Shown: one piece after another, positions 1-64,000 of the stretch
How the letters are laid out: every line of letters begins with the position of its first letter
How positions within the stretch are numbered: the first letter of the stretch is position 1
IMG/VR virus record: IMGVR_UViG_3300046804_001245
Coordinates: 42,883-106,882 of that record
DNA length: 64,000 nucleotides
Strand: one strand, 5' to 3'
Source of the DNA: a virus
Position numbers and translations under genes: made by a program
Notes under the pieces: generated by a model
Database searches by the model: none
Told to the model about the DNA's origin: nothing
The model's input: the letters and a program-made list of their open reading frames with translations, nothing else

Positions 1-1440
1 GCAACTTGCGTTAACTATTTACAGTCACAAACAATAGCAGCCGCCTACGAGGGCGACCCAGCCCCAACAGTCAATACGATGGATACATGCGGCGGCGACG
101 ATACATCTTATCAAATTCCAATAGCTACAACAATAACATTTGACGGTGTACAGTATTCAAATGTATACGCAACAACTAACTCAGTAATTACATTTGGACA
201 GGCAGATAATACGTATTGGGATTATCCACAAACCCCGTCAATTTCTTTATATTCTATGGATTGGGTTACTGGTTGGTATGGCGCTCCAAATACTTTAGAC
301 ATATTATATTCAGAAGGCGGATTTCAATTAAATATGCAGGCTATTCCATTTGGTCAATGGGGGGCTGAGCCAAGCACTATAAATATATTAGTAGCTATTA
401 CTAATACTGGAAGTCTTGCAGTATCATATAGTTATCAAGGACCAGAATATAATAATATGAGAACTGGCGTTAGGCTACATGATGGATCTATTGTGTCTTT
501 AGAAGCATGGGGAGCAACACAGATACAGCCAGGATCTTCTACTCCAACACTAGAGCCAGAGCCAGTTGTTGTTGGACCAACACAAGAACAGTTAGCAGTA
601 CAAGAAGAAATGCGTGTTACTGCAAATTTAATTGCTAATGCAATTGCTAATGCACAAAATGTAGAGCCTAATCCTGAACCATCGCCTGAGCAAACTCAAC
701 CAATCGATCCCACTCCAACTCCAACACCTGAAACAACTTCTGAACCAGAACCAACTCCAAGTCCTGAGCCATCGCCCACTGTTGAGCCTTCACCAGAGCC
801 TTCACCTCAGCCAACGGATATAGATCCAACCCCAGAGCCAACACCTGAGCCATCTCCAATCGAACTTTCTCCAGAACCATCTCCAGATAATACCACAGAA
901 CCAGAAATTGTGGTAGTAGAGCCAGAAGTAATTACTCCAGAAGATCCACGTTTTCCAGAAGAAGATATTGTAATATTAGTTGAAGATAAAACAGAAAATA
1001 CAGAAGTGTCTGAAGATATGTCCAGGCTACTTGCCGATCTTACAAGCAGCCAAACTCTTGCAACATTAAGTCCAGAACAGAAAGCTGCAGTCGCTTCCAC
1101 TCTTGGCATTAGGTCTGAAGAGGTTACGAAAGTAGTGGAATTAGCAAAAACAAATGAGGCAGTAGCAGAAGCATTACAGGAATTTGGAAATAGGGCAAAT
1201 AAAAATATTGATGCCCCAATGCCATATACATTAGCAGATGCTGTAACAGAGGTTCAAACAGAAAAATTTTTGGCGGATCCAATAGGAACATTAACAGATA
1301 TAGATTTAGAAAAAGTTTTAGACCCATCAGAATGGGGTAAAGATATGACAGATGACCAAAGAGAAAAAGCACAGGAAGTTGTTATTCCTGTAATTATTGC
1401 AAGTAATATTGTGGCAGCAGCCATGACAAGGAGGAAATAA
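1..1440 (+). CDS. Surface/membrane-anchored protein with NIDO-like N-terminal region and Pro/Glu/Thr-rich linker (5'-truncated)
   Basis: Frame is open from base 1 to the ATG at 79. FDGVQYSNVYATTNSVITFG resembles nidogen-like domains; long PEPSPEPT repeat; hydrophobic C-terminus followed by RRK. Confidence 0.6.
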   Translation, partial: ATCVNYLQSQTIAAAYEGDPAPTVNTMDTCGGDDTSYQIPIATTITFDGVQYSNVYATTNSVITFGQADNTYWDYPQTPSISLYSMDWVTGWYGAPNTLDILYSEGGFQLNMQAIPFGQWGAEPSTINILVAITNTGSLAVSYSYQGPEYNNMRTGVRLHDGSIVSLEAWGATQIQPGSSTPTLEPEPVVVGPTQEQLAVQEEMRVTANLIANAIANAQNVEPNPEPSPEQTQPIDPTPTPTPETTSEPEPTPSPEPSPTVEPSPEPSPQPTDIDPTPEPTPEPSPIELSPEPSPDNTTEPEIVVVEPEVITPEDPRFPEEDIVILVEDKTENTEVSEDMSRLLADLTSSQTLATLSPEQKAAVASTLGIRSEEVTKVVELAKTNEAVAEALQEFGNRANKNIDAPMPYTLADAVTEVQTEKFLADPIGTLTDIDLEKVLDPSEWGKDMTDDQREKAQEVVIPVIIASNIVAAAMTRRK

Positions 1441-1634
1441 TGAAAATAATTAAGGGAATCCTGAATTATGCTTGGGAGGTAATTAAAGAAAGCATTGCCC
1501 AAATATTTACCCTACTTGGATTTTTTATAGCATGGTTAACCCTTACAGGGACAGCCCAGCAAGTTGTAGGTATAGCAACAGTAATTTCTACTGTTATTTG
1601 GCTTGCTACCATCCCTCTTCGAAAAGAAGAATAG
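1440..1634 (+). CDS. Small two-TM membrane protein
   Basis: 64 aa, two hydrophobic helices, TAATG overlap with the upstream gene. Confidence 0.7.
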   Translation: MKIIKGILNYAWEVIKESIAQIFTLLGFFIAWLTLTGTAQQVVGIATVISTVIWLATIPLRKEE

Positions 1635-1652
1635 AAATGCTATAATAGAGGC

Positions 1653-1874
1653 ATGAGAAAATTAGGTGCCTCATTAGCTAGTTTGATGCTAGCCCTCACA
1701 GTTACATCGTGTAATTTTGATGGTTCATTCCGTTATGAATGCCAAGACCAATCAAATTGGGAAAAGGCAGAGTGTAATCCTCCAATTTGTGAGACTACTG
1801 GAACCTGTTCAAGAGATTTAGTAGGACAGGAAATATGGGATGAGTACCAAAAGACAAAGGTAAAAAATGGCTAA
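1653..1874 (+). CDS. Small Cys-rich lipoprotein
   Basis: Signal peptide with lipobox-like VTSC; TATAAT just upstream suggests a leaderless start. Confidence 0.65.
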   Translation: MRKLGASLASLMLALTVTSCNFDGSFRYECQDQSNWEKAECNPPICETTGTCSRDLVGQEIWDEYQKTKVKNG

Positions 1875-2310
1875 AGAAAGATTAACTCCGCAAGATCTTG
1901 ATGCAAGATTAAAATTCATTTTAGGAATTACGCTTGGATCAATTCTATTCCTAACATCAATTGGAATTCTTTACGGATTGTTGTTTGTTACACAACCAAT
2001 AGGAGCACAGTCAGAAAATGACAAGATGTTCTTTAATGTATTGGGAAGCGTTGCAACATTTATTACAGGAACATTGGCGGGTCTACTAATTGGACAGTCT
2101 GGTGCAAAAGATATTATGAAGGCACAGTTAGACAATAAAGAAATGGACGCTAAGAATACTCAGGCGGATAAGAAACTTGAGTCAGAATTAGAAATTAATG
2201 AATTGAAAGCAGATGTCGAAGCAGATGCAGTTAGAGCACGTCTTGCTGCAAAACCTGATGGCCAGATGCCAGCAGAACAACCAATAGATCTAGATTGGGA
2301 TAAGGACTAA
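1867..2310 (+). CDS. Two-TM membrane protein (holin-like, lysis cassette)
   Basis: Two TM helices plus coiled tail, directly upstream of the CHAP endolysin. Confidence 0.55.
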   Translation: MAKERLTPQDLDARLKFILGITLGSILFLTSIGILYGLLFVTQPIGAQSENDKMFFNVLGSVATFITGTLAGLLIGQSGAKDIMKAQLDNKEMDAKNTQADKKLESELEINELKADVEADAVRARLAAKPDGQMPAEQPIDLDWDKD

Positions 2311-2312
2311 TC

Positions 2313-2852
2313 ATGTCAGATAATTTTCCAGTACCAGCAGAAACACCAAAAGCTCCAAAAGGTAGCGCTGCTCGTTTAATTCAGGTTGCTAAATCTCAGG
2401 TTGGATATATTGAGGGTCCAAAAGACAATGAGACAAAGTATGGTGCGTTCACAAAAGCTAATTTCCAGCCTTGGTGCGGATCTTTTGTAATGTGGTGTGC
2501 AGATCAAGCAGGAGTTAAAGTTCCAAACACCGTGTATACTCCAGGTGGCGCAGCAGCATTTAAAAAGAAAAACGCTTGGATTGACGGAGATCTAGCAGAT
2601 CCAGAACCAGGAGACATTGCCTATTTTGATTTCCCTGCAGATGGAGTAGATAGAATTTCTCACGTTGGAATTGTTATTGAAGATAATGAAGACGGAACTG
2701 TTTGGTGTGTAGAGGGAAATACATCAAGCAATAAAAAAGGTAGTCAAAGAAATGGCGGAGAAGCCTGCAGACAACTCCGTGCATTCAAAAAAAATAGTAA
2801 AAAGGTGCCAATTACCATAGTAGGATTTGGACGCCCTAAATTTAAAGCATAA
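2313..2852 (+). CDS. CHAP-domain endolysin/amidase
   Basis: PWCGSFVMWC catalytic Cys, PGDIAYFDF, SHVGIV catalytic His, VEGNT. Confidence 0.9.
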   Translation: MSDNFPVPAETPKAPKGSAARLIQVAKSQVGYIEGPKDNETKYGAFTKANFQPWCGSFVMWCADQAGVKVPNTVYTPGGAAAFKKKNAWIDGDLADPEPGDIAYFDFPADGVDRISHVGIVIEDNEDGTVWCVEGNTSSNKKGSQRNGGEACRQLRAFKKNSKKVPITIVGFGRPKFKA

Positions 2853-2995
2853 TGAACACATATAAGGTAAAATTAGAGATTGAAGCAGAAATACAGGCAT
2901 TCGATGAAAATGACGCTGTAGATTATTTGAACGATATATTCGGAGTTGATGACGAAGTCAGAAATGTCAAAGTTGTCAGCGTAAAGGAGAAATGA
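2852..2995 (+). CDS. Hypothetical 47-aa protein (not in ORF track)
   Basis: MNTYKVKLEIEAEIQAFDENDAVDYLNDIFGVDDEVRNVKVVSVKEK; overlaps both neighbours by TAATG/ATGA coupling. Confidence 0.7.
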   Translation: MNTYKVKLEIEAEIQAFDENDAVDYLNDIFGVDDEVRNVKVVSVKEK

Positions 2996-4053
2996 TGGCT
3001 AAAGAAGGATATTCGCCAACGGCAGGAATGAAGTCCGCAGCAAAGCGGGCTATTCGTTGGAAAGAACAGGGTAAAGCAACAGGTGCAGGAACTGCAGTTG
3101 GCTGGACTCGTGCTGGACAATTAGCTAGAGGTGAAACACTAAGCCTCTCTACTGTTAAGCGCATGTACTCCTTCTTTTCCAGACATGAAGTAGACAAAAA
3201 AGGTAAAGATTTTTATAATACTTCTAACCCCTCAAATGGGCGGATTATGTGGGACGCATGGGGTGGAGATGCTGGTTTCTCTTGGTCTCGCAAAATTGTA
3301 GAAAGAGAAAAGAATATGAAAAAATCATATGTACAAGAAGACCTAATTGAAGAAATTAAAGATATGCTAACAGATGCAGTAGAGCCATTTGATACTGTTG
3401 TTGAAATTGATGACGACGAAGAAATCAAAAAAGCTTTACGTCCAGAAGTAACTAAAGAACAGCTTGGCATGGTAATTGAACATCTTATGGAAGCAATTGA
3501 AGGAATGATTGAAGTGCCAGAAGAAGAGTCCCCAGACTCAGAGTCTGATGCAGAAACGCCAGAAGCAGAAGACAATGGCGTTCCTCCTGTTGGAGACCCT
3601 ATGAAGAATGAAATTAATTATCCTGTTGCGAAAGTTCATGACGAAGAGGATAAAGAAGAAGTATATAAGTCTGATAATGAAGATGAAGATAAATGGGACA
3701 ATGAAATGCAAAAGTGCTGGTCTGGGTATACGCAGGTTGGCATGAAAGAAAAGGGTGGACGTATGGTACCAAATTGTGTACCATCATCCAGCGTTAAGAA
3801 ATCTTTATTTGCAGATAAACTAGATCCATTTGATCTTGTAAAGCGTAAATTTACAGCAGAGCAACGCCGTAGCATGGCAGAAGAAGGCAAGGCCATGCCA
3901 GATGGGTCATATCCAATTGCTAACCGCACAGACCTAATGAATGCAATTCGTTCATGGGGACGTGGCGGAGCAGATCCAAAGGTAAAAGCACATATTAAGC
4001 GTCGTGCAAAGGCACTTGGCGCATCAGATATGATTCCAGAAAACTGGAAATAA
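2992..4053 (+). CDS. Multi-domain phage protein (head-associated-type modules, acidic linker)
   Basis: N-terminal ...TVKRMYSFFSRHEVDK...WDAWGGDAG and C-terminal MPDGSYPIANRTDLMNAIR...IPENWK modules, which I recall as fused to phage head/protease proteins; CWSGYTQVGMKEKGGRMVPNCVP mini-repeat. Confidence 0.6.
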   Translation: MMAKEGYSPTAGMKSAAKRAIRWKEQGKATGAGTAVGWTRAGQLARGETLSLSTVKRMYSFFSRHEVDKKGKDFYNTSNPSNGRIMWDAWGGDAGFSWSRKIVEREKNMKKSYVQEDLIEEIKDMLTDAVEPFDTVVEIDDDEEIKKALRPEVTKEQLGMVIEHLMEAIEGMIEVPEEESPDSESDAETPEAEDNGVPPVGDPMKNEINYPVAKVHDEEDKEEVYKSDNEDEDKWDNEMQKCWSGYTQVGMKEKGGRMVPNCVPSSSVKKSLFADKLDPFDLVKRKFTAEQRRSMAEEGKAMPDGSYPIANRTDLMNAIRSWGRGGADPKVKAHIKRRAKALGASDMIPENWK

Positions 4054-4056
4054 GTA

Positions 4057-4086
4057 TTGACATAGCCGCAGTAATTCCTGTATAAT
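4057..4086 (+). promoter_or_regulatory. Sigma-A-type promoter
   Basis: TTGACA-N18-TATAAT upstream of the whiB cluster. Confidence 0.7.
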
Positions 4087-4127
4087 ATATATATTGGGAT
4101 GCTGCGGTTTAGTCTATAAAAGGGAAA

Positions 4128-4361
4128 ATGTTAAACCTAAATTTACAAGGTGTTGAAATCTTCATAAAAAAAGCGCAGACAGAAAAAATAAATACTTTCT
4201 GGGAAAATTATGATCTTTTAATATGGAATAAAAATATCAACGGATATACAAGCAAAAACGGCATGTTTCGAAAGAATACATGGGGGACGGCAGAAAGAAT
4301 AGCCGTCAACAATAATGGTATATGGAAGCTTCCTATAAAGTATGTCAAATATTTTAAATGA
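4128..4361 (+). CDS. Hypothetical protein
   Basis: 77-aa ORF after the promoter; overlaps whiB. Confidence 0.65.
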   Translation: MLNLNLQGVEIFIKKAQTEKINTFWENYDLLIWNKNINGYTSKNGMFRKNTWGTAERIAVNNNGIWKLPIKYVKYFK

Positions 4362-4653
4362 TTTAGGTGTAGATACAGACGATTTTGACTGGTGGCATCT
4401 AGCAGTATGTCGTGGAATGGATACAAATCTATTCTATGATAAGTATGAAGTAGACGCCAACATAGCAAAAAATATAGACGACGCATGCTTGTCATGCCCA
4501 GTACTTAAAATGTGCTATGAATCAGGCATAGAAAAAGCAGAGTATGGAGTATGGGGTGGCGTCTATATGTCATCAGGAGAAATAGATAAATCTAAGAATC
4601 TCCACAAAACTCCAGAAATTTGGAAGAAACTAAGGAGTAAAGGTGTCGCTTAG
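4342..4653 (+). CDS. whiB: WhiB-family Fe-S transcription factor
   Basis: Four Cys (AVCRG, CLSCPV, MCY) and the YGVWGG turn motif. Confidence 0.9.
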   Translation: MSNILNDLGVDTDDFDWWHLAVCRGMDTNLFYDKYEVDANIAKNIDDACLSCPVLKMCYESGIEKAEYGVWGGVYMSSGEIDKSKNLHKTPEIWKKLRSKGVA

Positions 4654-5722
4654 CAATAGCAGTCATTTTTATGATAAAGGCCATTTCAAACATGGCATTA
4701 ATCAATGGACGGGCGAACCAAATAAACCAGTATTTTATAATGACGAAATGAAAAAAAAGATCAGAGAGATAAGGCAACCTATGTTGCTCATGATGGATAT
4801 TGCAATGTACCCAGACTTTCTAGCGATCAGATTATACGAAGATAATTTTTTACAGTTTGACGGAAGCAAAAAAGAAGAAGTAATTTCTTATGTTGATAAG
4901 GTTAAAAAAGTAATAGAATCATTTGGTGTAAGATGTGAACTAGAGGGGGTACCAAGTGCAAGAGTATTATGAGATAATTAACATTGTATATATATATGAA
5001 GAAAGAGTTTACGGAACAGTGGATAAGCTTGGAGCGTTTGCATCTTTGGTAAAATATAATAAAGACGGAATAGATTGCGAAGTTTTATTAGAAAATGACG
5101 AGTTCGCTATAGTAGACGAAATCGTATTTCATCACGTAGAGGAAGATAATGGATAAGATATTATGCTATAGCTGTAGCAAGAGCAAGCATAAATTAAATG
5201 CAAAGAAGTCCTCTTTGCTTCCGATTAATTTATTGATGTGCGAGACCTGCATCAATTCTAAATTGGAGCCACGCTGGGTAATTATTTTGGCGGGAAGATC
5301 AAATGGCGCCGATCATGTCAGGGAATTTGTTCTTAAAAAGCGCTATATAGGAAATGAAATATCTGCGTCTGAACTATTAGTTTAGACCTATTTAACGGTA
5401 TAATTAATCTATTATGGATTATACCTCTATTGTTTTGGCTATTTCTGCCGCCGTATTAAGCGGTATGGGTACGGCAATTGTGGCGGGGCTAAAAGAAAAT
5501 AAAAGGGAAAAAACAAGGCGGCAAGAGCGGGAACAAGATCATCTTAAATTAGAGGTAAAAGACCTTAAAATTGAATTATATAAGCTTGAAAAAGAGCTGA
5601 CAGACTGGAAGGATAAATATTATTCCTCTATCCAGGAATTAATCCAGGTTAAATCAGAGCTTGAAAATGCCCTTGTACAATTAAATATAATTGAATTGCA
5701 GGATGTAGACTCGGAATATTAG
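4643..5722 (+). CDS. Four hypothetical genes (4643-4972, 4956-5156, 5149-5385 with CxxC pairs, 5414-5722 TM plus coiled coil)
   Basis: Consecutive overlapping + strand ORFs from the track. Confidence 0.65.
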
Positions 5723-5741
5723 AAATAGTACAATAGGGTAT

Positions 5742-6311
5742 ATGACCTGTATCGTAGCCCTATCTTCTGGGAACAAGGTATTTCTTGGAGGAGATTCTGC
5801 CGCATCAGATGAAAAGTCTGGTTTAATACTTCAAACAACAGATCCTAAAGTTTTTAGAGTGGGACAGTTTGGCGTAGGCTTTGTTGATTCTTTTAGAATG
5901 GGACAAATTTTACAATACAACTGGACTCCGCCAATTTATAAGCCGACGGCAGGATATAAAAATTTAGATAAATTTATGCGTACTAAGTTTGTTGAATCTG
6001 TCAAAGAAGCTTATCAAGAACACGGATATGGAAGATTTGGTACAAGCGCTGGTGAAGATGGCGATGAAGGTGGAATTATAATTATTGCAGTACAAAATAC
6101 TGGAAGAATATTTATTATGGATGTAGACTATCATGTTGCTGAAGTTGATGTTGAATATCTTGCAGAAGGAAGCGGACAGCAAGTAGCGCTAGGATCTTTA
6201 TTTTCCACGTCTACAATAAAGACTCCACGAAAGCGTGTAAGGATGGCTTTAGAGGCATCAGCCAAGTTCATAATGAGCGTAAGAGGCCCCTTTACAATTA
6301 TAGAGGTCTAG
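5742..6311 (+). CDS. HslV/proteasome-beta-like Ntn-hydrolase peptidase
   Basis: N-terminal M-T-CIVA (catalytic Thr), GGDS, KVF and GSG...ALGSL motifs. Confidence 0.8.
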   Translation: MTCIVALSSGNKVFLGGDSAASDEKSGLILQTTDPKVFRVGQFGVGFVDSFRMGQILQYNWTPPIYKPTAGYKNLDKFMRTKFVESVKEAYQEHGYGRFGTSAGEDGDEGGIIIIAVQNTGRIFIMDVDYHVAEVDVEYLAEGSGQQVALGSLFSTSTIKTPRKRVRMALEASAKFIMSVRGPFTIIEV

Positions 6312-6326
6312 GAGTATAATAGACAT

Positions 6327-6680
6327 ATGAAGTGGCTGAATCGTTTAGCCGCCCTACTGTTTGGATTAATTACAGTAGGATTAATAAGAGACTTCCTAGA
6401 TAAGCATACTGTTATTGTATTTGACAATCAGGAAGAAGATGAAGAGGATGAAGAAGTGGACGACATATTAAATCTTAAACCAGATAACTATGATAATGCC
6501 ATGGATCTTCGTGGAACGCCGACTCATGTCTGTGCCTGCGGATGTAACATCTTCAACTTAAAAGTAATTTTTAATGAGAATGAAATCGCAACTTACTTCC
6601 TTGACATGGAATGTGCAAATTGCGGCAGTCTCGCTACTGCTCCAACGCCAGTAGACTACATAGAAGGATTAGATAATTGA
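6327..6680 (+). CDS. Membrane-anchored zinc-ribbon protein
   Basis: N-terminal TM; HVCACGC and CANC motifs. Confidence 0.6.
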   Translation: MKWLNRLAALLFGLITVGLIRDFLDKHTVIVFDNQEEDEEDEEVDDILNLKPDNYDNAMDLRGTPTHVCACGCNIFNLKVIFNENEIATYFLDMECANCGSLATAPTPVDYIEGLDN

Positions 6681-6859
6681 GAAAATCAGAAAGACTTAGA
6701 ATTGCAGAATTAGAAATAATTAGACTTACCTACGAAATAGAATATGTAAAAGCCATGTTGTCAGCAATCATTGAGGTTGGCGGAATGAAAGCCCCAGAGA
6801 TGGATGCTGGAAAATGGTACGCAAAGAAACCAAATAGACCAGATATTCCTAACAACTAG
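6677..6859 (+). CDS. Hypothetical protein
   Basis: 60-aa ORF with TTG start overlapping the upstream stop. Confidence 0.5.
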   Translation: MRKSERLRIAELEIIRLTYEIEYVKAMLSAIIEVGGMKAPEMDAGKWYAKKPNRPDIPNN

Positions 6860-6861
6860 TA

Positions 6862-6890
6862 TTGACGATCTAGTTGTCATTTAGTAGAAT
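6862..6890 (+). promoter_or_regulatory. Sigma-A promoter, leaderless subtilase mRNA
   Basis: TTGACG-N17-TAGAAT, 7 nt before ATG 6898. Confidence 0.7.
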
Positions 6891-6897
6891 AGGCAAC

Positions 6898-7815
6898 ATG
6901 AATAAAAAACTAATGGCGGCTGTTGTAGCCTTAATTACAACTATCACATCAATCAATATGGTTCAGGCTAATCAGCCTGCTCCTGCAACGGTGGCAATTC
7001 TTGATACAGCTTTGAACGCAAATTTACCAGTGTTTAAAGATAGAATTGTTTATGAAGTATGTATTTTAGAATGGAATTCATGCCCAAATGGATCTAATTT
7101 TATGGAGGGTCCAGGAGCAGCATATATGCCATTATCACAAATGGTGGCAAATGGCTTTGATCATGGAACTAAAATGGCACATGCATCAGTATCAACTAAT
7201 CCAAATATTGGAATTGTATTCGTAAGGATTGTTGGAGCCACTTCAACTGGCGTAAGACAGATATACAATGAGGAAACTTTTGTTAAGGCTTTAAATTGGG
7301 TAAACGCAAACAAGTCTAAATTTAATATTCAGGCTGTGGCAATCTCTCAAGGACATCATAATTTAGCGCCTTTGGCTAATTATTGCCCAACAACACCAAA
7401 TACTGTAAGTGCTATATCAACACTTGATTCGTCAGGAGTACCTGTTTTTATTGCTGCTGGTAATATGCGTGATCAAAAGCGTGTATCTTGGCCAGGTTGT
7501 ATTAGTCAAGCAGTAACTGTATCTGCAACTTCAGTTACAGACGGAATTGCAGTTTATTCTAATTACGATTCTAATATCACAGATATGTTTGCTCTTGGTA
7601 GATTAAGACTTATTAATCCTAGTGGATATTTTTTCAACGAAGACGGCACGTCTGTTTCGGTACAAGTTGCAGCAGCAGTTTATGTTGGACTTAAATCAAA
7701 ATATCCTTCATACACAAAACAACAATTATTAGATTTGATTAAATCAAAATCCTACCCAGTAAAAAGTAAAACTATTTCAGGGTATGTTGTAAGCAAGGAT
7801 ATTTTAAATGGCTAA
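6898..7815 (+). CDS. Secreted subtilisin-like serine protease (S8)
   Basis: Signal peptide; triad motifs VAILDT, DHGT and GTS; AAGN oxyanion motif. Start moved to MNKKL to fit the promoter. Confidence 0.85.
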   Translation: MNKKLMAAVVALITTITSINMVQANQPAPATVAILDTALNANLPVFKDRIVYEVCILEWNSCPNGSNFMEGPGAAYMPLSQMVANGFDHGTKMAHASVSTNPNIGIVFVRIVGATSTGVRQIYNEETFVKALNWVNANKSKFNIQAVAISQGHHNLAPLANYCPTTPNTVSAISTLDSSGVPVFIAAGNMRDQKRVSWPGCISQAVTVSATSVTDGIAVYSNYDSNITDMFALGRLRLINPSGYFFNEDGTSVSVQVAAAVYVGLKSKYPSYTKQQLLDLIKSKSYPVKSKTISGYVVSKDILNG

Positions 7816-8020
7816 TCAAGTCACCGTATTAGAAGGAATAATCGGAGACGTTGCAATTGCGTTATATCAGAAATGGTATAACGCAATGCCATTAGAAGAA
7901 AGAAATGAAATGGCAGAAGCAGCGTTGAAGAAAAATGCACAAGAAAGCACATTATTTGTTATCCAAATGTTTATGGATAAATTCAACCAAGCAGCAGAAG
8001 AATTAAAAAATCAAGACTAG
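7808..8020 (+). CDS. Hypothetical protein
   Basis: 70-aa ORF coupled to the subtilase. Confidence 0.65.
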   Translation: MANQVTVLEGIIGDVAIALYQKWYNAMPLEERNEMAEAALKKNAQESTLFVIQMFMDKFNQAAEELKNQD

Positions 8021-8022
8021 TA

Positions 8023-8051
8023 TTGACTAGCCTTATACTATTTAGTAAGAT
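8023..8051 (+). promoter_or_regulatory. Sigma-A promoter, leaderless
   Basis: TTGACT-N17-TAAGAT, 6 nt before ATG 8058. Confidence 0.7.
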
Positions 8052-8057
8052 AGGACT

Positions 8058-8543
8058 ATGCAAACATTTTTACCAGAGGCGGACTTTGCAAAGACTGCTA
8101 AACATTTAGATCGTAAGCGTCTTATTAAGCAAAGCGTAGAAAATCTTCAGGTCCTCAAGTCTCTTGCAGGATATTATAATGAATCAGGCGCATGGGTGAA
8201 TCATCCAGCCGTCAAAATGTGGGAGGGCCATGAAGATTGGCTGTTCCTATACAATGAAGCCATCGTAAAAGAAATCATTATGCGTGGCTATAAGAATAGT
8301 ACACGAGATACATTCGACCAGATCTATCAGGAAAATTTCCTTATGCTGGAATCAGATGAGCCTTGGTGGCTAGGAGATGAGCGTGTACATTATTCTCATA
8401 AGGGAAGGTTATACGAAAAGGACCCAGAAAAGTACTATTTCTATTCGGAGTTTGCGGACTATCGTGAACTAGGGTATACTTGCTGTGAATCTTGCAGTTA
8501 CTACTGGCCAACTCATGCGGAGGATACAGATGAATCTAACTAG
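8058..8543 (+). CDS. Pyrimidine-dimer DNA glycosylase family (MSMEG_6728/DenV-like)
   Basis: MQTFLP...LDRKRLIKQ.VE..Q, HPAVKMW, PWWLGDERVHYSH...L.KDP..Y motifs. Confidence 0.85.
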   Translation: MQTFLPEADFAKTAKHLDRKRLIKQSVENLQVLKSLAGYYNESGAWVNHPAVKMWEGHEDWLFLYNEAIVKEIIMRGYKNSTRDTFDQIYQENFLMLESDEPWWLGDERVHYSHKGRLYEKDPEKYYFYSEFADYRELGYTCCESCSYYWPTHAEDTDESN

Positions 8544-8832
8544 TGAAACCTTTAGTAAAGCTTTAAATGACAACAAGATACTGATTGTAGATTTTTGGGC
8601 GGATTGGTGTGGGCCTTGTTTAAAGGTTGCTCCAATATTAGATGAGATAGCAAGTGAGTACAATGTATCAATTGCTAAAGTTCATGTAGATGAACAACAA
8701 GATTTGGCTACAAAGTACGACATATCTACAATACCAACATTAATGGTATTTGAAAATGGAGTACCAGTCAAAAAAGTGGTTGGCGCACAGCCTAAACACA
8801 AACTCGTGAAAGAGTTTGAAGGATGGATATAA
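8530..8832 (+). CDS. trxA: Thioredoxin
   Basis: DFWADWCGPC active site and IPT cis-Pro motif; start moved to MNLTSE. Confidence 0.9.
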   Translation: MNLTSETFSKALNDNKILIVDFWADWCGPCLKVAPILDEIASEYNVSIAKVHVDEQQDLATKYDISTIPTLMVFENGVPVKKVVGAQPKHKLVKEFEGWI

Positions 8833-9056
8833 CATTTAGTGAATGGATGACATACGGGATTGAAAAAGGTTGGTGCGGACCCCCAGTATGTTATACCCAT
8901 GACGGACTACCAATGTCTGAGCAAGAGTTTGCAGAGTTTGATGAAGGTCAAGATCCTTGCATGCATATTGTTCGAATGTACGAAGACATTGAGATGAAAC
9001 AAAGTATAGAGGATAACCATTCCCCATCAAATTGGCGGAATTCGTACATAAAATAG
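8823..9056 (+). CDS. Hypothetical protein
   Basis: 77 aa with GWCGPPVCYTHDG and DPCMH motifs. Confidence 0.7.
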   Translation: MDITFSEWMTYGIEKGWCGPPVCYTHDGLPMSEQEFAEFDEGQDPCMHIVRMYEDIEMKQSIEDNHSPSNWRNSYIK

Positions 9057-9102
9057 ATTTCTGGTCTACAATGGGTCAGAATAAAAAAGGAGAAAAAATT
9101 AA

Positions 9103-10254
9103 ATGAAATCATTTAAGAAAATAGCTCTCGCCATGGTTGCAGCCATGACACTGGGCACCCTTGGAGTGGCACCTGCAAATGCCGCCCCTATGACAGTTGC
9201 TTTGACTGTTAATGGTAGCGCCCCTGCAACAGCGGGAACAGCCACAACAACTGCTGTGGAGCTTCCAGTTCCATCAGATAATTCTGTTGATGCTGCTGAT
9301 GCTCTAAAGTTTGTAGTTACAGTAGATACAGGTACAGCCGTTGCGGTTTCTGCAACAAATGCCTCTATCGTACTCGCAACAGCAACTGCTGCTGCTCCAG
9401 TAACTGCTGCTAGTGGATCTGCTTCAACAACAATTGCAACTGGAACAGGAACAACTGCTACATTCTTTGTTTTTACAAAGACCACCGCAGTAGGAACTGT
9501 TTCCATTACAAACCAAGGTGAAACTAAGGTTTATTATGTACAAGGTGCAGTCGGAAAGATCAATGATATTTCAGTATCTGGTCTTGACGTCGGTGCTTCT
9601 GGTACACAGGTGACGCTAACAGTTACCGCTAAGGATGTATTCGGTAATAAGGTTTCTGGAAAGTCAATTACAGCAGTAGTTGCTAACGGAACTCTTGATA
9701 CGACAACTGCCACAACTGGCACTGGTCTAGCAGACTTTGGTGCCCGTGATTTTAAGGTTACACTTCCAACCAATGGTTCGGCTGCTGTAATTTTTTCAGT
9801 CACAAACTCTGCTGATTTGGCAACTGCTGTAACTGGTTTTAATACCGTTACTTCATCTGTTGCAAAGAATATTGCAGTTCGTGACCTTGCTGCAGAACTT
9901 ACTGCTGCGCTTGCTGCCAAGGCTACTGCTGAGGCTGCTTTAGCAACAGAGAAGTCTGCTCGTGCTGCCGACGCTGCTGCTGCTGCAACTGCTGCTGCAA
10001 CTGCCAAGGCTACTGCTGATGCAGAAATTGCAACACTTAAGGCAGAGGTTGCAACACTTAAGGCTAATGCAGTAACCGCTAAGCTTGCTGCTGATAAAGC
10101 CCTATCCGATGCCGTTGCTGCTAAAGATGCTGAAATTGCAAAATTAAAAGCAGATAACTCTGCTGCTCTTGATGCAATTAAAAAGGCATTCAATGCACTT
10201 GCTGCAAAATGGAATAAGGCTAATCCAAAAGCCAAGGTTGCTCTCGTAAAGTAA
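9103..10254 (+). CDS. Secreted Ala/Thr-rich surface protein (Ig-like beta domains plus C-terminal coiled coil)
   Basis: Sec signal ending in ANA, KDVFGN Ig-like motif, Ala-rich helix, AAGGAG RBS, own terminator. Confidence 0.75.
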   Translation: MKSFKKIALAMVAAMTLGTLGVAPANAAPMTVALTVNGSAPATAGTATTTAVELPVPSDNSVDAADALKFVVTVDTGTAVAVSATNASIVLATATAAAPVTAASGSASTTIATGTGTTATFFVFTKTTAVGTVSITNQGETKVYYVQGAVGKINDISVSGLDVGASGTQVTLTVTAKDVFGNKVSGKSITAVVANGTLDTTTATTGTGLADFGARDFKVTLPTNGSAAVIFSVTNSADLATAVTGFNTVTSSVAKNIAVRDLAAELTAALAAKATAEAALATEKSARAADAAAAATAAATAKATADAEIATLKAEVATLKANAVTAKLAADKALSDAVAAKDAEIAKLKADNSAALDAIKKAFNALAAKWNKANPKAKVALVK

Positions 10255-10268
10255 TCTAATTAAATACT

Positions 10269-10300
10269 GGGGCAGGACTGAGGTCTTGCCCCTTTATTTT
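10269..10300 (+). terminator. Intrinsic terminator
   Basis: GGGGCAGGAC-TGAG-GTCTTGCCCC hairpin followed by TTTATTTT. Confidence 0.8.
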
Positions 10301-10448
10301 ATAAATGATAGAATAATATGGTGGAAGAATACTTACAAGAAAAAGTCCGACGGGACATAATAAAAGAAATAAGTAATCTTGAACTTCCAAATGAATGGAA
10401 GCCACAACAAGTGATTGATTATATAATCAGAAAGATAAATAAAAAATA

Positions 10449-10649
10449 ATGTGGAATAAAATAAAGAATTGGCTACTTCCAAAAGAGGAAGAGTTTAAAT
10501 ATAATGTATTAGTTCAGGCTGAACCTGAAAGAAAGGTGGTAGTCGTGAAGAAAGCAGCAGCAAAGAAGCCAGCAGCAAAGAAGAAGGCTCCTGCAAAGAA
10601 GTCTCCTGCAAAGAAGACTGTAAAGAAGTCAACCCCAAAGAAGAAGTAA
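10449..10649 (+). CDS. Small protein with Lys/Ala/Pro-rich histone-H1-like tail
   Basis: KKAAAKKPAAKKKAPAKKSPAKK. Confidence 0.7.
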   Translation: MWNKIKNWLLPKEEEFKYNVLVQAEPERKVVVVKKAAAKKPAAKKKAPAKKSPAKKTVKKSTPKKK

Positions 10650-11216
10650 ATGGGAAAGCACCACGATAAAATAGCGGCATCTCTAGAAATACGCCGTAGG
10701 AATCATAAGGGTCCAGGCGGTAAAGTCCCAGGCTCTATGAATAAAAAGAAGACTGGATATAACCGTGTAAAGGCTAAGAGATCATAGCAATGGAATATGT
10801 AGAGATCTGTGAATTGAAGGGTTGTGAAAACGAGGCAACTCGCATCAGCAGCACAGAAACTAAATATATTTTGATTTGTGACGACTGTTGGCATGAATTG
10901 TATAAGAAATGATAGATAAAATATCGAATATGATCTGGAGGGCTGTAGAAAAACTCTATAGCCTCCCAGACGACCTCTTCGACTTTGAAGATGACGAAAA
11001 TGATATAATAGATGAATGAGCGGATTTCTAGACCCGCTTAAATACAACCTATAGGAGATATAAAAATGTCAGACGGAATGAATATGACTGGTTTTAACCA
11101 GACAGGAGAGCAATCAGGATCGAATAATATCGATGCCAAGTACGCTCCAAACCCAGCTTCAGCTTTTCCAGCTAAAGATGTATCAAACCAAGCAACAGCA
11201 CAAGGCCCAAAGTAAT

Positions 11217-12252
11217 ATGTGCGTTGAATGTGGATGCGAAAACGTCGGTAGCCAAACAGGAATGGCAAAGATTCCTGGCGGTATGCTAGATGTTACAAGG
11301 GATGGAGAAGCAGGTCTTACCCTAAATATGACTGCAACCCCAGAACAAAGAGAAAGATTTATTAATGAATAATGGTACAGGAATGGAGACTCCTCCAAAC
11401 AGCCAACCATCAGGTGCTGTAACTTCTCAAGAAGCAACGAGGAAAAATCCAAGTCAAGGTAGATTTAAGTCTGGAATCCAGGATAAGAGAACTATGAAAA
11501 TAGATCGCAATCGTCATGGTATCCGCAGAGAAACTACCGTAGGTCCGAAGAAAAGCAGACCTAAGAAAGTATAAAGGATTCCCCCGCTAATGGCCTTTGG
11601 TTGTGGTGGGGGAACTTATTATGTGTAAAGAATGTGGTAATTGTAGCAAAGAGCACGATAAAACAATCGATGACTCTATAGATGTAACGGAAGCGTTAGG
11701 TTTATAATGGATTTGCAGGCGGCAGAAACAGCTCACAAAAGAGATGATAAGGCGGAAGTAAAAAAGGATTGGGCATGTCCTTGTAATGGATGTGCAAAGG
11801 CGGTAAAGCAAGAGCGGAAAAGAATATTAGATGAACTTGATAAAATAGATACAGTTAAACTTAATGGATTAGGAATGAAGATCCTAGTTCAAGAAATGCT
11901 TACCGCAGGGAATAAAAAGAAATGAAAAAATATCTATTTAGATGTAAGACATGCAATACTATTATGTCCATTGAAACAGAGCTTGAAGATAGCAAAATTC
12001 ATTTAGTTCCACCATGTCCATGCGGAAAGTCAAGAATGGACTGGCTGGGCTCGGATGCATACAAATACGGCGTGTAGACACGTCTACGAAATTATAGGAG
12101 AGCCTATCTGCCCAGATTGCGGTAGAGATACTCACGAGACAGATGGGGCCCTCCACGCCCGTTTATTCAAGGAGTACTACGACTCAGACGCACCTAAAGC
12201 CTACAAATGCCCAATAGAAGGCGGCACAATACGTGGCTGGTGGTCTATTTAA
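11217..12252 (+). CDS. Cluster of small hypothetical genes, several with CxxC (11217-11372, 11365-11574, 11707-11925, 12055-12252)
   Basis: Short + strand ORFs: MCVECGC..., WACPCNGC, CPDCG. Confidence 0.55.
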
Positions 12253-12332
12253 CTATTGACCTATCCTAATATATATTATATACTACTCAATACGCTCAAA
12301 AGTGAAGCGGCAAGTGCGGCGAAAGAGAGAAC

Positions 12333-12812
12333 ATGTTCGATTATAAATCGGCAATGGAATCGGGCCATGCCTTCAATAAGATCGTCGCTATGCGACTAGA
12401 ATCAGAAGGAATATCGGCGGAAGTTCCAGAGTTCTCATTTGCTCAATCAAAGGAAGAAATAAAGGACTATACTCTCAACGATAAGGATGTAATTGTCGGA
12501 GATAATGTCATTGAGGTCAAGAGTCGTAATCTTTCATTTAGCGATAACCCAGATTCATTTCCATATGATGATTTGATCATAGATACAGTTTCAGGATATG
12601 AGGCAAAAGATCCAAAGCCAATTGCCTATGTTATGGTTAGTCAGGTAACAGGTGGCATGTTTATATTTCCTACAGCCTTTGCCAAATCTTGGCGGGTGGA
12701 GAGAAAATATGACAGATATCGCAAGCATGAGGATAATTTCTATTTAGCTCCAAAAGAATTGGCTAGGCCTTTTAGTCAACTAGTAAATAAATTAAGGGAT
12801 ACAAATGTCTAA
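12333..12812 (+). CDS. PD-(D/E)xK nuclease-like protein
   Basis: KDVIVGDNVIEVKSR core; upstream TTGACC-N17-TATACT promoter. Confidence 0.6.
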   Translation: MFDYKSAMESGHAFNKIVAMRLESEGISAEVPEFSFAQSKEEIKDYTLNDKDVIVGDNVIEVKSRNLSFSDNPDSFPYDDLIIDTVSGYEAKDPKPIAYVMVSQVTGGMFIFPTAFAKSWRVERKYDRYRKHEDNFYLAPKELARPFSQLVNKLRDTNV

Positions 12813-12935
12813 GTGGATGTGGTATGACTTTTTCGGACGAGAATGGCAGGGATTTTGCGCTTCCTGTCGTAAAGAGCTTTTTGCGCCCACTAGGGCAGAT
12901 TTTATAACCAATCGGTTATATCATACGAGAAATGA

Positions 12936-13343
12936 ATGTGGAGGCGGATATTGAGAAACTTTCTTGATGATTCGATTGTAGAGCATAAATCAAGACCACC
13001 TTTGCGATGGATCGCAAATTGGGCGGGATCAATAGCGTCCAAGAATATGCTAGAGCTATCCTATATGGAAGATGAAGGCTTAGATAAAGGATTTAGATAT
13101 AAGTATTATGGATGGCTATGGGATACATTCTGGCCAATCTACAGCAAATACGGAACCTTCTATAGGTTAAATATGGACATGTCTGGTCCTGGCTGGGATG
13201 ACTATGATGAGAATGGAGTTCCATACTGGGAAAAGACTGGGACGGTAGACCCAGATTATGACTATGATGAATTTCACTGGGACTATATCGATGAAGAGAC
13301 AGGCGATGCATTTAAGGTAATAAATTTTGGCGGGAAAGAATGA
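12936..13343 (+). CDS. Hypothetical protein
   Basis: 135-aa aromatic/acidic ORF; start uncertain. Confidence 0.55.
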   Translation: MWRRILRNFLDDSIVEHKSRPPLRWIANWAGSIASKNMLELSYMEDEGLDKGFRYKYYGWLWDTFWPIYSKYGTFYRLNMDMSGPGWDDYDENGVPYWEKTGTVDPDYDYDEFHWDYIDEETGDAFKVINFGGKE

Positions 13344-13404
13344 AATACGCCCTATTAATCCTCCTAGCTATATTCATTATCCTTAATTACTTTGCATGGC
13401 TACA

Positions 13405-13686
13405 ACAATGAGTTATCCATTACCCAAAGATCCCCAAATTGCTGCTTACTTACAGCATCTGAAAGAGAGAGATATTAAGCAGGCTTCAGTATGTGAATAT
13501 TGTAAATCTCAGTCAACTGGAATAAATTCGGACGGGTACAGAATAATCTTCGTCTGTAATAATCACTATATACCAGATAACCCTAATGTAGTACATAGAG
13601 TATATCCACAGGGTTTGCCAGTAAATCCAGATATGATGGATCCAAATATAGGTGGTAGCTTTGTCCCAAAAAATTCACCAGAATAA
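13405..13686 (+). CDS. Hypothetical zinc-finger protein
   Basis: CEYC...CNNH; start approximate (track start 13396). Confidence 0.55.
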   Translation, partial: TMSYPLPKDPQIAAYLQHLKERDIKQASVCEYCKSQSTGINSDGYRIIFVCNNHYIPDNPNVVHRVYPQGLPVNPDMMDPNIGGSFVPKNSPE

Positions 13687-13750
13687 GACCTAACATCTCC
13701 TATTCCCCCCACCTTTTCAGAGCCTATAAAGGCTATTCTAGCCCTTTTAT

Positions 13751-13790
13751 AGTGGTGTATAGTGGAGCATTGTGGAGCAAAGTGGTTATC
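13751..13790. repeat. Four GTGG(A/T)-core repeats with exact 10-bp period (MraZ-box-like)
   Basis: agtggtgtat agtggagcat tgtggagcaa agtggttatc in a non-coding region. Confidence 0.7.
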
Positions 13791-14148
13791 ATATAATAAC
13801 GAAATGTTATTGTATTATATTTAAATTGATATATGAGTAATTGAACCCCATTTATCATATGGTCGTAATGTTGTCAATAGCGCATATGTTCCAGGATTTG
13901 TCAATAGCTCTCGTAAATAGGCGATTTCGCCCACAAATACGAGATAAATTTTGACAGATTTTGGATTAAATTGGATCTATTTTGATCTATTATTATAACA
14001 TTTTGTTATATTCTTTGAGATATTGATCAAACTTTGAGGGATTTTCTACATGTTCTCGTAAAAGCGCATTCTTGCCCGCTTTTATTTAACACAAAAGGGG
14101 CAAATCGGACATATAGTCCAATTCACCCCAATGGTGTATTATGTTTAT

Positions 14149-14367
14149 TTAGTTGCGATATTGCGCTGTATGAGTTTCACGATGTAATTCATTTTCTTTA
14201 TCGTGATATTTCTTGATATAACTAATTAGTTCAATTAGTCTTGCTTGTGTATATGGTGGATATGTTGTTGTTATGATATTAGCAAATAATGCTGGATGAA
14301 AATGGTGGTCATTTAGGATTTCTTCTAATTGGTCGATTACTTTGTCTACTTTTGTCCGCCGTCTCAT
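14149..14367 (-). CDS. Hypothetical protein (last gene of the island)
   Basis: GAAAGGCGGA RBS; variant promoter AGTCAG-N10-TATACT at 14392-14413. Confidence 0.7.
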   Translation of the reverse strand: MRRRTKVDKVIDQLEEILNDHHFHPALFANIITTTYPPYTQARLIELISYIKKYHDKENELHRETHTAQYRN

Positions 14368-14441
14368 TGTTCCGCCTTTCTATTTTGTGAGAGTATATCA
14401 TAAAGGGCTGACTTGCGCCAGCCCTTGTCTGATCTATTTAT

Positions 14442-14588
14442 TTAGTTCTTTGCTTGCTTGGTCTCAGCAGAAAACTTTACGCCATTCTTTTCCGCCTCTG
14501 ACAGGGCCTGCTTAGCTGCAGCTGAGAAACGGCCACGGCGGCCAACAGTAATTCCCTTGCTTGCTAGATATTCACGCTTTGTTGTCAT
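14442..14588 (-). CDS. Stand-alone Lsr2-like DNA-binding domain, 48 aa (not in ORF track)
   Basis: MTTKREYLASKGITVGRRGRFSAAAKQALSEAEKNGVKFSAETKQAKN; the RE...G..V..RGR pattern matches the Lsr2 C-terminal AT-hook-like domain; GAAAGGA RBS. Confidence 0.7.
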   Translation of the reverse strand: MTTKREYLASKGITVGRRGRFSAAAKQALSEAEKNGVKFSAETKQAKN

Positions 14589-14685
14589 TTTGTCTATCCT
14601 TTCATGATAGGTATATATTTTATCAGGTATCCACGAATTTGTAAATACCCCCGTAAAAGGGCCTTTGGCCCCGCATTCTCGCAGC

Positions 14686-16116
14686 CTAGTCGGATATGTC
14701 CGATTTGTCCACTACGATAATATCATTAGACATGGATGGATATCCATCTTCTAACAAATCTGTTGTATCTCCTTCAAGCTCGTTATCTACATAATGAACC
14801 TGAATTGTAGAATCAGTTTCTATTTGGATCCAAGAATGTGTTGCGGCATTGGAGGCAATATCCCATGCCTCCTCCGCATTTGCCGCTTCCACATCAATAT
14901 AGTATTCAATTAGTTTATCTCCGAAGACTCTATGCTTGCTCATTTAGCCACCCGTCCTCATCCAGGGATACAAGGAAGTCGTTATCCCTCATCCAATCTC
15001 TGATTACCTCTTCCAGGATTTCGCCGCCGTGGTCCATATTAATACCAAGACCGTCGACATCATCCCAGAACTTATCCCAGATTTGTTTAAGAGTTACGCC
15101 AGTTGGCACAGCCTCGTCAACATAGTCATTAACAGCAAGGTCTTCATACTTACAATTGTCGTAGATGTCCTTGATTATATCAAATGTCCATGCCCACAAC
15201 AATGAGGGAAATGCGGCAACATCAGACAATAATCTGTTAATCTCCAGCATTTGATTGTATACGTCGTCCCTACGTGTTTGGTCCTGTAGATCTAATTGTG
15301 CTTTATGCACATCTAATGATTCAATTTGCATTCTTGGTCCTTTCGTTAATTGCAAATGCTAATGCATATGTCATTTGGTAAATATGTGTGAGAGCGTCCA
15401 TTTGGCCCTCCCAGTATTTCCGCTCCATAGATTCCATGGCGTCGGAATAATCATTCTCTTCCTCAATACGCTGTGCTTCCTCCAGTTCACGCTCTGCGTC
15501 TAGCATGAGGACCTTTAGGTGCCCGTGCAAGATATCGGTGCCAGAAGACCCAGCGTCGACCTGCTTCTGCAGATATGGGTCCAGTTCTAATGTGTTCATA
15601 GTATTTCCTCCACGTATTCAAGGATGTGAATTGTAGCAGAAACTTGGCCGCTTGTATAGTTATACTCAAAGTCTAATTCAGCATAATCTTTTGAGGCGGG
15701 GTCCAAGGAATCCATACGAGTAGACAACTGAGACAAATCCTCATTCAAAGATTGTATATGTAATTGAAGATAAGTAACTAATTGGGTCTTCCTATTTATA
15801 TATTCAGTTTCCATTTCTCTCCTCTATACATTTAAAACAAATCTCTTTGTTGTTTACCGATACGGTAATTACTTTATAGTCATAACAGATATTACACATT
15901 GAAGTAGAATTCATCTCCCTCATTTAAATTATAAAACTCATTGAATTTATTCTTCAGCAAAGGGTCATCATACAATTGGATTAATTTCCAATCTGCATAC
16001 ATGGTTCCCTCATCTAAATTGGACTGATTAAATTGGTCAAACAGTTCCATTGCTACAGCATGAATAATTTCACCTGTATCTGCTTCAGTCATATCGTCAA
16101 ATACCGAGTGTTGCAT
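14686..16116 (-). CDS. Operon of small acidic hypothetical proteins (14686-14943, 14930-~15330, 15321-15599, 15596-15814, 15892-16116)
   Basis: Overlapping - strand ORFs with RBS motifs. Confidence 0.7.
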
Positions 16117-16889
16117 TATGCTTTCTCCATTCTATATTCAGGTACGTGGTCGGAATCCAAGTATACTTTATGGGTCTGACATTCTTTGACATTATCTAGG
16201 TCTGCCTCCCCAAGCCAATTACAAGCAGAGCAGATTTCTCCACAATCATTATCGCAATATTCCATTGTATTATCTGAATCACAATCACGACATTTGTTCT
16301 CATACTCTGAGATAGATATAACTTCTCCACGAAGTAATTCCATTTCTCCGCCCCAACCTGTTTCTTCCTCATAAGATAGAGTTAGCAATAAACTAGGATA
16401 TTGTGCAGATAATTTTTGGAGGGCAGGAACAGGAGGAGACCAAGCAGTATTAAAGTTATAATAAACTACTAAGTTCTCTCCATTTTCAGTAGGCCCTTCC
16501 ATATATGTATCTGAATATTCTTTATTATCAGATATAGCCACATCCCATTTTGTTCCCCAATTAGTTATATTCCATGAATACCAAGACTTATCTTCTAATC
16601 TAAGTTTTTCAGTATCATTCCACCAATTAGGGTCAGATACATCTAATTCAGAACGAGTTGGTTGTGCAACATATTCTAAATCAGTTATACCTGCTTGGCG
16701 GTGGTTATAGATATTATAAAAAGCAAAGACAGGATTAGGATATGTAGTCTGAGATACTTCCATATTTCCAGTAGTTTTATTCCATGAATCATGTAACATG
16801 ACGAATGGTTTATTCATTTGTTTTACAAGGTCATTTACCAATTCAGGAGAACCTTCAATTGTAAGACCGTTATAGCACCAATTTGGCAT
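16116..16889 (-). CDS. DUF1281/YubB ferredoxin-like domain protein
   Basis: MPNWCYN..., WYSWNITNWGTKWD, FNTAWSPP and YEE motifs; start moved to follow the CGAAAGGAA RBS. Confidence 0.75.
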   Translation of the reverse strand: MPNWCYNGLTIEGSPELVNDLVKQMNKPFVMLHDSWNKTTGNMEVSQTTYPNPVFAFYNIYNHRQAGITDLEYVAQPTRSELDVSDPNWWNDTEKLRLEDKSWYSWNITNWGTKWDVAISDNKEYSDTYMEGPTENGENLVVYYNFNTAWSPPVPALQKLSAQYPSLLLTLSYEEETGWGGEMELLRGEVISISEYENKCRDCDSDNTMEYCDNDCGEICSACNWLGEADLDNVKECQTHKVYLDSDHVPEYRMEKA

Positions 16890-17020
16890 TATATATTCCT
16901 TTCGTTCGGTTGAATGGTCCAATTATACAATGCCCCACCGACATTTGACAATATCCCCCAAGTTTCGGGAAATTACATTAGATCTCGTAACAGAGCTATA
17001 TGGTCCTCAGGCATGCGGGC

Positions 17021-17165
17021 AAAAGCAAATCCCCCAGGAACCAACTGGGGGATATTGACACGTAGGGCTGCTAGTCAAACGAAAGGAATTAAGTAAACAC
17101 TGCTTTACTTAGCGACTTGGGGAATCCCTATAGCCGCACCCTACATTTAAATGGGCCTAAGCCGT
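17021..17165 (-). ncRNA. Candidate ~145-nt structured small RNA with anti-RBS segment
   Basis: TATAAT at 17172-17177; helices GTAGGG/CCCTAC and TAAGTAAA/TTTACTTA; 3' terminator ATCCCCCAG/CTGGGGGAT-TTGCTTTT; no convincing ORF. Confidence 0.6.
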
Positions 17166-17172
17166 AGATTAA

Positions 17173-17577
17173 TTATACCAGAAGAGGGACGTCGGTATAT
17201 TTCTCTACGAATGTGCGTAGGTCCATTACGAAGAGGGGCTCATTGCTCATACCACGAACCTTGTTGTCCAAGTTATAGAATGAATCCTCTGTATGAAGAC
17301 TAAAAGTCATTTGTGTAAAGTCGACGATAGCAATCTTGTGCTCGTTATCGCCAATCTCATTTACATGCAGGCCCCATCCAGTCTCCATAGACCAACCGTC
17401 GCCAATCATATGACTGATTGCGATACGTGTTGCATATGAAGGGTCCGACCAACGAGGCTGTGCTTTTGCAACCGCCTCTGCTAAATTGGCAAGCATGTTG
17501 TGGCCCGCCCAGTGTCCATACAGTACAATTGTGTTACCGTTCGGCTGTACAAATCCGAAGTTTGCTCTGTCACCCAT
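17173..17577 (-). CDS. Hypothetical phage protein
   Basis: MGDRANF...LYGHWAG; RBS present. Confidence 0.75.
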   Translation of the reverse strand: MGDRANFGFVQPNGNTIVLYGHWAGHNMLANLAEAVAKAQPRWSDPSYATRIAISHMIGDGWSMETGWGLHVNEIGDNEHKIAIVDFTQMTFSLHTEDSFYNLDNKVRGMSNEPLFVMDLRTFVEKYTDVPLLV

Positions 17578-18135
17578 TTATTTCTTCCTTTTCTATTATT
17601 GGTGTTTCTTCTTTACGGTCTAATTCTATAATTTCATAGGCCCACTTGTCAAGGGTCTCTGAATATTTATTTCGGTGGTGGCCACAGAAATACAATTCGC
17701 CATTAGTTCCTCTAGATAGGAATAAGGCTTGAGCTGAGCATGAATCGCATTTAATCCACTCAGAGGTCATTGTTTAATGTACCAAATTCGATTTTGTCTG
17801 CTATATCGTCCATGATTTGGCCTTCCTCGCCTAAAATAGCATCGGCTGCCCATTGACGAATATTGTTAATAATTACTTCACGAGTAAATTTAACACCATC
17901 TTCAAAACCATCTTTGTAGTCCATGTTACCTCCTGTAGCCTGTTGGCTGGTAATCTGTCTCCACTAGTATATCCAATTTATACTTAGATATCAAGGCTGA
18001 AACTTTTTCAATATTTCCCGTCCCAATATCAAATACAGTTGAATCTATCCAATATGGATCTAATCCAGCGAATTCAGCGTCCCAATATGCCGCTTTGAGG
18101 GCGGCAGTATTAGGAGCACGTAGTTGATAATACAT
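17570..18135 (-). CDS. Three small genes (17570-17770 CxxC...CxHH; 17760-17924 not in track; 17926-18135)
   Basis: Coupled - strand ORFs. Confidence 0.65.
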
Positions 18136-18689
18136 TAGTTCCAGTCCTGACTATCAACTAAATCAATATCCCATGAATCTACTTCGGTAGTAAAATCATT
18201 TGAGTCGACTGAAAGATTGTCAGAGAGATGATAACGAATATCAAAGTCATTAACTTCGGTAATATCTACCTCAGTACTTCCTGATACTGTAAGAGTTACA
18301 GTCCAGTTCATTGTTTGTTTTGGCTCATGGTCAAGGATTACACAAAGGTCACGAAGAACCTCTTCCTTGTCGACTGTATCTGAGAACCAACTATCAATAG
18401 TTAAATTATCGATAATCTGACCGATTTGTTTTTCTTGTGATTCAAGACGGGCATCACGATATTGTGCTTTTCTAAACATCTCGCTGATGTCTGCACGATT
18501 TAGAGTCCATTCTCTAAGTTCGCCATTTGGCAAGTGTTCATATGCTTTGATTGTTGGATTAGCGAAGAGCAAATCCTCCAATTCAGTTGCTTTATATAGT
18601 TTATAGATACTGTCATTTGATTCTGGCTGAATTTCACGAACAGTAGTTAATGCATGAGGATTATATGAATCCTGCGATACTATTTCCAT
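18135..18689 (-). CDS. Hypothetical protein
   Basis: Start MEIVSQ follows the AACGAAAGGAA RBS and the promoter at 18717-18738; the longer track start overlaps the tRNA. Confidence 0.7.
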   Translation of the reverse strand: MEIVSQDSYNPHALTTVREIQPESNDSIYKLYKATELEDLLFANPTIKAYEHLPNGELREWTLNRADISEMFRKAQYRDARLESQEKQIGQIIDNLTIDSWFSDTVDKEEVLRDLCVILDHEPKQTMNWTVTLTVSGSTEVDITEVNDFDIRYHLSDNLSVDSNDFTTEVDSWDIDLVDSQDWN

Positions 18690-18804
18690 TTGTTTCCTTT
18701 CGTTGTTATTGACCGTATTATAGCGGACCTGACTGACAAAATCCAGGGGTCCCGCCCCTTTGTCGTAACAATCTTTTTTGGATTTCACGTATGCGGGCGA
18801 GCTG

Positions 18805-18879
18805 CGACCCATACCAGATTTGAACTGGTGATCTCCACCGTGACAAGGTGGCGCTTTAACCATGCTAAGCCAATGGGCC
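18805..18879 (-). tRNA. tRNA-Asp (GTC), CCA not encoded
   Basis: Acceptor GGCCCAT/ATGGGTC-G; anticodon arm CCACC-TTGTCAC-GGTGG; T arm ACCAG-TTCAAAT-CTGGT. Confidence 0.9.
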
Positions 18880-18885
18880 AATAGG

Positions 18886-18903
18886 GGGCCCCTTGCGGGG
18901 CCC
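18886..18903 (-). terminator. GC hairpin between the DUF932 gene and the tRNA
   Basis: GGGCCCC-TTGC-GGGGCCC; may be a processing signal or terminator. Confidence 0.5.
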
Positions 18904-18911
18904 GTCATTCT

Positions 18912-19922
18912 TTAGAATGATTTTACAACCTGAAGAATTTTATTCTTCTCGGCGGTAATAATTGGGTCAAAACCAGAAGCAGAAGCCCACTTTGATTCTG
19001 AATTACTCTTGCGAGTAGGACGGAAATAATCAAGGCGTTCAGTAAGCGCATTGAAAGCGCCCCATTTTGTTCCCTTGATATTAGCATTGGTCGGAGAGTT
19101 ATGGTAAAGGTCATTTAGCAAAACAACCTTGTTATCCCATTTTGTCTTAGCCAATTTAGAATCAGATTCGGCAGGCTTAGGATAAATTGTTTTTACAATA
19201 TCCTGAAATTGCTTATCTGTAATTTCAGCAGCGAATAGAGATTGAGCCTCTTTTTCAAAAGCGTCGAAATAGCCAAGAGTAAGACCAAGAGTCTCACGAG
19301 CAATTTGAATCTTACCTTCCGCCGTTTGAGTGTGGCGAATCTTGAAAGATTGCTTTGATTGCTTCATCGCTAGGTTTAGCGTATTTTGGCATACGACACG
19401 AACAGGTGTAATCGCTGCCTGAACAGCAACAGAGCCGTCGTGTGATGTCCATACGATAAGATAAAGTTTAGTTTTATCGTTAGCACCTTTAGGGTCTAGC
19501 ACCATTTCACGGGGAACAGTAAGAGAACCGAATACAACTTTGCCATTCTTTAGAGAACCAGCAGATTCCCAAGCGCAGCGAGAATCGCCGTCTAGGATAT
19601 TGTCAGCGAATGAAAATAGTTCTTCATTCTGAACAACTTTATATCTAGCACCGACAGTTGAGAGAACATCTGTTCCGCCATTGAATGGGTTAGTTCTAGT
19701 CACGAGTTGTGAATTAGAAGAATCATTCCAAGATTCTGGAATGAAATCAGATACAGGTGAAAGCGAAACATTCCAATTAGAAAGTTTAGCCTCATCTAAC
19801 ATCATTTGAGTTGAAACAGATTCATCTTGTGCGAAGATTCTGTTTGCGAGATTGTGCCAAGCGGGAGTTCCACGCAAGGCGAAAGCGACTTCGTCGCCAT
19901 TTATTTCTAGGTTATGAGCCAT
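18912..19922 (-). CDS. DUF932 family (TIGR03299 phage/plasmid-like) protein
   Basis: AWH, Y.VVQN, ESAGSL, SHDGS, TPVRVVCQNTL, IRHT and GTKWGAFNALTE motifs. Confidence 0.85.
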   Translation of the reverse strand: MAHNLEINGDEVAFALRGTPAWHNLANRIFAQDESVSTQMMLDEAKLSNWNVSLSPVSDFIPESWNDSSNSQLVTRTNPFNGGTDVLSTVGARYKVVQNEELFSFADNILDGDSRCAWESAGSLKNGKVVFGSLTVPREMVLDPKGANDKTKLYLIVWTSHDGSVAVQAAITPVRVVCQNTLNLAMKQSKQSFKIRHTQTAEGKIQIARETLGLTLGYFDAFEKEAQSLFAAEITDKQFQDIVKTIYPKPAESDSKLAKTKWDNKVVLLNDLYHNSPTNANIKGTKWGAFNALTERLDYFRPTRKSNSESKWASASGFDPIITAEKNKILQVVKSF

Positions 19923-20216
19923 AGATTTATCCTTTCGATAGTTGATTAGTTCCTGAATTATACACTACGCTGCCGACATTGTAAATAGTTAGTTCCAATA
20001 TAGGGCAAATCGGACACCCTGTGAGAAAGCTCACAGGATCCAGGGGTATTTTAGACTTGACGTAACGGGGCTTCGCCCCCCACAGTTGTGCGGGCCTTCA
20101 GCTCATGTACTCGTTGATCACATCCAGCGCATTACACAATTGGCAGAAACATTCGCCATGGTCCATAACATCTTCCCAAATTAATTGCTGCAATTCGTGC
20201 ACCGCATATGGACCGC

Positions 20217-20936
20217 TCATTTTTTACTCGCAGAAAATCTTATGTCTGCTTTATTAAATACGCAGAGCCCACACGATACACAGGCTGAACCGTTAGTAGA
20301 TATTAGCGGAATTCGTTTAGCATTTTCAGGACACTTTGCGCCTACTTTGCCAGTTAATTCTTTCATGACAGTTTCTGCCACCGCAAAATTCTTAGCGAGA
20401 TACGCAAGGCGTGTGCCGTGATTAGTACGCAATTCTTTAGCAGTATCTTTATTTTCATCATCCGTCGAATAGTAAAGAGATAGATTAGCAATTCCCTTTA
20501 GAATTACGGCGGCGGAAGCGACACGGGTATAGACCCAAAATTGAACATCAGGGTGTTTCTCAATAACATTCTTCCACGCATAGGCATATGTCTCATTAAA
20601 GAAATCTCCGTCCCAGTGGATACGGAATAATTTATCGGCATTTTTCTTATCACAGTCCGCCTTGAATTCTACAATCATTTCATCTAGAAGAGAGACCATT
20701 GTTTCGATATTGGCATTGCGTATCAATTCCCAATTATGGAGCAGTACGGCTTTAACGCCTTTATACACCTTTTCTAATTTACCAGCATAGCAGACACTTT
20801 CGCAGATACTAGTTGCGCCAGGACATGAATAGGCCTTACCAGCAGGCAGGCCAAAAGTATTAGCAATCGTAGGTGTCTTCCCGTTAGGGCTAACGGCGTT
20901 AGCCACTTTTCGGTCATTAGAGCGTTTCAATTTCAT
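20217..20936 (-). CDS. Gp88-like (radical-SAM-related) protein
   Basis: FGLPAG..SCPGAT..C..VCYA, FRIHWDGDFF, WVYTR and C-terminal CP...C..C..C; leaderless start 7 nt after the -10 at 20944-20949. Confidence 0.75.
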   Translation of the reverse strand: MKLKRSNDRKVANAVSPNGKTPTIANTFGLPAGKAYSCPGATSICESVCYAGKLEKVYKGVKAVLLHNWELIRNANIETMVSLLDEMIVEFKADCDKKNADKLFRIHWDGDFFNETYAYAWKNVIEKHPDVQFWVYTRVASAAVILKGIANLSLYYSTDDENKDTAKELRTNHGTRLAYLAKNFAVAETVMKELTGKVGAKCPENAKRIPLISTNGSACVSCGLCVFNKADIRFSASKK

Positions 20937-20949
20937 ATGGGTAATTCTA

Positions 20950-21306
20950 TCACCACATACCGACAGCGAATTCGGCAACAGTATCTAGACATTCGGCGCA
21001 TGCCCAATCATCGCCATAGACTTCGTATTCTGCCTCATCGACAAAATAGGTGGCAGTACCACAGATTTCATAGTATAAACAATTTACTTTTATCATTTAG
21101 TTTCCCTTTCGTTATGCGGATATTATAACAGATTAGACTGACAATTTATCTTCGACACGCCACCTTGCGACATATTTTTCTAGGTCTGCTAGGTTATCAT
21201 CTGTGAGATAGGTGGAGATTACGCCAAAAGAATATGCGTATTCGTTATAGCCTTTTTCTTTTGCGTAGGCTAGGAGGTCATTTAGAATATCGTTTCTGTC
21301 TTTCAT
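20950..21306 (-). CDS. Two tiny genes (20950-21096 Cys-containing; 21133-21306), not in track
   Basis: Each has its own TGTCRG-N10-TATAAT promoter and GAAAGG RBS. Confidence 0.65.
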
Positions 21307-21525
21307 TTATTTTCCTTTCGATATGCCGACATTATAAACTAAACCGCCGACATTTTCCATTCCAGCTTGGGCGTGTCGCAAATTATTTTTGTGGGGAATC
21401 TCACAAAATCCAGGGGTATTTTTAAGTTGACGTAACAAGCTCGGCGCCCCCACTCTTTTGCGGGCCATTTTGGGAAGATGGGGCGGGGATCTAGATGATT
21501 ACACAGTTCAAACCCGCCCCAAGCT

Positions 21526-21783
21526 TTATGCTAAACCAATTTCTACTTTAGTTAGTTTAGTTGGCTTATATTTAGTTACTGTTTCCATTGGTAGAAACAG
21601 AGCCACAGTTTTTCTTTTCTTTAGTTTATCATAAACAAAAGCACGAACATTTCCAGAAAATTGGTTTAGATTAGAAAAAACTAATTCTGTTAGGTGTTCT
21701 TTATCTACTCCGTCATCTGAGAAAAGAGTCAAATCATTTTGTTTTACGTCATCATATATTTCGATACGATACCGATTACGCAT
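21526..21783 (-). CDS. Hypothetical protein
   Basis: 85-aa ORF with RBS. Confidence 0.65.
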   Translation of the reverse strand: MRNRYRIEIYDDVKQNDLTLFSDDGVDKEHLTELVFSNLNQFSGNVRAFVYDKLKKRKTVALFLPMETVTKYKPTKLTKVEIGLA

Positions 21784-21908
21784 TTTATTTCTTTCTGTTA
21801 GTAGGGATTTTAGTTGAGCAGTTTAGCCTTGACTTGCTCAGGTCAGGTATCTTTTCCGTTAGGAGAAGTTTAGCATGGGGGACTAGATTTTGTCTAGCCC
21901 CCAATTTG

Positions 21909-22331
21909 CTATAAGTATTTAGCGATAGAGTTGTAAGTAGATGTGGAAACTGTTTCCTCATCTGTCATCTTGAGAATACGGATAGCGTTCTCAATTTCCT
22001 CTACCATTTCCTTATATTGCCAATCATGGAAAGACTCAAAGTCTTTCTGCGGTTCAGTAGGAAGCGTGATAGTTCCTGCTGGTAATTCAAAAGAAACATA
22101 GATTTTGCCATTGTATCTGACATTGGCAGACAGTTCATCTGCCTTAGCAATTTTTTCAAGTGCTAACTTAGCAACTTCCTTGTTGTATTTCTCTTGTGCC
22201 TTTGAGAACTTTTCCTCATTGACTTTTTGATTAGCCTTATCCTTTTGGAGTTGAGCCAATTTATTTTCAAGTGCCTTGATTACTTTGGTTGTAGCAATCT
22301 TGACATTTATGGATTTACCATTTCTAGCCAT
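21909..22331 (-). CDS. Hypothetical coiled-coil protein
   Basis: Promoter 22362-22383, AACGAAAGGAA RBS, downstream hairpin 21877-21902. Confidence 0.75.
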   Translation of the reverse strand: MARNGKSINVKIATTKVIKALENKLAQLQKDKANQKVNEEKFSKAQEKYNKEVAKLALEKIAKADELSANVRYNGKIYVSFELPAGTITLPTEPQKDFESFHDWQYKEMVEEIENAIRILKMTDEETVSTSTYNSIAKYL

Positions 22332-22404
22332 TTTATTTCCTTTCGTTAGTTATGAGCAAGAATTATAGCAGGGGATACTGACATTGTATCCCCCACCTAT
22401 TTAG

Positions 22405-23439
22405 TTATTTAGCAGGTGCGCTAGTCCAGCGTTCCTTGCCATTGACATCAAGCAGAATACGATTTACACCTGAAGGGTGATTATCTACTGCTTTGATAAC
22501 GCCTGTCACGCCACTATTAGTGGTTGTGTAGGTCTGTCCGATTTCCAGAGTTGCCATTTATTTTCCTTTCGTTGTTGTGGAAGGCTATCCTAGCATAGCC
22601 CACCGACATTTTAGAGCCACGCCTCTAGGTGGTGTTGTTCTACGATAGCCCAAGCGGGTGCGGTATTGAAACCTTTATAAGTTATGCCTTCGGGCATTGG
22701 TATCTCACGATCAGTTTCGCCTTCGTTGTAAGCCTCAATAGCCTCAATACACGGCAATACCATAGATTTAGGAACGGGCGGGTAATGATTAGAAGTTAGG
22801 TGAATACCAATAGCGGTAGATAAGTCTAATTCGCCATTGGCTAATTCTGTTGCGAAGGTGCTACCCATTTAGCACCTCGTTTCTCATTGTTTCAATTTCG
22901 TCAATAGTAGCGATTAGGTCTTTTACTTGGCTTTCAGTTAGTAATACTTTAGTAGCCTTATCTACTGCGGTGCTTGCTAGCATAGAAGCATAGACGAACA
23001 AGGCTTTGGCTATTTGTTCATCATCTAATTCTTTGTAAGAGTGTGTAATAAATTGAGCGAAGCCCATAGCCTCGTCATCAAAAATAGTTTCTTCAGTTGC
23101 CTGAATAAGAGCGGTTGCGGTTGCTATCATTTATTTATTTCCTTTTCGTTTAGTGGTGGGTAGATTATACACCTACCCACCGACAATTTAGGCAAGGGCT
23201 AAAATAGCCTGCGTTGCACCTAGATTTACGGCATCTAATTCTGCCTGTAATTCCTCGGTTGTCATTTTAGTAGGGTCGCCTACTAATTCGGAGATAGCGT
23301 CACGATTAATCATCTCTACCATTTCGGTAGGCATGCGTGAGATTTGTGGATAGAAAGAGCCATTAGTATCTAGTTTAGATACAAAATTAACTCCATTAAC
23401 GGAGAACGGGAACGAAGCCCAGTTATCTGTGTTTAGCAT
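22405..23439 (-). CDS. Small hypothetical genes (22405-22557 not in track; 22611-22868; 22861-23130; 23188-23439)
   Basis: ORFs preceded by the repeated promoter and RBS. Confidence 0.7.
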
Positions 23440-23725
23440 TTTTTCCTTTCGTTTGTTTGATTAGCGCAATTATAGCGTAGGCTACTGACAAATTAGTTTT
23501 ATTCTGCCCGCCAGCTTTGTGATAAACATCACAAAAATCCAGGGGTTTTAAACTTGACTCGTAACAGGAGTTTGCCCCACTCTCCTTTGCGGGCGATTTG
23601 TTGAAAGTTCAACCAATTTAGTTGATTATTCAACAAAACGTTTTTTATGTTTTGATTTTCTTTTGTAAATTTTTTTAGACGGAATTGGTTGCGCCGCATT
23701 ACTACGGCGCAATTCCAAAACTTTT

Positions 23726-24848
23726 TTAATTCGTGGTAAATTTTGGAACACGATAATTGCTCGCTTCGTAGAATTTATTCGCATCAAATCTAGGATTATC
23801 TTTTGCGAACATCAACGCAAAATCAACAACCATTTTAGAAAAAATAGCGGGGTGAGTTTTATCTGAAACATACCGCAGAATTTCTGCGGTAGCGACATAG
23901 TCTTTACGAGTCATCACGATTTTACTCCGTCACACTCAACAACATCAAAAACATCAAATTTTGCCAAGTCTGAGTCTGGCAATTGAAATAGAATTTTGTT
24001 TAGCGCAAAAACCGCTTGTAAATCGGTTTCTGCTTCGGTAACAAAACTAATCAAGACATTTTTTTTCATTAGTCATTCTCCTTATCAAATAGAGAGCCGT
24101 CATAGTGAGATGTTGGATTACAGTCACAAGGCTCAATGTTGTAATCCTCAGCACCGCCATAGAAAAGCCAACCTTTTCCGTAGCAGGTATCGCAGTCAAA
24201 AGCGAGAGTATGAATTGTTTTCATTTTTAGTTTTCCTTTCGTGTTGTTTCGGTAATTGTAGCATTAGCCACCGACAAAATTGCCGATAGATTAGAATTGC
24301 GTTTTTCTTTTACTTCCGCTAAACGCTGGGCGATAATGAATTCTCTAAATTCTTTTAGATCCATTTTAGTTTTCCTTTCGTTTTGTTATTGGTTGAATTA
24401 TAGCGTGGGGGTCTGACATTTTCCCTAGTTAGGGAGAATGTCTGGACCATAATAAGCAACGGCGGAAACGATGTTCATCATTCCCTTATATTCATTACAG
24501 GATACGCATACGCTATTCCAGCGGTCATAAGTTTTTGAGCAGAATACGCAGATGTTATCCTGAAGGCTAAAGCCTAGATTTTCAATTTCTCTAAGTGTAG
24601 TCATTTAGTTTTCCTTTCGTAGTAAATCAGATTATAGCGGAAGCCACCGACATTTAGTCGGCAACTTTCACGGCGACAGTCGCCCATTTATTTCCGTTGA
24701 AACGGATAGCGTAGGCTTCATAGCCGTCAAGCCAAATATCCTCACGCTTTTCTGCGAAAGTAATTTCGCCGAATTGGTATTTTCTCGCAATAGAGCGAGG
24801 GTAATAAGTCTGACCTACAAGAAGGTCGGGAATTGAATAAGTTTTCAT
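23726..24848 (-). CDS. Small hypothetical genes (23726-23917, ~23914-24069, ~24070-24224, ~24429-24604, 24654-24848)
   Basis: Read manually downstream of the repeated promoter/RBS units; several are Cys-rich. Confidence 0.6.
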
Positions 24849-25267
24849 TTAGTTTTCCTTTCATTTTGTTACTCCGTGAGTTTATCAAATTGGACTGACA
24901 TTTTCAAATCGAAAATCGGTATAAATCGGACATTGTGATAATCATCACAAAAATAAATTAAAATAAATTTGACTGGTCAAACTTTTTTCGGGCGTGTCGC
25001 AGGATTTCGGGAAATCGGACATAATGGACTTAAAGGATAAATCGCCCGCACAACTGTGCGGGTTGCCGCAGCTTTTGTCAAGCCGACACGCCGTTAGGTT
25101 AGTGTGAGATACGCCACAAGAAACCCTAGCCCTATACAGAGCGACAACAGGGCGGCGGCATGGAGTAGGTGTATCATTTAGCACACCTCTCACATGGTTC
25201 TATTGTATATTCATGACGATCACCTACATAGATGACCTTTCTACCATAGCACATAGAGCATTTCATT

Positions 25268-26102
25268 TTAGACCGCCTCTTCCAATTCTGCCAAAGCCTC
25301 ATCTTCTAATTCTAGCATTTCATCTAGAGAGATTTCAATAGGGTTTATTTCTTCTTCATCATAGTATTCAACCTCATAGCCGTGTTGAATACTTTCATAT
25401 TTGTATGAGTTATCTGTTCTATCAAACGAATACATTTATTTATTCTCCTTTACTTTCTGTTCTTCCAAATCTTATACGCTACCACTGACACGATAGCAAT
25501 TCCAATTCCTAGCCATGATGCGTAGAAATCAAATTGAGCGGTTTCGAAGGCAATTCCCTCAGAGCCTAGTTCTATTAGTAAGTATCTATCCATTTTGTTT
25601 ATCTTCTTTCTCTATCTTGTATGCTGTAAGCATATCCTATGCTGCTGACAATTTCAGGGGTCAGACCCTATATTTTGTGTGAGTTACCTCACACTCTCTA
25701 TAACCTCATAACCTAATTGGTTTAGGTCATAGACCCAATACTCTGTATCACAGCATAGGGCGGTGATAGTGGTATCCTCAATATCGCTAGTGATATTGGA
25801 CAATTCATCGGAGAATTCTCCACACTCATCACAGGTGAAATTCTTTACTGTATATTCATATTTTAGTGACATATTCTTATGTCCTTTCTTTCTAATACTG
25901 ATAATCTACCAGGTGCCGCCGACAATTACAAGGGGTCGGACCCTGTGTTGCTTGTGAATTATCTCACAAGATTTAGATTTTCATCGAAGGTGAGAACCTG
26001 TCTAACCTTGTATGTCTTATCTATTGGACAAATCATGTTCCAACCTTCAGGGTCTACATGTCCGCAAGTTGGGCAAATTGGGTGAAATTTTTCGTATGTC
26101 AT
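25268..26102 (-). CDS. First island genes: tiny acidic, TM and Zn-finger proteins (~25268-25435, ~25450-25592, 25684-25872, one starting ~26102)
   Basis: Each follows a TGTCRG-N10-TAnnnT promoter. Confidence 0.55.
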
Positions 26103-26360
26103 TTTCTGACCTACCTTTCTTTTTTTCTAATACTAAAATAATAACAGGGGGGTCTGACATTTTCAAGGGGACAAATGTCTCAATTCGGACATTTGTGATG
26201 TCAATCACACGATTATCCTGTGATATAGACCACATATGGGCGCAGTATTAGGACAAATCGGACATTGTAAAACTGTGCATCATACAAAATAAAAATATAT
26301 TAACATTTTTAGAAATCTAAAATTATAGTCAACTAGAATAATAAATGCTATACTGGCTAC

Positions 26361-26537
26361 ATGGATAAAGTAGAAGATACAAGCTGCTACAGCTATAAGG
26401 TCGAAATGATCGTACAAGTTTTTGCGGAAAATGAAGAAACCGCCAGAATGCAATTAGATGATAAAGGCGGATATGTCACAACCCGCAAAGTAAAATTGAT
26501 GGACTCAGTACCTTTATACAATGGAGTAAAAAAGTAG
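26361..26537 (+). CDS. Hypothetical 58-aa protein (not in track)
   Basis: MDKVEDTSCYSYKVEMIVQVFAENEETAR...; leaderless after TGCTATACT. Confidence 0.6.
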   Translation: MDKVEDTSCYSYKVEMIVQVFAENEETARMQLDDKGGYVTTRKVKLMDSVPLYNGVKK

Positions 26538-26545
26538 TCAACTAG

Positions 26546-26561
26546 TGTTTCATGTGAAACG
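26546..26561. promoter_or_regulatory. parS-like palindrome
   Basis: TGTTTCATGTGAAACG against consensus TGTTTCACGTGAAACA; intergenic. Confidence 0.65.
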
Positions 26562-26596
26562 TAGTTAATAAACATTACATGATAAAATAATGGCAT

Positions 26597-26878
26597 ATGA
26601 AGAGTGAGAAACTCTCAGTTGCTAAAAGGAAAGCAGAACTTTATAAGTATCTGCGAAACCTTAAGGAGAACTCTCCTTGTGCTGATTGTGGATCATATTT
26701 TCCATATTATGTTATGGACTTCGACCACGTTCGTGGGCGGAAGCATAAAAATGTTATGGAACTTGTTCCAACACTGTCCAGAAAAAAGATTGATGAAGAA
26801 ATCGCAAAATGCGAGATCGTGTGTTCAAATTGTCATAGAGAACGAACTCACTTTAGAAAACAAAAGAAAGTATCTTAG
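26597..26878 (+). CDS. HNH endonuclease-like protein
   Basis: CADC...DFDHV...KCEIVCSNCHRERT. Confidence 0.85.
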   Translation: MKSEKLSVAKRKAELYKYLRNLKENSPCADCGSYFPYYVMDFDHVRGRKHKNVMELVPTLSRKKIDEEIAKCEIVCSNCHRERTHFRKQKKVS

Positions 26879-26882
26879 TCAA

Positions 26883-27377
26883 CTATAATATATCAGTAAA
26901 GTAAGTACCACCTACATAAATTTTTGAGGCGGTAGTAAGAGTAATCGGATATCCCTGATAAAACAAATGTTCAATAACTGGTTTAGGATTAGGAGTATCT
27001 CCACCTAACCAATGTAAATCTAAAGTTTGACTTCCAGGCATATGATCTGCTTGTATCTGGACATGTCCATTCAATGCATCTGGTGCTTGTGTTGGATCTG
27101 CCCAAGCCCAACCTGAAAAGTGATTTGATGAATTATTATGGGGCGGGAGCGGAAGATCTACCTTAAACTGTCCAGTTCCAAAATTAGTCACAGTAGATAG
27201 ATTAATATCTATCCAGAACGATACTAGATATCCATTCTTGACGTAATAGGAATTATAGGTGGGGTAGGTAGAATTAGCTCCAGTAAATACTAATCCAGTT
27301 GCCTGAAATACAGGACTATATCTAATAGGTGGTATATGTAAAGTTGGAGATGTAAAGCCTACTGAATTAGATAGCAC
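26883..27377 (-). CDS. Hypothetical beta-rich protein (tail-fibre C-terminal-like)
   Basis: YYVKNGYLVSFWIDI...VDLP pattern. Confidence 0.55.
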   Translation of the reverse strand: MLSNSVGFTSPTLHIPPIRYSPVFQATGLVFTGANSTYPTYNSYYVKNGYLVSFWIDINLSTVTNFGTGQFKVDLPLPPHNNSSNHFSGWAWADPTQAPDALNGHVQIQADHMPGSQTLDLHWLGGDTPNPKPVIEHLFYQGYPITLTTASKIYVGGTYFTDIL

Positions 27378-27645
27378 GTTCTATTACCATTACCGCCGCC
27401 GTCATTGTATTGGCAGAGCATACTGCATATAAATGACTATATGCGGAGAGTTCAATTGTAAATGCTTGTCCTGGAAATAATTTAAAGCCATAGCTGCTAG
27501 ATGACACAGAATCTGTGCCCAAATAAATATAGCCAGAATCATTGTTATTCTGCACAACTAAAGTATTGGCAGACTGTGTCGAATCTACAATTGTTAGCTC
27601 TGTTGGCGTAGATGTGGACAATGTAAGATTACGAGTTCTGATCAT
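27367..27645 (-). CDS. Hypothetical protein
   Basis: LVVQN...IYLG...YGFKLFPG; 92 aa. Confidence 0.65.
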   Translation of the reverse strand: MIRTRNLTLSTSTPTELTIVDSTQSANTLVVQNNNDSGYIYLGTDSVSSSSYGFKLFPGQAFTIELSAYSHLYAVCSANTMTAAVMVIERAI

Positions 27646-27734
27646 ATTGATATTATACCGCTATCTCTCTTCCGCCGAGTCACTGCATTTTGCACTTATT
27701 TTTCGCAATGCGTTGCAATTGCACTATAAAAGGA

Positions 27735-27823
27735 CAAATCCCAACCAGAGGCGGATCCGATTGGGACTTGCTACGCCGAAGCGTAAGCACGGGGAGCAAA
27801 CGGTGGGATGCTACGACCCGTAC
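27735..27823 (-). ncRNA. Candidate three-hairpin small RNA
   Basis: Stems GTACGGG/CCCGTGC, TACGC-TTCG-GCGTA and CAAGTCCCAATC/GGTTGGGATTTG; promoter-like TTGACT-N17-GATACT at 27831-27859. Confidence 0.5.
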
Positions 27824-27866
27824 AGATCTAAGTATCACATATATTATTTTTTAAGTCAACTACTTT

Positions 27867-28611
27867 TTAATCCCAAGAACTACCTCTAGTAGTTTTTGGT
27901 AAATATTTTTCATCCCCTGTTAAATCGGCTAGAAGGCCCATTAGACGGTTGCAGTCCTCATGCTTCCAGTAGAAGTAGCAGGTTCCATTTTCGACGCCGT
28001 GGCAATTTCCTAGCTCTTTTTCTAGCCTATTTACCATCCAGCGTAAGGCGCCAGTTGCCATAGCTTGATCATCATAGTAATTCTGAAATTCTATTTTTGC
28101 AGTATTCATATATCGTGTAATTTGATCGATATATAATCTATTCATTTTCTTCCTGTGGAGTATATGATGGGGCGGGGCCCAAAAGATATCCTTGATCATG
28201 ATATTTAATCATTTTATCTACTTCTTCTGCCCCCACCAATTTGCTGGCAATAATTGTCATAACATCATAGATACGGTGTAGCATAATATAATTAACCATA
28301 TCTAGGTTCTGTGCTAGATCTTCTTTATTTTCTTCTGTCATGGTCTACCTATATCTTCCCAGAATTTTTCTCTACCCATGGCGTCAGTTTCTTTTATCTG
28401 TCCGCCGTCAGTTTCTAACTGCTTTATCCATTCGGTCATAAAAGTCCAATCCTATTTCTTTTTTGTATTCACAAGAAAGACAGTATAGGTAAATTTTATC
28501 ATCAATTGTTTGATTAGGCATTAGAAGGCCTTGGTCTAGTGGACATTCCACTTTTGACACAAGGCCCTCTTCTGCTAAAGCCAAATATTTAGATACAACC
28601 TGTATCTTCAA
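27867..28611 (-). CDS. Three hypothetical genes (27867-~28145, 28138-28341, 28408-28611 with CP...CLSC)
   Basis: Track ORFs, overlapping or coupled. Confidence 0.65.
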
Positions 28612-28626
28612 TGACTTTCTCCATCT

Positions 28627-29187
28627 CTATTGATTAGGAAACTTTGCTAGCCATTTGCTAACAGATCCACTCTTAATGGATGACCATGAACTCCAGTCAT
28701 TTCCGCCCTGGGTCATGTGATACGTTATCTCTGCGTTAATTACTGGATCAAACAATAGTACGTTCGATCTCAGGTCGAATTTCTCTTTGCGATCATCGCC
28801 AAGGTTTCCCAGCATGTTGATCTGAAAAATTCCGTAGGAACTGTCTCCAGTTTTCCTGTTGCCGTTATACGCCATTGGTCGTCCATTGGACTCCGATTTT
28901 GCTACGGCCCAAGCCAGTTTAAGGGCTTTGCCTTCAAAACCTACAGACTTGAGTAGTTGCAGCAACTCTTTATCTGTAAGCGTTTCTGAAGGTTTGTACA
29001 CAGTGTTGCTGAATTTTTCCAGCGTTTGTTTCTTCAGTTGTGCTTCTGTTTTTGTCTCTGGTTTTACAACCAAAGCTTTGGCTGGCGTCATTACTTCAGG
29101 CTGGACTCCGAATAAGAACAATGTTATCATTCCTATTACGGTCCAACTATGAGCAACATCGCTCAACCGTTGTTTGATATTCTCCAT
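28627..29187 (-). CDS. Membrane-anchored lysozyme-like lytic transglycosylase
   Basis: N-terminal TM; AKSESNG (catalytic Glu), SYGIFQINM, LFDPVINA and WSSW; start after the GGAGG RBS. Confidence 0.85.
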   Translation of the reverse strand: MENIKQRLSDVAHSWTVIGMITLFLFGVQPEVMTPAKALVVKPETKTEAQLKKQTLEKFSNTVYKPSETLTDKELLQLLKSVGFEGKALKLAWAVAKSESNGRPMAYNGNRKTGDSSYGIFQINMLGNLGDDRKEKFDLRSNVLLFDPVINAEITYHMTQGGNDWSSWSSIKSGSVSKWLAKFPNQ

Positions 29188-29271
29188 TGGCATTTCCTCC
29201 TTTAGAGATAACGAACTATAATAGTAACATTGTTTGGCAATGCCTGTCAAGCCAGTTGACCAGAAAATAAA

Positions 29272-30261
29272 ATGCAAATTTCATTCTCAACACCGATAAT
29301 CAATATGAAAACCAATAATGGTTACGGTCATGCTGGCACAAAAATAGTAGATTCTTTAAAAAATTTAGGTCATGAAGTTCCTTTTCAATATTCAAAAGCA
29401 CCAGTACAATTAAACTTTTCTCAACCAGATTATTTTAAACTTCATCGTAATCAATATCAGATTAGTTATACTCCATGGGAATCAACTGTAATTCCTGAAA
29501 GATGGGCTAGTCCTTTATCTTTAGTTCATGAGATCTGGACAACTTCTGATTGGTGTGCTAATGTGTTTGCAGATAACGGATACAAAGATGTTCGTGTTTT
29601 CCCACATGGAATAGATCCTGTTTGGGCGCCCCGCCGCCGCCGTGATGATGACGTTATAAAGTTTTTGCATGTCGGCGAGCCAGCGCCAAGAAAGGCGGGC
29701 CAAATGGTGGTCGACGCTTTTACAAATCTTTTTGGTAATGACCGACGTTATTCTTTAACACTTAAAGTATATAAACATAATACTACTAGAATATATAATA
29801 ACTATATAGATAAAAATATATTAGGTTTACCAAATGTTCTATATAATAATATATATATAATAGATAAAGATATGACAACTGAAGAATTAGTTAAATTGTA
29901 TCATGATCATGATGTTTTAATTTATCCATCATATGGTGAAGGATTTGGATTTATTCCATTACAAGCATTAGCTACTGGTATGCCTACAATTTGTACAGGT
30001 GATTGGGCAGATTATGAAAGATATCTAGGACCATTAAAGTTAAAATCAGAACTTATAGATTCACCTTGGCCTTTTCCACATGAAGGAAAAGTATTTGAAC
30101 CAAACTATCAACATCTACTTGAACTTATGAGAGATGTATCAATAAACTTTAATGCTTATTCTGGATACTATTACGCTCAGTCAACTAAAATACATGAAGA
30201 CTATAACTGGAATCAGTTGACCAATAATGCATTCAGTCACATATTTAAAAAGTTTTCTTAA
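29272..30261 (+). CDS. GT4/GT-B glycosyltransferase
   Basis: RKAG and YPSYGEGFGFIPLQALATGMP motifs. Confidence 0.85.
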   Translation: MQISFSTPIINMKTNNGYGHAGTKIVDSLKNLGHEVPFQYSKAPVQLNFSQPDYFKLHRNQYQISYTPWESTVIPERWASPLSLVHEIWTTSDWCANVFADNGYKDVRVFPHGIDPVWAPRRRRDDDVIKFLHVGEPAPRKAGQMVVDAFTNLFGNDRRYSLTLKVYKHNTTRIYNNYIDKNILGLPNVLYNNIYIIDKDMTTEELVKLYHDHDVLIYPSYGEGFGFIPLQALATGMPTICTGDWADYERYLGPLKLKSELIDSPWPFPHEGKVFEPNYQHLLELMRDVSINFNAYSGYYYAQSTKIHEDYNWNQLTNNAFSHIFKKFS

Positions 30262-30348
30262 ACCCCTTCCCTCTATAAATAAAGTTTGCTAGAATTAGAG
30301 TCTTACTAATTTTTAAATTTAAACCGCAAGGCGGAGAAAAGGTGTTAT

Positions 30349-32283
30349 ATGTCAAGAGTTATTGAAAACCCATACGAAAATTTCATTGCATTATCAAGGT
30401 ATGCAAGATGGATGCCAGAAGAGAATCGCAGAGAAACATGGGGAGAAACTGTAGATCGATACTTTGACTTCATGTTAAATCACCTTGGAAAGAATCACGG
30501 ATATACACCAGATGAAAAGTTAGTTGCAGAACTTAAAGATGCTGTTTATAACCGAAATGTAATGCCGTCAATGCGATCAGTAATGACTGCAGGTGCTGCT
30601 CTTGATAGAGACCATGTTGCAGGATACAACTGCTCATTTGTTCCAGTAGATAATCCACGTTCATTTGATGAAACGATGTATATCTTGATGTGTGGAACTG
30701 GTGTTGGATTCTCTGTTGAATATAAGTATGTCAACAAACTTCCTGCCGTCCCAGAATCATTTGAAAAGTCTACCACCGTTATTGTTGTTGAAGATTCAAA
30801 GACTGGATGGGCAAAAGCTTACCGTGAACTTCTTGCAATGCTTTGGGCAGGACAGATTCCAGCAATCGATGTATCAAAACTTCGTCCAGCAGGTGCTCGT
30901 CTTAAGACAATGGGAGGCCGCTCTTCAGGACCACAGCCATTGATTAATCTTTTTGACTTTACAATCGCAAAGTTTAAAACAGCGGCAGGTCGTCAATTGA
31001 AACCTATCGAAGCACACGATATAATGTGTAAGATTGGTGAAATCGTTGTTGTTGGAGGAGTTCGTCGTTCTGCGATGATCTCGCTTTCAAACATTAATGA
31101 CATTGAGATGGCGGCAGCAAAATCAGGTAACTGGTGGGAGAACAATTCGCAGCGAGCCCTTTCAAATAATTCAGTAGCATATTCTCGTAAACCAGAGATG
31201 GAACAGTTTATTGCAGAATGGAAGAATCTTTATGACTCAAAATCAGGAGAACGTGGTATTTACAATGTGGCGGCTGCTCAAAAGCAGGCAGCACGATGGG
31301 GACGCAGAGACCCTGAAATCCATTACGGAACAAACCCATGTTCAGAAATTATCCTCAGACCTTATCAATTTTGTAACCTCTCTGAAGTTGTAATCAGAGA
31401 GAAGGATACTCGTAAAACAGTAGCAGAAAAGGTAAGACTTGCCACAATTCTAGGAACATGGCAATCTACACTAACAGACTTTAAATACCTTCGTAAAATT
31501 TGGAAAGATAACACCGAAGAAGAAAGACTGCTTGGAGTTTCTCTAACAGGTCAATTTGGCAACAAGTTCTTTTCTGGTAAAGAGAATCTAGATGAACTAG
31601 GAAAGACGCTAGAAAGTCTTCGTGAATATGCTAGAGAGACAAATAAAGTAGAAGCAGAAAAGATTGGCATTAACGAGTCTGCCGCAATCACATGCGTCAA
31701 GCCATCTGGAACTGTATCACAGCTTGTAGGTGTATCTTCTGGAATGCATGCATGGCATTCAGATTATTATATCCGCACAGTTCGTGGTGACAAGAAAGAT
31801 CCACTATCAACATTTTTGAAAGAAGTCGGAATTCCAGTAGAAGATGATTTCATGAAGCCAAACGATACTTATGTCTTCTCATTCCCAGTAAAAGCACCAG
31901 AAGGCGCTATTACGAGAAATGATCTTACTGCTATTGATCACTTAAATACATGGCTCGTATATCAGCGAGCATGGTGCGAACATAAACCATCTATTACTGT
32001 ATCTGTAAAGGAAGATGAATGGATGGAAGTTGGTGCTTGGGTATATAAGCATTTTGATGAAGTATCTGGAATTTCATTCCTTCCACACTCAGATCATAGC
32101 TATAAGCAAGCACCATATCAAGAAGTTACTGAAACAGAATATTTAGAACTTCTTTCTAAGATGCCATCAGAAATTCGTTGGGAAGATTTGTCTTTCTACG
32201 AAACTGAAGACGGAACAAGTGGAACACAGACTCTTGCTTGTACATCAGATGGTAACTGCGAGATTGTGGATATTTCTGCTTAG
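30349..32283 (+). CDS. nrdJ: Class II (B12-dependent) ribonucleotide reductase
   Basis: YNCS, GTGVGF, TNPCSE, FCNL and CVKPSGT motifs; C-terminal CTSDGNC; no small subunit in the window. Confidence 0.9.
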   Translation: MSRVIENPYENFIALSRYARWMPEENRRETWGETVDRYFDFMLNHLGKNHGYTPDEKLVAELKDAVYNRNVMPSMRSVMTAGAALDRDHVAGYNCSFVPVDNPRSFDETMYILMCGTGVGFSVEYKYVNKLPAVPESFEKSTTVIVVEDSKTGWAKAYRELLAMLWAGQIPAIDVSKLRPAGARLKTMGGRSSGPQPLINLFDFTIAKFKTAAGRQLKPIEAHDIMCKIGEIVVVGGVRRSAMISLSNINDIEMAAAKSGNWWENNSQRALSNNSVAYSRKPEMEQFIAEWKNLYDSKSGERGIYNVAAAQKQAARWGRRDPEIHYGTNPCSEIILRPYQFCNLSEVVIREKDTRKTVAEKVRLATILGTWQSTLTDFKYLRKIWKDNTEEERLLGVSLTGQFGNKFFSGKENLDELGKTLESLREYARETNKVEAEKIGINESAAITCVKPSGTVSQLVGVSSGMHAWHSDYYIRTVRGDKKDPLSTFLKEVGIPVEDDFMKPNDTYVFSFPVKAPEGAITRNDLTAIDHLNTWLVYQRAWCEHKPSITVSVKEDEWMEVGAWVYKHFDEVSGISFLPHSDHSYKQAPYQEVTETEYLELLSKMPSEIRWEDLSFYETEDGTSGTQTLACTSDGNCEIVDISA

Positions 32284-32349
32284 TAGTATAATAGAATTGG
32301 GTTAACACCCAAATTCCTGGGCATAGGGCCCAGAAATAAGGAGGTCTTT

Positions 32350-32577
32350 ATGAAAGAAGATCTTAATCAGGATGGAAAGGTAACAATGCAAGAGAAAATT
32401 CTAGCAGCGTTAGCAAGCTATGGCCGTCATTTCCTTGGCGCCGCCATCGCTCTATATATGACTGGTAATACAGACCCAGGAGATTTAATCAAAGGTGGAA
32501 TTGCGGCATGCTTGCCAGTAATCCTCAAGGCATTAAATCCAAATGAGCCATCTTTTGGCTTTACCAAGAAGGCATAA
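32350..32577 (+). CDS. Small membrane protein (holin-like)
   Basis: Two hydrophobic segments ending in ALNPNEPSFG. Confidence 0.55.
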   Translation: MKEDLNQDGKVTMQEKILAALASYGRHFLGAAIALYMTGNTDPGDLIKGGIAACLPVILKALNPNEPSFGFTKKA

Positions 32578-32652
32578 TTTAATAATAGATTAGGATTACT
32601 CCTGTGCTAAAATAAGCATAGGAGTTTTCCTATTTAGGAGATATTTCAGCAA

Positions 32653-33449
32653 ATGGCAGGACAAAAAAATTGGGAAGTAGATCAAGATACTACTTTCACA
32701 TTCGTAGTAGAATATAAAGATCCGAATGATGCAGTCATCGATCTTACTGGCGCTACCGCAAAAATGCAGGTAAGAGATGCTACAGCCCAAAAACTTGCCT
32801 TTACTTTAACATCACCTTCTGGTGGAATAACAATCGACGGAGCCCTTGGCAAAGTTACAGTTAAAATGACTCCAACTCAAACTAAGAAGTTATTCTATCC
32901 AAAATCTATTTATGACCTAATAATCGTAGACAGTAATTCAAATAGAATTAAACTTCTTGGGGGTTACATAACTCTTAAGAGGACTGTCACTGTATGACCG
33001 AAAATATAGTAGTAGTAAATCAAACAGAAAACTCAGTTTTAGTTTCAACTCCTGGTCCACAAGGGCCAAGGGGTAGAACAATTTTAAATGGAGTAGGAGC
33101 CCCATCAGCAAATCTTGGGCTTACTGGAGATTTTTATTATAATACAGCCACAACAGATTTTTATGGACCAAAACTTTCTGATATAACCTGGACTGGCGCA
33201 ACAGTAATTAAATTTATTCAAGAGGGATCAGATTATGCATCTTCTCATTCTTGGGAAATAGGACAAGTATCTGGACCAGTATCAGGAATATATTCAGTTT
33301 CAATAACACATAATTTAGGCTTTTATCCTAATGTAACCGTCAAAACAAGTGGCGGAGACATATTGGAAACAGGAATAGATTATAATAGTATTAATCAAAT
33401 AACACTGACAATGGCTCAACCATTTGCAGGGACAGCGTACCTGTCGTAA
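32653..33449 (+). CDS. Two virion structural proteins (32653-32997; 32994-33449)
   Basis: IDLTGATAKMQVR...YDL baseplate-like motif; GPQGPRG and ITHNLG motifs. Confidence 0.65.
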
Positions 33450-33460
33450 GGAGATAAAAA

Positions 33461-35284
33461 ATGGCAAGATTATTCGTAACTGGCATTAATCTGAATAAAA
33501 ATGAACTTCAGAATGCCAGAATCCAAAACCTCAGCTCTGCGCCGTCTAGCCCAGTAGCAGGTCAAATTTATTTTAACACAACATCAAATGTATTATTCTT
33601 TTACAACGGAACTGAGTGGGTGCCAGCCTCTGGTTCAACGGAAGTAATTCAAGATGTTATCGGCTCTTCCGTAATTGGTGGAACTGGTTTAACTGCAGCA
33701 TATAATGATACATCAGGCGAAACAACAATTGATTTAGACAACACTGCAGTCACACATGGTTCTTATGGAGGATCTGCAGGAAAAACTGTATCCTTTACAG
33801 TAGATCAGCAAGGTCGTTTAACTGCAGCTTCTGACACAAATATTTCAATTACAGCTTCTCAAGTATCAGATTTCACGGAAGCCACACAAGACGCAATATC
33901 AACAGCGCTAACAGAAGGCGAAGGAATTGATATCGTTTATAATGATGGATCAAACACTATCACAATTTCTGGCGAAGATGCCTCAGATACAAATAAAGGT
34001 GTTGCGTCATTCAGCGCAACAGACTTTGTAGTAACAAGCGGAAACGTAACAATAAATTCAGAAAGTATTTCAGATATCGTTGGCGGAATGGTAACTGGAA
34101 ATACAGAAACTGGAATTACGGTTACTTATCAAGATGGAGATAATACTCTTGACTTCGCAGTAGCAGATCAATTCCCATCACATACTACATCAGATCTTGC
34201 TGAGGGTACAAATTTGTACTATACAGAAGAGCGTGTACAAGATGAAATTGCTGATACTATAGTTGGCGGTACAGGAATCGATGCAACATATAATGATTCA
34301 GCTGGAACACTTACAATTGATATTGATTCAACTGTAGCTACAAAAGATGGATCACAAACATTAACAAATAAAGTTCTTGGTACAAGCACATCCCTTGGTG
34401 CAAATCTAGATGCTGGAACCTACAAGATTACAAATCTTGGAACTCCAACAAATTCAACAGATGCAGCAACAAAAGCATATGTAGATGCAGTTTCTGAAGG
34501 CCTACATGTTCATGAGGCAGCAAAAGTTTATGTTGGAACAAATATTACTATCGCAACTGCTCTAGAAGCAGGAGACGTAGTAGATGGAGTAACTCTTGCT
34601 GCAGGAATGCGAGTATTGGTAAATGGCCAAACAACGCAGTCTGAAAATGGCATTTACGTAGTTCAAGCCTCTGGTGGACCAATACGTGCACTAGATTTTG
34701 ATACTCCAACTGAAGTTGCTAGCGGAGACTTTATATTTGTTTCTTCTGGAACAAGTTATGGAAACACTGGATGGGTTCAAACAAATTCCCCAGCAACAAT
34801 TGGAACAGATGCAATTAGCTTTACGCAGTTCTCTGGTGCTGGTACATATACAGCAGGAGCAGGATTAACCCTAACTGGAACAGTATTTAGCGCAGATGTA
34901 ACTCCAACTTCTGGAAATGCATCTCTTATCAATACTGGTGGAGCAATTGAAGTAAAGACTGATACATCTCGTGGTCTTTCTGTAGATGCTAATGGCTTGG
35001 GAGTAAATACAGGAACAGGACTCACATTTAGTTCTGGAGCTCTAACATTTTCTGCAGGATATGGAGTTCGTAAATTTGTAGACGATATCGGAGACGGTGC
35101 AGCTACAACTTATACAATTTCACATAATCTTGGAACTAGAGATATATCAGTTCAAATATTTGAAAATGGATCACCATATGCTCAAGTTGAGGCAGATGTA
35201 GAACATGCTACTGTAAATACAGTAACAATTAAATTTGCAACTGCTCCAACATCAGCACAATATAGAGCGGTAATTGTTGGCTAA
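33461..35284 (+). CDS. Tail fibre/virion protein
   Basis: DAATKAYVD, RVLVNGQTTQSENGIY and HNLGTRD motifs. Confidence 0.75.
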   Translation: MARLFVTGINLNKNELQNARIQNLSSAPSSPVAGQIYFNTTSNVLFFYNGTEWVPASGSTEVIQDVIGSSVIGGTGLTAAYNDTSGETTIDLDNTAVTHGSYGGSAGKTVSFTVDQQGRLTAASDTNISITASQVSDFTEATQDAISTALTEGEGIDIVYNDGSNTITISGEDASDTNKGVASFSATDFVVTSGNVTINSESISDIVGGMVTGNTETGITVTYQDGDNTLDFAVADQFPSHTTSDLAEGTNLYYTEERVQDEIADTIVGGTGIDATYNDSAGTLTIDIDSTVATKDGSQTLTNKVLGTSTSLGANLDAGTYKITNLGTPTNSTDAATKAYVDAVSEGLHVHEAAKVYVGTNITIATALEAGDVVDGVTLAAGMRVLVNGQTTQSENGIYVVQASGGPIRALDFDTPTEVASGDFIFVSSGTSYGNTGWVQTNSPATIGTDAISFTQFSGAGTYTAGAGLTLTGTVFSADVTPTSGNASLINTGGAIEVKTDTSRGLSVDANGLGVNTGTGLTFSSGALTFSAGYGVRKFVDDIGDGAATTYTISHNLGTRDISVQIFENGSPYAQVEADVEHATVNTVTIKFATAPTSAQYRAVIVG

Positions 35285-35742
35285 TGGCTAAAAAGTTTTT
35301 AACTCCCGTCGTTCCGCCAGCCCTGGCTTCAGATCCAGCAAGCGGAACGATAGGAGCTATTTACTACAATACTGCTACTAATGTTTTAAAATTTTATAAT
35401 GGTACTGCATGGACGGCAGTAGGAACTGGAGCTGGTTCATCTTCAGCATCAGCAATACAAGCTTTAGCAACAGCTCCGAATAGCCCAACTCAAGGTGCAG
35501 TTTATTTTGATACAACTGAACAAACAATTAAAGCTTATAATGGAACAATTTGGTACGATGTTGCTGGCCCTAAAGAATTATTGGATCACCAACACTATGC
35601 TGGAGAAGGTTTAGTACGCCATGTAGACTATGGACAATATGTAGATGAATTAAATTATATTGTTTCTATGGACGGCGGAACCGCAAGTTCATCCTATGCA
35701 TCAGCACCAAACAATGATATAATTGACGGAGGAGTGGCATAG
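35284..35742 (+). CDS. Virion protein
   Basis: GAIYYNT...FYNGTAW repeats. Confidence 0.65.
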   Translation: MAKKFLTPVVPPALASDPASGTIGAIYYNTATNVLKFYNGTAWTAVGTGAGSSSASAIQALATAPNSPTQGAVYFDTTEQTIKAYNGTIWYDVAGPKELLDHQHYAGEGLVRHVDYGQYVDELNYIVSMDGGTASSSYASAPNNDIIDGGVA

Positions 35743-35745
35743 AAA

Positions 35746-38547
35746 ATGGCAGTTAGAATTCAGCTTCGTAGAGATACCGCCGCAAATTGGGTTTCTTCAA
35801 ATCCAACACTGCGGGCGGGAGAAATTGGTATTGAAACAGATACCCTTAAATTTAAAGTAGGTACAGGTTCCACACCATGGAATTCAATTACTGCATATGC
35901 AAACGTAGTACCAGCAGACCTAAATACAACCCTAAATGGATATTTAGAAGTTGGCGATTTGAGCAATACTGTGGCGGAAATTGTAGATGGAGCAGTCTAT
36001 GTTCCAGGTACAGATATAGTATTTGAAGGAACTGCAAATGCTCATGAATTAACTCTTACTGCCCCAGATGTAACATCAGATAAAACAATTACATTGCCAG
36101 ACGCTACAACCACTCTTGTAGGAACTGATGTTGCTCAAACTTTAACTAATAAGACTCTTACATCCCCCGTCGTTTCTGGTCTAAGCCTGTCTGATTCAAG
36201 CATCGTATTTGAAGGTGCAGTAGCAGACTCATATGAGACCACATTGACGGTCGGGGAACCAACAGCAGATCGCACAATTACTCTTCCAGATGTTACTGGT
36301 ACAGTAGTTACAACAGGCGACACAGGTTCTGTAACAAATGCAATGTTAGCAGGATCAATTGCTAATGATAAATTAGCTGGATCTATCTCTAATGATAAAC
36401 TAGCTGGATCAATATCAAATGATAAACTTTCAAATTCATCAATTACAATTAACGGAACTGCAACATCTCTTGGTGGAACAAGAACTCTTGGTTCAGATGA
36501 TATTTCAGAAGGTTCTACAAATAAATATTTTACAGATGAACGTGCACAAGACGCTGTAGCGGCAGCAATAGCAGCAGGAACTCATACAAACGTAACAATT
36601 ACTTATGATGATAATGCTAATACTCTAAGCTTTACAGGTGCAGTAACGTATACAGATGAAAATGCTCAGGATGCCGTCGGAAATGCCGTTGGAAACGGTC
36701 TAGACTATGACGATAATACTGGAGCAATTTCTGTAGATCCATCAGAATTTGCCCTAAGCGCAGTTGGTGCGCCTACTGGCAATATTGATCTCGGTACATA
36801 TAAAATTACAAATTTAGGAACTCCAACATCATCGGCAGATGCTGCAACTAAGGCTTATGTAGATAATACTACTGCTGGACTTAACTTTCATGCCGCCGTT
36901 CATGCAGCAACAACTGCAAATCTAGATGCAACATATGCAAATGGTACAGGCGGAGTAGGTGCAACTCTTACTGCAAATGCTAATGGAGCCTTATCATTAG
37001 ATGGGCACACACTTTCAGCAGATGAGCGAGTTCTTGTTAAGAATCAAACGACTGGATCTCAAAACGGTATTTATGTAGTAACAGCCACAGGAGATGGATC
37101 AAATCCATATATCCTAACTCGTGCTACAGATGCTGATAATTCACCAGCAGGTGAAGTAGCATACGGAGATTTCTGCTTTGTACAAAATGGCGGGCAGGCA
37201 GGATATGGATTTATTGTAAATACAACTGGTTCAATTACAATTGGAACAACCGCAATTTCATATGTTCAGTTTAATGCTGGTCAGGTTGTAGTTGCTGGAA
37301 ATGGTCTAACCGAAACAACCCCAGGAACCCTGGCAATTAATACAGCAGTTACTGTTGACCTAAATACAGCACAAACTCTGACCAATAAAACAATTACAGG
37401 ATCATTCACAGGTAATTTAACTGGAAATGCAGATACTGCAACAAATGGAGTAGTTACAACTGGATCTTATTCAAATCCTTCGTGGATAACTAGCCTTGGA
37501 TGGTCTAAAATATCATCTACTCCAACTACAATTTCAGGATATGGAATTACAAATGCAGTTGTAACAGATGCAGCAAATACTATTACTGCCGCTTCTGCTT
37601 CAACAAAACCATTAATTATTAAAGCAGCAGCATCTCAATCTGCCAATCTTCAAGAGTGGCAGAATAGTAGTGGAACTGTAATGGCAACAATAGATTCCAA
37701 TGGAAATCTAAAAACAGAATATCTTTTAGATAAAGCAAATGGTGGAAGTTATATTCAACTTCAATCAAATAATGCAGTATTGTTGTCTACACGCTCATCA
37801 ACAAATAAGGGTTTACTTGTTCAAGGTGTTGCTTCACAATCAGCTAGCCTTCAAGAATGGCAAAATTCAAGCGGAACAGTATTAGCTAAAGTTGATCCTT
37901 CAGGTAATTTAACAGCAGCATCTATAGTTAAATCTGGAGGAACTTCAAGTCAATATTTAATGGCAGATGGTTCTACAAATTCAACTGTAGCAACAACATC
38001 TGGTGGAACTGGATTAACCTCATATGCAACTGGAGATATCCTTTACGCCTCCGCCACAAATACATTAAGCAAACTTTCGGCAGGAACAGACGGATATCTA
38101 CTAACACTATCATCTGGTGCTCCTACATGGGCAGCAGCACCAATTAGCTTGCCAGCTCAAAGCGGGTCTACCGTAGGCAAGTATTTACAGTCAGATGGGA
38201 CAAGCGCTTCTTGGCAAACTCTAGTAGTTCCAATTGAAACAGGTACTGCTACTCTAACTGCAAATACTGCAACAACTATTAGCACTACCGCCCTTTCAGC
38301 ATTCACCTCAATTGAATATATGGTATCGCTAAAGCAGGGATCAAAGGTCAGAACATCTAAGGTAGTAATGCAGACTGACGGAACTTCTGTTGATATGACA
38401 GAATTTGCAATTACAGAAACTGGCGGAACAATGTCAGGAGTAGTAGTTTCAGCAACAACAGCATCAACAAATGGAGTTTTACAGGTAACTGTAACAGATG
38501 CATCAAGCACAAACGTAGATGTAAAATTCAGCAAAGTAAAGTTGTAG
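35746..38547 (+). CDS. Tail fibre with Mtd/hyaluronidase-type N-terminal domain
   Basis: IQLRRDTAANW...GEIGIETDTLKFKVG; two ASQ.A.LQEWQNSSG repeats. Confidence 0.8.
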   Translation: MAVRIQLRRDTAANWVSSNPTLRAGEIGIETDTLKFKVGTGSTPWNSITAYANVVPADLNTTLNGYLEVGDLSNTVAEIVDGAVYVPGTDIVFEGTANAHELTLTAPDVTSDKTITLPDATTTLVGTDVAQTLTNKTLTSPVVSGLSLSDSSIVFEGAVADSYETTLTVGEPTADRTITLPDVTGTVVTTGDTGSVTNAMLAGSIANDKLAGSISNDKLAGSISNDKLSNSSITINGTATSLGGTRTLGSDDISEGSTNKYFTDERAQDAVAAAIAAGTHTNVTITYDDNANTLSFTGAVTYTDENAQDAVGNAVGNGLDYDDNTGAISVDPSEFALSAVGAPTGNIDLGTYKITNLGTPTSSADAATKAYVDNTTAGLNFHAAVHAATTANLDATYANGTGGVGATLTANANGALSLDGHTLSADERVLVKNQTTGSQNGIYVVTATGDGSNPYILTRATDADNSPAGEVAYGDFCFVQNGGQAGYGFIVNTTGSITIGTTAISYVQFNAGQVVVAGNGLTETTPGTLAINTAVTVDLNTAQTLTNKTITGSFTGNLTGNADTATNGVVTTGSYSNPSWITSLGWSKISSTPTTISGYGITNAVVTDAANTITAASASTKPLIIKAAASQSANLQEWQNSSGTVMATIDSNGNLKTEYLLDKANGGSYIQLQSNNAVLLSTRSSTNKGLLVQGVASQSASLQEWQNSSGTVLAKVDPSGNLTAASIVKSGGTSSQYLMADGSTNSTVATTSGGTGLTSYATGDILYASATNTLSKLSAGTDGYLLTLSSGAPTWAAAPISLPAQSGSTVGKYLQSDGTSASWQTLVVPIETGTATLTANTATTISTTALSAFTSIEYMVSLKQGSKVRTSKVVMQTDGTSVDMTEFAITETGGTMSGVVVSATTASTNGVLQVTVTDASSTNVDVKFSKVKL

Positions 38548-38558
38548 GAGGGAAGTAA

Positions 38559-39710
38559 GTGTCAGATAAAAACTTTAAAGTAAAATCTGGACTAAATATC
38601 CCGATTACTTCCGCCGCCATTCTAACTACTGATGCAAGCGGAAATATTTCATCCACTGCAGTTCTTCCAATTACGGCTGGCGGAACAGGACAAACATCAG
38701 CAACTAATGCTATAAATGCCTTACTTCCAGTACAAAACGGATCTACAGTAAATTATGCTCTACAATCGGACGGCAGCAATGTAAATTGGGGCAAATTATA
38801 TAATCAAACAATTAAGAATAACGGAACAACAGTTACCCCAAGAGGAATAGTAAATGTAGTAGGTGCTACATTTTCAGATGATTCTGGAACAGATACTACA
38901 ACAATTACATTTACAGATACTACTGGAGTTTCAACATCTGGCGGATCTACAATTACTGCCGCTTCGGCATCTACAAAGGGTTTAATTATAAAAGGCGCAG
39001 CCTCTCAAACCGCTAATCTTACTGAATGGCAAACAAATGCAGGAGCTATGGTTGCATATGTAGATTCAAATGGATCAGCATTTTTCAATAGTAATCTTCA
39101 AGTCAATGGAGTTGCTGCAGTAGGCGGAGGCCCACAAGCATATTCTCAACTTATTATTCAAACAAATTCAGCAACTAGAAATGGCTTAGTAATAAAAGCA
39201 GCATCTAGTCAAACCGCCAACCTTCAAGAATGGCAGAATAATAGCGGTACAGTATTAGCTTCCATTGATCCTAATGGACAAATAAGAACACCACAGATTT
39301 TAAATACAGCCTCTTTTAATAATTCTCGTTTACAAATGACAAGTACTGGTTCCTTATTTGATGTAGGCGTGGCTTCTAATGTGGCTTTACGTGTTCGTGG
39401 CGCCGCCTCCCAAACCGCCAATCTTCAAGAGTGGCAAAATTCGGGGGGAACTGTATTGGCTAAAGTAGATTCATCTGGCTCTATGTTTACCACAACTGCG
39501 ACGGCAGGAACAAATACAACTCAAGTAGCAACAACAGAATTTGTTAAAACTGCGATAGATAATTTAATAGCATCTGCGCCAGGAACCCTAGATACTCTTG
39601 ATGAAATTGCACAAGCTCTAAATGATGATCCTAATTTCTATACAACTATAACTACTTTGACAAATGCATTAGCAGAGCAAGATTCATATACACTAATGGG
39701 GGTCTTTTAA
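38559..39710 (+). CDS. Tail fibre protein
   Basis: Three ASQTANL.EWQ repeats; ATTEFV...APGTLDTLDEIAQALNDDPNF motif. Confidence 0.8.
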   Translation: MSDKNFKVKSGLNIPITSAAILTTDASGNISSTAVLPITAGGTGQTSATNAINALLPVQNGSTVNYALQSDGSNVNWGKLYNQTIKNNGTTVTPRGIVNVVGATFSDDSGTDTTTITFTDTTGVSTSGGSTITAASASTKGLIIKGAASQTANLTEWQTNAGAMVAYVDSNGSAFFNSNLQVNGVAAVGGGPQAYSQLIIQTNSATRNGLVIKAASSQTANLQEWQNNSGTVLASIDPNGQIRTPQILNTASFNNSRLQMTSTGSLFDVGVASNVALRVRGAASQTANLQEWQNSGGTVLAKVDSSGSMFTTTATAGTNTTQVATTEFVKTAIDNLIASAPGTLDTLDEIAQALNDDPNFYTTITTLTNALAEQDSYTLMGVF

Positions 39711-41450
39711 ATGGCAGCAACACCAGCATTGTTTTATAGAGGGGCGGCAGCAACAAGTTCTGCAACTCTTTACACCTCCCCAAATACTGCAGGAGCAAAG
39801 GCGGTATTAACAGACATAGTAATATCAAATACGTCTTCAAGTCAACAATATGTTACAATGACAGTAGATGGTATTAATATTCTGCCTACCGTCCCAGTTT
39901 CTGCAAATACAGTAATTAATTTACAGCCAAAAACAGTTATGGGACAAAATAAAATATTAGCAGGATATGCTAGTAGTACAGATGTTAAATTTCATATATC
40001 AGGAGTTGAGATTGCATGATAGATCAGTATCCATCGGCTAATGGCGTATTAACAAGTCTTATTTGGCGGAAGACAATGAGCGGCGGAGAAACAAGTCTTT
40101 CAGGATATGATAATGCATCACAAGCTCTTTCATATACTCCAGGGCAGGAACAAGTATATCTCAATGGTATTCTTCTAGTTCGTGGAGATGACTATACAGC
40201 TACAAATGGTACATCAATTACAGGCTTAACCGCATTGTCCGCCTCGGACTTTGTTCAAGTAAATTGCTATAATAATTTTAGCGTAGCTACGCTACCTACA
40301 TCTGGACTAACTGGCACAATTTCAAATGCACAATTACAGAATTCAAGTATTACTATAAATGGATCTGCGGTATCTCTAGGTGGATCAGTTTCCCTTCCTG
40401 GAGATATTGAGAGCGTTACAGCCTCATCTCCTTTAACAGGCGGCGGATCAAGTGGAGCGGTAACAATAGGAATTCAATCTGCTTCTACAACTCAATCAGG
40501 AGCAGTTCAATTAACAGATTCAACATCTTCAACTTCCACATCAACTGCAGCTACTCCAAATTCAGTTAAATCGGCATATGATTTAGCAAATGGAGCAATT
40601 CAAAAAACTTTAACTACTACTACTGGAGATATTATATATGCATCATCTGCAAATACTCCAGCTAGACTTGGAATTGGATCAAGCGGACAAGTATTGTCTG
40701 TGTCAGCAGGTATTCCAAGTTGGCAAACAATTTCAACATCTCCCACATTCAAAGGGTGCGCTGTAAGGGCTTCAAATTCAATAAGTGCTTCTAATGACAC
40801 TTGGACATTTCCAGTCATGGATTTGGAAGATTTTGATACAGATAATTTTCATAGCACAACTGTTAATCCAACAAGAATCACAATTCCTTCAGGACTGGGT
40901 GGAAAGTATTTAGTTGTTGGACAACTTTTTTGGGACCAAAGTTCCAGTGGGGCAAGAAATACACAAATATACAAAAATGGTTCAGGTGTTGGTTGGGTTA
41001 ATTATGCACCAACCCCCACTTGGGGTGGTGGTGGTTCTTGGCCAAGCACACCAACCGTAAGAATTCTAAGTCTTGTTGCTGGTGATTATTTGGAACTTGC
41101 AGGTATGCAACAAAGTGGCGGAACACTAAACTTAAGCACATGGACATTTGCTGTCCAATATTTAGGAGCATAGAAAAATGATTAGATTTAACAAACCAGC
41201 AAACTTAAATGGCGCAGAACTAAAACAAGAATTAAAAGCGGCAGGGATAGTGTTCATTGACGAGGTGGATGGATTACATCTAAAAGGTGATGATTTATTC
41301 ATCAATATTTCTGAAAATGATACTGAATTAGCACTACCGATTGTCAATTCTCATAATGGAACAGTAATTGCACCAGAACCAACAGTTGCTGATAAACTAG
41401 CGGCAGCAGGATTAACAATAGAAGAATTAAAGGAAGCTTTAGGAATATAA
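39711..41450 (+). CDS. Three virion proteins (39711-40019, 40016-41173, 41178-41450)
   Basis: VQLTDS...AATPNSVK tail-fibre repeat; the small protein ending in KLAAAGLTIEEL resembles a fibre chaperone. Confidence 0.7.
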
Positions 41451-41459
41451 GGAGGTATT

Positions 41460-42785
41460 ATGAGCAAGGCTAGAGATCTTTCTAACCTTTTCTCCGCCTC
41501 CACAGATGTGGCGACGGATGCAGAAGTAAACTCTGCTATTGCTAATCATGCCTCTAGTACAACTAATAGACATTATAAGGCAGGCAACACTGCTTCCCGC
41601 CCCGCTTCTCCGAATATAGGAGATATATATTCAAATACAGAAACAGCATTTACAGAAGTATATTCTGGTTCGACATATGGGTGGGAACAAATTGGTGGAG
41701 TTGCCTCTACAGTAACTGGTGTCACTGCAACAAATCAAGGATCTAGTAGGGAATTTAATAATGGCCAAGCATCAGTATCTTTTACACCAGGTACAGTATT
41801 AGGTAGAACGTATACAGCTACTTCATCACCAGGATCATATACGAATACAGGTTCTTCGTCTCCAATTGTAGTCACAGGTCTACAATCATCTACTCAATAT
41901 ACTTATACTGTTACAGCTACAAATAATTATGGGACATCTTCTTCATCTTCTGCCTCTTCAGGTGTTACTGCAACAACTGTGCCACAGGCACCTACAATTG
42001 GTACGGCTACAGGAGCAGATCAATCCGCAACATTAACTTTTACGGCGGGAGCAACTGGCGGATCTTCAATAACTAACTATAAATATTCAACAGATAACAT
42101 AACATACACAGCATTTAGTCCTGCTCAAACATCTTCTCCATTAACTATATCTGGATTAACAAATGGACAAAACTATTCATTCTATTTAAAAGCAGTAAAT
42201 GCAAACGGAGATTCTGCAGCATCTGCAGCAAGTAATTCTATAACAGCAGCGCCACCTACTGCTTTTGAATCTATTGCTACAGTAACTATAGGTAATGATA
42301 ATCCGACAACTATTACCTTTAGTTCTATACCTAGCACGTTTACTCATCTACAAATTCGTGGCATCTCTCGTTGCGGAAGAACTGACGGAGAAGATAACTA
42401 CATACTACGGTTCAATAGTGATTCTGGTAATAACTATGCACATCATAAAGTATATGCAACTGGAAGTGCTGTTGCTTCAGCTGCTACTATATCAACATCT
42501 GGAATCAATTTAGATTCTTCTATTTCAAGTCCTTATATTGGTACAAATAATTTTGCCCCACTCATACTTGATATTTTAAATTATTCTAATACAAGCAAAT
42601 ATAAAACAGTCAGATATATGTCTGGTGTCGACTCTAACGGCGGAAATAGAGATAGAATCTTTTTTGCTTCTGGATTATGGCAAAGTACCAGTGCTATTAC
42701 TTCTATTACATTGTTAGCAGACGCAAGCCAGACATTATCACAATACACGACTTTAGCTCTTTATGGAATAAGGGCGGCCGCATAA
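41460..42785 (+). CDS. FN3-domain virion protein
   Basis: VTGLQSSTQYTYTVTATN FN3 motifs plus C-terminal ~170-aa repeated domain. Confidence 0.8.
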   Translation: MSKARDLSNLFSASTDVATDAEVNSAIANHASSTTNRHYKAGNTASRPASPNIGDIYSNTETAFTEVYSGSTYGWEQIGGVASTVTGVTATNQGSSREFNNGQASVSFTPGTVLGRTYTATSSPGSYTNTGSSSPIVVTGLQSSTQYTYTVTATNNYGTSSSSSASSGVTATTVPQAPTIGTATGADQSATLTFTAGATGGSSITNYKYSTDNITYTAFSPAQTSSPLTISGLTNGQNYSFYLKAVNANGDSAASAASNSITAAPPTAFESIATVTIGNDNPTTITFSSIPSTFTHLQIRGISRCGRTDGEDNYILRFNSDSGNNYAHHKVYATGSAVASAATISTSGINLDSSISSPYIGTNNFAPLILDILNYSNTSKYKTVRYMSGVDSNGGNRDRIFFASGLWQSTSAITSITLLADASQTLSQYTTLALYGIRAAA

Positions 42786-42816
42786 TGACAACTAACTTTA
42801 CAAAGGCAGGTGCATA

Positions 42817-43856
42817 ATGGCAGCAGGAGCAACATACGAACCGATTGCAACGACAACGCTAACAAGCACATCTTCAAGCGTAGTATTCTCATCCATTCCT
42901 CAGACATATACAGATTTAGTCGTAGTATTTGTTGGAAAAAATACAACTGCGAACGTTGCTATGACTGGTGAATTTGATTTGAATGGTGATGGTGGTAACA
43001 ATTACTCATCTACTCAATTCAATTTAGATAATACATCAGGTAGAGGTACTAATAATAATGGTGGCTATTACGGACAGTTATACAGAAATAGCGTATCTAC
43101 AGCTATAATTAATTTTATGAATTATAGTAGCTCAAATACCTATAAAACTTGGTTGAGTAGATGGTCAACCTTGGGTGGTAGCGATGGCGCTAACTTAGGT
43201 GGAGCGATTCTTGGAATGTGGCGCAACACTAACGCAATTACAGAAATAAATTTTAATAGACCAGCAGGAGAATCGGGAAGTTTCGAAGCTGGTTGTACTT
43301 GGACTTTGTACGGAATAAAGGCGGCATAATGGCAAATACATATCAAGCAATAGCAACTGTTAGTGTGGGTAGTGGTGGAACTAGTAGTATTTCGTTTTCG
43401 TCAATTCCTCAAACATTTACCGATTTATGTATTCTTTTGTCATTGAAAAATCCATCAACAACGACAGCCGAAAATGGTGAAGATATGTCTTTTAGACTTA
43501 ATGGTGATACGGGAAATAACTATTATTCTAAAATTTTTTACAGAACTCCTAGTCAAGGTTCAGCATCTACTACTGGAACATCTATGACGTGGGTTGGTCA
43601 AAGCAATAATAATGCAAATACTATGACAAACACATTTTCAAATATATGCGTATACATTCCAAACTATACTTCTAGTAATGCAAAATCACTATTAAGTGAT
43701 AGCGTTGCAGAGGCTAACGCTAATACTTATGGATTTCTTATGACTGCTGGACTTTGGAACAATGCTGCTGCTATAACAAGCATGAGTTGGACTCCAAATA
43801 GCGGGACATTTTTGCAGCATACAACTGCAACACTTTACGGAATCAAAAAATCATAA
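42817..43856 (+). CDS. Two paralogous ~170-aa virion proteins (42817-43329; 43329-43856)
   Basis: TY..IAT...FSSIPQT.TDL...TLYGIK; second start moved to MANTYQ (TAATG overlap). Confidence 0.75.
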
Positions 43857-43910
43857 TGTGGTATAAATAATAGATAAATGCTATAATGTATAAACAAAAA
43901 GGAGGCAAAA

Positions 43911-44147
43911 ATGACTGAAACACTAACAAAAATAGTAGTAGATTGTGCTACAGGAGAACAATCTATTGTTCCTTTGACCGCCGAAGAAATTGCTCAGCGT
44001 GAAGCAGATGCAGCAGCATATGCCGAAGCGGAAGCAGCTCGTGTGGCGGCAGAAGAAGCAAAAGCAGATCTTAAAGCATCAGCAAAAGCTAAGCTTATTG
44101 CTGGTCAACCATTGACAGAAGAAGAAGCAGCTGTACTAGTAATCTAA
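43911..44147 (+). CDS. Small tail-associated protein
   Basis: GGAGG RBS; helical Ala/Glu-rich. Confidence 0.65.
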   Translation: MTETLTKIVVDCATGEQSIVPLTAEEIAQREADAAAYAEAEAARVAAEEAKADLKASAKAKLIAGQPLTEEEAAVLVI

Positions 44148-44696
44148 ATGCCTTTGCAGAGGTGCCAAACATGTAAGGTTGAAAAGAGCCTTACAGAATT
44201 TTCTAAAAATAAAAATAATGAAAATGGGCACTGCAAGGCATGTAAAACATGCGAAAATTTGAGATCTAAAAAAAGATATCAAAAGGTCGGATGGAAGATG
44301 AGACAGCAGATGGCGGATCAAAGAATAAGAGAATATGACAAAAGAATAGAGATAGAGAGACGTTCTAGGGCTAAAAATATTAATAAAATTAGAGCTTCTA
44401 AAATATTAAGTCAGGCTAAAAGAAAGCAAAGGCTATCTCAATCTAAAGTATATGCCATTTCAAATAAAGATTTAAATAGGCTATATACTGATCAATGCTA
44501 TAATTGTGGAAGTAAGGAAAACCAGAGCATAGATCACAGAATTCCTATCTCCAGGAACGGTGATCATGGAATTGGAAACATGATGACGCTATGCAAATCA
44601 TGTAATGCGAGTAAGAAAGACAGGACCATTATGGAGTGGAAACTGTCAAAAGTTAAACAAGGAGGAAACAAAATTGGCACATTATTCATTTCTTGA
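44148..44696 (+). CDS. HNH endonuclease (probable homing endonuclease)
   Basis: N-terminal CxxC pairs; CYNCG...IDHRIPIS..G.H...N...LCKSCNASK. Confidence 0.9.
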   Translation: MPLQRCQTCKVEKSLTEFSKNKNNENGHCKACKTCENLRSKKRYQKVGWKMRQQMADQRIREYDKRIEIERRSRAKNINKIRASKILSQAKRKQRLSQSKVYAISNKDLNRLYTDQCYNCGSKENQSIDHRIPISRNGDHGIGNMMTLCKSCNASKKDRTIMEWKLSKVKQGGNKIGTLFIS

Positions 44697-45078
44697 TGAA
44701 AATAACGTAGTAACTCAAGTAATCGTTGGTCGTAACGAAGATGAAATTGTTGATGGCATTTCTGACTGGGAAGCTCATTATGCAGAAGTATATGGACAAG
44801 TATGCAAGCGTACATCATATAATTCAATGGGCGGAAAAAAGAGAAACCCAGAAACAAATGAAATGACAGATCAACCAGGCTTTAGAAAGAATTATGCTGG
44901 CATTGGCTATACATATGATGCATCTCGTGACGCATTTATTCCACCTAAGCCTTTTAATTCTTGGGTATTAAATGAAGATACATGCCTATGGGATGCACCT
45001 ACATCATATCCAACAGATGGACAATTCTATCGTTGGAGTGAAGATGATCTCAATTGGCAGTTAGTATCAATGGAGTAA
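44674..45078 (+). CDS. Tail-associated protein (AHY..LDENNVV family)
   Basis: TTG start after GGAGG; RKNYAGIGYTYD..RDAFIPPKP; paralogue of 55135-55503. Confidence 0.75.
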   Translation: MAHYSFLDENNVVTQVIVGRNEDEIVDGISDWEAHYAEVYGQVCKRTSYNSMGGKKRNPETNEMTDQPGFRKNYAGIGYTYDASRDAFIPPKPFNSWVLNEDTCLWDAPTSYPTDGQFYRWSEDDLNWQLVSME

Positions 45079-45084
45079 TATAAA

Positions 45085-48000
45085 TTGACTAGAGCAAGAG
45101 ATGTTGCTAACGTTCTTTCTACCGCCACCGCTTTGGCGACGGATACAGAAACAGCGGCAGCCATCTCTTCCCACGCAACAGCAGCAAATGGTCATGTAGG
45201 CCGTGGTAACACGGCATCAAGACCAGCATCTCCTGCAACTGGCGATCTGTATTATGATACAACAATAAATAATCTTATTAAATATAATGGAACTGCTTGG
45301 GTAGAGATATCACCAGTTCCAAATGCACCAACATCTGTTTCTGCTACTGGTGGAACTTTACAAGCAGTAGTATCATTTACTGCACCTACAAACACTGCCG
45401 TAAACTCCTACACAGTAACCTCATCTCCAGGTAATATAACAGGATCTGGTGCATCGTCACCAGTAACCGTAACAGGCTTAACAGCTGGAACTTCATATAC
45501 ATTTACAGTAGTCGCTTTAAATTCAAATGGAACATCATCTGCATCATCGGCAAGTAATAGTGTTACTCCAACAAATGCAACATTTTCTGTTGATTATCTT
45601 GTAGTTGCTGGTGGTGGCGGCGGCGCTGGATATCCTTATGGTGGTGGCGGTGGGGCAGGAGGTACACGCTCTACAGTAACTGCTACAGGCGGTGGCGGTG
45701 CCCTTGAAACTGTTTTAAGTTTATCTACTAGTACTCTTTATTCTACTACTGTTGGAGCAGCTGGAACAGCTGGTCCTTCAGGATCAAGTGGCGGAAGTGG
45801 AGGTAATTCTATATTTGGTACAATTACATCTACGGGCGGAGGAGGCGGAGCAATTAATAGTTCTAATGGTTTGCCAGGTGGTTCTGGTAGTGGTAGTGGT
45901 GGAAAAACTTCTCCTGTTGGCGGAGCAAGAACTGCAAGCCCAGTTCAAGGTAATAATGGTGGAACAGGATTAACCGATAGTGCTACTTACGCTAATGGTG
46001 GCGGTGGTGGAGGTGCTGGCGCTGTAGGTGGTAATGCTACATCAGGCGCTGGAGGCAATGGTGGTAATGGTGTAGCCATATCAATTACTGGTTCATCTGT
46101 AACTTATGCTGGTGGTGGTGGTGGCACTGGAACTGGTAGCGGTGGAACTGGTGGAACTGGCGGTGGTGGTAATGGAGTTCAAGGTGGTAACGGCGTTGCT
46201 GGAACAATAAATAGCGGTAGCGGAGGCGGTGCTGGTCAAAACGGTCCAGGAACTGCTTCAGGTGGAGCTGGTGGTTCAGGAATAATAATTTTACGTTATC
46301 CAGATACCAGAACAATTTCATTTGGTGCAGGATTAACTGGAACAGAAGGTGCAGCATCTGGTGGATATAAAGTTGCAACAATAACTGCTGGTACTGGAAA
46401 TGTGAGCTGGACATAATGGCAAACAAAGACTTTAAAGTAAAAAATGGTTTGGATATCCAAACTCCACTTCCTGTATCTATGGGTGGAACTGGACAAACTT
46501 CTACTACTAATACTTTAAATTCTTTGTTGCCACCTCAATCTGGTAACACAAATAAAGTTTTACAAACTGATGGAACAAATACTCAATGGTATACAGTTCC
46601 TGCAGCATATACAAGGGGCGGAACAGCAAGTAGACCAGCATCTCCAACAGCAGGAGATCTATTCTTCAATACAGATAAAAAAGCATTTGAAGTATGGACT
46701 GGTAGCGCTTGGGTATCATTAATTGCAAATGGAGCAGTTCCTCTACCTCCAACAATTGGAACAGCAACGGTAAGTGGACTTACCGCATCAGTTCCATTTA
46801 CAGGTCCTACAGATTTTGGCGATGCAGCAATTTCTTCATATACAGCAACTTCAAATCCAGGCGGGATTACAGGAAGCGCAGCATCTTCTCCTATATCAGT
46901 ATCAGGACTTACTGCAAATACCTCATATACCTTTACCGTAACTGCCACAAATAGTTATGGAACATCAAATGCATCATCTGCATCAAATTCAATTACAACA
47001 GCTACAACTCCAGGTGCTCCAACATCTGTCACAGCAGTAGGTACTGGAATTAATGGGGAGGCTCTTGTTTCCTGGACTGCGCCTGCATCAAATGGCGGTA
47101 GCGCAATAACAGATTATGCTGTGCAATATTCATCAAATTCAGGATCATCATGGACCACATTTAGCGACGGAACATCAACATCAACATCTGCTACAGTTAC
47201 AGGATTAACAATAGATACAGCATATATATTTAGAGTGGCGGCAGTAAATATAATTGGAACAGGATCATATTCAACAGCAAGCTCCTCATATACTCCAGTT
47301 GCAAATGAAATTGAATCAATGGATCCTTTACAAGTCGTAACAGTTGGTTCTACTGGAACATCTTCTATAACATTTAGTAATATTCCTAATACTTATAAAC
47401 ATCTACAAATAAGAATGCTTACTAAATCTGATGCGGGTGGCACAACAGGAAATGATAATATCTATATTAGATACAATAGTGATGCTGGCAGTAATTATTC
47501 TTGGCATTATTTAGCAGGAAGTGGTTCAGCTGCCTCCAATGGTGGAAGTCCTAATAGTAGTTGGCTACTTAGTGGTAAATTAGGAAATTCTAATGTTGCT
47601 AATATATTTGGAGTTTCAATTGTAGACATATTAGATTATTCAAATACTAATAAATATAAAACTCAAAAAGCACTTTCTGGAATAGAACTTAATGGAGTAC
47701 AAAATTCTAATATGTATTTCTCATCTGGATCTTGGAGAAATAATAATGCCATTACAAGTATTACAATTATTAATGGCGATGTTACAAATTGGGTTCAAAA
47801 TAGTCAATTTGCACTATATGGGATAAAATCATTATGAGCACATATACTCCTATTGCTTCACAAACCTTATCTAGTTCACAGTCGTCTGTTATATTTTACG
47901 GAATACCACAAATATATACAGATTTAGTTTTAGTCCTTGATTGTAAAGTATCTTCTAATGATGATTTATATTTAAGATATAATGGTGATTTTGGAAGCAA

Positions 48001-50361
48001 TTATTCTAATATAACTTTAAGAGGAAATGGCTCTACTGCTTCATCTACAAGGGGTAACAGCACAAGCGGATCTCGTATATCAGATATGGGTTCTCCCACA
48101 ACAACAAATTCATGCACATCTTTTATTAATATACAAAATTATAGCAATAATGAAACATTCAAAACACTAATCAGTAGAAGTAATAACGCATCTACTGGTT
48201 TAGATTTTATGGTTTCTTTATGGAGAAATACAAGTGCTATAGCATCAGTTCAAGTTTATTGTGGAGGAGGAGCTAGTCTTTCTGCAGGATCAACATTCAA
48301 GCTTTATGGAATTAATTCAAGTCTTTCTGCACAAGCTAAAGCAACTGGCGGAGATAGCATTTATAGAGATTCTTCTTATTGGTATCATATATTTAATAAA
48401 TCTGGCACTTTAACCCCATACACTTCAATATCTAATGTTGATTATTTGGTAGTAGCAGGTGGTGGAAGTGGAGGAACAAGATTTGGCGGTGGCGGCGGTG
48501 CAGGAGGTATGATTACTGGTAGCGGCATGTCACTTACAGCACAAGCTTATACAGTAACCGTTGGTGCTGGTGCAGCAAGACAAACTGCAAACTCAAATTT
48601 TGGTTTTGCTGGAAGCAATTCTATTTTTAATGGACAAACTGCTTATGGAGGAGGTCTTGGTGGAGGTAACGGTGGCGGCGGTAATGGAGGTTCAGGAGGC
48701 GGCGGCGGACAAAGTTCAGGCGGAGGTACAGGTACTTCAGGACAAGGAAATAACGGCGCTAACGGAAGTTGGAGCGGCCAGTATTCAGGCGGCGGTGGTG
48801 GCGGTAAAGGTTCTGCTGGATCTTCAGGCACTGGTGGAAGTGGACAGGCAAGTTCTATAAGTGGAACATCTGTAACGTATGCCGCTGGTGGAAATGGTTC
48901 TGACTACTATGCTAATACTCAAGGAGCTACAGGTGCTGCAAATACAGGTAACGGCGGCGGTGGTTCAGGCGGAGATTCTAATCCTTCTGGCGCTGGTGGT
49001 TCGGGAATAGTGATAGTGAGGTATCCAGTATAATGGCTAACGAAAATATAAAAGCAATAAAAACTGTTACAGTTGGTGCAGGAGGAGCAACATATATTGA
49101 TTTTGATAATATCCCACAAATATATACTGATTTAATGATAAAAATTTCTGCTCGTTCTAGCAGAAATGACTATTCTACAAATTTTACAAATATAAGATTT
49201 AATAGTTCAACAAGCGGTTATTCTTATAAAAATTTAGTAGCTCAAGCAGCAAACTCACCAATATCTCAAAGTAGCAATACTTTAACATATGCTTATCTTG
49301 GCTACACAAATCAAACAAATAACAATTCAGGAATATTTTCAAATCTTGAAATTTATATTCCTAACTATAAATCAAGTAATAATAAATCATTTAGCTCTGA
49401 TTCTGTAATGGAAGCAAATGATACTACTAATAATAATATGGGATTTTTTACAAGCTTATGGTCAAACTCAGCAGCCATTACATCTATAAGGCTTGCTGCA
49501 GGTGAAGGTGGTGCTAATTTTAGCGATTATAATTTTTTAGAGCATACAACTGCTACTCTATATGGAATAACTGTTTATACTGATGAAGTAAGCCCTAAAG
49601 CATCTGGTGGTAGAGTTACAAGCGATGCTAGTTACTGGTATCATACATTTACAAATAGTGGAACTCTTACACCATCTCAATCAGTAACAGCAGATGTTCT
49701 TGTTATTGCTGGTGGCGGAGGAGCGGGATATAACTGGGGCGGTGGCGGTGGCGCAGGAGGATTATTGTATAATGCATCACAGTCATTAGTAAATGGCACT
49801 AATTATGTTACAACAATTGGTGGTGGAGGAGCTGGAAGTAATCCTAATTATGGACGTGGAACCAATGGAACAAATTCATCTTTTATTGGAGGAGCTATTT
49901 CTTTAACTGCTACAGGCGGCGGCGCAGGTGGCGGTGGTAATTCTGGAGGTAGTGGAAACAACGGAGCTAGCGGTGGCTCAGGTGGCGGAGGCTGTGGGCA
50001 AAATAGCTCATTTGGCGCAGGCTCAGGCGGCGGAGGTACACCAGGACAGGGAAATAACGGAGCTGGAAATCAAAGTGGTTATGGCGGCGGTGGTGGTGGT
50101 GCAGGTGCTGCAGCTACTAGTACTAGTGGAGGCAATGGATCATCTTCATATTCTTCGTGGGGCTTAGCAACCAGCACAGGACAAAATATTTCTGGAACAT
50201 ACTGGTATGCAGGAGGAGGTTGTGGTTCTTCAGGCGTTGGAGGTAACGGCGGCGGAGGTTCATATGGAACCCCTGGAATGGTCAGCACAGGCGGCGGTGC
50301 AGGAGGAGACTTCAATGGAACTGGCGGCTCAGGAATAATAATCATTAGATACGCTAAATAA
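45085..50361 (+). CDS. Four FN3/glycine-rich virion proteins (45085-46416, 46416-47837, 47834-49033, 49033-50361)
   Basis: DYLVVAGGGGG...GGSGIIILRY Gly-rich domains, FN3 domains and the ~170-aa domain. Confidence 0.8.
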
Positions 50362-50406
50362 TCTAATGCTATAATTAAATATCCAATAAAGGGAGAGTGA
50401 ACTGAA

Positions 50407-52506
50407 TTGGCAGATAAAGACTTTAAAGTTAAAAATAAGCTATTTGTTAATGGCTTATCTAATGCATCTGGCGTCATTCTCGCTACAAATAATAATTTAG
50501 ATTCATCTACTACGCTTCCGACCCAATATGGCGGAACTGGAACAACAACATCGCCAAATGCTGGTCAAATTCCGTACTCTTCTTCAGGAACAAATTATGC
50601 TCCTACTGATCTTTCTTCATTAACTATATCAAGTAGTGGTGGGTCTACTATTACTGCCGCTTCGGCATCTACAAAGGGTTTAACTATACAGGGCGCAGCA
50701 TCCCAAACCGCCAATCTTACAGAATGGCAGAATAGTAGTGGAACTGTTATTTCAAAAATACGTAGCGATGGTCAATTTTATGCATATGGATCACAATATG
50801 GCGGATCACAATATGGTTCTATAGGAGCTTTAGGTCTAGCAGTTGGTGGACAGTCTGGAGAAACATCAATTCACTATGCTGGTGGAAGTTTAACAGTTAG
50901 GTCATCAACTACTGGAGAGTCGTCATCTGGCTCTGCTTGGACAAATAATACATCAGCATTAATTGGAACAGGATATGCTGGAGGAATTGGTTTAATTATA
51001 AAATCTGTTGCCTCCCAAACCGCAGACCTACAACAGTGGCAGAATAATGCTGGTACAGTAAATGCCCGAATTGATGCTTATGGAACATTCCAAAACGGAA
51101 CTGCTAGTGGTTATGGTGCTTGGATAAATGTTCAACCTGCGCTGGCTTCTGATAAAGGTATAATTATCCGTGGCGCTGCCTCCCAAACTGCCGACCTTCA
51201 ACAATGGCAAAATAGTTCTGGTACAATACTGGCTTCAGTTTCAAGTATAGGAACAATAAGGTCAAACATATTTGCAAATACAACAGGTGGACTCACTTAT
51301 ATTGCAACAAACTTTGACACTTCTGGCATAGGTATTGTTACATCAAGTGCAGCGCAAAAAGGTTTAATTGTACGTGGCTCAGCCTCTCAAACCGCCAATC
51401 TTCAAGAATGGCAGAATTCAAGTGGCACAGCATTATCTTATATAACTAAAGACGGAACTTTAGATTTAAGAAATACTTCTGCAACAGCATTTGCATTTTC
51501 AAATTCTGGAACTGTTGGTCCAAAAATTGATTTATGGGGCGGACAATATGGAATTGGTATAGTTGCAGGAAGAATGAGTTTTTTTACTCCAGCATCAGGC
51601 GGTATAGCATTAAAACAAGATTCTTATTCAGGAACTAGCGTATTTGATGTAGCATATAATGGTGCTGCATCAATATTTCTTCAATCAGCATCTGCAGTTG
51701 GTCTAATAGTCAAAGGAGCCGCCTCCCAAACCGCCAACCTTCAAGAGTGGCAGAATAGTAGCGGTACAGTATTAGCTTCAGTAGATTCTTATGGAAATAT
51801 GGTCTCACAAGCACTATCAACTGGAATAACAAGAGTATCTTTTGCTGGATCATACGGTGCTTCATTAAATGTTATTCCTTATGGAACAGCGCAACAAGGC
51901 ATAATTGTTAGAGCCGTCGCCTCCCAAACCGCCAATCTTCAAGAATGGCAGAATAGCAGTGGTACTGTACTTGCTTCAATTTCAGCAGCAGGAAATTTAA
52001 CAGTTCAAGATCTTACAGTAAATGGAACCACCACAACAATTAATTCAACTACTTTAACTGTAGATGATAAAAATATAGAATTAGCTTCTGTTGCTTCTCC
52101 TACTGATACCACCGCCGATGGCGCTGGTATTACAATTAAAGGTGCAACTGATAAAACATTTAATTGGGTACAGTCTACAGGAGCATTTACTTCATCTGAG
52201 CCTATTTCTACCCCCGCCCTTTCTGTATCTGGGAACTCGGTTTCCTCAAATATTACTTTGGCGGCGGGAAAGAGATATTTTGTAGATACCACTTCTGCTA
52301 GAACATTAACATTGCCAGCATCTCCTTCTCTTGGAGACGAAATTAAAATATTTGATGCATCTGGGACGGCGGCAACAAATAATATAACAATAGCCAGAAA
52401 CGGAAACAAGATTAATGGAATAACAGATGATGCTATAATAGATGTAAATCAAGCAAGCTCAGCATTTGTATATACAGGAGCGACGGTAGGATGGAGGTTT
52501 GAATAA
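50407..52506 (+). CDS. Tail fibre protein with six ASQTA.L..WQN repeats
   Basis: Repeats; TVNGTTTTINST..DKNIEL; C-terminal TLTLPASPSLGD domain. Confidence 0.8.
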   Translation: MADKDFKVKNKLFVNGLSNASGVILATNNNLDSSTTLPTQYGGTGTTTSPNAGQIPYSSSGTNYAPTDLSSLTISSSGGSTITAASASTKGLTIQGAASQTANLTEWQNSSGTVISKIRSDGQFYAYGSQYGGSQYGSIGALGLAVGGQSGETSIHYAGGSLTVRSSTTGESSSGSAWTNNTSALIGTGYAGGIGLIIKSVASQTADLQQWQNNAGTVNARIDAYGTFQNGTASGYGAWINVQPALASDKGIIIRGAASQTADLQQWQNSSGTILASVSSIGTIRSNIFANTTGGLTYIATNFDTSGIGIVTSSAAQKGLIVRGSASQTANLQEWQNSSGTALSYITKDGTLDLRNTSATAFAFSNSGTVGPKIDLWGGQYGIGIVAGRMSFFTPASGGIALKQDSYSGTSVFDVAYNGAASIFLQSASAVGLIVKGAASQTANLQEWQNSSGTVLASVDSYGNMVSQALSTGITRVSFAGSYGASLNVIPYGTAQQGIIVRAVASQTANLQEWQNSSGTVLASISAAGNLTVQDLTVNGTTTTINSTTLTVDDKNIELASVASPTDTTADGAGITIKGATDKTFNWVQSTGAFTSSEPISTPALSVSGNSVSSNITLAAGKRYFVDTTSARTLTLPASPSLGDEIKIFDASGTAATNNITIARNGNKINGITDDAIIDVNQASSAFVYTGATVGWRFE

Positions 52507-55112
52507 TGCCAATTAAAAAATCTTCTAGCGGAAATACTCCAAAGGGAACTACTTCTGATAGACCATCAAGCCCTGTATCTGGCGACATATTTTCAAACAC
52601 TCAATTAGGATATCCAGAATTTTATAATGGGACAACATGGATTCCTATTGGCGCAGTGCCAACTGCTCCAACTTCTGTCGTTGCCACAAATACTGGATCT
52701 AGTAGAGCATTTAATGATGGTAGAGCATCTGTTGCTTTCTCACCAGGTACAGTTCCTGGATCTACATACACAGTTACATCTTCACCTGGCGGATTTAATA
52801 ATACAGGAGGATCTTCTCCAATTGCTGTAACAGGTCTACAATCAAATACATCTTATACGTTTACAGTTACTTCATCTAGCGTATACGGCACATCAGCAGC
52901 ATCTTCTGCATCAGCAGCAATTACTGCAACTACCGTACCAGCAACTATGTCTGCTCCAACTGCAACAAATGTTACTGGAATAGCATATGGATCTTCTCCA
53001 CAAGCTTCAGTTGCATTTACAGCTCCTGCAACAGGCGGATCAACAATAACTTCATACACAGTAACCTCATCTGGAGGGCATACAAATACAGGCTCATCTT
53101 CTCCAATAGTTGTTACTGGTGGTACTGCTGGAACAGGATACACATATACAGTAGTTGCAACAAATGCTAATGGAAACTCTTCTGCCTCTTCTGCATCAAC
53201 ATCTTTGACTGCAGCAACTATATCTCAAGCACCTACAATTGGAACTGCTACTAAGACTGGAATTACAACAGCTACATTAACATTTACAGCTCCTGTAAAT
53301 AACGGCGGATCTACTATTACATCATATACTGCAACTTCTTCTCCAGGCGGAATAACATCTACATTAAATCAAGCAGGATCTGGTACATTTAATATAACTG
53401 GACTTACTGGTGGAACAAATTACACATTTACAGTTACTGCAACAAATGCAATGGGAACATCAGCAGCATCATCTGCAAGTAATCAGATAACAACTGATCC
53501 AGCCACTCTAACTGCAGATATTATGGTTGTTGCAGGCGGAGGTTCTGGAGGTTCTCAAAATGCTGGTGGCGGCGGAGCTGGAGGATTTTTAGTATTCTCT
53601 GGTGAGTCTTTAAGTTTAAATACATCATACCCAGTTGTAGTTGGTGCAGGTGGAGCTGGAGTTACTGGAGGATTTGGAAGAAGCGGAAGTAGTTCTCGTT
53701 TTGGCGATTTAACTCTTGCAGTTGGCGGTGGAGGGGGTTATGGAGGAGGATTTAACTCTGGAAGCGTTGAAGGATATATAGGTGGTTCAGGTGGAGGCGC
53801 TGGTGGAACTGGATCATATGCTCCAAATACATGGGCCGCAGGAACATCTGGACAGGGAAATAGAGGCGGAGCACAAACAGGAAACTATATTGGCGGCGGC
53901 GGAGGTGGTGCTTCTGGAGCAGGAGCAGATAGTGGCGGCGGCGGAGGTGCTGGAGGTGCTGCAAATAGTTCTTATTCTACATGGGCATCTGTTACGTCTA
54001 CTGGAGTAGGAGGAGCATACGCTGGCGGCGGCGGAGGTGGTCCTTCAGGAAGCGGCGGCGGAGGCGGAGCAACAGGAGGAAATAGTAGCTCTAACGTAGC
54101 AGCCAATACAGGAAGTGGAAGCGGTGGACAACGTGATCCAAATCCAACAGGAAGTGGTGGAAGCGGACTTTCAATTATTAGATATGCTGGCTCGCAAGCT
54201 GCATTTGGAGGAACTGTTACATCTGGAGGAGGATATACATATCACACATATCTTTCTACAGGTTCTTTTTATACTGGTTCGTCTCCAAGCACAAAAGCTA
54301 CAGGAGGATTGATAACAGCAGATGCAACTTACGTTTATCACTCTTTTACAGGCACAGCAAACTTTACACCAACGCAAGCATTAACTGTTGATTATATTAT
54401 TATTGGCGGCGGCGGAGGCGGCGGTGGTGGAACAGGCGGCGGTGGTGGAGCTGGAGCAATTACTTTAGTTACTGGAGCATCTTTAAATTCAGGACAAAGC
54501 TATCAAGCATCTATTGGTGGAGGAGGTTCTGGAAGAACTGATGGAAATAGAGGAAATCAAGGCGGTACAAGCTCATTCAACGGCTCCTCAGCGACAGGTG
54601 GTGGTGGCGGTGGAGAAAACTTTGCTGGACAAGGAAACGGAGGTACAGGAGGTTCAGGTGGAGGTGCTGGCGGTCAACAGAGCGCTAGCGGAGGTGGAAC
54701 TTCTGGAACATATACAAATGTTGGTGGAAATGGTTCGGGCGGAGGATCTTATGGTGCAGGTGGTGGCGGTGGTGCTGGTGCACCAGGAACCAGCGGCGGA
54801 GGAAATAGCGGCGGCGCAGGAGGTGCAGGAACATCTGCTTTTTCATCATGGTGTAAAGCAACTGGATTTGGAGAAATTTCAGGATCATTAATGTATATTG
54901 CAGGTGGTGGCGGCGGCGCAGGTAGCACATTTACAGCTGGCGGTGTCGGCGGTGGAGGAAATAGTGGAGCTAATAGCGGTATTACTAGTGCAAACTTTGG
55001 AATTAAAGCACAAGATGGAAGACCAAATACTGGTTCAGGCGGCGGTGGAGGAAGAGATTGGGGAACTGGTAATGGCGCTGGGGGTCTTGTAATTGTTAGG
55101 TATTTAAGGTAG
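52506..55112 (+). CDS. FN3 plus double glycine-rich domain virion protein
   Basis: Three FN3-like repeats and two Gly-rich domains. Confidence 0.8.
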   Translation: MPIKKSSSGNTPKGTTSDRPSSPVSGDIFSNTQLGYPEFYNGTTWIPIGAVPTAPTSVVATNTGSSRAFNDGRASVAFSPGTVPGSTYTVTSSPGGFNNTGGSSPIAVTGLQSNTSYTFTVTSSSVYGTSAASSASAAITATTVPATMSAPTATNVTGIAYGSSPQASVAFTAPATGGSTITSYTVTSSGGHTNTGSSSPIVVTGGTAGTGYTYTVVATNANGNSSASSASTSLTAATISQAPTIGTATKTGITTATLTFTAPVNNGGSTITSYTATSSPGGITSTLNQAGSGTFNITGLTGGTNYTFTVTATNAMGTSAASSASNQITTDPATLTADIMVVAGGGSGGSQNAGGGGAGGFLVFSGESLSLNTSYPVVVGAGGAGVTGGFGRSGSSSRFGDLTLAVGGGGGYGGGFNSGSVEGYIGGSGGGAGGTGSYAPNTWAAGTSGQGNRGGAQTGNYIGGGGGGASGAGADSGGGGGAGGAANSSYSTWASVTSTGVGGAYAGGGGGGPSGSGGGGGATGGNSSSNVAANTGSGSGGQRDPNPTGSGGSGLSIIRYAGSQAAFGGTVTSGGGYTYHTYLSTGSFYTGSSPSTKATGGLITADATYVYHSFTGTANFTPTQALTVDYIIIGGGGGGGGGTGGGGGAGAITLVTGASLNSGQSYQASIGGGGSGRTDGNRGNQGGTSSFNGSSATGGGGGGENFAGQGNGGTGGSGGGAGGQQSASGGGTSGTYTNVGGNGSGGGSYGAGGGGGAGAPGTSGGGNSGGAGGAGTSAFSSWCKATGFGEISGSLMYIAGGGGGAGSTFTAGGVGGGGNSGANSGITSANFGIKAQDGRPNTGSGGGGGRDWGTGNGAGGLVIVRYLR

Positions 55113-55134
55113 AATATAAACATAGGAGAAACAA

Positions 55135-55503
55135 ATGGCACATTTTGCAGAAATTGATGAAAACAATATAGTACTAAGAGTACTTGTTGTCGATGACTTA
55201 CATGAAGAAAGAGGAGAAGAATATCTTTCTGAAGAGTTAGGTTTCGGCGGAAGATGGATTCAGACATCTTATAATACGGCTGGCGGACAGCATAAAAATG
55301 GAGGAATCCCATTAAGAAAAAATTATGCTGGAATAGGTTACACCTATGATGAGCAAAGAGATGCTTTTATCCCACCTAAGGATTTTGCTTCTTTTGTATT
55401 AAATGAAGAAACCTGCTTATGGGAATGTCCAATTCCATATCCACAAGATGGAAATATTTATTTTTGGAATGAAGAAAATCAGTCCTGGGATCCAGCACAA
55501 TAG
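55135..55503 (+). CDS. Tail-associated protein (MAHFAEIDENN family)
   Basis: Paralogue of 44674-45078. Confidence 0.75.
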   Translation: MAHFAEIDENNIVLRVLVVDDLHEERGEEYLSEELGFGGRWIQTSYNTAGGQHKNGGIPLRKNYAGIGYTYDEQRDAFIPPKDFASFVLNEETCLWECPIPYPQDGNIYFWNEENQSWDPAQ

Positions 55504-55544
55504 TTATTATAAAATATAATAATTTATACTAGAAAGTAGAAATA

Positions 55545-56042
55545 ATGTCATATGAAGTTTTTGATAACTACTTAGACAAAGAAATTTTTAAATCAATACA
55601 AAGTGTTTTTATAAATAATTATAATTTTCCTTGGTATTATCATGATGGAATTGCAAAAAAAGAATCTGATAAGGAAATTCATAAATTTCAATTTATTCAT
55701 ATGTTGTTTAGAGAAAATCAAGGTGTTTCTTCAGACTTTTATCAATATATAGTTCCGTTAATAGAAAAAATAAACACTCCAATGCTTATAAGAGTAAAGG
55801 CAAATCTTGGGACTGTAACTCCTAAACATATAAAAGGCGGATTTCATGTAGATACAAAATTTAACCATAAAACAGCAGTATTTTATTTAAATACTAATAA
55901 TGGATATACACTTTTTGAAAATGGAGAAAAAGTCGAAAGTCTTGAAAATAGACTAGTAGTATTTGATTCTAATATTCCACATACTGGTGTTTCTCAAACA
56001 GATACAAAAGTACGCTGTTTATTAAATATAAATTATTTTTAA
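55545..56042 (+). CDS. 2OG-Fe(II) oxygenase superfamily protein
   Basis: FHVD...YLNTNNGYT...NRLVVFDS..PHTG...R motifs. Confidence 0.8.
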   Translation: MSYEVFDNYLDKEIFKSIQSVFINNYNFPWYYHDGIAKKESDKEIHKFQFIHMLFRENQGVSSDFYQYIVPLIEKINTPMLIRVKANLGTVTPKHIKGGFHVDTKFNHKTAVFYLNTNNGYTLFENGEKVESLENRLVVFDSNIPHTGVSQTDTKVRCLLNINYF

Positions 56043-56045
56043 TAC

Positions 56046-57113
56046 ATGTCAAATATGCGTTTTCATGTAATATCATTACCTCATACAAACACGACTAAAG
56101 ACTTTGTATGGTGCGCCTATACGGAAAAAGTCCGTAGATTTTGCAACATGATGAAGTCATTAGGTCATACAGTTTATTTATATGCTGGAACACAAAATGA
56201 GTCGGAAGTAGATGAACTCATAACCTGTATATCAGAAGAAGATAGACTTGCTTATAATGCCGAACCAGATCTAGAAAACATATTATTCGACACCAGCAAT
56301 AAATATTGGCAAATGTTCAATAGCACAGCAATAAAAGAAATGTCTAAAAGAATTGAAGAAAAAGATTTTATTTGTGTAATTGCTGGTAATTGTCAAAAGC
56401 CAATAGCAGATGCATTTCCAAATAATATGACCGTGGAATTTGGAATTGGATATACAGGAACATTTTCTAACTACAGAGTATTTGAATCGTATGCTTGGAT
56501 GCATAGCGTTTATGCTGCACATAAAGATCCATATACAATTAATGGAAAGTTTTATGATACTGTAATTCCTGGTTATCTTGATCCCGCCATGTTTCCGTAT
56601 CAGCCAGAAAAAGGCGACTATTATCTTTACATTGGCAGAATGATAGAACGCAAAGGCGTTCAAATTGCTGCAGAGACTTGTAAAGAATTAGGCGCTAAAC
56701 TTATTTTGGCTGGATCTGGAAATGATATTCCAAAATACGGAGAGTATGTCGGATCAGTTGGTGCAGAAAAAAGAGCAGAACTTATGGGTAAAGCTATCGC
56801 AGTATTTGTTCCAACACTTTATATTGAACCGTTTGGTAATGTTAATATAGAGGCTCAAGCCTGCGGAACGCCAGTCATTACCACAGACTGGGGAGCATTT
56901 ACAGAAACTGTAGTTCATGGCGTTACTGGTTATAGATGCCATACTCTTGACGAATTTTGCAAGGCGGCGGAAGATGTAAAATCTCTAGACACCTATGCTA
57001 TTCATAAACGAGCAGTAGACCTATATTCAGTAGACACTATTAAATATATGTATGAAAAGTACTTTTATAGGCTTATGAACCTATGGGGTAAAGGCTGGTA
57101 CGAAAGGTCATAG
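56046..57113 (+). CDS. GT4 glycosyltransferase
   Basis: YIGRMIERKG and EPFGNVNIEAQACGTPVI motifs. Confidence 0.85.
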   Translation: MSNMRFHVISLPHTNTTKDFVWCAYTEKVRRFCNMMKSLGHTVYLYAGTQNESEVDELITCISEEDRLAYNAEPDLENILFDTSNKYWQMFNSTAIKEMSKRIEEKDFICVIAGNCQKPIADAFPNNMTVEFGIGYTGTFSNYRVFESYAWMHSVYAAHKDPYTINGKFYDTVIPGYLDPAMFPYQPEKGDYYLYIGRMIERKGVQIAAETCKELGAKLILAGSGNDIPKYGEYVGSVGAEKRAELMGKAIAVFVPTLYIEPFGNVNIEAQACGTPVITTDWGAFTETVVHGVTGYRCHTLDEFCKAAEDVKSLDTYAIHKRAVDLYSVDTIKYMYEKYFYRLMNLWGKGWYERS

Positions 57114-57128
57114 TGGTATAATAAAGAA

Positions 57129-59150
57129 ATGCCAACAACGTCTAAGAATTTTCGATTCCCTGATTACCCAGATCAGCCAGACATTCCGCAACATTTTGAA
57201 AATTTGGCTAATGATATAGATAATTATCTAACAGCAAATCCTGGTGCAACAGGTCCTACAGGACCACAAGGTGCATCTGGTCCATCTGGTCCCGCTGGAC
57301 CATCTGGAGCAACAGGCGCACAAGGTACAACTGGTCCAACTGGACCGCAAGGTATTCAAGGTGTTCAAGGTGTAACTGGTCCTCAAGGCACAACTGGTCC
57401 TACAGGACCACAAGGAATAGCAGGCCCAACTGGTGCTACAGGTCCACAAGGATCAACAGGACCTCAAGGTGTAACAGGTCCACAAGGCGCAGGCGTAACA
57501 ATTTTAGGAACATATGCAACATTAGGCGCATTGCAAACAGCGCATCCAACTGGATCTCTTGGAGATGGTTATGTTGTTGCAGGAGATTTATATGTATGGG
57601 ATGGAACACAATGGCTTAATGTTGGACCACTTCAAGGTCCACAAGGTGCAACAGGAGCTACAGGAGTTCAAGGCGCAACTGGACCTCAAGGAACAACTGG
57701 CTTACAAGGACCAACTGGCCCACAAGGCATTCAAGGAGCAACTGGTCCACAAGGGATTCAAGGTATTCAAGGAATTACTGGTCCACAAGGACCAACAGGC
57801 GCAACAGGTCTAACTGGTGCAACAGGTGCAAATGGAGTATTTACAATTGTTTCAAGTACGCCACCATCATCACCAGTTTCTGGGCAAGCTTGGTACAATT
57901 CAGATAACGGTTTAACTTATATTTATTATGATTCTTATTGGATAGAAACTGGAAACTCTTTAGCTGGCCCTACTGGCGTACAGGGTCCAACTGGTGCAAC
58001 AGGTCCGCAAGGAGCAACGGGAGCTGGATCAACTGGTCCAACTGGACCACAAGGTGATGTTGGTGCAACAGGTGCTACAGGTCCGCAAGGATTAGGAAAA
58101 GTAGTTCAAGTTGTTACTGGAAGCTCTTCTCAATATGTAGCTTCAAATTCATTGCAAGGTACAAAACAGGACACTACTTTACAGGCAACAATTACCCCTA
58201 CATCGGCATCAAATAATATTCTTATTATTTTCCACCAAGCCTATAATAAAACTAACGACTCTCAGCTATCAAGTCTTTGGCTTGAATTATGGAAAGATAA
58301 CAGTTTAGTTAAGCAGTTTACAATAGATGCAGGATGGTCTAATACGTATCTACCAGCGCATACTTGGAAAGGACTAGTTTATAGTGGAAGCCATTTACAT
58401 AGTCCATCAACAACATCTGCTATTACATATAAAACAAAATTTACTGGAGGATATGGTCATATAAGTGTTAATGATGGAGTCATTACTGGCGGCAGTACAA
58501 TGATTTTGATGGAGGTAACGCCATGACAATTAATTTAGGACAGGCTATAGGATCAGAAACGCTAAAGATGCTAGTCCCAGATAATATTAGATGGACAATA
58601 TATGGAGATCAGTATTCTGGAATAATTTGGCATGATGGAGATCCTTATATTACAGAAGAAGAATTTAATCAGGGAAAGATTGATGTTATTGAATATCTAG
58701 AGCAAAAAGAATTAGAAAAGCAAAATAAACGACAGGCAGCAATAAATAAATTACAGCAATTAGGATTGACTGAAGAAGATATTCAGTTAATAGTGGGTAT
58801 CTGATATGCCAATGGATTTTCCTAACTCTCCCGCCCTTAATGATACATTTACAGTAAGTGGAACTACTTGGATATGGAATGGCACAACGTGGAATGTAGT
58901 AAGAACTTCCGCAGGCGCAACAGGACCTTCTGGACCAGCAGGCGCAACAGGACCAACTGGGCCGCAAGGTACAGCAGGTACAAACGGAACTAATGGCGCA
59001 GTAGGCGCAACTGGTTCAACAGGACCAGCTGGATCTAATGCTACATCATATTCTAATGGTACAAATACATCTAATACTAATAAAATTTTTTATACTACTG
59101 GCGCTCAACCAACTGGGACGGCAGCTGGAGACCTCTGGGTAACTTACTAA
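57129..59150 (+). CDS. Collagen-like fibre proteins (57129-58526, 58806-59150) and chaperone-like ORF (58523-58804)
   Basis: Long G-x-y repeats (GPT/GPQ/GAT). Confidence 0.8.
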
Positions 59151-59151
59151 T

Positions 59152-60087
59152 ATGGGTCTTAAAGTATATAATGGCTCATCATGGAGTTCACAAGCAACTG
59201 ATTTTAAACTATACAATGGTTCTTCATGGACTCAAATACAAACTGCTTATGTATACGATGGATCTCAATGGCGTCAATTTTGGCCAGAAGCACCAGTAAA
59301 TACAGTATCGCCAACTGTTTCTTTTTCTCAAAATGCTTGGAATTATGGAGCTGGGCAAAATGCCACAGTTACTAGTGGTACATGGACAAATAGTCCAACA
59401 AGTTATAGCTATCAATGGTATTATAAGCCAAATGGTGGATCTTGGACAACAGTTTCTGGAGGAACATCGTCTACTTTATATTTAGCAGGGTCTTTAGCTG
59501 GAGCTCAAATAAAAGTTGGAGTTACCGCAACAAATGCTAGAGGATCCACTACTGTAGAGATACAGCCAGCAGCAGGATCAGCTCTTCAGCCACAAGCGTT
59601 GAGCGGATTGAATGCAAGTAAAACTGGATATGGACAGGTTTCCGCATCCTGGAATTCTTCAATAGGAGCAACAGTATATCAAATACAGTATTCTATGGGA
59701 GCAGGATATGTTAATACAACAACAACAAGCACTAGCTGGAGTATAAGCAATATAACTCCTGGTCCAACATTTAGCTTATATGTAGCACCCGCAACTGCAA
59801 ATAACGGTTGGTCGTTTTCACCACTGCCAGGAAATGGTCAGCAAGTTTTTGTTTCGAATTTACCATAAAAGGAGGAATAAATGACTACATATGAATATTT
59901 AACAGATGCTGAAAAAACAGCAATTCGTGAATCTGCTATGCGTGGTCTAGAGTATCATATATATACCCTAGAACAACAGTTGTTAATTGCAAATGCAGCA
60001 AACGAAATAGACAGCAATGCAATACAACAAATTGAGTCTGCAATTGCAGAAAAGCAAGCTCAAATTCAAATTCTAAAGCAGGCCTAA
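59152..60087 (+). CDS. Ig/FN3-like virion protein (59152-59868) and small helical protein (59881-60087)
   Basis: PVNTVSPTV...GTW...SYSYQW Ig-like motif. Confidence 0.7.
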
Positions 60088-60088
60088 A

Positions 60089-61953
60089 ATGTCTTACAAA
60101 GCGACAGTGCTATATGACTATCCAATTGCGTATTACCCTTTGGATGACTTGACTACTGTCGATTTAGTAACAGACTATAATGACATACTCTCACAATTTT
60201 CTTCATATCAAGATATATTAGATAATGTATCTTCATATGCAAATTTGTATGGTGATGTTGCATATGATCATTCTGGATGTGAAAATGACTCTAATTATAT
60301 TGGAGATCCAGAGTCTGGAATTTTACCAATTGTTTCTGGTAACGGTAGATCAACAAAAATAACAAATTTAAACTCTATAGTTTATACAATAGTGAATGAC
60401 TACAGTGGCGGTGCATAATGTTTGGAAAAAAATATTATTCTGATAATGATTTTACTATTGAATTCTGGTTTTATCCTCAAATCGTTTCAACATCAGAAAT
60501 TCCTTTAGTAGGAGACTCCACAGAAGATATAGGAGTATTTTATCAAAAAGGTAATATAGTATTTAAATTGGATTCAGAAAGTTTAGAATACACTCTTTCG
60601 TCTACTAATAAAGTTTTTCATATAGCGTGTGTATATTCAGTTACTTCCGCCTCTATTTATATAAATGGGGCTTTAGTTCAGTATAAAGTCCTGCCTAATT
60701 TTGAATTTACAAACACCAGTTTAAATTTAGCCACTGGTCCAACTCCTAGCTCAAACGATTCATTTTTAATCAATAGCGTAGCAATATACAGATACGGATT
60801 GTCACAGTCTCAAATACTATATCATTTTGCACAAGGACAGGGATTACCTGCAATTCAAATAGCAGATCCAGCAGGAGGAGAATTATTTGAACTTTATGAT
60901 AATGAGGTTTCTTCATCTTATAAATTTCAGTATCCGTACAGCAAAAGTTGGGATCAACTAACAACTTCTGGCCTAACATATAACCAGTCTTTAGATTGTC
61001 TTGAAATAACAGAAACAGAAAATTCTGCATCCAGCACAGTTACAATAGAAGATTTTATTTCTATCCCGACATCAGCAACTTTAGATTCTTCTAAAATAGA
61101 ATGGGACGGCGACAATGGAATTACAGTTGAAGCAAGTATAGATGGAATAAATTATACAAGTTGTATAAATGGACAGCAGGTGCCAAATTATACTTTAAAT
61201 AGTTTTTCATCAAGTGGTAATTTGTATTTAAGAATAACATTTACCTCTACCGATACATCAAGATATATTCCAAGACTGTACAATTTAGATATACTATTTT
61301 ACAATAACTATAGGAGATATTCTTATAATGGTACTGGATACTTAGCAACATTAGAACAGCATGCTGGAATATCGGACTATAATATATCTTTAGGAAAATT
61401 GCCTTATGACATCTTGTCTAGAAATAGCAGAAATGGCCTCAGAACTGTTGTAGACTCTGGATTTGAAATTACTACAAATAAAGGAATAAGGACTATAGAA
61501 TTTTTCTATACACCAAATGCCTTGACAGATAGCGGTTTAATTTCTACGACAGCTACAAATGGATATGCCGCCTCAACATTACGCTGGAGTAATTCTGGCA
61601 CAATGTCTAAGACTAATATTTCTGCCATATACGTAAATGGGGTAAATAAGACATCTCAAACCAACGTTTCAGGCATATTTAAAGCAGGGCAATTACACCA
61701 TGTCATAGTCGTATTTGCGTCGGCGGTATCAAGTGATATTAGATTCAATTATTCAGTAAATGGATCGGTATCAGCCCTATACCAATATATTACTTTATAT
61801 GAGACAGCTTTTAATTCAACCCAAGCTGCCGCCAACTATGATCTATATATTCGTAAGCAAACTTCAACAATTACAGACTCTTCGACTCCTATTCTGACAG
61901 AAACAAGCGCAACGGCATATAATAATGACTGGATTGTGGTTCAAAGTATATAA
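60089..61953 (+). CDS. LamG/ConA-like virion protein in two coupled ORFs (60089-60418; 60418-61953)
   Basis: PIAYYPLDD in the first ORF; FTIEFWF...IYING...VAIY in the second. Confidence 0.65.
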
Positions 61954-62016
61954 TTTTGTCATTTGGCATGACAAAAAGCTGGACTTAGACTGGCAAAGAT
62001 GGTAAAATAAATACCT

Positions 62017-62373
62017 ATGGATATTAAGAACAAGAGCATAAAGGTAGGACCAGAAGAAACAACTCTGGGAATATATGTATGGGAAATGCCAGACGGGCGT
62101 TGGATTGGCGATGATGATGGCAACTTCCTATCTATAACCTCCATGAAAGGCAATCGCTCTCGCATAGATGCCCTTGCCAGAGAAGTAAGATCATATGGAA
62201 TTTATGAAGGGCAGCCAGTATTCCTATCGGGCCGTCGTAAAATTGATGATGAAGAATTTGAATATCAGCAACAAAGGCTAAAGTGGGGCCTAACACCAGA
62301 TCCACTAGACATAGGCGTTTATAAGGAAGAAACAAGGAAGGCTCAGCAAAATGGCAACAATGTTCGAAGATAA
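62017..62373 (+). CDS. Hypothetical protein upstream of portal
   Basis: 118-aa ORF, leaderless after TGGTAAAAT. Confidence 0.7.
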   Translation: MDIKNKSIKVGPEETTLGIYVWEMPDGRWIGDDDGNFLSITSMKGNRSRIDALAREVRSYGIYEGQPVFLSGRRKIDDEEFEYQQQRLKWGLTPDPLDIGVYKEETRKAQQNGNNVRR

Positions 62374-63940
62374 TTCACAAGAATTAGATACTGGCGTACA
62401 CGCATACACAGCATCAGATTTCCACATACCGTCAGCAAGCGTTGTAAAAACAACAGACGTATTTATGGCCTCTGGCGAAGATTTACAAAAGATTTCTGGG
62501 CTAAGTCCTGCATTCCGACGCAAGATGAGCCGTACAATTCAAAAGAGATTTGTTGGCCTTGATGGGGCGGAGACACAACAGAATCTTCTTGCACAAGCCA
62601 TTACTGGCTATGCAATGTTTGACCTTATTGAGCCTCCATATAACCTTGAATATCTTTCACATATTTATGAAATTTCTCCATACAACTATGCAGCAATTAA
62701 CGCCAAGGTTTCAAACATTGTAGGTCTTGGATATGACTTTATTGAAACACGCAAAACAATGGATGCAATTGATGGGATTGATAACGAAAATCAATTAGAG
62801 CGGGCACGTAGAAAGCTTGACAGACTTCGTCAAGATCTACATGAGTGGCTAGAAGATTGCAATGAAGAAGAAACATTTAAAGAGACTCTAATTAAGTTTT
62901 ATGTAGATGTAGAAGCAACAGGAAATGGCTATCTAGAGGTTGGTAGGACAACCTCTGGAAAGATAGGATATATCGGACATATTCCTTCAAAGACAATGCG
63001 TGTCCGTCGTCTTCGTGATGGCTTTATTCAATTGCTTTATGGCAAGGCTGTATTCTTCCGTAATTTTGCAGATCAGCAAACTCCTAATCCAATTGCGGAC
63101 GGCAGCGATAGACCAAATGAAATTATCCACTTTAAGAAATATACCCCACGTAATAACTACTATGGTATCCCAGACATCGTAGCAGCATCAAATGCTATGG
63201 CTGGAAATGAATTTGCTGGTAAATATAACCTTGACTATTTTGAAAATAAGGCAGTACCACGTTATATTATTACGGTAAAAGGTGCAAAGCTCTCAACAGA
63301 GTCAGAGCGTAAATTGCTGGAATTTTTCCAGGTCGGTCTTAAAGGAAAGAATCACCGCTCACTATATATTCCTCTTCCAGCCGATTCCCCAGACTCTAAG
63401 GTTGAATTTAAAATGGAGCCAGTTGAGGCGGGAGCACAAGAATCTTCATTTAACGTATATCGTCAATCTAACCGTGATGAAATATTAATGGCTCACCGTG
63501 TCCCAATTTCTAAAATTGGTAGCCCACAAGGAATTTCTTTGGCAAATGCCCGTGATGCAGATAAAACATTTAAAGAGCAGGTATGTAAGCCAGTCCAAGA
63601 TATTTTAGAAAAGAAACTAAATAAATTAATTGAAGAAATGACTGATGCCCTTCAAATTAAATTTAATGAATTGTCGCTTACTGACGAAGATACTCAATCT
63701 AAGATTGATGAGCGTTATTTAAGAATGCAGGTAATTACCCCAAATGAAGTTCGTATTCGCAAGGGTATGGTTCCAATGGATGGCGGGGACGAAGTAGTAC
63801 AATTAAAGCCACAACAGCAGGCGGAAGTAAGAGCCCAGGCTGGAAATACCAGAACAAGAGACCAAGAAAGGGATAATAATTCCCCAGATATTTCGGGGGA
63901 AGCTAGAAATCCTCAAGGTGAAGGCAGACAGGTTGAGTAA
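62351..63940 (+). CDS. Portal protein
   Basis: TGNGYLEV, EIIHFK, YYGIP, YFEN.AVP, HRVP and ITPNEVR motifs of PBSX/HK97-type portals. Confidence 0.9.
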   Translation: MATMFEDNSQELDTGVHAYTASDFHIPSASVVKTTDVFMASGEDLQKISGLSPAFRRKMSRTIQKRFVGLDGAETQQNLLAQAITGYAMFDLIEPPYNLEYLSHIYEISPYNYAAINAKVSNIVGLGYDFIETRKTMDAIDGIDNENQLERARRKLDRLRQDLHEWLEDCNEEETFKETLIKFYVDVEATGNGYLEVGRTTSGKIGYIGHIPSKTMRVRRLRDGFIQLLYGKAVFFRNFADQQTPNPIADGSDRPNEIIHFKKYTPRNNYYGIPDIVAASNAMAGNEFAGKYNLDYFENKAVPRYIITVKGAKLSTESERKLLEFFQVGLKGKNHRSLYIPLPADSPDSKVEFKMEPVEAGAQESSFNVYRQSNRDEILMAHRVPISKIGSPQGISLANARDADKTFKEQVCKPVQDILEKKLNKLIEEMTDALQIKFNELSLTDEDTQSKIDERYLRMQVITPNEVRIRKGMVPMDGGDEVVQLKPQQQAEVRAQAGNTRTRDQERDNNSPDISGEARNPQGEGRQVE

Positions 63941-64000
63941 TACTACTCAACTGATTATTTGCCTTATATATAATAACGTTATAAAATTAAGCATATGAAT

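Follow-up and report, generated by a model that had tools for sequence, protein, structure and literature searches.

An uncultured freshwater (river/lake) phage of actinobacteria with a 106.9-kb genome of 40% GC has a 12-kb gene island whose promoters are hybrids: a sigma-A -10 element (TAtaaT, usually extended as TGn) is combined with TGTC(A/G)G, which takes the place of the -35 box and is separated from the -10 by exactly 10 nt (at about -28 to -23). These PafBC-like promoters often have a CRP site in front, and the phage probably uses regulators of its host to express this block of genes; on balance, the sequence favours promoters that depend on host PafBC ("sigma adaptation") and are co-controlled by CRP. 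The analysed stretch of 64,000 nucleotides (the window) has the following features:

4342..4653, plus: WhiB-like gene (PF02467, E 4.7e-12), outside the island; marker of an actinobacterial host
14097..26234, minus: whole island, ~45 small genes in ~20 short transcription units, from the first CRP-type box/promoter (26234/26159) to the terminator
26138..26159, minus: PafBC-type promoter TGTCAG-N10-TATTAT, then 47-aa ORF starting at 26102
25903..25924, minus: PafBC-type promoter, then 62-aa ORF (25872-25684)
25629..25650, minus: PafBC-type promoter, then 47-aa ORF (25593-25450)
25469..25490, minus: PafBC-type promoter, then 55-aa ORF (25435-25268)
24879..24900, minus: PafBC-type promoter, then 64-aa ORF (24848-24654)
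24631..24652, minus: PafBC-type promoter TGTCGGTGG...TATAAT, then 59-aa ORF
24397..24418, minus: PafBC-type promoter, then 45-aa ORF
24255..24276, minus: PafBC-type promoter, then four-ORF operon, 51-63 aa (24224-23529)
23469..23490, minus: PafBC-type promoter, then 83-aa ORF
23164..23185, minus: PafBC-type promoter, then ORFs of 89 aa and 85 aa
22587..22608, minus: PafBC-type promoter, then 50-aa ORF
22362..22383, minus: PafBC-type promoter, then 140-aa ORF (22331-21909) and small ORFs downstream
21331..21352, minus: PafBC-type promoter, then 57-aa ORF
21122..21143, minus: PafBC-type promoter, then 48-aa ORF
20944..20965, minus: PafBC-type promoter of the leaderless GP88-family gene, 7 nt from -10 to ATG (20936)
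20217..20936, minus: GP88-family protein (PF17338), 239 aa; marker gene for collecting relatives
19957..19978, minus: PafBC-type promoter, then DUF932 gene
18912..19922, minus: DUF932 protein (PF06067; phrog_1221), 336 aa
18805..18879, minus: tRNA-Asp (GTC), within the island
18717..18738, minus: PafBC-type promoter, then 184-aa ORF and four more (to 17173)
16922..16943, minus: PafBC-type promoter, then 257-aa protein (16889-16116) with an Api92-like ferredoxin-like domain (PF18406)
16160..16181, minus: PafBC-type promoter within the 3' end of the preceding gene, then 74-aa ORF and four more (to 14686)
14392..14413, minus: variant promoter AGTCAG-N10-TATACT, then RBS and 72-aa ORF (14367-14149)
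14129-14097, minus: strong intrinsic terminator, island end

On the minus strand between 14392 and 26159, the island contains 19 exact sites of the pattern TGTCRG-N10-TAnnnT and one AGTCAG variant. Eighteen minus-strand sites had been listed in the original prediction and all 18 are exact, while the exact site at 16160-16181 had been missed; the variant at 14392-14413, also listed there, is real and is followed by an RBS and the ATG at 14367. The window has 20 pattern matches, compared to a mean of 0.99 and a maximum of 4 in 100 dinucleotide-preserving shuffles. The claim that the motif is absent outside the island is true for the minus strand of the entire 106.9-kb genome, and the 42.9 kb beyond the window have no match at all, but the plus strand has a single match at 38560, which is consistent with chance. 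The promoter types proposed for the rest of the genome were roughly right: plus-strand genes have TGnTATAAT (16 forward, 7 reverse) and a few TTGAC-N17/18-TAnnnT.

The geometry of the sites is strict. The spacer is always 10 nt, as had been noticed before: spacers of 7-9, 11 and 13 nt yield only 0-1 matches per strand. Five apparent N12 matches were discarded, as four are island sites read two bases on (TATAATnT) and one (42308) is unrelated. All sites lie 7-43 nt in front of a start codon (ORFs of 40 aa or more) and in the same orientation as the genes, in agreement with the predicted position just upstream of an RBS and ATG or of the leaderless ATG; most are followed by a shared leader/RBS, (A)CGAAAGGAAA. 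There is no LexA box within the island, and some 40 of its proteins have no detectable family. The stretch following the promoter at 22362..22383 has the highest depth in river metatranscriptome contigs.

In the mechanism called 'sigma adaptation', mycobacterial PafBC, switched on by single-stranded DNA, places itself between sigma-A domain 4 and the DNA of the promoter. This heterodimeric wHTH-WYL-WCX activator, supplied by the host, would be the protein most likely to read TGTC(A/G)G. In Mycobacterium and other Actinobacteria, PafBC-dependent (RecA-NDp) promoters have the same 22-nt arrangement, tGTCgg-10 nt-TAnnnT (PMC8635444, PMC6789036, PMC11804915), and the originally proposed identity is correct to the letter: the phage sites match the consensus tGTCgg(N10)tA(N3)T, which has its element at -28 to -23 and no -35 box, with the GTC triplet being read by PafB R46/R50 (PMC8635444). 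Replacement of the -35 box by the upstream element and the invariance of the GTC core are shared too. Unlike RecA-NDp promoters, the phage sites are crowded (~20 in 12 kb), precede small orphan genes instead of repair genes, and have an A-rich tract directly 5' of TGTC, a frequent extended -10 (T in 59% and G in 71% of sites), a near-consensus TATAAT in most cases and, at many promoters, a CRP-type box. About 21% of promoters additionally have a hexamer resembling a -35 box. With these extended -10 elements, TATAAT and occasional -35-like hexamers, many sites could fire without an activator, and some PafBC-independent activity is plausible.

A scan of related phages, which the original prediction had suggested, argues for a function in place of the -35 box. 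In 78 related IMG/VR loci, gathered via the GP88 marker gene, the motif is found 788 times on the gene strand, 10 times on the opposite strand and 8 times as reversed control. When promoters were collected without bias for the upstream element (TATAAT, GAAAGG RBS and start; 186 unique), 173 (93%) had GTC in exact register, and 11 of the 13 without GTC had a -35 hexamer matching in at least 5 of 6 positions. The same exchange is visible at the orthologous GP88 promoter, with TGTCRG-N10 in most relatives and TTGACA-N17 in L070-L076; the element variants at this promoter (TGTCCT, AGTCAG, TGTCGC) all retain GTC at N10. Both sets of data indicate that the -26 element stands in for the -35 box, and this substitution is the defining property of PafBC promoters. 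The AGTCAG variant also occurs in relatives L052 and L062, and a leaderless GP88 gene with exactly 7 nt between -10 and ATG is kept in 16 relatives.

The mycobacterial framing of the original prediction does not hold. The phage comes from samples of freshwater and rivers. With a portal that shares 59% identity with that of Streptomyces Stanwilliamsviridae, it is a distant relative of these and not a mycobacteriophage, so M. smegmatis fits only as a surrogate for assays. Among cultured phages, its closest relatives are BillNye and Jay2Jay of Streptomyces; neither uses the motif, and Jay2Jay promoters have TTG(T/C)AT-N17-TAGACT instead. Records of the Streptomyces BE-cluster relatives each contain two copies of the GP88 homologue, suggesting that it lies in a long terminal repeat; the 85-bp overlap of the phage sequence is an assembly artefact of circular closure and not the physical genome ends. 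The contig of one relative was binned in a 1.3-Mb Actinomycetota MAG, and the order of this MAG, with genomes of 1.2-1.5 Mb, is the candidate host order (41 genomes). The host is an uncultured low-GC freshwater actinobacterium and not a Mycobacterium; its assignment to this order is weak, as only one of three MAG bins supports it and two are of clearly wrong phyla. The phage tRNA-Asp has no match in this order.

The candidate host order has the regulator. A PafB homologue is present in all 41 genomes of the order, and in the one neighbourhood that was read (G040), PafB is followed by PafC (HTH_PafC; E 1.5e-28 to 7p5x PafC) and tatC; thus, possession of pafBC by the candidate host lineage, on which the original prediction depended, is supported. 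In the one PafB that was aligned, from G040, the RMFERDK recognition helix is conserved, including the two arginines that read GTC. The same promoter type is found at recA of the candidate host order: among 30 recA loci read, the upstream regions have TGTCAGtggcgcctgcTACCTT with a LexA box and/or CGTCGGtgg...ccgTACCTT, but not the A-rich tract of the phage sites. Further conserved sites of this order lie upstream of carD and, with a LexA box, upstream of a LysM gene. In the favoured reading, the phage would have copied a host recA-type promoter about 20 times while having no PafBC-like protein of its own.

TGTCRG could instead be read by a factor of unrecognisable family, encoded by the phage or delivered with the virion, that recruits host RNA polymerase, with the likeness to PafBC caused by convergence or mimicry; we consider this unlikely. 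Dozens of orphan proteins in the island and elsewhere in the genome could provide such a factor, as could a 46-aa HTH ORF (genome 36902-37042) that weakly matches models of sigma region 4 and of the Crp HTH (E 0.006-0.015), and absence of the motif from the Streptomyces-phage relatives is what a clade-specific factor would predict. However, the search for a phage activator or sigma factor, also proposed in the original prediction, found no WYL gene, no sigma-70 region 2 and neither MotA nor AsiA in the phage, and phmmer with PafB and PafC against 999 phage ORFs returned only E > 0.2. The similarity to host recA (GTC core, A/G at position 5, frequent TGG, 10-nt spacer and -10) is hard to reach by convergence, and if the island genes are expressed first, an activator made by the phage would require a class of promoters that acts even earlier.

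It is also improbable that the sites are strong constitutive sigma-A promoters, helped by RbpA/CarD, in which TGTCRG serves as a repressor operator or as a PafBC decoy starving host repair promoters. TG at -15/-14 and TATAAT are indeed frequent, and the phage encodes its own RecA, RuvC, DnaE, DnaB and primase, so that the host response would not be needed. The strict pattern GTCRGTG-N8-TAnnnT is as numerous in the 12-kb island (6) as in a whole host genome (~6, compared to 3.7 for the control), so that phage DNA, once replicated, could outcompete the sites of the host. However, neither the fixed 10-nt register nor the co-orientation with the -10 is necessary for an operator or decoy, and exchange with a -35 box at orthologous promoters is not expected; moreover, a decoy role would not conflict with genuine binding of PafBC and would be secondary to it.

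The original prediction did not include a further conserved site of host type, the CRP/GlxR-type box. The genome has six exact and three one-mismatch copies of TGTGA-N6-TCACA, all within 20020-26234 (palindromes, no strand assigned; centres relative to the inferred TSS):

26219-26234: one-mismatch box, centre ~-95.5
26194..26209: exact box, centre ~-70.5
25953..25968: exact box, centre ~-64.5
25678..25693: exact box, centre ~-63.5
25103-25118: one-mismatch box without nearby promoter
24934..24949: exact box, centre ~-69.5
23518..23533: exact box, centre ~-63.5
21390..21405: one-mismatch box, centre ~-73.5
20020..20035: exact box, centre ~-77.5

About half of the upstream promoters have a perfect Crp/GlxR palindrome, mostly whole helical turns away. 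The relatives have 271 exact boxes, compared to 0-4 for other spacers, and the distance between box and -26 element peaks at 35-36, 45-46, 56-57 and 67-68 nt, with an off-phase minority class at 41-42 nt. This phasing makes the host cAMP receptor protein a probable second input. No Crp HTH was found in the phage, and every genome of the candidate host order has one Crp/GlxR-type match (the one checked, of G005, has E 8e-79 to M. tuberculosis CRP). The perfect, highly enriched and helically phased boxes might even suggest CRP/GlxR as the main activator and TGTCRG as only a weak promoter element, specific to the clade and read by some other factor, but this is very doubtful, as a box lies within 100 nt of only 8 of the 20 promoters in the window, while the TGTCRG-type element is present at 20 of 20 and at 93% of the promoters of the family. 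The original prediction had inferred a 'master activator', 'early genes' and 'titration'; given boxes upstream of many promoters, PafBC would be at most one of two inputs.

Parts of this design are known from other systems. T4 middle promoters (MotA box at -30 plus -10; 'sigma appropriation') likewise redirect host sigma-70-type RNA polymerase with an element other than a -35 box, and in both phages this element lies about one helical turn upstream of the normal -10; T4, however, makes its own activator and co-activator (MotA/AsiA), whereas the element here is identical to the site of a host activator. The perfect TGTGA-N6-TCACA is that of class I CRP-dependent promoters (E. coli lac type) and actinobacterial Crp/GlxR sites, and in the phage family the peaks are ~10-11 nt apart, with centres at ~-63.5/-64.5, -73.5/-74.5, -84.5/-85.5 and -95.5/-96.5, classes that include five centres in the window (-63.5, -63.5, -64.5, -73.5, -95.5); differences are the predicted coupling to a PafBC-type core and the off-phase minority. 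Phage genes under a host DNA-damage regulator are known from coliphage 186 tum and CTX-phi, but there the sites are LexA repressor operators on temperate phages, while here an activator site is predicted at ~20 promoters of an apparently virulent phage. WhiB-family proteins, such as the one encoded outside the island, are known to bind sigma-A domain 4. In agreement with the original prediction, we found no description of PafBC-type promoters in a phage in the literature searched.

The island looks like an early or host-takeover module with genes mostly of unknown function. The SPO1 terminal redundancy and the T5 pre-early region are such modules of large virulent phages and also pack small orphan genes densely into many short units, every one behind a strong promoter, but use plain host sigma-A/sigma-70 promoters. 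As the cultured relatives on Streptomyces, which also has PafBC, lack the motif, the design does not follow generally from infection of a host with PafBC. Under the favoured reading, PafBC and CRP of the host would bind and activate the promoters, with CRP as second input through the palindromes, and expression of the island would be coupled to a factor of the host that is activated once single-stranded DNA appears, be it from DNA entry, end resection, breakdown of host DNA or phage replication.

The window contains 20 matches to TGTCRG-N10-TAnnnT, 19 of them on the minus strand (16160-26159) and one on the plus strand (38560), whereas shuffles average 0.99 and never exceed 4; the remaining 42.9 kb of the genome have no copy. 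The original prediction had listed 18 of these sites, all with exact coordinates, but had overlooked an exact site at 16160-16181; the AGTCAG variant that it described at 14392-14413 is real and has an RBS and an ATG downstream. It had also stated that there are no sites outside the island and that the spacer is always 10 nt. On the minus strand the first statement holds for the whole genome, the plus-strand match being consistent with chance; as to the second, all 19 minus-strand matches have the 10-nt spacer, and spacers of 7-9, 11 and 13 nt yield 0-1 matches. An apparent class with a 12-nt spacer was rejected: four of its members are N10 sites read two bases on and one (42308) is unrelated.

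Every site lies 7-43 nt 5' of the start codon of an ORF (minimum length 40 aa), and in most cases the shared leader (A)CGAAAGGAAA lies in between; the GP88 gene (20217..20936, minus strand) is leaderless, with its ATG exactly 7 nt past the -10 element both here and in 16 relatives. The island ends in a strong terminator (14129-14097). A generic sigma-70 promoter scan of the island found 64 promoters versus 49 +/- 6 expected, which is not a clear enrichment, and neither DnaA boxes (TTATCCACA) nor LexA boxes are present within it. Much of the island is covered by river metatranscriptome contigs, deepest at 21906-22372, 19104-20037 and 16769-17702; these contigs give no strand, 5' ends or levels and may include DNA carry-over, and they are left out of the case for promoter function.

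PafBC is an ssDNA-activated wHTH-WYL activator, and its motif determined in vivo is tGTCgg(N10)tA(N3)T, with the 5' part at -23 to -28 and no -35 box; the GTC is contacted by R46 and R50 of PafB (PMC8635444). The activator is positioned between the DNA and domain 4 of SigA and requires ssDNA (PMC8635444, PMC11804915, PMC6789036). The phage sites agree with this motif in sequence and geometry, with an invariant GTC element, a 10-nt spacer and a replaced -35 box, which supports the proposed PafBC/RecA-NDp type of these promoters. In this promoter class transcription begins 6-8 nt past the -10, a point on which the leaderless GP88 start codon bears indirectly.

We gathered 78 related IMG/VR loci with the GP88 protein. 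On the gene strand these have 788 motif copies, versus 10 on the opposite strand and 8 for a reversed control. The carriers are loci of 36-43% GC; the motif is absent from relatives of 45-56% GC and from Streptomyces phages, of which BillNye and Jay2Jay have matches at chance level only, indicating that it is not a family-wide trait. The extended logo, aaa(a/t)TGTC(A/G)G(t)(g/c)(g/c)...(T)G-n-TAtaaT, shows that most sites also have an extended -10.

To avoid circularity, promoters were also chosen by TATAAT, a GAAAGG RBS and a start codon only. Among the 186 unique contexts of this unbiased set, 173 have GTC in exact register (G 94%, T 98%, C 97%) and 161 the full TGTCRG. Of the 13 family promoters without GTC, 11 have a -35 hexamer (at least 5/6 matches) at 16-18 nt; about 21% of the GTC promoters also bear a -35-like hexamer, with a weak T-G-AAA signal. 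The same exchange is visible at orthologous positions: the GP88 promoter is TGTCRG-N10-TAnnnT in most relatives and TTGACA-N17-TAAAAT in the relatives L070-L076, while others have TGTCCT, AGTCAG or TGTCGC at the same N10 distance. Because GTC-less promoters and GP88 orthologues swap in -35 boxes, the upstream element, with GTC as its invariant core, behaves as a functional substitute for the -35 box.

In several relatives (L053, L084 with 55% GC, L069-L076 and L063-L067), the homologous small-gene block has canonical -35/-10 promoters (TTGCGT-N17 or TTGACA-N17) replacing, or beside, the -26 type. These -35-type relatives are a natural comparison set.

The strong extended -10 together with TATAAT makes activator-independent transcription possible and counts against PafBC dependence. 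It is what one would expect of constitutive promoters in which TGTCRG serves as operator or decoy, an explanation that we regard as unlikely; the exact register of GTC and its exchange with -35 boxes are the observations to be set against it.

Equally unlikely in our estimate is that the element is read by a phage factor of no recognisable family. The search for a phage WYL/HTH activator or sigma factor, suggested in the original prediction, found no phage gene for a WYL domain or a sigma-70 region 2, and no PafB or PafC homologue is among its 999 six-frame ORFs. Sigma appropriation as in T4 differs in needing a MotA-like activator and an AsiA-like co-activator: both are absent here, the complete genome having no match to MotA (PF09114) or AsiA (PF09010) at E <= 1. 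Pfam and PHROGs searches with 20 island proteins likewise returned no regulator, only GP88, DUF932, an Api92-like domain and two PHROGs of unknown function. The sole candidate phage DNA-binding protein seen matches the models of sigma region 4 and of the Crp HTH weakly (E 0.006-0.015):

Genome 36902-37042 (L091:16902-17042, a phage locus outside the window), plus strand: 46-aa ORF with a helix-turn-helix, between the RuvC and glycosyltransferase genes.

The phage genome has 106,882 bp, of which the window is bases 42883-106882, and 40% GC; its assembly is circular, and the 85-bp terminal repeat is an assembly overlap that does not mark physical genome ends. Genes are on the plus strand throughout except for a minus-strand block from about 29.2 to 14.1 kb, and encode a portal, tail and structural proteins, ribonucleotide reductase, DnaE, DnaB, primase, RecA, RuvC and Hsp20. 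Two further genes lie in the window:

Window 4342-4653, plus strand: WhiB-like gene, behind a canonical TTGAC-N17-TATAAT promoter at 4057.
Window 18805-18879, minus strand: tRNA-Asp(GTC), between two island transcription units (Rfam, 63 bits).

WhiB-like proteins are a mark of actinobacteria and of the phages that infect them (PMC10202952). With Streptomyces phages of the Stanwilliamsviridae, for example BillNye and Jay2Jay, the portal shares 57-59% identity, and the phage DNA is present in freshwater and river metagenomes of many studies. From the WhiB gene, the portal and this occurrence we conclude that the phage is an uncultured lake or river actinophage and not a mycobacteriophage.

A megablast search with the island found no match among 50,697 phage records, and distant blastn matched the GP88 gene alone, in Streptomyces phages; nearly all island proteins are orphans, the exceptions being GP88 (PF17338), a DUF932 protein and a protein with an Api92-like domain. 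In Streptomyces relatives of the BE cluster each record has two copies of the GP88 homologue, which suggests that the gene sits in the long terminal repeat. In SPO1, T5 and similar large virulent phages, the long terminal repeat is where the first-expressed host-takeover genes sit. By this comparison the island would be an early or takeover-type block.

The contig of one relative, with a GP88 84% identical, is binned in a 1.3-Mb Actinomycetota MAG; as the other two of the three bins (Lishizhenia and Methylococcus) are implausible, binning alone is weak evidence for a host. Among 41 genomes of the order to which this MAG belongs, the candidate host order, none closely matches the phage tRNA-Asp. 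This order, with mostly closed genomes of 1.2-1.5 Mb (one of 1.7 and one of 2.2 Mb) and 44-52% GC around recA, would fit 'Ca. Nanopelagicales' (acI). All 41 sampled genomes have a PafB homologue, and the one neighbourhood that was read (genome G040) has pafB, then a PafC gene (HTH_PafC and WYL; E 1.5e-28 to PafC of 7p5x) and then tatC, which is the mycobacterial gene order; the PafB of G040 retains the RMFERDK helix with both GTC-reading arginines. The presence of PafBC in the host, on which the original prediction depended, thus holds for the candidate order, while the link of the phage to that order is one that we infer. The proposed mechanism requires just an actinobacterial host with PafBC, whatever its exact order, and this is supported by the WhiB gene and the relatives.

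Upstream of recA, the 30 loci read in the candidate order have one or both of two sites with the 10-nt spacer: TGTCAGtggcgcctgcTACCTT, which overlaps a LexA box, and CGTCGGtgg...ccgTACCTT. Among the recA loci L099 and L116-L144, many have two tandem PafBC-type promoters, the distal one fused to a LexA box (TCGAACagatGTTCGg), and the recA RBS, cgaaaggaaa, is closely like the shared leader of the phage. Further conserved sites lie 5' of carD and of a LysM gene with a LexA box, which resemble members of the mycobacterial damage regulon. The strict form GTCRGTG-N8-TAnnnT has about 6.4 matches per whole host genome versus 3.7 in the control; the 12-kb island has six.

A second type of element, the CRP/GlxR-type box TGTGA-N6-TCACA, occurs in the whole phage genome six times exactly and three times with one mismatch, all nine at 20020-26234; with two mismatches allowed the pattern is not enriched window-wide. 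Assuming a TSS 7 nt past the -10, the boxes are centred at about -63.5 (twice), -64.5, -69.5, -70.5, -73.5, -77.5 and -95.5; the ninth has no nearby promoter. The relatives have 271 exact boxes versus 2, 0, 0 and 4 for spacers of 4, 5, 7 and 8 nt and none for a reversed-half control; the strictness of the 6-nt spacer favours a protein site over a hairpin. Of the relatives' boxes, 257 have some promoter downstream, and for 193 of these a TGTCRG promoter follows within 80 nt. Distances cluster at 35-36, 45-46, 56-57 and 67-68 nt, and a minor off-phase class sits at 41-42 nt; the main peaks correspond to centres at about -63.5/-64.5, -73.5/-74.5, -84.5/-85.5 and -95.5/-96.5, and the histogram has a period of 10-11 nt. 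Class I promoters have palindromes centred whole helical turns upstream (about -61.5, -71.5, -82.5 and so on); judged from the distances here, the placement is one of helical phasing and class-I-like. The phage encodes no Crp/GlxR protein; each genome of the candidate order has one match, and the one that was checked (G005) fits M. tuberculosis CRP (E 8e-79). That CRP is the main activator is very improbable: the phased boxes speak for it, and against it is that only 8 of the window's 20 promoters have a box within 100 nt.

Several other elements accompany the promoters:

Window 17025-17175, minus strand: non-coding unit with its own TGgTATAAT promoter without TGTCRG and a terminator at 17053-17029.
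16986-17020, 18764-18798, 20061-20095, 21431-21465 and 23560-23594, read on the minus strand: five copies of the bipartite element GCCCGCA-N22-GTTACG.
Window 25657-25669, 25932-25944 and 18745-18759: palindrome GGGTC(n)GACCC, 8-9 nt 5' of three promoters.

The RNA of the non-coding unit has a good predicted fold (-51.4 kcal/mol, z -3.4) in which AAUUCCUUUCGUU stays unpaired; as this is the complement of the leader/RBS ACGAAAGGAA common to most island genes, the RNA may serve as an anti-RBS shut-off. The depth of river RNA contigs is high at this unit. The bipartite element has invariant ends and a variable middle and is always 5' of a CRP box and/or promoter; relatives have 50 copies with spacers of 22-24 nt, all on the gene strand. 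On the strand opposite to the palindromes, the inverted GTC(A/G)GACCC is the word of the -26 element at sites 26159, 24418 and 16181.

WhiB-family proteins bind domain 4 of sigma-A, the same domain that PafC contacts. Because of this common target it may be speculated that the phage WhiB-like protein competes with, or turns off, PafBC-type transcription.

On balance we consider it probable that these are hybrid promoters dependent on host PafBC, multiplied by the phage for its small-gene block, with Crp as a second input on about half of the upstream units. This reading builds on the motif, its geometry, its promoter position, its conservation, the -35 exchange, the absence of a phage homologue and the capacity of the host; binding by PafBC, dependence on ssDNA, expression timing and the identity of the host are what we infer. 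Counted against it are that Streptomyces relatives do not use the motif, that the host link is weak and that the tRNA has no host match.

A wider reading, which we put forward tentatively and think rather doubtful as a whole, is a host-built two-input gate of PafBC and cAMP-Crp, with PafBC drained from the host and shut-off by WhiB and small RNA. The small-gene programme would fire only when PafBC is activated by entry or replication of phage DNA, and cAMP-Crp would tune its output. Amplified phage DNA, with about 20 high-affinity PafBC sites per genome, would drain PafBC from the host's few recA-type promoters and disarm the LexA-independent damage response, the phage relying on its own RecA, RuvC and DnaE; the WhiB-like protein and the anti-RBS small RNA would then turn the block off.

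In agreement with the original prediction, which knew of no such description in a phage, none of the papers searched connects PafBC or RecA-NDp promoters with those of phages. To our knowledge, the only known role of PafBC 'sigma adaptation' is that of a repair switch in mycobacteria and actinobacteria. What is new is the use of such promoters en masse by a phage, and their combination with CRP sites; the kind of promoter itself is known. The PafBC-type core with phased CRP boxes would be a rare natural pairing of two global host regulators in a minimal phage promoter. If the PafBC reading is true, this would be the first virulent-type phage to run a gene class via a host ssDNA-activated activator rather than a factor of its own, and a whole family of abundant lake phages would have copied the PafBC promoter about 20 times per genome. 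The 788 sites of the 78 loci would then be a natural library of hundreds of PafBC-site variants, allowing a direct test of PafBC as an infection sensor and opening a way to study how genes are regulated in freshwater actinobacteria, which are uncultured and very abundant, and in the phages that infect them.

Follow-up and report, generated by a model that had tools for sequence, protein, structure and literature searches.

Small antisense RNAs that repress phage messages at their ribosome-binding sites (RBSs) have been described for phages P1/P7 (c4 RNA; Rfam C4, RF01695), P22 (sar) and lambda (OOP). Multi-target sRNAs that act against Shine-Dalgarno (SD) sequences are found in Gram-positive bacteria and include S. 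aureus RNAIII and RsaE, B. subtilis RoxS and actinobacterial 6C/B11. In phage T4, two proteins serve related ends, with RegA being a translational repressor and RegB an endoribonuclease that cuts GGAG in early SDs. To our knowledge, sRNAs by which a phage regulates its own programme are represented by few model systems, each with one target, and the 3'-UTR-derived sRNAs that we know of are bacterial and mostly Hfq-dependent.

The locus described here lies in an IMG/VR virus record of 106,882 bp that is bounded by direct terminal repeats and has a GC content of ~40%. Bases 42883-106882 of this record form the 64,000-nucleotide stretch that was analyzed (the window), and all coordinates below are those of the window. 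A first-pass annotation had proposed that a gene-free interval in this stretch encodes a trans-acting sRNA that shuts off translation of a whole gene island. Judged from its sequence and that of its relatives, the interval 17021-17180 on the - strand is a discrete, single-copy RNA gene with a predicted product of ~145 nt (~17165 to ~17021), and it defines a new RNA family that is widespread among large phages of freshwater actinobacteria. Both the predicted structure of this RNA and its sequence relationship to a leader box specific to early genes are strongly supported. Translation of early genes is probably controlled as a group by this putative sRNA, for which we infer expression, pairing in vivo and a repressive direction of action.

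The early region and the genes flanking the sRNA

The phage encodes a WhiB-like protein, and its early-gene products include DUF932 and GP88 (PF17338) proteins; no WYL-domain gene was found in the phage genome. Between 16181 and 26159, ~20 promoters on the - strand fit the pattern TGTC[AG]G-N10-TAnnnT. The PafBC consensus reported from mycobacteria is tGTCgg(N10)tA(N3)T (PMC8635444), and the island promoters are, by motif, PafBC-type. These features make an actinobacterial host likely. Near relatives were absent from the phage GenBank records searched using megablast and blastn.

Upstream of the sRNA, a gene on the - strand (17577..17173) encodes a 134-aa protein assigned to phrog_31860, with its TAA stop codon positioned inside TGGTATAAT. 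The protein was considered as a candidate partner of the RNA; no Pfam family was identified for it, and the fold search (AlphaFold model with a pLDDT of 87) produced no significant Foldseek match and VIA-align Z scores of 3.9 or less. The downstream gene encodes a DUF1281_C-type protein (ATG at 16892..16890, - strand) and is equipped with its own promoter (TGTCGGTG-N8-TATAAT, 16943..16922, - strand) as well as its own leader box (16906..16897). Relatives also keep a TGTCRG-N10-TAnnnT promoter that follows the terminator and precedes the next RBS, at +230 to +300. As the downstream gene's own promoter sits between the terminator and its RBS, a riboswitch or attenuator controlling that gene is unlikely.

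An RNA gene with its own promoter and terminator signals

Three elements delimit the predicted transcript:

17172..17180, - strand: extended -10 promoter TGGTATAAT, identified by sequence, overlapping the TAA of the upstream 134-aa gene
17154..17163, - strand: small 5' hairpin GGC-UUAG-GCC, identified by folding, just after the inferred transcription start (~17165)
17021..17053, - strand: intrinsic terminator, a 9-bp stem with 6 GC pairs (hairpin 17053..17029) and then UUUGCUUUU, the T-rich tail extending to ~17021

The TATAAT hexamer (17177..17172, - strand) is immediately preceded by TGG (17180..17178), which identifies the -10 of the sRNA gene as an extended -10. TGTCRG is absent 10 nt upstream of this -10 in the window, the sequence there being CCGACGTCCCTCTTCTGG-TATAAT. 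The gene-free interval, the TATAAT without TGTCRG and the intrinsic terminator noted in the first-pass annotation are thus all present, and comparison with relatives supports its proposal of a discrete RNA gene on the - strand with its own -10 and terminator. A -10-like hexamer was identified in 46/59 unique relative contexts, accompanied by TGn in 40 (typically aTGgTATAAT), and a terminator-like hairpin with a T run was found downstream in 58/59. The hexamer is mostly located ~27-34 nt 5' of the first helix (P1). After it comes a small hairpin, the sequence of which varies; the hairpins that relatives have at this place differ from that of the window yet are equivalent (e.g., CUAGGACC..GGUCCUGG or UAGGCC..GGCCUA). 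No conserved ORF was found at the locus on either strand.

The suggestion that the sRNA belongs to a different promoter class than the island genes holds in the window, where TGTCRG is missing. Many relatives have AGTCRACT-N8-TATAAT at the site where island promoters have TGTCRGTG (sharing only GTC), so the distinction is not clear-cut for the family. Furthermore, 13/59 unique contexts, all belonging to more distant subfamilies, have no -10 of their own, and only a few nt separate P1 from the upstream stop codon; in these, the sRNA would be the 3' end of an early operon. In every case the sRNA immediately follows the phrog_31860 gene and extends to the first terminator; its 3' end and terminator are shared with the upstream coding transcript.

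This arrangement raises the alternative of a cis-acting 3'-UTR element (i.e., an mRNA stabilizer, a termination/antitermination module or a downstream riboswitch) that has no function in trans. Such an element would explain the constant position between the 134-aa gene and the terminator, along with the 13/59 contexts in which the stop codon is only a few nt away and no promoter belongs to the element itself. We nevertheless consider it very unlikely, as an own extended -10 and a 5' hairpin are conserved in most lineages, and an invariant loop complementary to distant leaders (described below) would be left unexplained.

Distribution of the element and its three-way junction

Searching with the 134-aa protein identified 80 related viral loci (50-93% identity). 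In 79 of these, a covariance model placed the element directly after the 134-aa gene on the same strand (E 3e-8 or better), and at the remaining locus the contig ends short of the site. A motif scan found the element in >119 IMG/VR contigs, many of them from 105-116 kb records. In this genome the element is single-copy. When the window was compared to Rfam 15 families, tRNA-Asp was the sole match at gathering score, and a permissive E-value search of 16900-17250 returned only the terminator hairpin against ctRNA_pGA1 (15.6 bits; gathering score 45). Among the genomes of 185,579 bacterial and archaeal species, scanned with a strict motif, there were 7 matches; 5 were rejected as chance matches because the rest of the element is missing, and the 2 true copies are on 3-kb MAG contigs (L083 and L088) that are probably binned phage fragments. 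A literature search for a described counterpart of the sRNA returned nothing relevant.

The conserved core (~90 nt) is a predicted three-way junction of helices P1, P2 and P3, composed as follows:

17138..17144, - strand: P1 5' strand GUAGGGU, pairing with 17062-17068, supported by covariation
17112..17137, - strand: P2 hairpin with the base GCGGCU...AGUCGC and a variable distal part; 99.8% of cells paired
17104..17111, - strand: J2/3 UAAGUAAA, a near-invariant junction with UAANUAAN in all relatives (alignments)
17070..17103, - strand: P3 stem GCAGU/ACU(A)GC with a 23-nt apical loop, from anchor-based tabulation; RNAalifold gives the same base
17078..17086, - strand: seed CCUUUCGUU, with the invariant core CUUUCGUU at 17085..17078; complement of the leader box
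17062..17069, - strand: J3/1 A and P1 3' strand GCCCUAC, from covariation tabulation

For 73 distinct sequences, 95.4% of cells were paired compared to 82.1% in shuffles (0/500 reached the observed value), with a covariation score of 0.343 compared to 0.107, and sliding the registers by 1-3 columns reduced pairing to 23-46%. In P1, 4/7 pairs change on both sides (types GC/AU/UA/CG). P2 pairs 3 and 4 occur as GC/AU/CG/UA and GU/UG/UA/CG/AU, respectively, and P3 pairs 3-5 are 87-98% canonical and occur as AU/GC/GU, GC/GU/UA and GC/CG/UA/AU. An alignment-free, anchor-based count of 93 unique sequences likewise produced several canonical types at P1 pairs 1, 2 and 4, P2 pairs 3 and 4 and P3 pairs 3-5; a P3 register without the 1-nt bulge fails in the anchor-based tabulation. 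Both G-U and U-G pairs are frequent (e.g., GU 43 and UG 26 at P2 pair 4), and the RNA is therefore the - strand.

The nested helices proposed initially were borne out for P1, P2 and P3, which covary, but not for the helix UAAGUAAA/UUUACUUA of the single-sequence fold, which is not conserved. This pairing between J2/3 and the P3 loop dominates the single-sequence fold and was rejected as a family feature because it occurs in one subfamily only, the loop segment is missing from most subfamilies, and J2/3 has G-to-A changes that no partner change compensates.

The junction strands GGUGC, UAANUAAN-GC and (A)GCAGCC show little or no variation across the protein-anchored, unbiased set. Simple base-pairing sRNAs do not usually have a junction that matches the seed in conservation; this suggests a further partner or function, and a protein or ribosome contact at this site is plausible. 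Complements of J2/3 (UAAGUAAA) showed no enriched sites in the genome and revealed no second target set, which neither supports nor excludes protein binding. Possible mimicry of 16S h45 and the 3' tail by the segments GGUGCGGCU, AAGUCG and CCUUUC was among the readings that we set aside, the segment order being permuted.

The P3 loop and the leader box of early genes

The predicted P3 loop contains the 14-mer AAUUCCUUUCGUUU (17090..17077, - strand), which the first-pass annotation had treated as a whole as the complement of a shared RBS. Exact complementarity to the leader box was confirmed, but the invariant part is CUUUCGUU only and not the entire 14-mer: CUUUCGUU is identical in 52/52 unique protein-anchored elements and always located in the apical part of P3, with variable flanking nucleotides. 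Within the thermodynamic ensemble of the predicted 145-nt RNA, AUUCCUUUC has an unpaired probability of at least 0.88, with ~0.4-0.5 for GUU, so that the seed is both predicted to be exposed and conserved, in line with the original proposal. The seed includes a UUCG that conforms to YUNR, the U-turn pattern found in antisense recognition loops. The apical loop is 23 nt in the subfamily of the window, and in several other subfamilies the stem closes beside the seed to leave a 7-8-nt loop, UUUCGUU(G). Some subfamilies have the seed CC replaced by AC or UC, or have the first C or CC predicted within the P3 stem; this placement in the stem, together with a loop of only 7-8 nt, counts against reading the element as a pairing sRNA.

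The box complementary to the seed is concentrated ahead of early genes. AACGAAAGGA occurs 8 times in the window (0.07 expected): 7 copies precede start codons on the - strand, and the single + strand copy is the sRNA gene itself. Similarly, there are 11 copies of AACGAAAG in this genome, 8 in early-region leaders before start codons and 1 in the sRNA gene. Boxes are positioned 5-9 nt ahead of the start codon within short, CA-rich leaders that have no obvious inhibitory structure. The following boxes were recorded:

15338..15347, - strand: AACGAAAGGA before the ATG of a 134-aa ORF (15334..14930), with no TGTCRG-type promoter ahead
16897..16906, - strand: AACGAAAGGA of the next gene (DUF1281_C-type), the best predicted target (RNAduplex, -20.1 kcal/mol)
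18695..18704, - strand: AACGAAAGGA of the operon ending with the sRNA (RNAduplex, -18.2 kcal/mol)
21104..21113, - strand: AACGAAAGGG, from the promoter/leader listing and RNAduplex
22338..22347, - strand: AACGAAAGGA, from the motif count and leader listing
22564..22573, - strand: AACGAAAGGA, from the motif count and leader listing
23444..23453, - strand: AACGAAAGGA (RNAduplex, -18.7 kcal/mol)
24233..24242, - strand: ACGAAAGGAA, from the leader listing
24373..24382, - strand: AACGAAAGGA, from the motif count, leader listing and RNAduplex
24611..24620, - strand: ACGAAAGGAA, from the leader listing

Among the sites listed in the first-pass annotation, AACGAAAGGA is exact at 15338, 16897, 18695, 22338, 22564, 23444 and 24373, but the sites at 19930, 21311, 24233 and 24611, and at 21103, 23138 and 24853, are not exact and consist of CGAAAGGA, ACGAAAGG or one-off variants. 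These variant boxes are downstream of TGTC[AG]G-N10-TAnnnT sites. Exact ACGAAAG is present at 10 of ~20 early promoters and a weaker match (CGAAAG, ACGAAA or GAAAGG) at 6 more; control of the whole island was therefore overstated, the promoters beyond those with an exact box having a weaker match or none. An exact box at only about half of the early promoters also counts against the pairing reading.

The box was further analyzed in 627 non-redundant leaders located downstream of TGTC[AG]-N11-TAnnnT matches in all fetched loci of the family. AACGAAAG is the commonest 8-mer of this set, being present in 56% of leaders. Conservation around GAAAG is high upstream (A 0.94, A 0.81, C 0.86) and at the first downstream position (G 0.87), and then drops. 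The leader block AACGAAAG(G) and the sRNA block (C)CUUUCGUU thus have the same conservation boundaries and are mirror images of each other.

The AAC of the box cannot pair with the 16S 3' end, CCUCCUUUCU. GAAAGGA had initially been regarded as a normal SD to which the box adds an extension; GAAAGG was found upstream of 0/105 ORFs outside the early island, where AGGAG/GGAG is used, and is not the general RBS of this phage. By this distribution, early specificity in this genome is a property of the whole leader box and is not confined to its extension. AACGAAAGGA was not enriched in 16 genomes from the family of the element-bearing MAG and, on this count, is no general motif of that family; the evidence is weak, as this family is only a guess at the host.

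Since the + strand of the sRNA gene reads AAACGAAAGGAAUU, identical to the leader box, it could in principle be the real RBS of a small + strand ORF. This has next to no probability: a start codon 3-16 nt downstream is missing in the window and in 89/103 unique relative contexts (the rest have inconsistent short frames), the G-U covariation works only for the - strand, and there is no early-type promoter on the + strand. The + strand mini-ORF that had been named as an objection to the sRNA is thereby excluded.

A different explanation is that the main job of the structured RNA is to bind a protein or other factor of phage or host origin (as a decoy, scaffold, ribozyme-like or ligand-binding RNA), with the leader match being secondary or coincidental. 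This would fit the (near-)invariant GGUGC, UAANUAAN-GC and AGCAGCC at the junction, the strict synteny with the 134-aa protein and the lack of an Rfam family match. However, it would have to accommodate an invariant apical 8-mer that exactly complements the most over-represented, early-specific leader 8-mer with matching boundaries, where the chance of one given 8-mer matching in ~80 positions is ~1e-3, and we regard it as unlikely.

Target prediction and co-variation of seed and leader

RNAduplex was used to scan the unpaired loop segment against the genome, on both strands. Early leaders account for the top three trans duplexes, namely 16906 (the next gene; -20.1 kcal/mol), 23453 (-18.7 kcal/mol) and 18704 (-18.2 kcal/mol), and 9 of the best 20 trans matches are leaders. 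Rankings by duplex energy were noisy in the phage's own genome and noisier in relatives, because the query included stem sequence; leaders were again among the top matches of the relatives. The common pairing core is short (8-10 bp), which was counted against the pairing reading.

Co-variation between seed and RBS, suggested in the first-pass annotation as a check, was hinted at by one shift 5' of the core that distinguishes sRNAs with UCCUUUCG from those with UUCUUUCG, but there was little or none in the flanks. Leaders accompanying UCCUUUCG keep G (92%) and A (70%) after AAAG. For sRNAs with UUCUUUCG, A rises to 31% at the first leader position after AAAG, where the U can pair. This leader signal is suggestive only, because the compared groups are clades and not independent. 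At -4/-5, co-variation between the seed flank and leader was weak or none.

Proposed mechanism

Weighing these observations, we lean towards a base-pairing sRNA that would occlude the ribosome-binding sites of box-bearing early mRNAs. Transcription of the sRNA would start at its own extended -10, or the sRNA would form the 3' end of the upstream early operon, as in some relatives; in either case it would end at the intrinsic terminator, with the covarying three-way junction displaying (C)CUUUCGUU in the apical P3 loop. This loop would then pair over 8-13 bp with the AACGAAAG(G) box of promoter-proximal early leaders, the targets being genes behind PafBC-type promoters (TGTC[AG]G-N10-TAnnnT). 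Pairing of CUUUCGUU with AACGAAAG comprises the non-16S extension and the 5' half of the SD, and because the duplex covers this half of the SD, it would most likely block 30S binding, perhaps also exposing the mRNAs to decay. In this way, one RNA could damp a set of early genes jointly, serving as a feedback or as an early shut-off. That such a switch acts in the OFF direction, its timing and its dependence on PafBC are what we purely infer.

The same pairing could have the opposite sign, with the sRNA activating or protecting early mRNAs through RNase shielding of the 5' end or ribosome bridging. Evidence from complementarity applies equally to both signs, the sRNA is co-oriented with the early operon (and co-transcribed in 13/59 contexts), and the conserved scaffold could bear a second binding surface. 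Activation is still quite unlikely in our view, given that these leaders have no SD-like element other than GAAAGG, which lies within the duplex in part or whole, and that short, CA-rich leaders offer no obvious inhibitory structure to open. Steric occlusion of 30S subunits by sRNA pairing is an established mechanism and, as the duplex overlaps GAAAGG, provides the simpler explanation.

An elaboration of the pairing sRNA, to which we assign a similarly small likelihood, is a two-part guide in which the loop finds the AACGAAAG tag and the junction core (GGUGC/UAANUAAN/AGCAGCC) recruits a machine of the host or phage. What is brought to every tagged leader may be the 30S subunit, an RNase or the 134-aa protein encoded next to the sRNA. 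If true, the sRNA would go beyond a passive RBS blocker and switch phage translation or decay across the regulon by RNA guidance, possibly as a surrogate anti-SD favoring phage messages.

Comparison with known systems

The family, found in uncultured freshwater phages of ~105-116 kb, keeps together a structured RNA, a leader box on about half of the early promoters and a PafBC-like promoter type. If the pairing is real, this would clearly exemplify a virus that marks a class of its genes with a short RNA address and places one RNA in control, and it would add a new, well-defined RNA family (three-way junction, ~90-nt core) to Rfam-type catalogues. As the seed and box are short and invariant, their pairing is directly testable using reporters with compensatory mutations, despite the lack of a cultured host.

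Similar to 3'-UTR-derived sRNAs, which are either type I (internal promoter) or type II (processed), the sRNA shares the terminator of the upstream operon, and lineages with an internal -10 (46/59) and without one (13/59) both exist in the family. The proposed joint shut-off resembles that by T4 RegA and RegB in that an early-encoded factor would recognize a shared RBS feature; unlike these proteins, the recognizing agent here would be an RNA.

With RNAIII, RsaE, RoxS and 6C, the sRNA has in common its own promoter and Rho-independent terminator and a predicted C/U-rich single-stranded loop that would be directed against the SD regions of many mRNAs, with Hfq not needed. In contrast to those RNAs, it is found in a virulent-type phage of ~107 kb and its junction nucleotides are invariant. 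The seed additionally has CGUU, which would recognize the non-SD extension AACG and thereby make it selective for the phage's own early leaders, unlike these bacterial sRNAs.

As for c4, sar and OOP, the locus would provide a small structured phage RNA, the exposed loop of which pairs with mRNAs of the phage itself in their RBS region and takes part in an early decision. It differs from all three in having no Rfam match and a three-way-junction scaffold. Moreover, its putative action would be in trans on ~10-15 separate leaders via a shared box, instead of on one overlapping or adjacent transcript.

Promoter variants of the early region and the sRNA

Within the early region, approximately 20 promoters on the - strand (window 16181-26159) match the PafBC consensus TGTC[AG]G-N10-TAnnnT. 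No WYL-domain gene was found in the phage, and activation of these PafBC-type promoters would therefore need a host factor or an unrecognised phage protein. In many relatives (e.g., L070-L081, at about 3365-3390 of these loci), the sRNA, a predicted structured RNA of ~145 nt with a three-way junction core, is preceded by AGTCRACT-N8-TATAAT. Its geometry is identical to that of the island promoters (TGTCRGTG-N8-TATAAT), with only GTC held in common, so this element possibly belongs to their class as a variant. In more distant relatives (L055-L057, L059-L064, L007, L012, L014, L016, L026, L038 and L041; about 3400-3410 in each), the RNA core begins a few nucleotides past the upstream stop codon, and both the -10 element and the 5' hairpin are absent before it. 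Judged from sequence, the family would thus hold two forms of one RNA, the first equipped with a promoter and the second lying in a 3' UTR.

Conserved sequences outside the sRNA and its promoter

Two further - strand elements were located:
17011-17020, - strand: UUUGCCCGCA, immediately 3' of the sRNA terminator
15338-15347, - strand: leader bearing the box (the early-gene leader sequence complementary to the sRNA loop), before a 134-aa ORF (15334..14930)

At the first of these, TTTGCCCGCA is kept in most relatives at the equivalent position (L002-L081), and it is probably a protein site or promoter-upstream element outside the sRNA proper. The second has no TGTCRG promoter ahead of it; upstream lies a conserved TTTACC...CATTAGCATT(T/C)GCAAT stretch, also present in relatives, which may represent a different promoter feeding the same proposed post-transcriptional control.

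Neighboring and additional genes

17173-17577, - strand: phrog_31860, a 134-aa protein whose gene invariably sits directly 5' of the RNA
18804-18879, - strand: tRNA-Asp (GUC), within the early region
4390-4563, + strand: WhiB-like gene (PF02467, 43.5 bits)

The phrog_31860 protein contains many invariant residues (e.g., GHW and DNEH) and was confidently predicted by structure modeling to adopt an alpha/beta fold; it matched no Pfam family, and its model had no significant structural neighbours. The tRNA-Asp gene lies immediately upstream of the promoter at 18738. WhiB-like genes, such as the one encoded here, are a hallmark of actinobacterial phages.

Follow-up and report, generated by a model that had tools for sequence, protein, structure and literature searches.

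Background

Class I activation by Escherichia coli CAP takes place from sites centred at -61.5, -71.5, -82.5 and -92.5, and it was worked out on sigma-70 promoters with a -35 element and not on promoters of the PafBC type. In class I promoters, where AR1 of CRP contacts the alpha C-terminal domain, a 16-bp palindrome lies upstream, and its permitted positions follow one another in steps of approximately 10.5 bp on one face of the helix. The actinobacterial Crp/GlxR regulons, represented by Rv3676 of Mycobacterium tuberculosis and GlxR of Corynebacterium glutamicum, use the palindrome TGTGA-N6-TCACA with an AT-rich centre and a dominant GTG/CAC core, and their cellular sites are scattered, with one or two at each promoter, most of them imperfect. 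Upstream positions comparable to those described below (-62.5, -69.5 and -96.5) have been found for M. tuberculosis Crp sites by ChIP-seq (PMC4117774).

Two further systems bear on the locus analysed here. The first is that of the PafBC-dependent promoters (RecA-NDp, sigma adaptation), and we know of no published model of these promoters that includes an upstream Crp site. Their consensus, which includes no -35 element, is tGTCgg(N10)tA(N3)T (PMC8635444). The second is phage T1, in which several phage promoters are likewise wired to host CRP, but in E. coli these promoters are repressed by it, the effect is linked to a lysis-lysogeny decision and no phased array is described (PMC6737242).

The palindromes and their promoters

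The window, by which we mean the whole 64-kb stretch of phage DNA that was analysed, contains nine 16-bp inverted repeats of the CRP/GlxR type, TGTGA-N6-TCACA, of which six are perfect and three carry one mismatch; a re-scan thus confirmed the count of nine sites in 6.2 kb given in the first-pass annotation. Shuffled sequence is expected to hold 0.13 perfect sites per 64 kb and none of 100 shuffles produced six or more, so that the enrichment over shuffled sequence, which that annotation had proposed as a check, is borne out. Beyond these nine, which all lie between 20020 and 26234, the entire 106,882-bp phage genome has no further site with one mismatch or none, and their density is therefore unmatched elsewhere in that genome, contrary to one of the refuting outcomes named in the first-pass annotation.

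The palindromes lie among approximately 18 copies of a single promoter type, each followed by a common ACGAAAGGAAA ribosome-binding leader and then a small gene. Seven of these promoters carry palindromes. In the list below, distances were computed with the first T of the -10 set as -12, and the transcription start sites are predicted ones; coordinates are those of the window.

16160 to 26159, minus strand throughout: promoter block, approximately 18 copies of TGTCRG-N10-TAnnnT (-26 box and -10)
20020 to 20035: perfect palindrome; promoter 19978-19957 (minus strand), centre -77.5; phase outlier, the orthologous sites in relatives being mostly at -74.5
21390 to 21405: palindrome with one mismatch (position 5, tolerated); promoter 21352-21331 (minus strand), centre -73.5; in phase
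23518 to 23533: perfect palindrome; promoter 23490-23469 (minus strand), centre -63.5; in phase
24934 to 24949: perfect palindrome; promoter 24900-24879 (minus strand), centre -69.5; minor off-phase class; TGTCCGATTT element 1 nt later
25103 to 25118: site with one mismatch; no promoter within 200 bp; may be chance or an orphan
25678 to 25693: perfect palindrome; promoter 25650-25629 (minus strand), centre -63.5; in phase; overlaps the stop codon of the upstream small gene
25953 to 25968: perfect palindrome; promoter 25924-25903 (minus strand), centre -64.5; in phase; overlaps the stop codon of the upstream small gene
26194 to 26209: perfect palindrome; rightmost promoter, 26159-26138 (minus strand), centre -70.5; off-phase class; TGTCCGA 2 nt downstream
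26219 to 26234: palindrome with one mismatch (position 12); promoter 26159-26138 (minus strand), centre -95.5; in phase; 25 bp upstream of the 26194 site

The block promoters fit the PafBC consensus exactly, spacing included. They have a TGTCRG -26 box, set 10 nt ahead of the -10, and lack a conserved -35 element; they are not class I promoters of the sigma-70 -35/-10 kind. They differ from known PafBC promoters in that TGTCAG is commoner than TGTCGG and in that the copies drive tiny phage genes and not repair genes. The coupling of palindromes to PafBC-type promoters that had been proposed for this DNA is upheld by the seven minus-strand promoters with palindromes upstream. In contrast to the cellular Crp/GlxR regulons, this phage and its near-complete relatives have five to nine mostly perfect sites in one gene block, tied to copies of one promoter type.

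Conservation in related phages

Related uncultured phage DNA contains 423 perfect sites in 1.55 Mb, distributed over more than 100 loci. The three near-complete relatives have all of their 5, 7 or 8 sites in a single block of 6-8 kb, and controls with the reversed pattern gave 0. No other inverted repeat upstream of the family's promoters comes close in frequency to TGTGA-N6-TCACA, which is present in 211 of 625 upstream regions, and only about half of the promoters across the phage family bear a site. The promoters are also found in more distant relatives, but there no palindromes go with them, so that the palindromes are not required for promoter function, and a search of the palindrome-free relatives for a replacement motif found none. 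Among deposited phages, near or distant DNA similarity consisted only of short matches to Streptomyces phages.

Helical phasing

Across the family the site centres form peaks at -54.5, -64.5, -74.5, -84.5/-85.5 and -95.5/-96.5, with a period of approximately 10.4 bp, and the same peaks are seen with one-mismatch sites. After de-replication of the sites by orthology to 81 (cluster, spacing) pairs, a Rayleigh test gave R = 0.40 (p approximately 3e-6) for periods of 10.2-10.5 bp, and within orthologous clusters the spacer jumps by approximately 10 or 20 bp. There is also a recurrent minor class at -69.5/-70.5, on the opposite face of the helix, which includes two of the seven window sites (24934 and 26194). 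Family-wide phasing at 10.4 bp is what marks class-I-like action from upstream, and it suggests that selection has confined the palindromes to a single helix face with respect to the promoter.

All seven promoter distances in the first-pass annotation (-63.5 to -77.5) proved exact on recomputation, but its description of them as class I activating distances holds only in part: the family data supply the 10.4-bp phasing, whereas the seven window distances alone fall on mixed faces, the phasing appearing only in the family, and the main phase, measured from predicted start sites, is some 3 bp out of register with the class I positions of E. coli. The phage promoters share with E. coli class I promoters the 16-bp palindrome, its upstream location and, across the family, a spacing in steps of a helical turn, and differ from them in the missing -35, the PafBC-type -26 box, the shift in phase and the minor opposite-face class at -70. 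A further difference is that the present case concerns a phage genome and an actinobacterial host.

The recognition profile

Among the 116 one-mismatch sites the mismatch falls at positions 5/12 in 76, at 1/16 in 28 and in the GTG/CAC cores in only 12, so that 104 have it at 1, 5, 12 or 16; where two mismatches are present they are compensatory in only two of 26 sites. The family sites have K6/M11 at the inner positions, T/A at positions 8-9 and an AT-rich centre, and the inner positions match those of the CRP/GlxR consensus (PMC10187061). This combination of a constrained core, tolerant flanks and an AT-rich centre is that of CRP/GlxR sites, and the original assignment of the boxes to that consensus is supported by half-site sequence, inner-position preferences and tolerated mismatches alike. 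Near-invariant GTG/CAC cores together with uncompensated changes at 1, 5, 12 and 16 point to a CRP-type dimer on DNA and not to an RNA stem.

Candidate readers of the sites

The host is very probably an actinobacterium, to judge from a WhiB protein, an Lsr2-like fragment, actinophage homologues and a domain in the tail-fibre region in common with a 'Ca. Planktophila' phage, which together back the actinobacterial setting assumed at the outset. Identification of the host through cellular genomes was rejected, the ribonucleotide reductase matches being phage contigs mis-binned into assorted freshwater MAGs. In the actinobacterial class cNMP-binding proteins were present in 147 of 151 sampled genomes, a tally that takes in the unpublished genomes G007, G015, G024, G030, G032, G036 and G043. 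One streamlined actinobacterial genome of 1.44 Mb encodes a 227-aa Crp that is orthologous to M. tuberculosis Rv3676 (E 6e-77) and identical to M. tuberculosis Crp in its recognition-helix segment, and four of five streamlined actinobacterial genomes have adjacent pairs of WYL genes (pafBC-like, approximately 310-344 aa). Host Crp is thus a plausible reader of the phage boxes.

It is unlikely, though it is the strongest of the alternatives, that the palindrome is read by a dimeric DNA-binding protein of the phage itself, from a family not recognised, which activates or times the promoters, the resemblance of the palindrome to the CRP consensus being convergent. The block is full of 40-90-aa proteins without a family match, and the palindrome layer is clade-specific and absent in distant relatives, which would suit a phage-borne factor that has been gained or lost. 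There is also a stand-alone 46-aa HTH protein (genome 36902-37042) with weak matches to Sigma70_r4 and HTH_Crp_2, but its presence does not follow palindrome abundance, and it was rejected as the binder as it occurs in palindrome-rich and palindrome-poor relatives alike. Against a phage-encoded reader stands the match to the CRP consensus in half-site, N6 spacing, inner preference and mismatch tolerance. Nor does the phage encode a recognisable regulator to fill the role: no recognisable match was found to a CRP, HTH_Crp_2, cNMP_binding, WYL, cyclase or sigma protein, and Pfam and PHROG scans of approximately 100 small phage proteins gave no HTH or sigma factor and no regulator beyond WhiB and the Lsr2-like fragment.

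Mode of action

The reading that we prefer, with a probability of about 0.6, is that the boxes are predicted operators for a dimeric regulator of the CRP family, most probably the Crp/GlxR of the actinobacterial host, serving as an upstream co-activator on a fixed face of the helix. The dimer would sit 50-100 bp upstream of -35-less promoters carrying the PafBC-type -26 box and would contact the promoter-bound complex in a class-I-like manner, either through the alpha C-terminal domain of RNA polymerase or through a factor at -26, and initiation might thereby be raised or conditionally tuned at the heads of the units transcribed within the leftward block of small genes. The identity of the binder, the activating direction and any dependence on cAMP are inferred; CRP-type palindromes on one helix face suggest that a cAMP-receptor-type regulator of the host may help to switch on this block of small phage genes. 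The interpretation in the first-pass annotation is supported in part: the CRP/GlxR boxes, their coupling to PafBC-type promoters and a very probable actinobacterial host stand, and the phasing in the family agrees with it, but the window distances are not on one face and a dependence on cAMP is overstated.

An extension of this reading, which we regard as possible but doubtful, is that in a widespread family of freshwater actinophages two borrowed host global regulators run the whole block, a PafBC-type ssDNA-sensing sigma adaptor at -26 and Crp on its fixed upstream face. The suggestion that such promoters form an 'AND gate' of host cAMP/energy status and DNA-damage status is speculative.

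Host Crp might instead bind between transcription units, often directly at an upstream stop codon, and act negatively or as an insulator, blocking read-through or holding the promoters off until it is displaced, and this we consider improbable. The sites are found where upstream genes end, two of them overlapping stop codons, and are unaccompanied by intrinsic terminators; GlxR and M. tuberculosis Crp both repress as well as activate (PMC10187061), and phage T1 promoters are repressed by host cAMP-CRP (PMC6737242). However, the phage sites are 50-100 bp upstream, clear of the -26 and -10 elements, and a roadblock needs no fixed helical phase to a downstream promoter.

Still less probable is the decoy array that had been offered as an alternative at the outset, in which perfect sites on replicating phage DNA would titrate host Crp and reprogramme host metabolism. 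Six perfect-consensus and presumably high-affinity sites per genome would be multiplied by the phage genome copy number, and most native M. tuberculosis Crp sites are imperfect (PMC4117774), but the phage sites are few per genome and confined to promoter-upstream positions, and a decoy would work without a spacing locked to the promoter and without 10.4-bp phasing. The decoy idea is speculative and leaves the promoter-locked phasing unexplained; titration of Crp could be only a side effect of the sites. Finally, the notion that the palindromes work as RNA hairpins in the leftward transcripts, with a part in processing, stability or termination, was rejected as scarcely credible. In its favour, every palindrome can fold into a 5-10 bp stem and they lie at gene 3' ends. 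The stems, however, show strict sequence conservation in place of covariation, a single mismatch is not made good by a second change, an RNA signal would not be expected to keep phase with a DNA element, folding z-scores of the surrounding module were -1.2 to +0.4, no U-tract follows the stems and no Rfam family was matched.

Implications for phage and host

If host Crp does read the boxes, Crp action from an upstream face of the helix would be combinable with sigma-adaptation (PafBC-type) promoters, and we know of no published model in which the two are combined. The abundant uncultured freshwater actinophages of approximately 100-117 kb, whose hosts are probably low-GC acI-type actinobacteria, would then control a gene block by means of host global regulators and not by factors of their own, and their promoters would provide a natural spacing series (-54 to -96 in 10-bp steps) for the activation geometry of actinobacterial RNA polymerase. 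Should the two-input reading be true, the timing of phage gene expression would be tied both to the appearance of ssDNA, whether from the phage's own replication or from damage, and to the nutritional state of the host, an architecture that is not described for any cellular PafBC regulon.

Promoters with and without palindromes

The possibility that the boxes compensate for weak promoters was rejected, as the -10 hexamers of boxed promoters are not weaker; their quality is identical with and without a palindrome. The -26 box of boxed promoters is modestly shifted away from TGTCGG(TGG) in a comparison that is uncorrected for phylogeny.

Palindromes and promoters in the window

The first-pass annotation had described nine TGTGA-N6-TCACA palindromes, six of them perfect, and a pattern search of the window bore this out: between 20020 and 26234 there are six perfect and three one-mismatch sites, against a shuffle expectation of 0.13 perfect sites per 64 kb, and the whole 107-kb genome holds no further site with one mismatch or fewer, so that both the enrichment and its restriction to this region are real. 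Very small genes on the minus strand make up the region, and in about 18 cases a TGTCRG-N10-TAnnnT element and a common ACGAAAGGAAA leader come before the gene; every copy is in minus-strand orientation and falls within 16160-26159. The proposal that these promoters are of PafBC type is also supported in sequence: they match the published consensus tGTCgg(N10)tA(N3)T, which comprises a -26 element and a -10 without a -35 (PMC8635444). Seven promoters of the block carry an upstream palindrome and, numbering the first T of the -10 as -12, the distances originally reported (-63.5 twice, -64.5, -69.5, -70.5, -73.5 and -77.5) proved exact. The two remaining sites are as follows.
26219, palindrome centred at -95.5 from the rightmost promoter
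25103, palindrome with no promoter nearby

Box-bearing promoters are no weaker in the -10 hexamer than those without, and their -26 box is somewhat farther from the PafBC consensus in a comparison that ignores phylogeny. Family promoters fall into two classes after the -26 box, TGTCAGACCCC... (e.g. window 24418-24397 and 26159-26138) versus TGTCRGTGG... (e.g. 23185-23164), the latter being nearer the mycobacterial PafBC motif; boxes are somewhat commoner on TGTCAG promoters.

Conservation and helical phasing among relatives

More than 100 loci of related uncultured phages, many from genomes of 100-117 kb, were retrieved with a composite DNA pattern and with the block's 253-aa protein. They contain 423 perfect palindromes in 1.55 Mb, co-occurring with the promoter motif. 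In three near-complete relatives all perfect sites (5, 8 and 7) lie inside a single 6-8 kb block each, and a reversed-pattern control gave zero sites; the promoters, too, are restricted to one strand of one block. TGTGA-N6-TCACA was the dominant inverted repeat upstream of the promoters, present in 211 of the 625 regions; the promoters are also kept in more distant relatives, yet there neither the palindrome nor a substitute motif was found.

When the loci were oriented by their promoters and the contexts de-replicated (n = 272), palindrome centres peaked at -54.5, -64.5/-63.5 (n = 66), -74.5/-73.5 (n = 53), -84.5/-85.5 (n = 38) and -95.5/-96.5, with a secondary group at -69.5/-70.5 (n = 28), and one-mismatch sites gave peaks identical to those of perfect sites. 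Because orthologous spacers inherit the same spacing by descent, contexts were clustered by downstream sequence and each spacing was counted once per cluster; the resulting 81 values retained a period of 10.2-10.5 bp (Rayleigh R = 0.40, p ~3e-6), with no signal at 8 or 13 bp. Within clusters the spacing shifts by about 10 or 20 bp (e.g. -63.5/-73.5, -54.5/-74.5, -64.5/-74.5/-84.5/-95.5). Such phasing is the signature of a DNA-bound protein obliged to face the promoter complex. It is invisible in the window alone and needs the family data, against which five window sites are in phase (23518, 25678, 25953, 21390 and 26219), two belong to the -70 class (24934 and 26194) and 20020, at -77.5, is an outlier whose orthologues lie mostly at -74.5.

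Nature of the palindromes

An inverted repeat in a transcribed region might be an RNA stem, but this reading is rejected. The half-site sequence itself is conserved beyond mere pairing: among 116 distinct one-mismatch promoter-upstream sites, positions 5/12 vary in 76, 1/16 in 28 and the GTG/CAC cores in only 12, and compensatory changes account for just two of 26 double mismatches. No U-tract follows the stems, no Rfam family was matched and the module surrounding the palindromes has no significant fold. The inner positions show a preference for K at 6, M at 11 and T/A at 8-9, and this, with the conserved core, agrees with the CRP/GlxR consensus first suggested and with what is known of contacts made to the two G bases of TGTGA (PMC10187061). 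That the boxes are DNA sites bound by a protein, with a functional link to the promoters, is very probable.

The phage, its probable host and candidate binders

The record is one 106,882-bp virus genome with direct terminal repeats, rated complete (38.6% G+C; the window is its bases 42883-106882). Its gene content marks it as a tailed phage, very probably of an actinobacterium, with protein homologues mainly from Mycobacterium, Streptomyces, Microbacterium, Arthrobacter and Gordonia phages. The features that bear on the host are listed here.
4342-4650 (+), WhiB-family protein, an actinobacterial signature
14445-14588 (-), Lsr2-like N-terminal fragment, 48 aa, an actinobacterial signature
40016-41173 (+), tail-fibre-repeat protein
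41460-42785 (+), FN3-domain protein, 441 aa, adjoining the tail-fibre-repeat protein

Over its C-terminal 170 residues the FN3-domain protein has 42% identity with a protein from the cultured 'Ca. Planktophila' phages E7 and F5 (OX376640/41); the record OX376640.1, labelled LanE43-AprE7, is the phage E7 of PMC10202952. This common domain may be a shared receptor-binding domain and so a host clue, which would hint at, rather than prove, a low-GC freshwater acI-type actinobacterium. Close relatives also turn up inside freshwater MAGs. Contigs whose phage ribonucleotide reductase is 58-90% identical (L126-L140) carry MAG labels that include Saccharibacteria, Bacteroidia, Brevundimonas and cyanobacterium, and are almost certainly phage contigs mis-binned in freshwater metagenomes.

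No HTH_Crp_2, cNMP-binding, WYL, class III cyclase or sigma protein was found in the phage genome, and when about 100 small or medium phage proteins were scanned with Pfam and PHROG, WhiB was the sole regulator. One stand-alone protein has weak Sigma70_r4 and HTH_Crp_2 matches.
Genome 36902-37042 (+), upstream of the window (locus L001:1447-1587), HTH protein, 46 aa
Its gene has a RuvC-like gene on one side and a glycosyltransferase gene on the other, and five near-complete relatives conserve it. As the protein occurs in palindrome-rich and palindrome-poor relatives alike, it gains no support as the palindrome binder.

On the side of the candidate hosts, 147 of the 151 genomes sampled from the actinobacterial class encode cNMP-binding proteins, a tally that includes seven flagged as unpublished (G007, G015, G024, G030, G032, G036 and G043). 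In one 1.44-Mb genome (G140) the protein, of 227 aa, is orthologous to M. tuberculosis Crp (E 6e-77) and has the same recognition segment, GASRETVNKALADFA. Of five such small genomes, four also have WYL genes side by side in pairs, like pafB-pafC. Both readers would therefore be available in a host of this type.

Proposed mode of action

We consider it somewhat probable (about 0.6) that the boxes are bound by host Crp/GlxR, which would work from an upstream position, much as at class I promoters, on the PafBC-type promoters at transcription-unit heads. The direction of the effect is judged from position only, and simple repression is argued against since the boxes overlap neither the -26 nor the -10 elements. 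The DNA-damage AND gate of the first-pass annotation is speculative, and the alternative that the array is a decoy leaves the phasing unexplained. Judging by the title of Stapleton et al. 2010, actinobacterial Crp reportedly binds cAMP and DNA in ways that depart from the E. coli paradigm, which makes the cAMP dependence of box action, as a matter of prior expectation, doubtful.

Four known systems come closest. In the actinobacterial Crp/GlxR regulons, ChIP-seq places M. tuberculosis Crp at -62.5, -69.5 and -96.5 relative to start sites that have been mapped (PMC4117774). In phage T1, host cAMP-CRP represses the phage promoters (PMC6737242). The class I CRP promoters of E. coli share the palindrome and, as far as the period goes, the phase dependence, but they differ in core promoter and the phage phase, counted from predicted start sites, is offset by 3 bp. 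The published model of PafBC promoters, unlike the phage promoters, has no upstream Crp site. A literature search found no account of phased CRP boxes on phage or PafBC-type promoters.

Other recurring elements

Two further elements recur near the palindromes, and a tRNA gene lies within the block.
20036-20100, 21406-21470, 23534-23599, also 18745-18790 and ~16960-17010 (-), GCCCGCA-N22-GTTACG module
18804-18879 (-), tRNA-Asp (GTC), ARAGORN, Rfam 63 bits
20010-20016, 24926-24932, 25015-25021, 26185-26191, 26258-26264 (-), (A)TGTCCGA(TTT)

The conserved module, followed by CCCCTGGAT, comes just before three palindromes in the direction of transcription. A copy also lies 3' of the tRNA, again with CCCCTGGAT, where a promoter box takes the place of the palindrome. 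Since the module's RNA fold is not significant (z -1.2 to +0.4), it probably works as DNA, as an element for some other factor. Across the family the starts of (A)TGTCCGA(TTT) cluster at -61/-60/-59 in 43 contexts and at -51 in 13, measured from the promoters, and thus are also ~10-bp periodic; at the off-phase (-70) sites the element is directly 3' of the palindrome.

The rightmost control region (26194-26360) appears to head the leftward block. Its two palindromes, in tandem at a distance of 25 bp, adjoin a divergent AT-rich stretch in which the gene that begins at 26361 has a sigma-70-like promoter on the plus strand.
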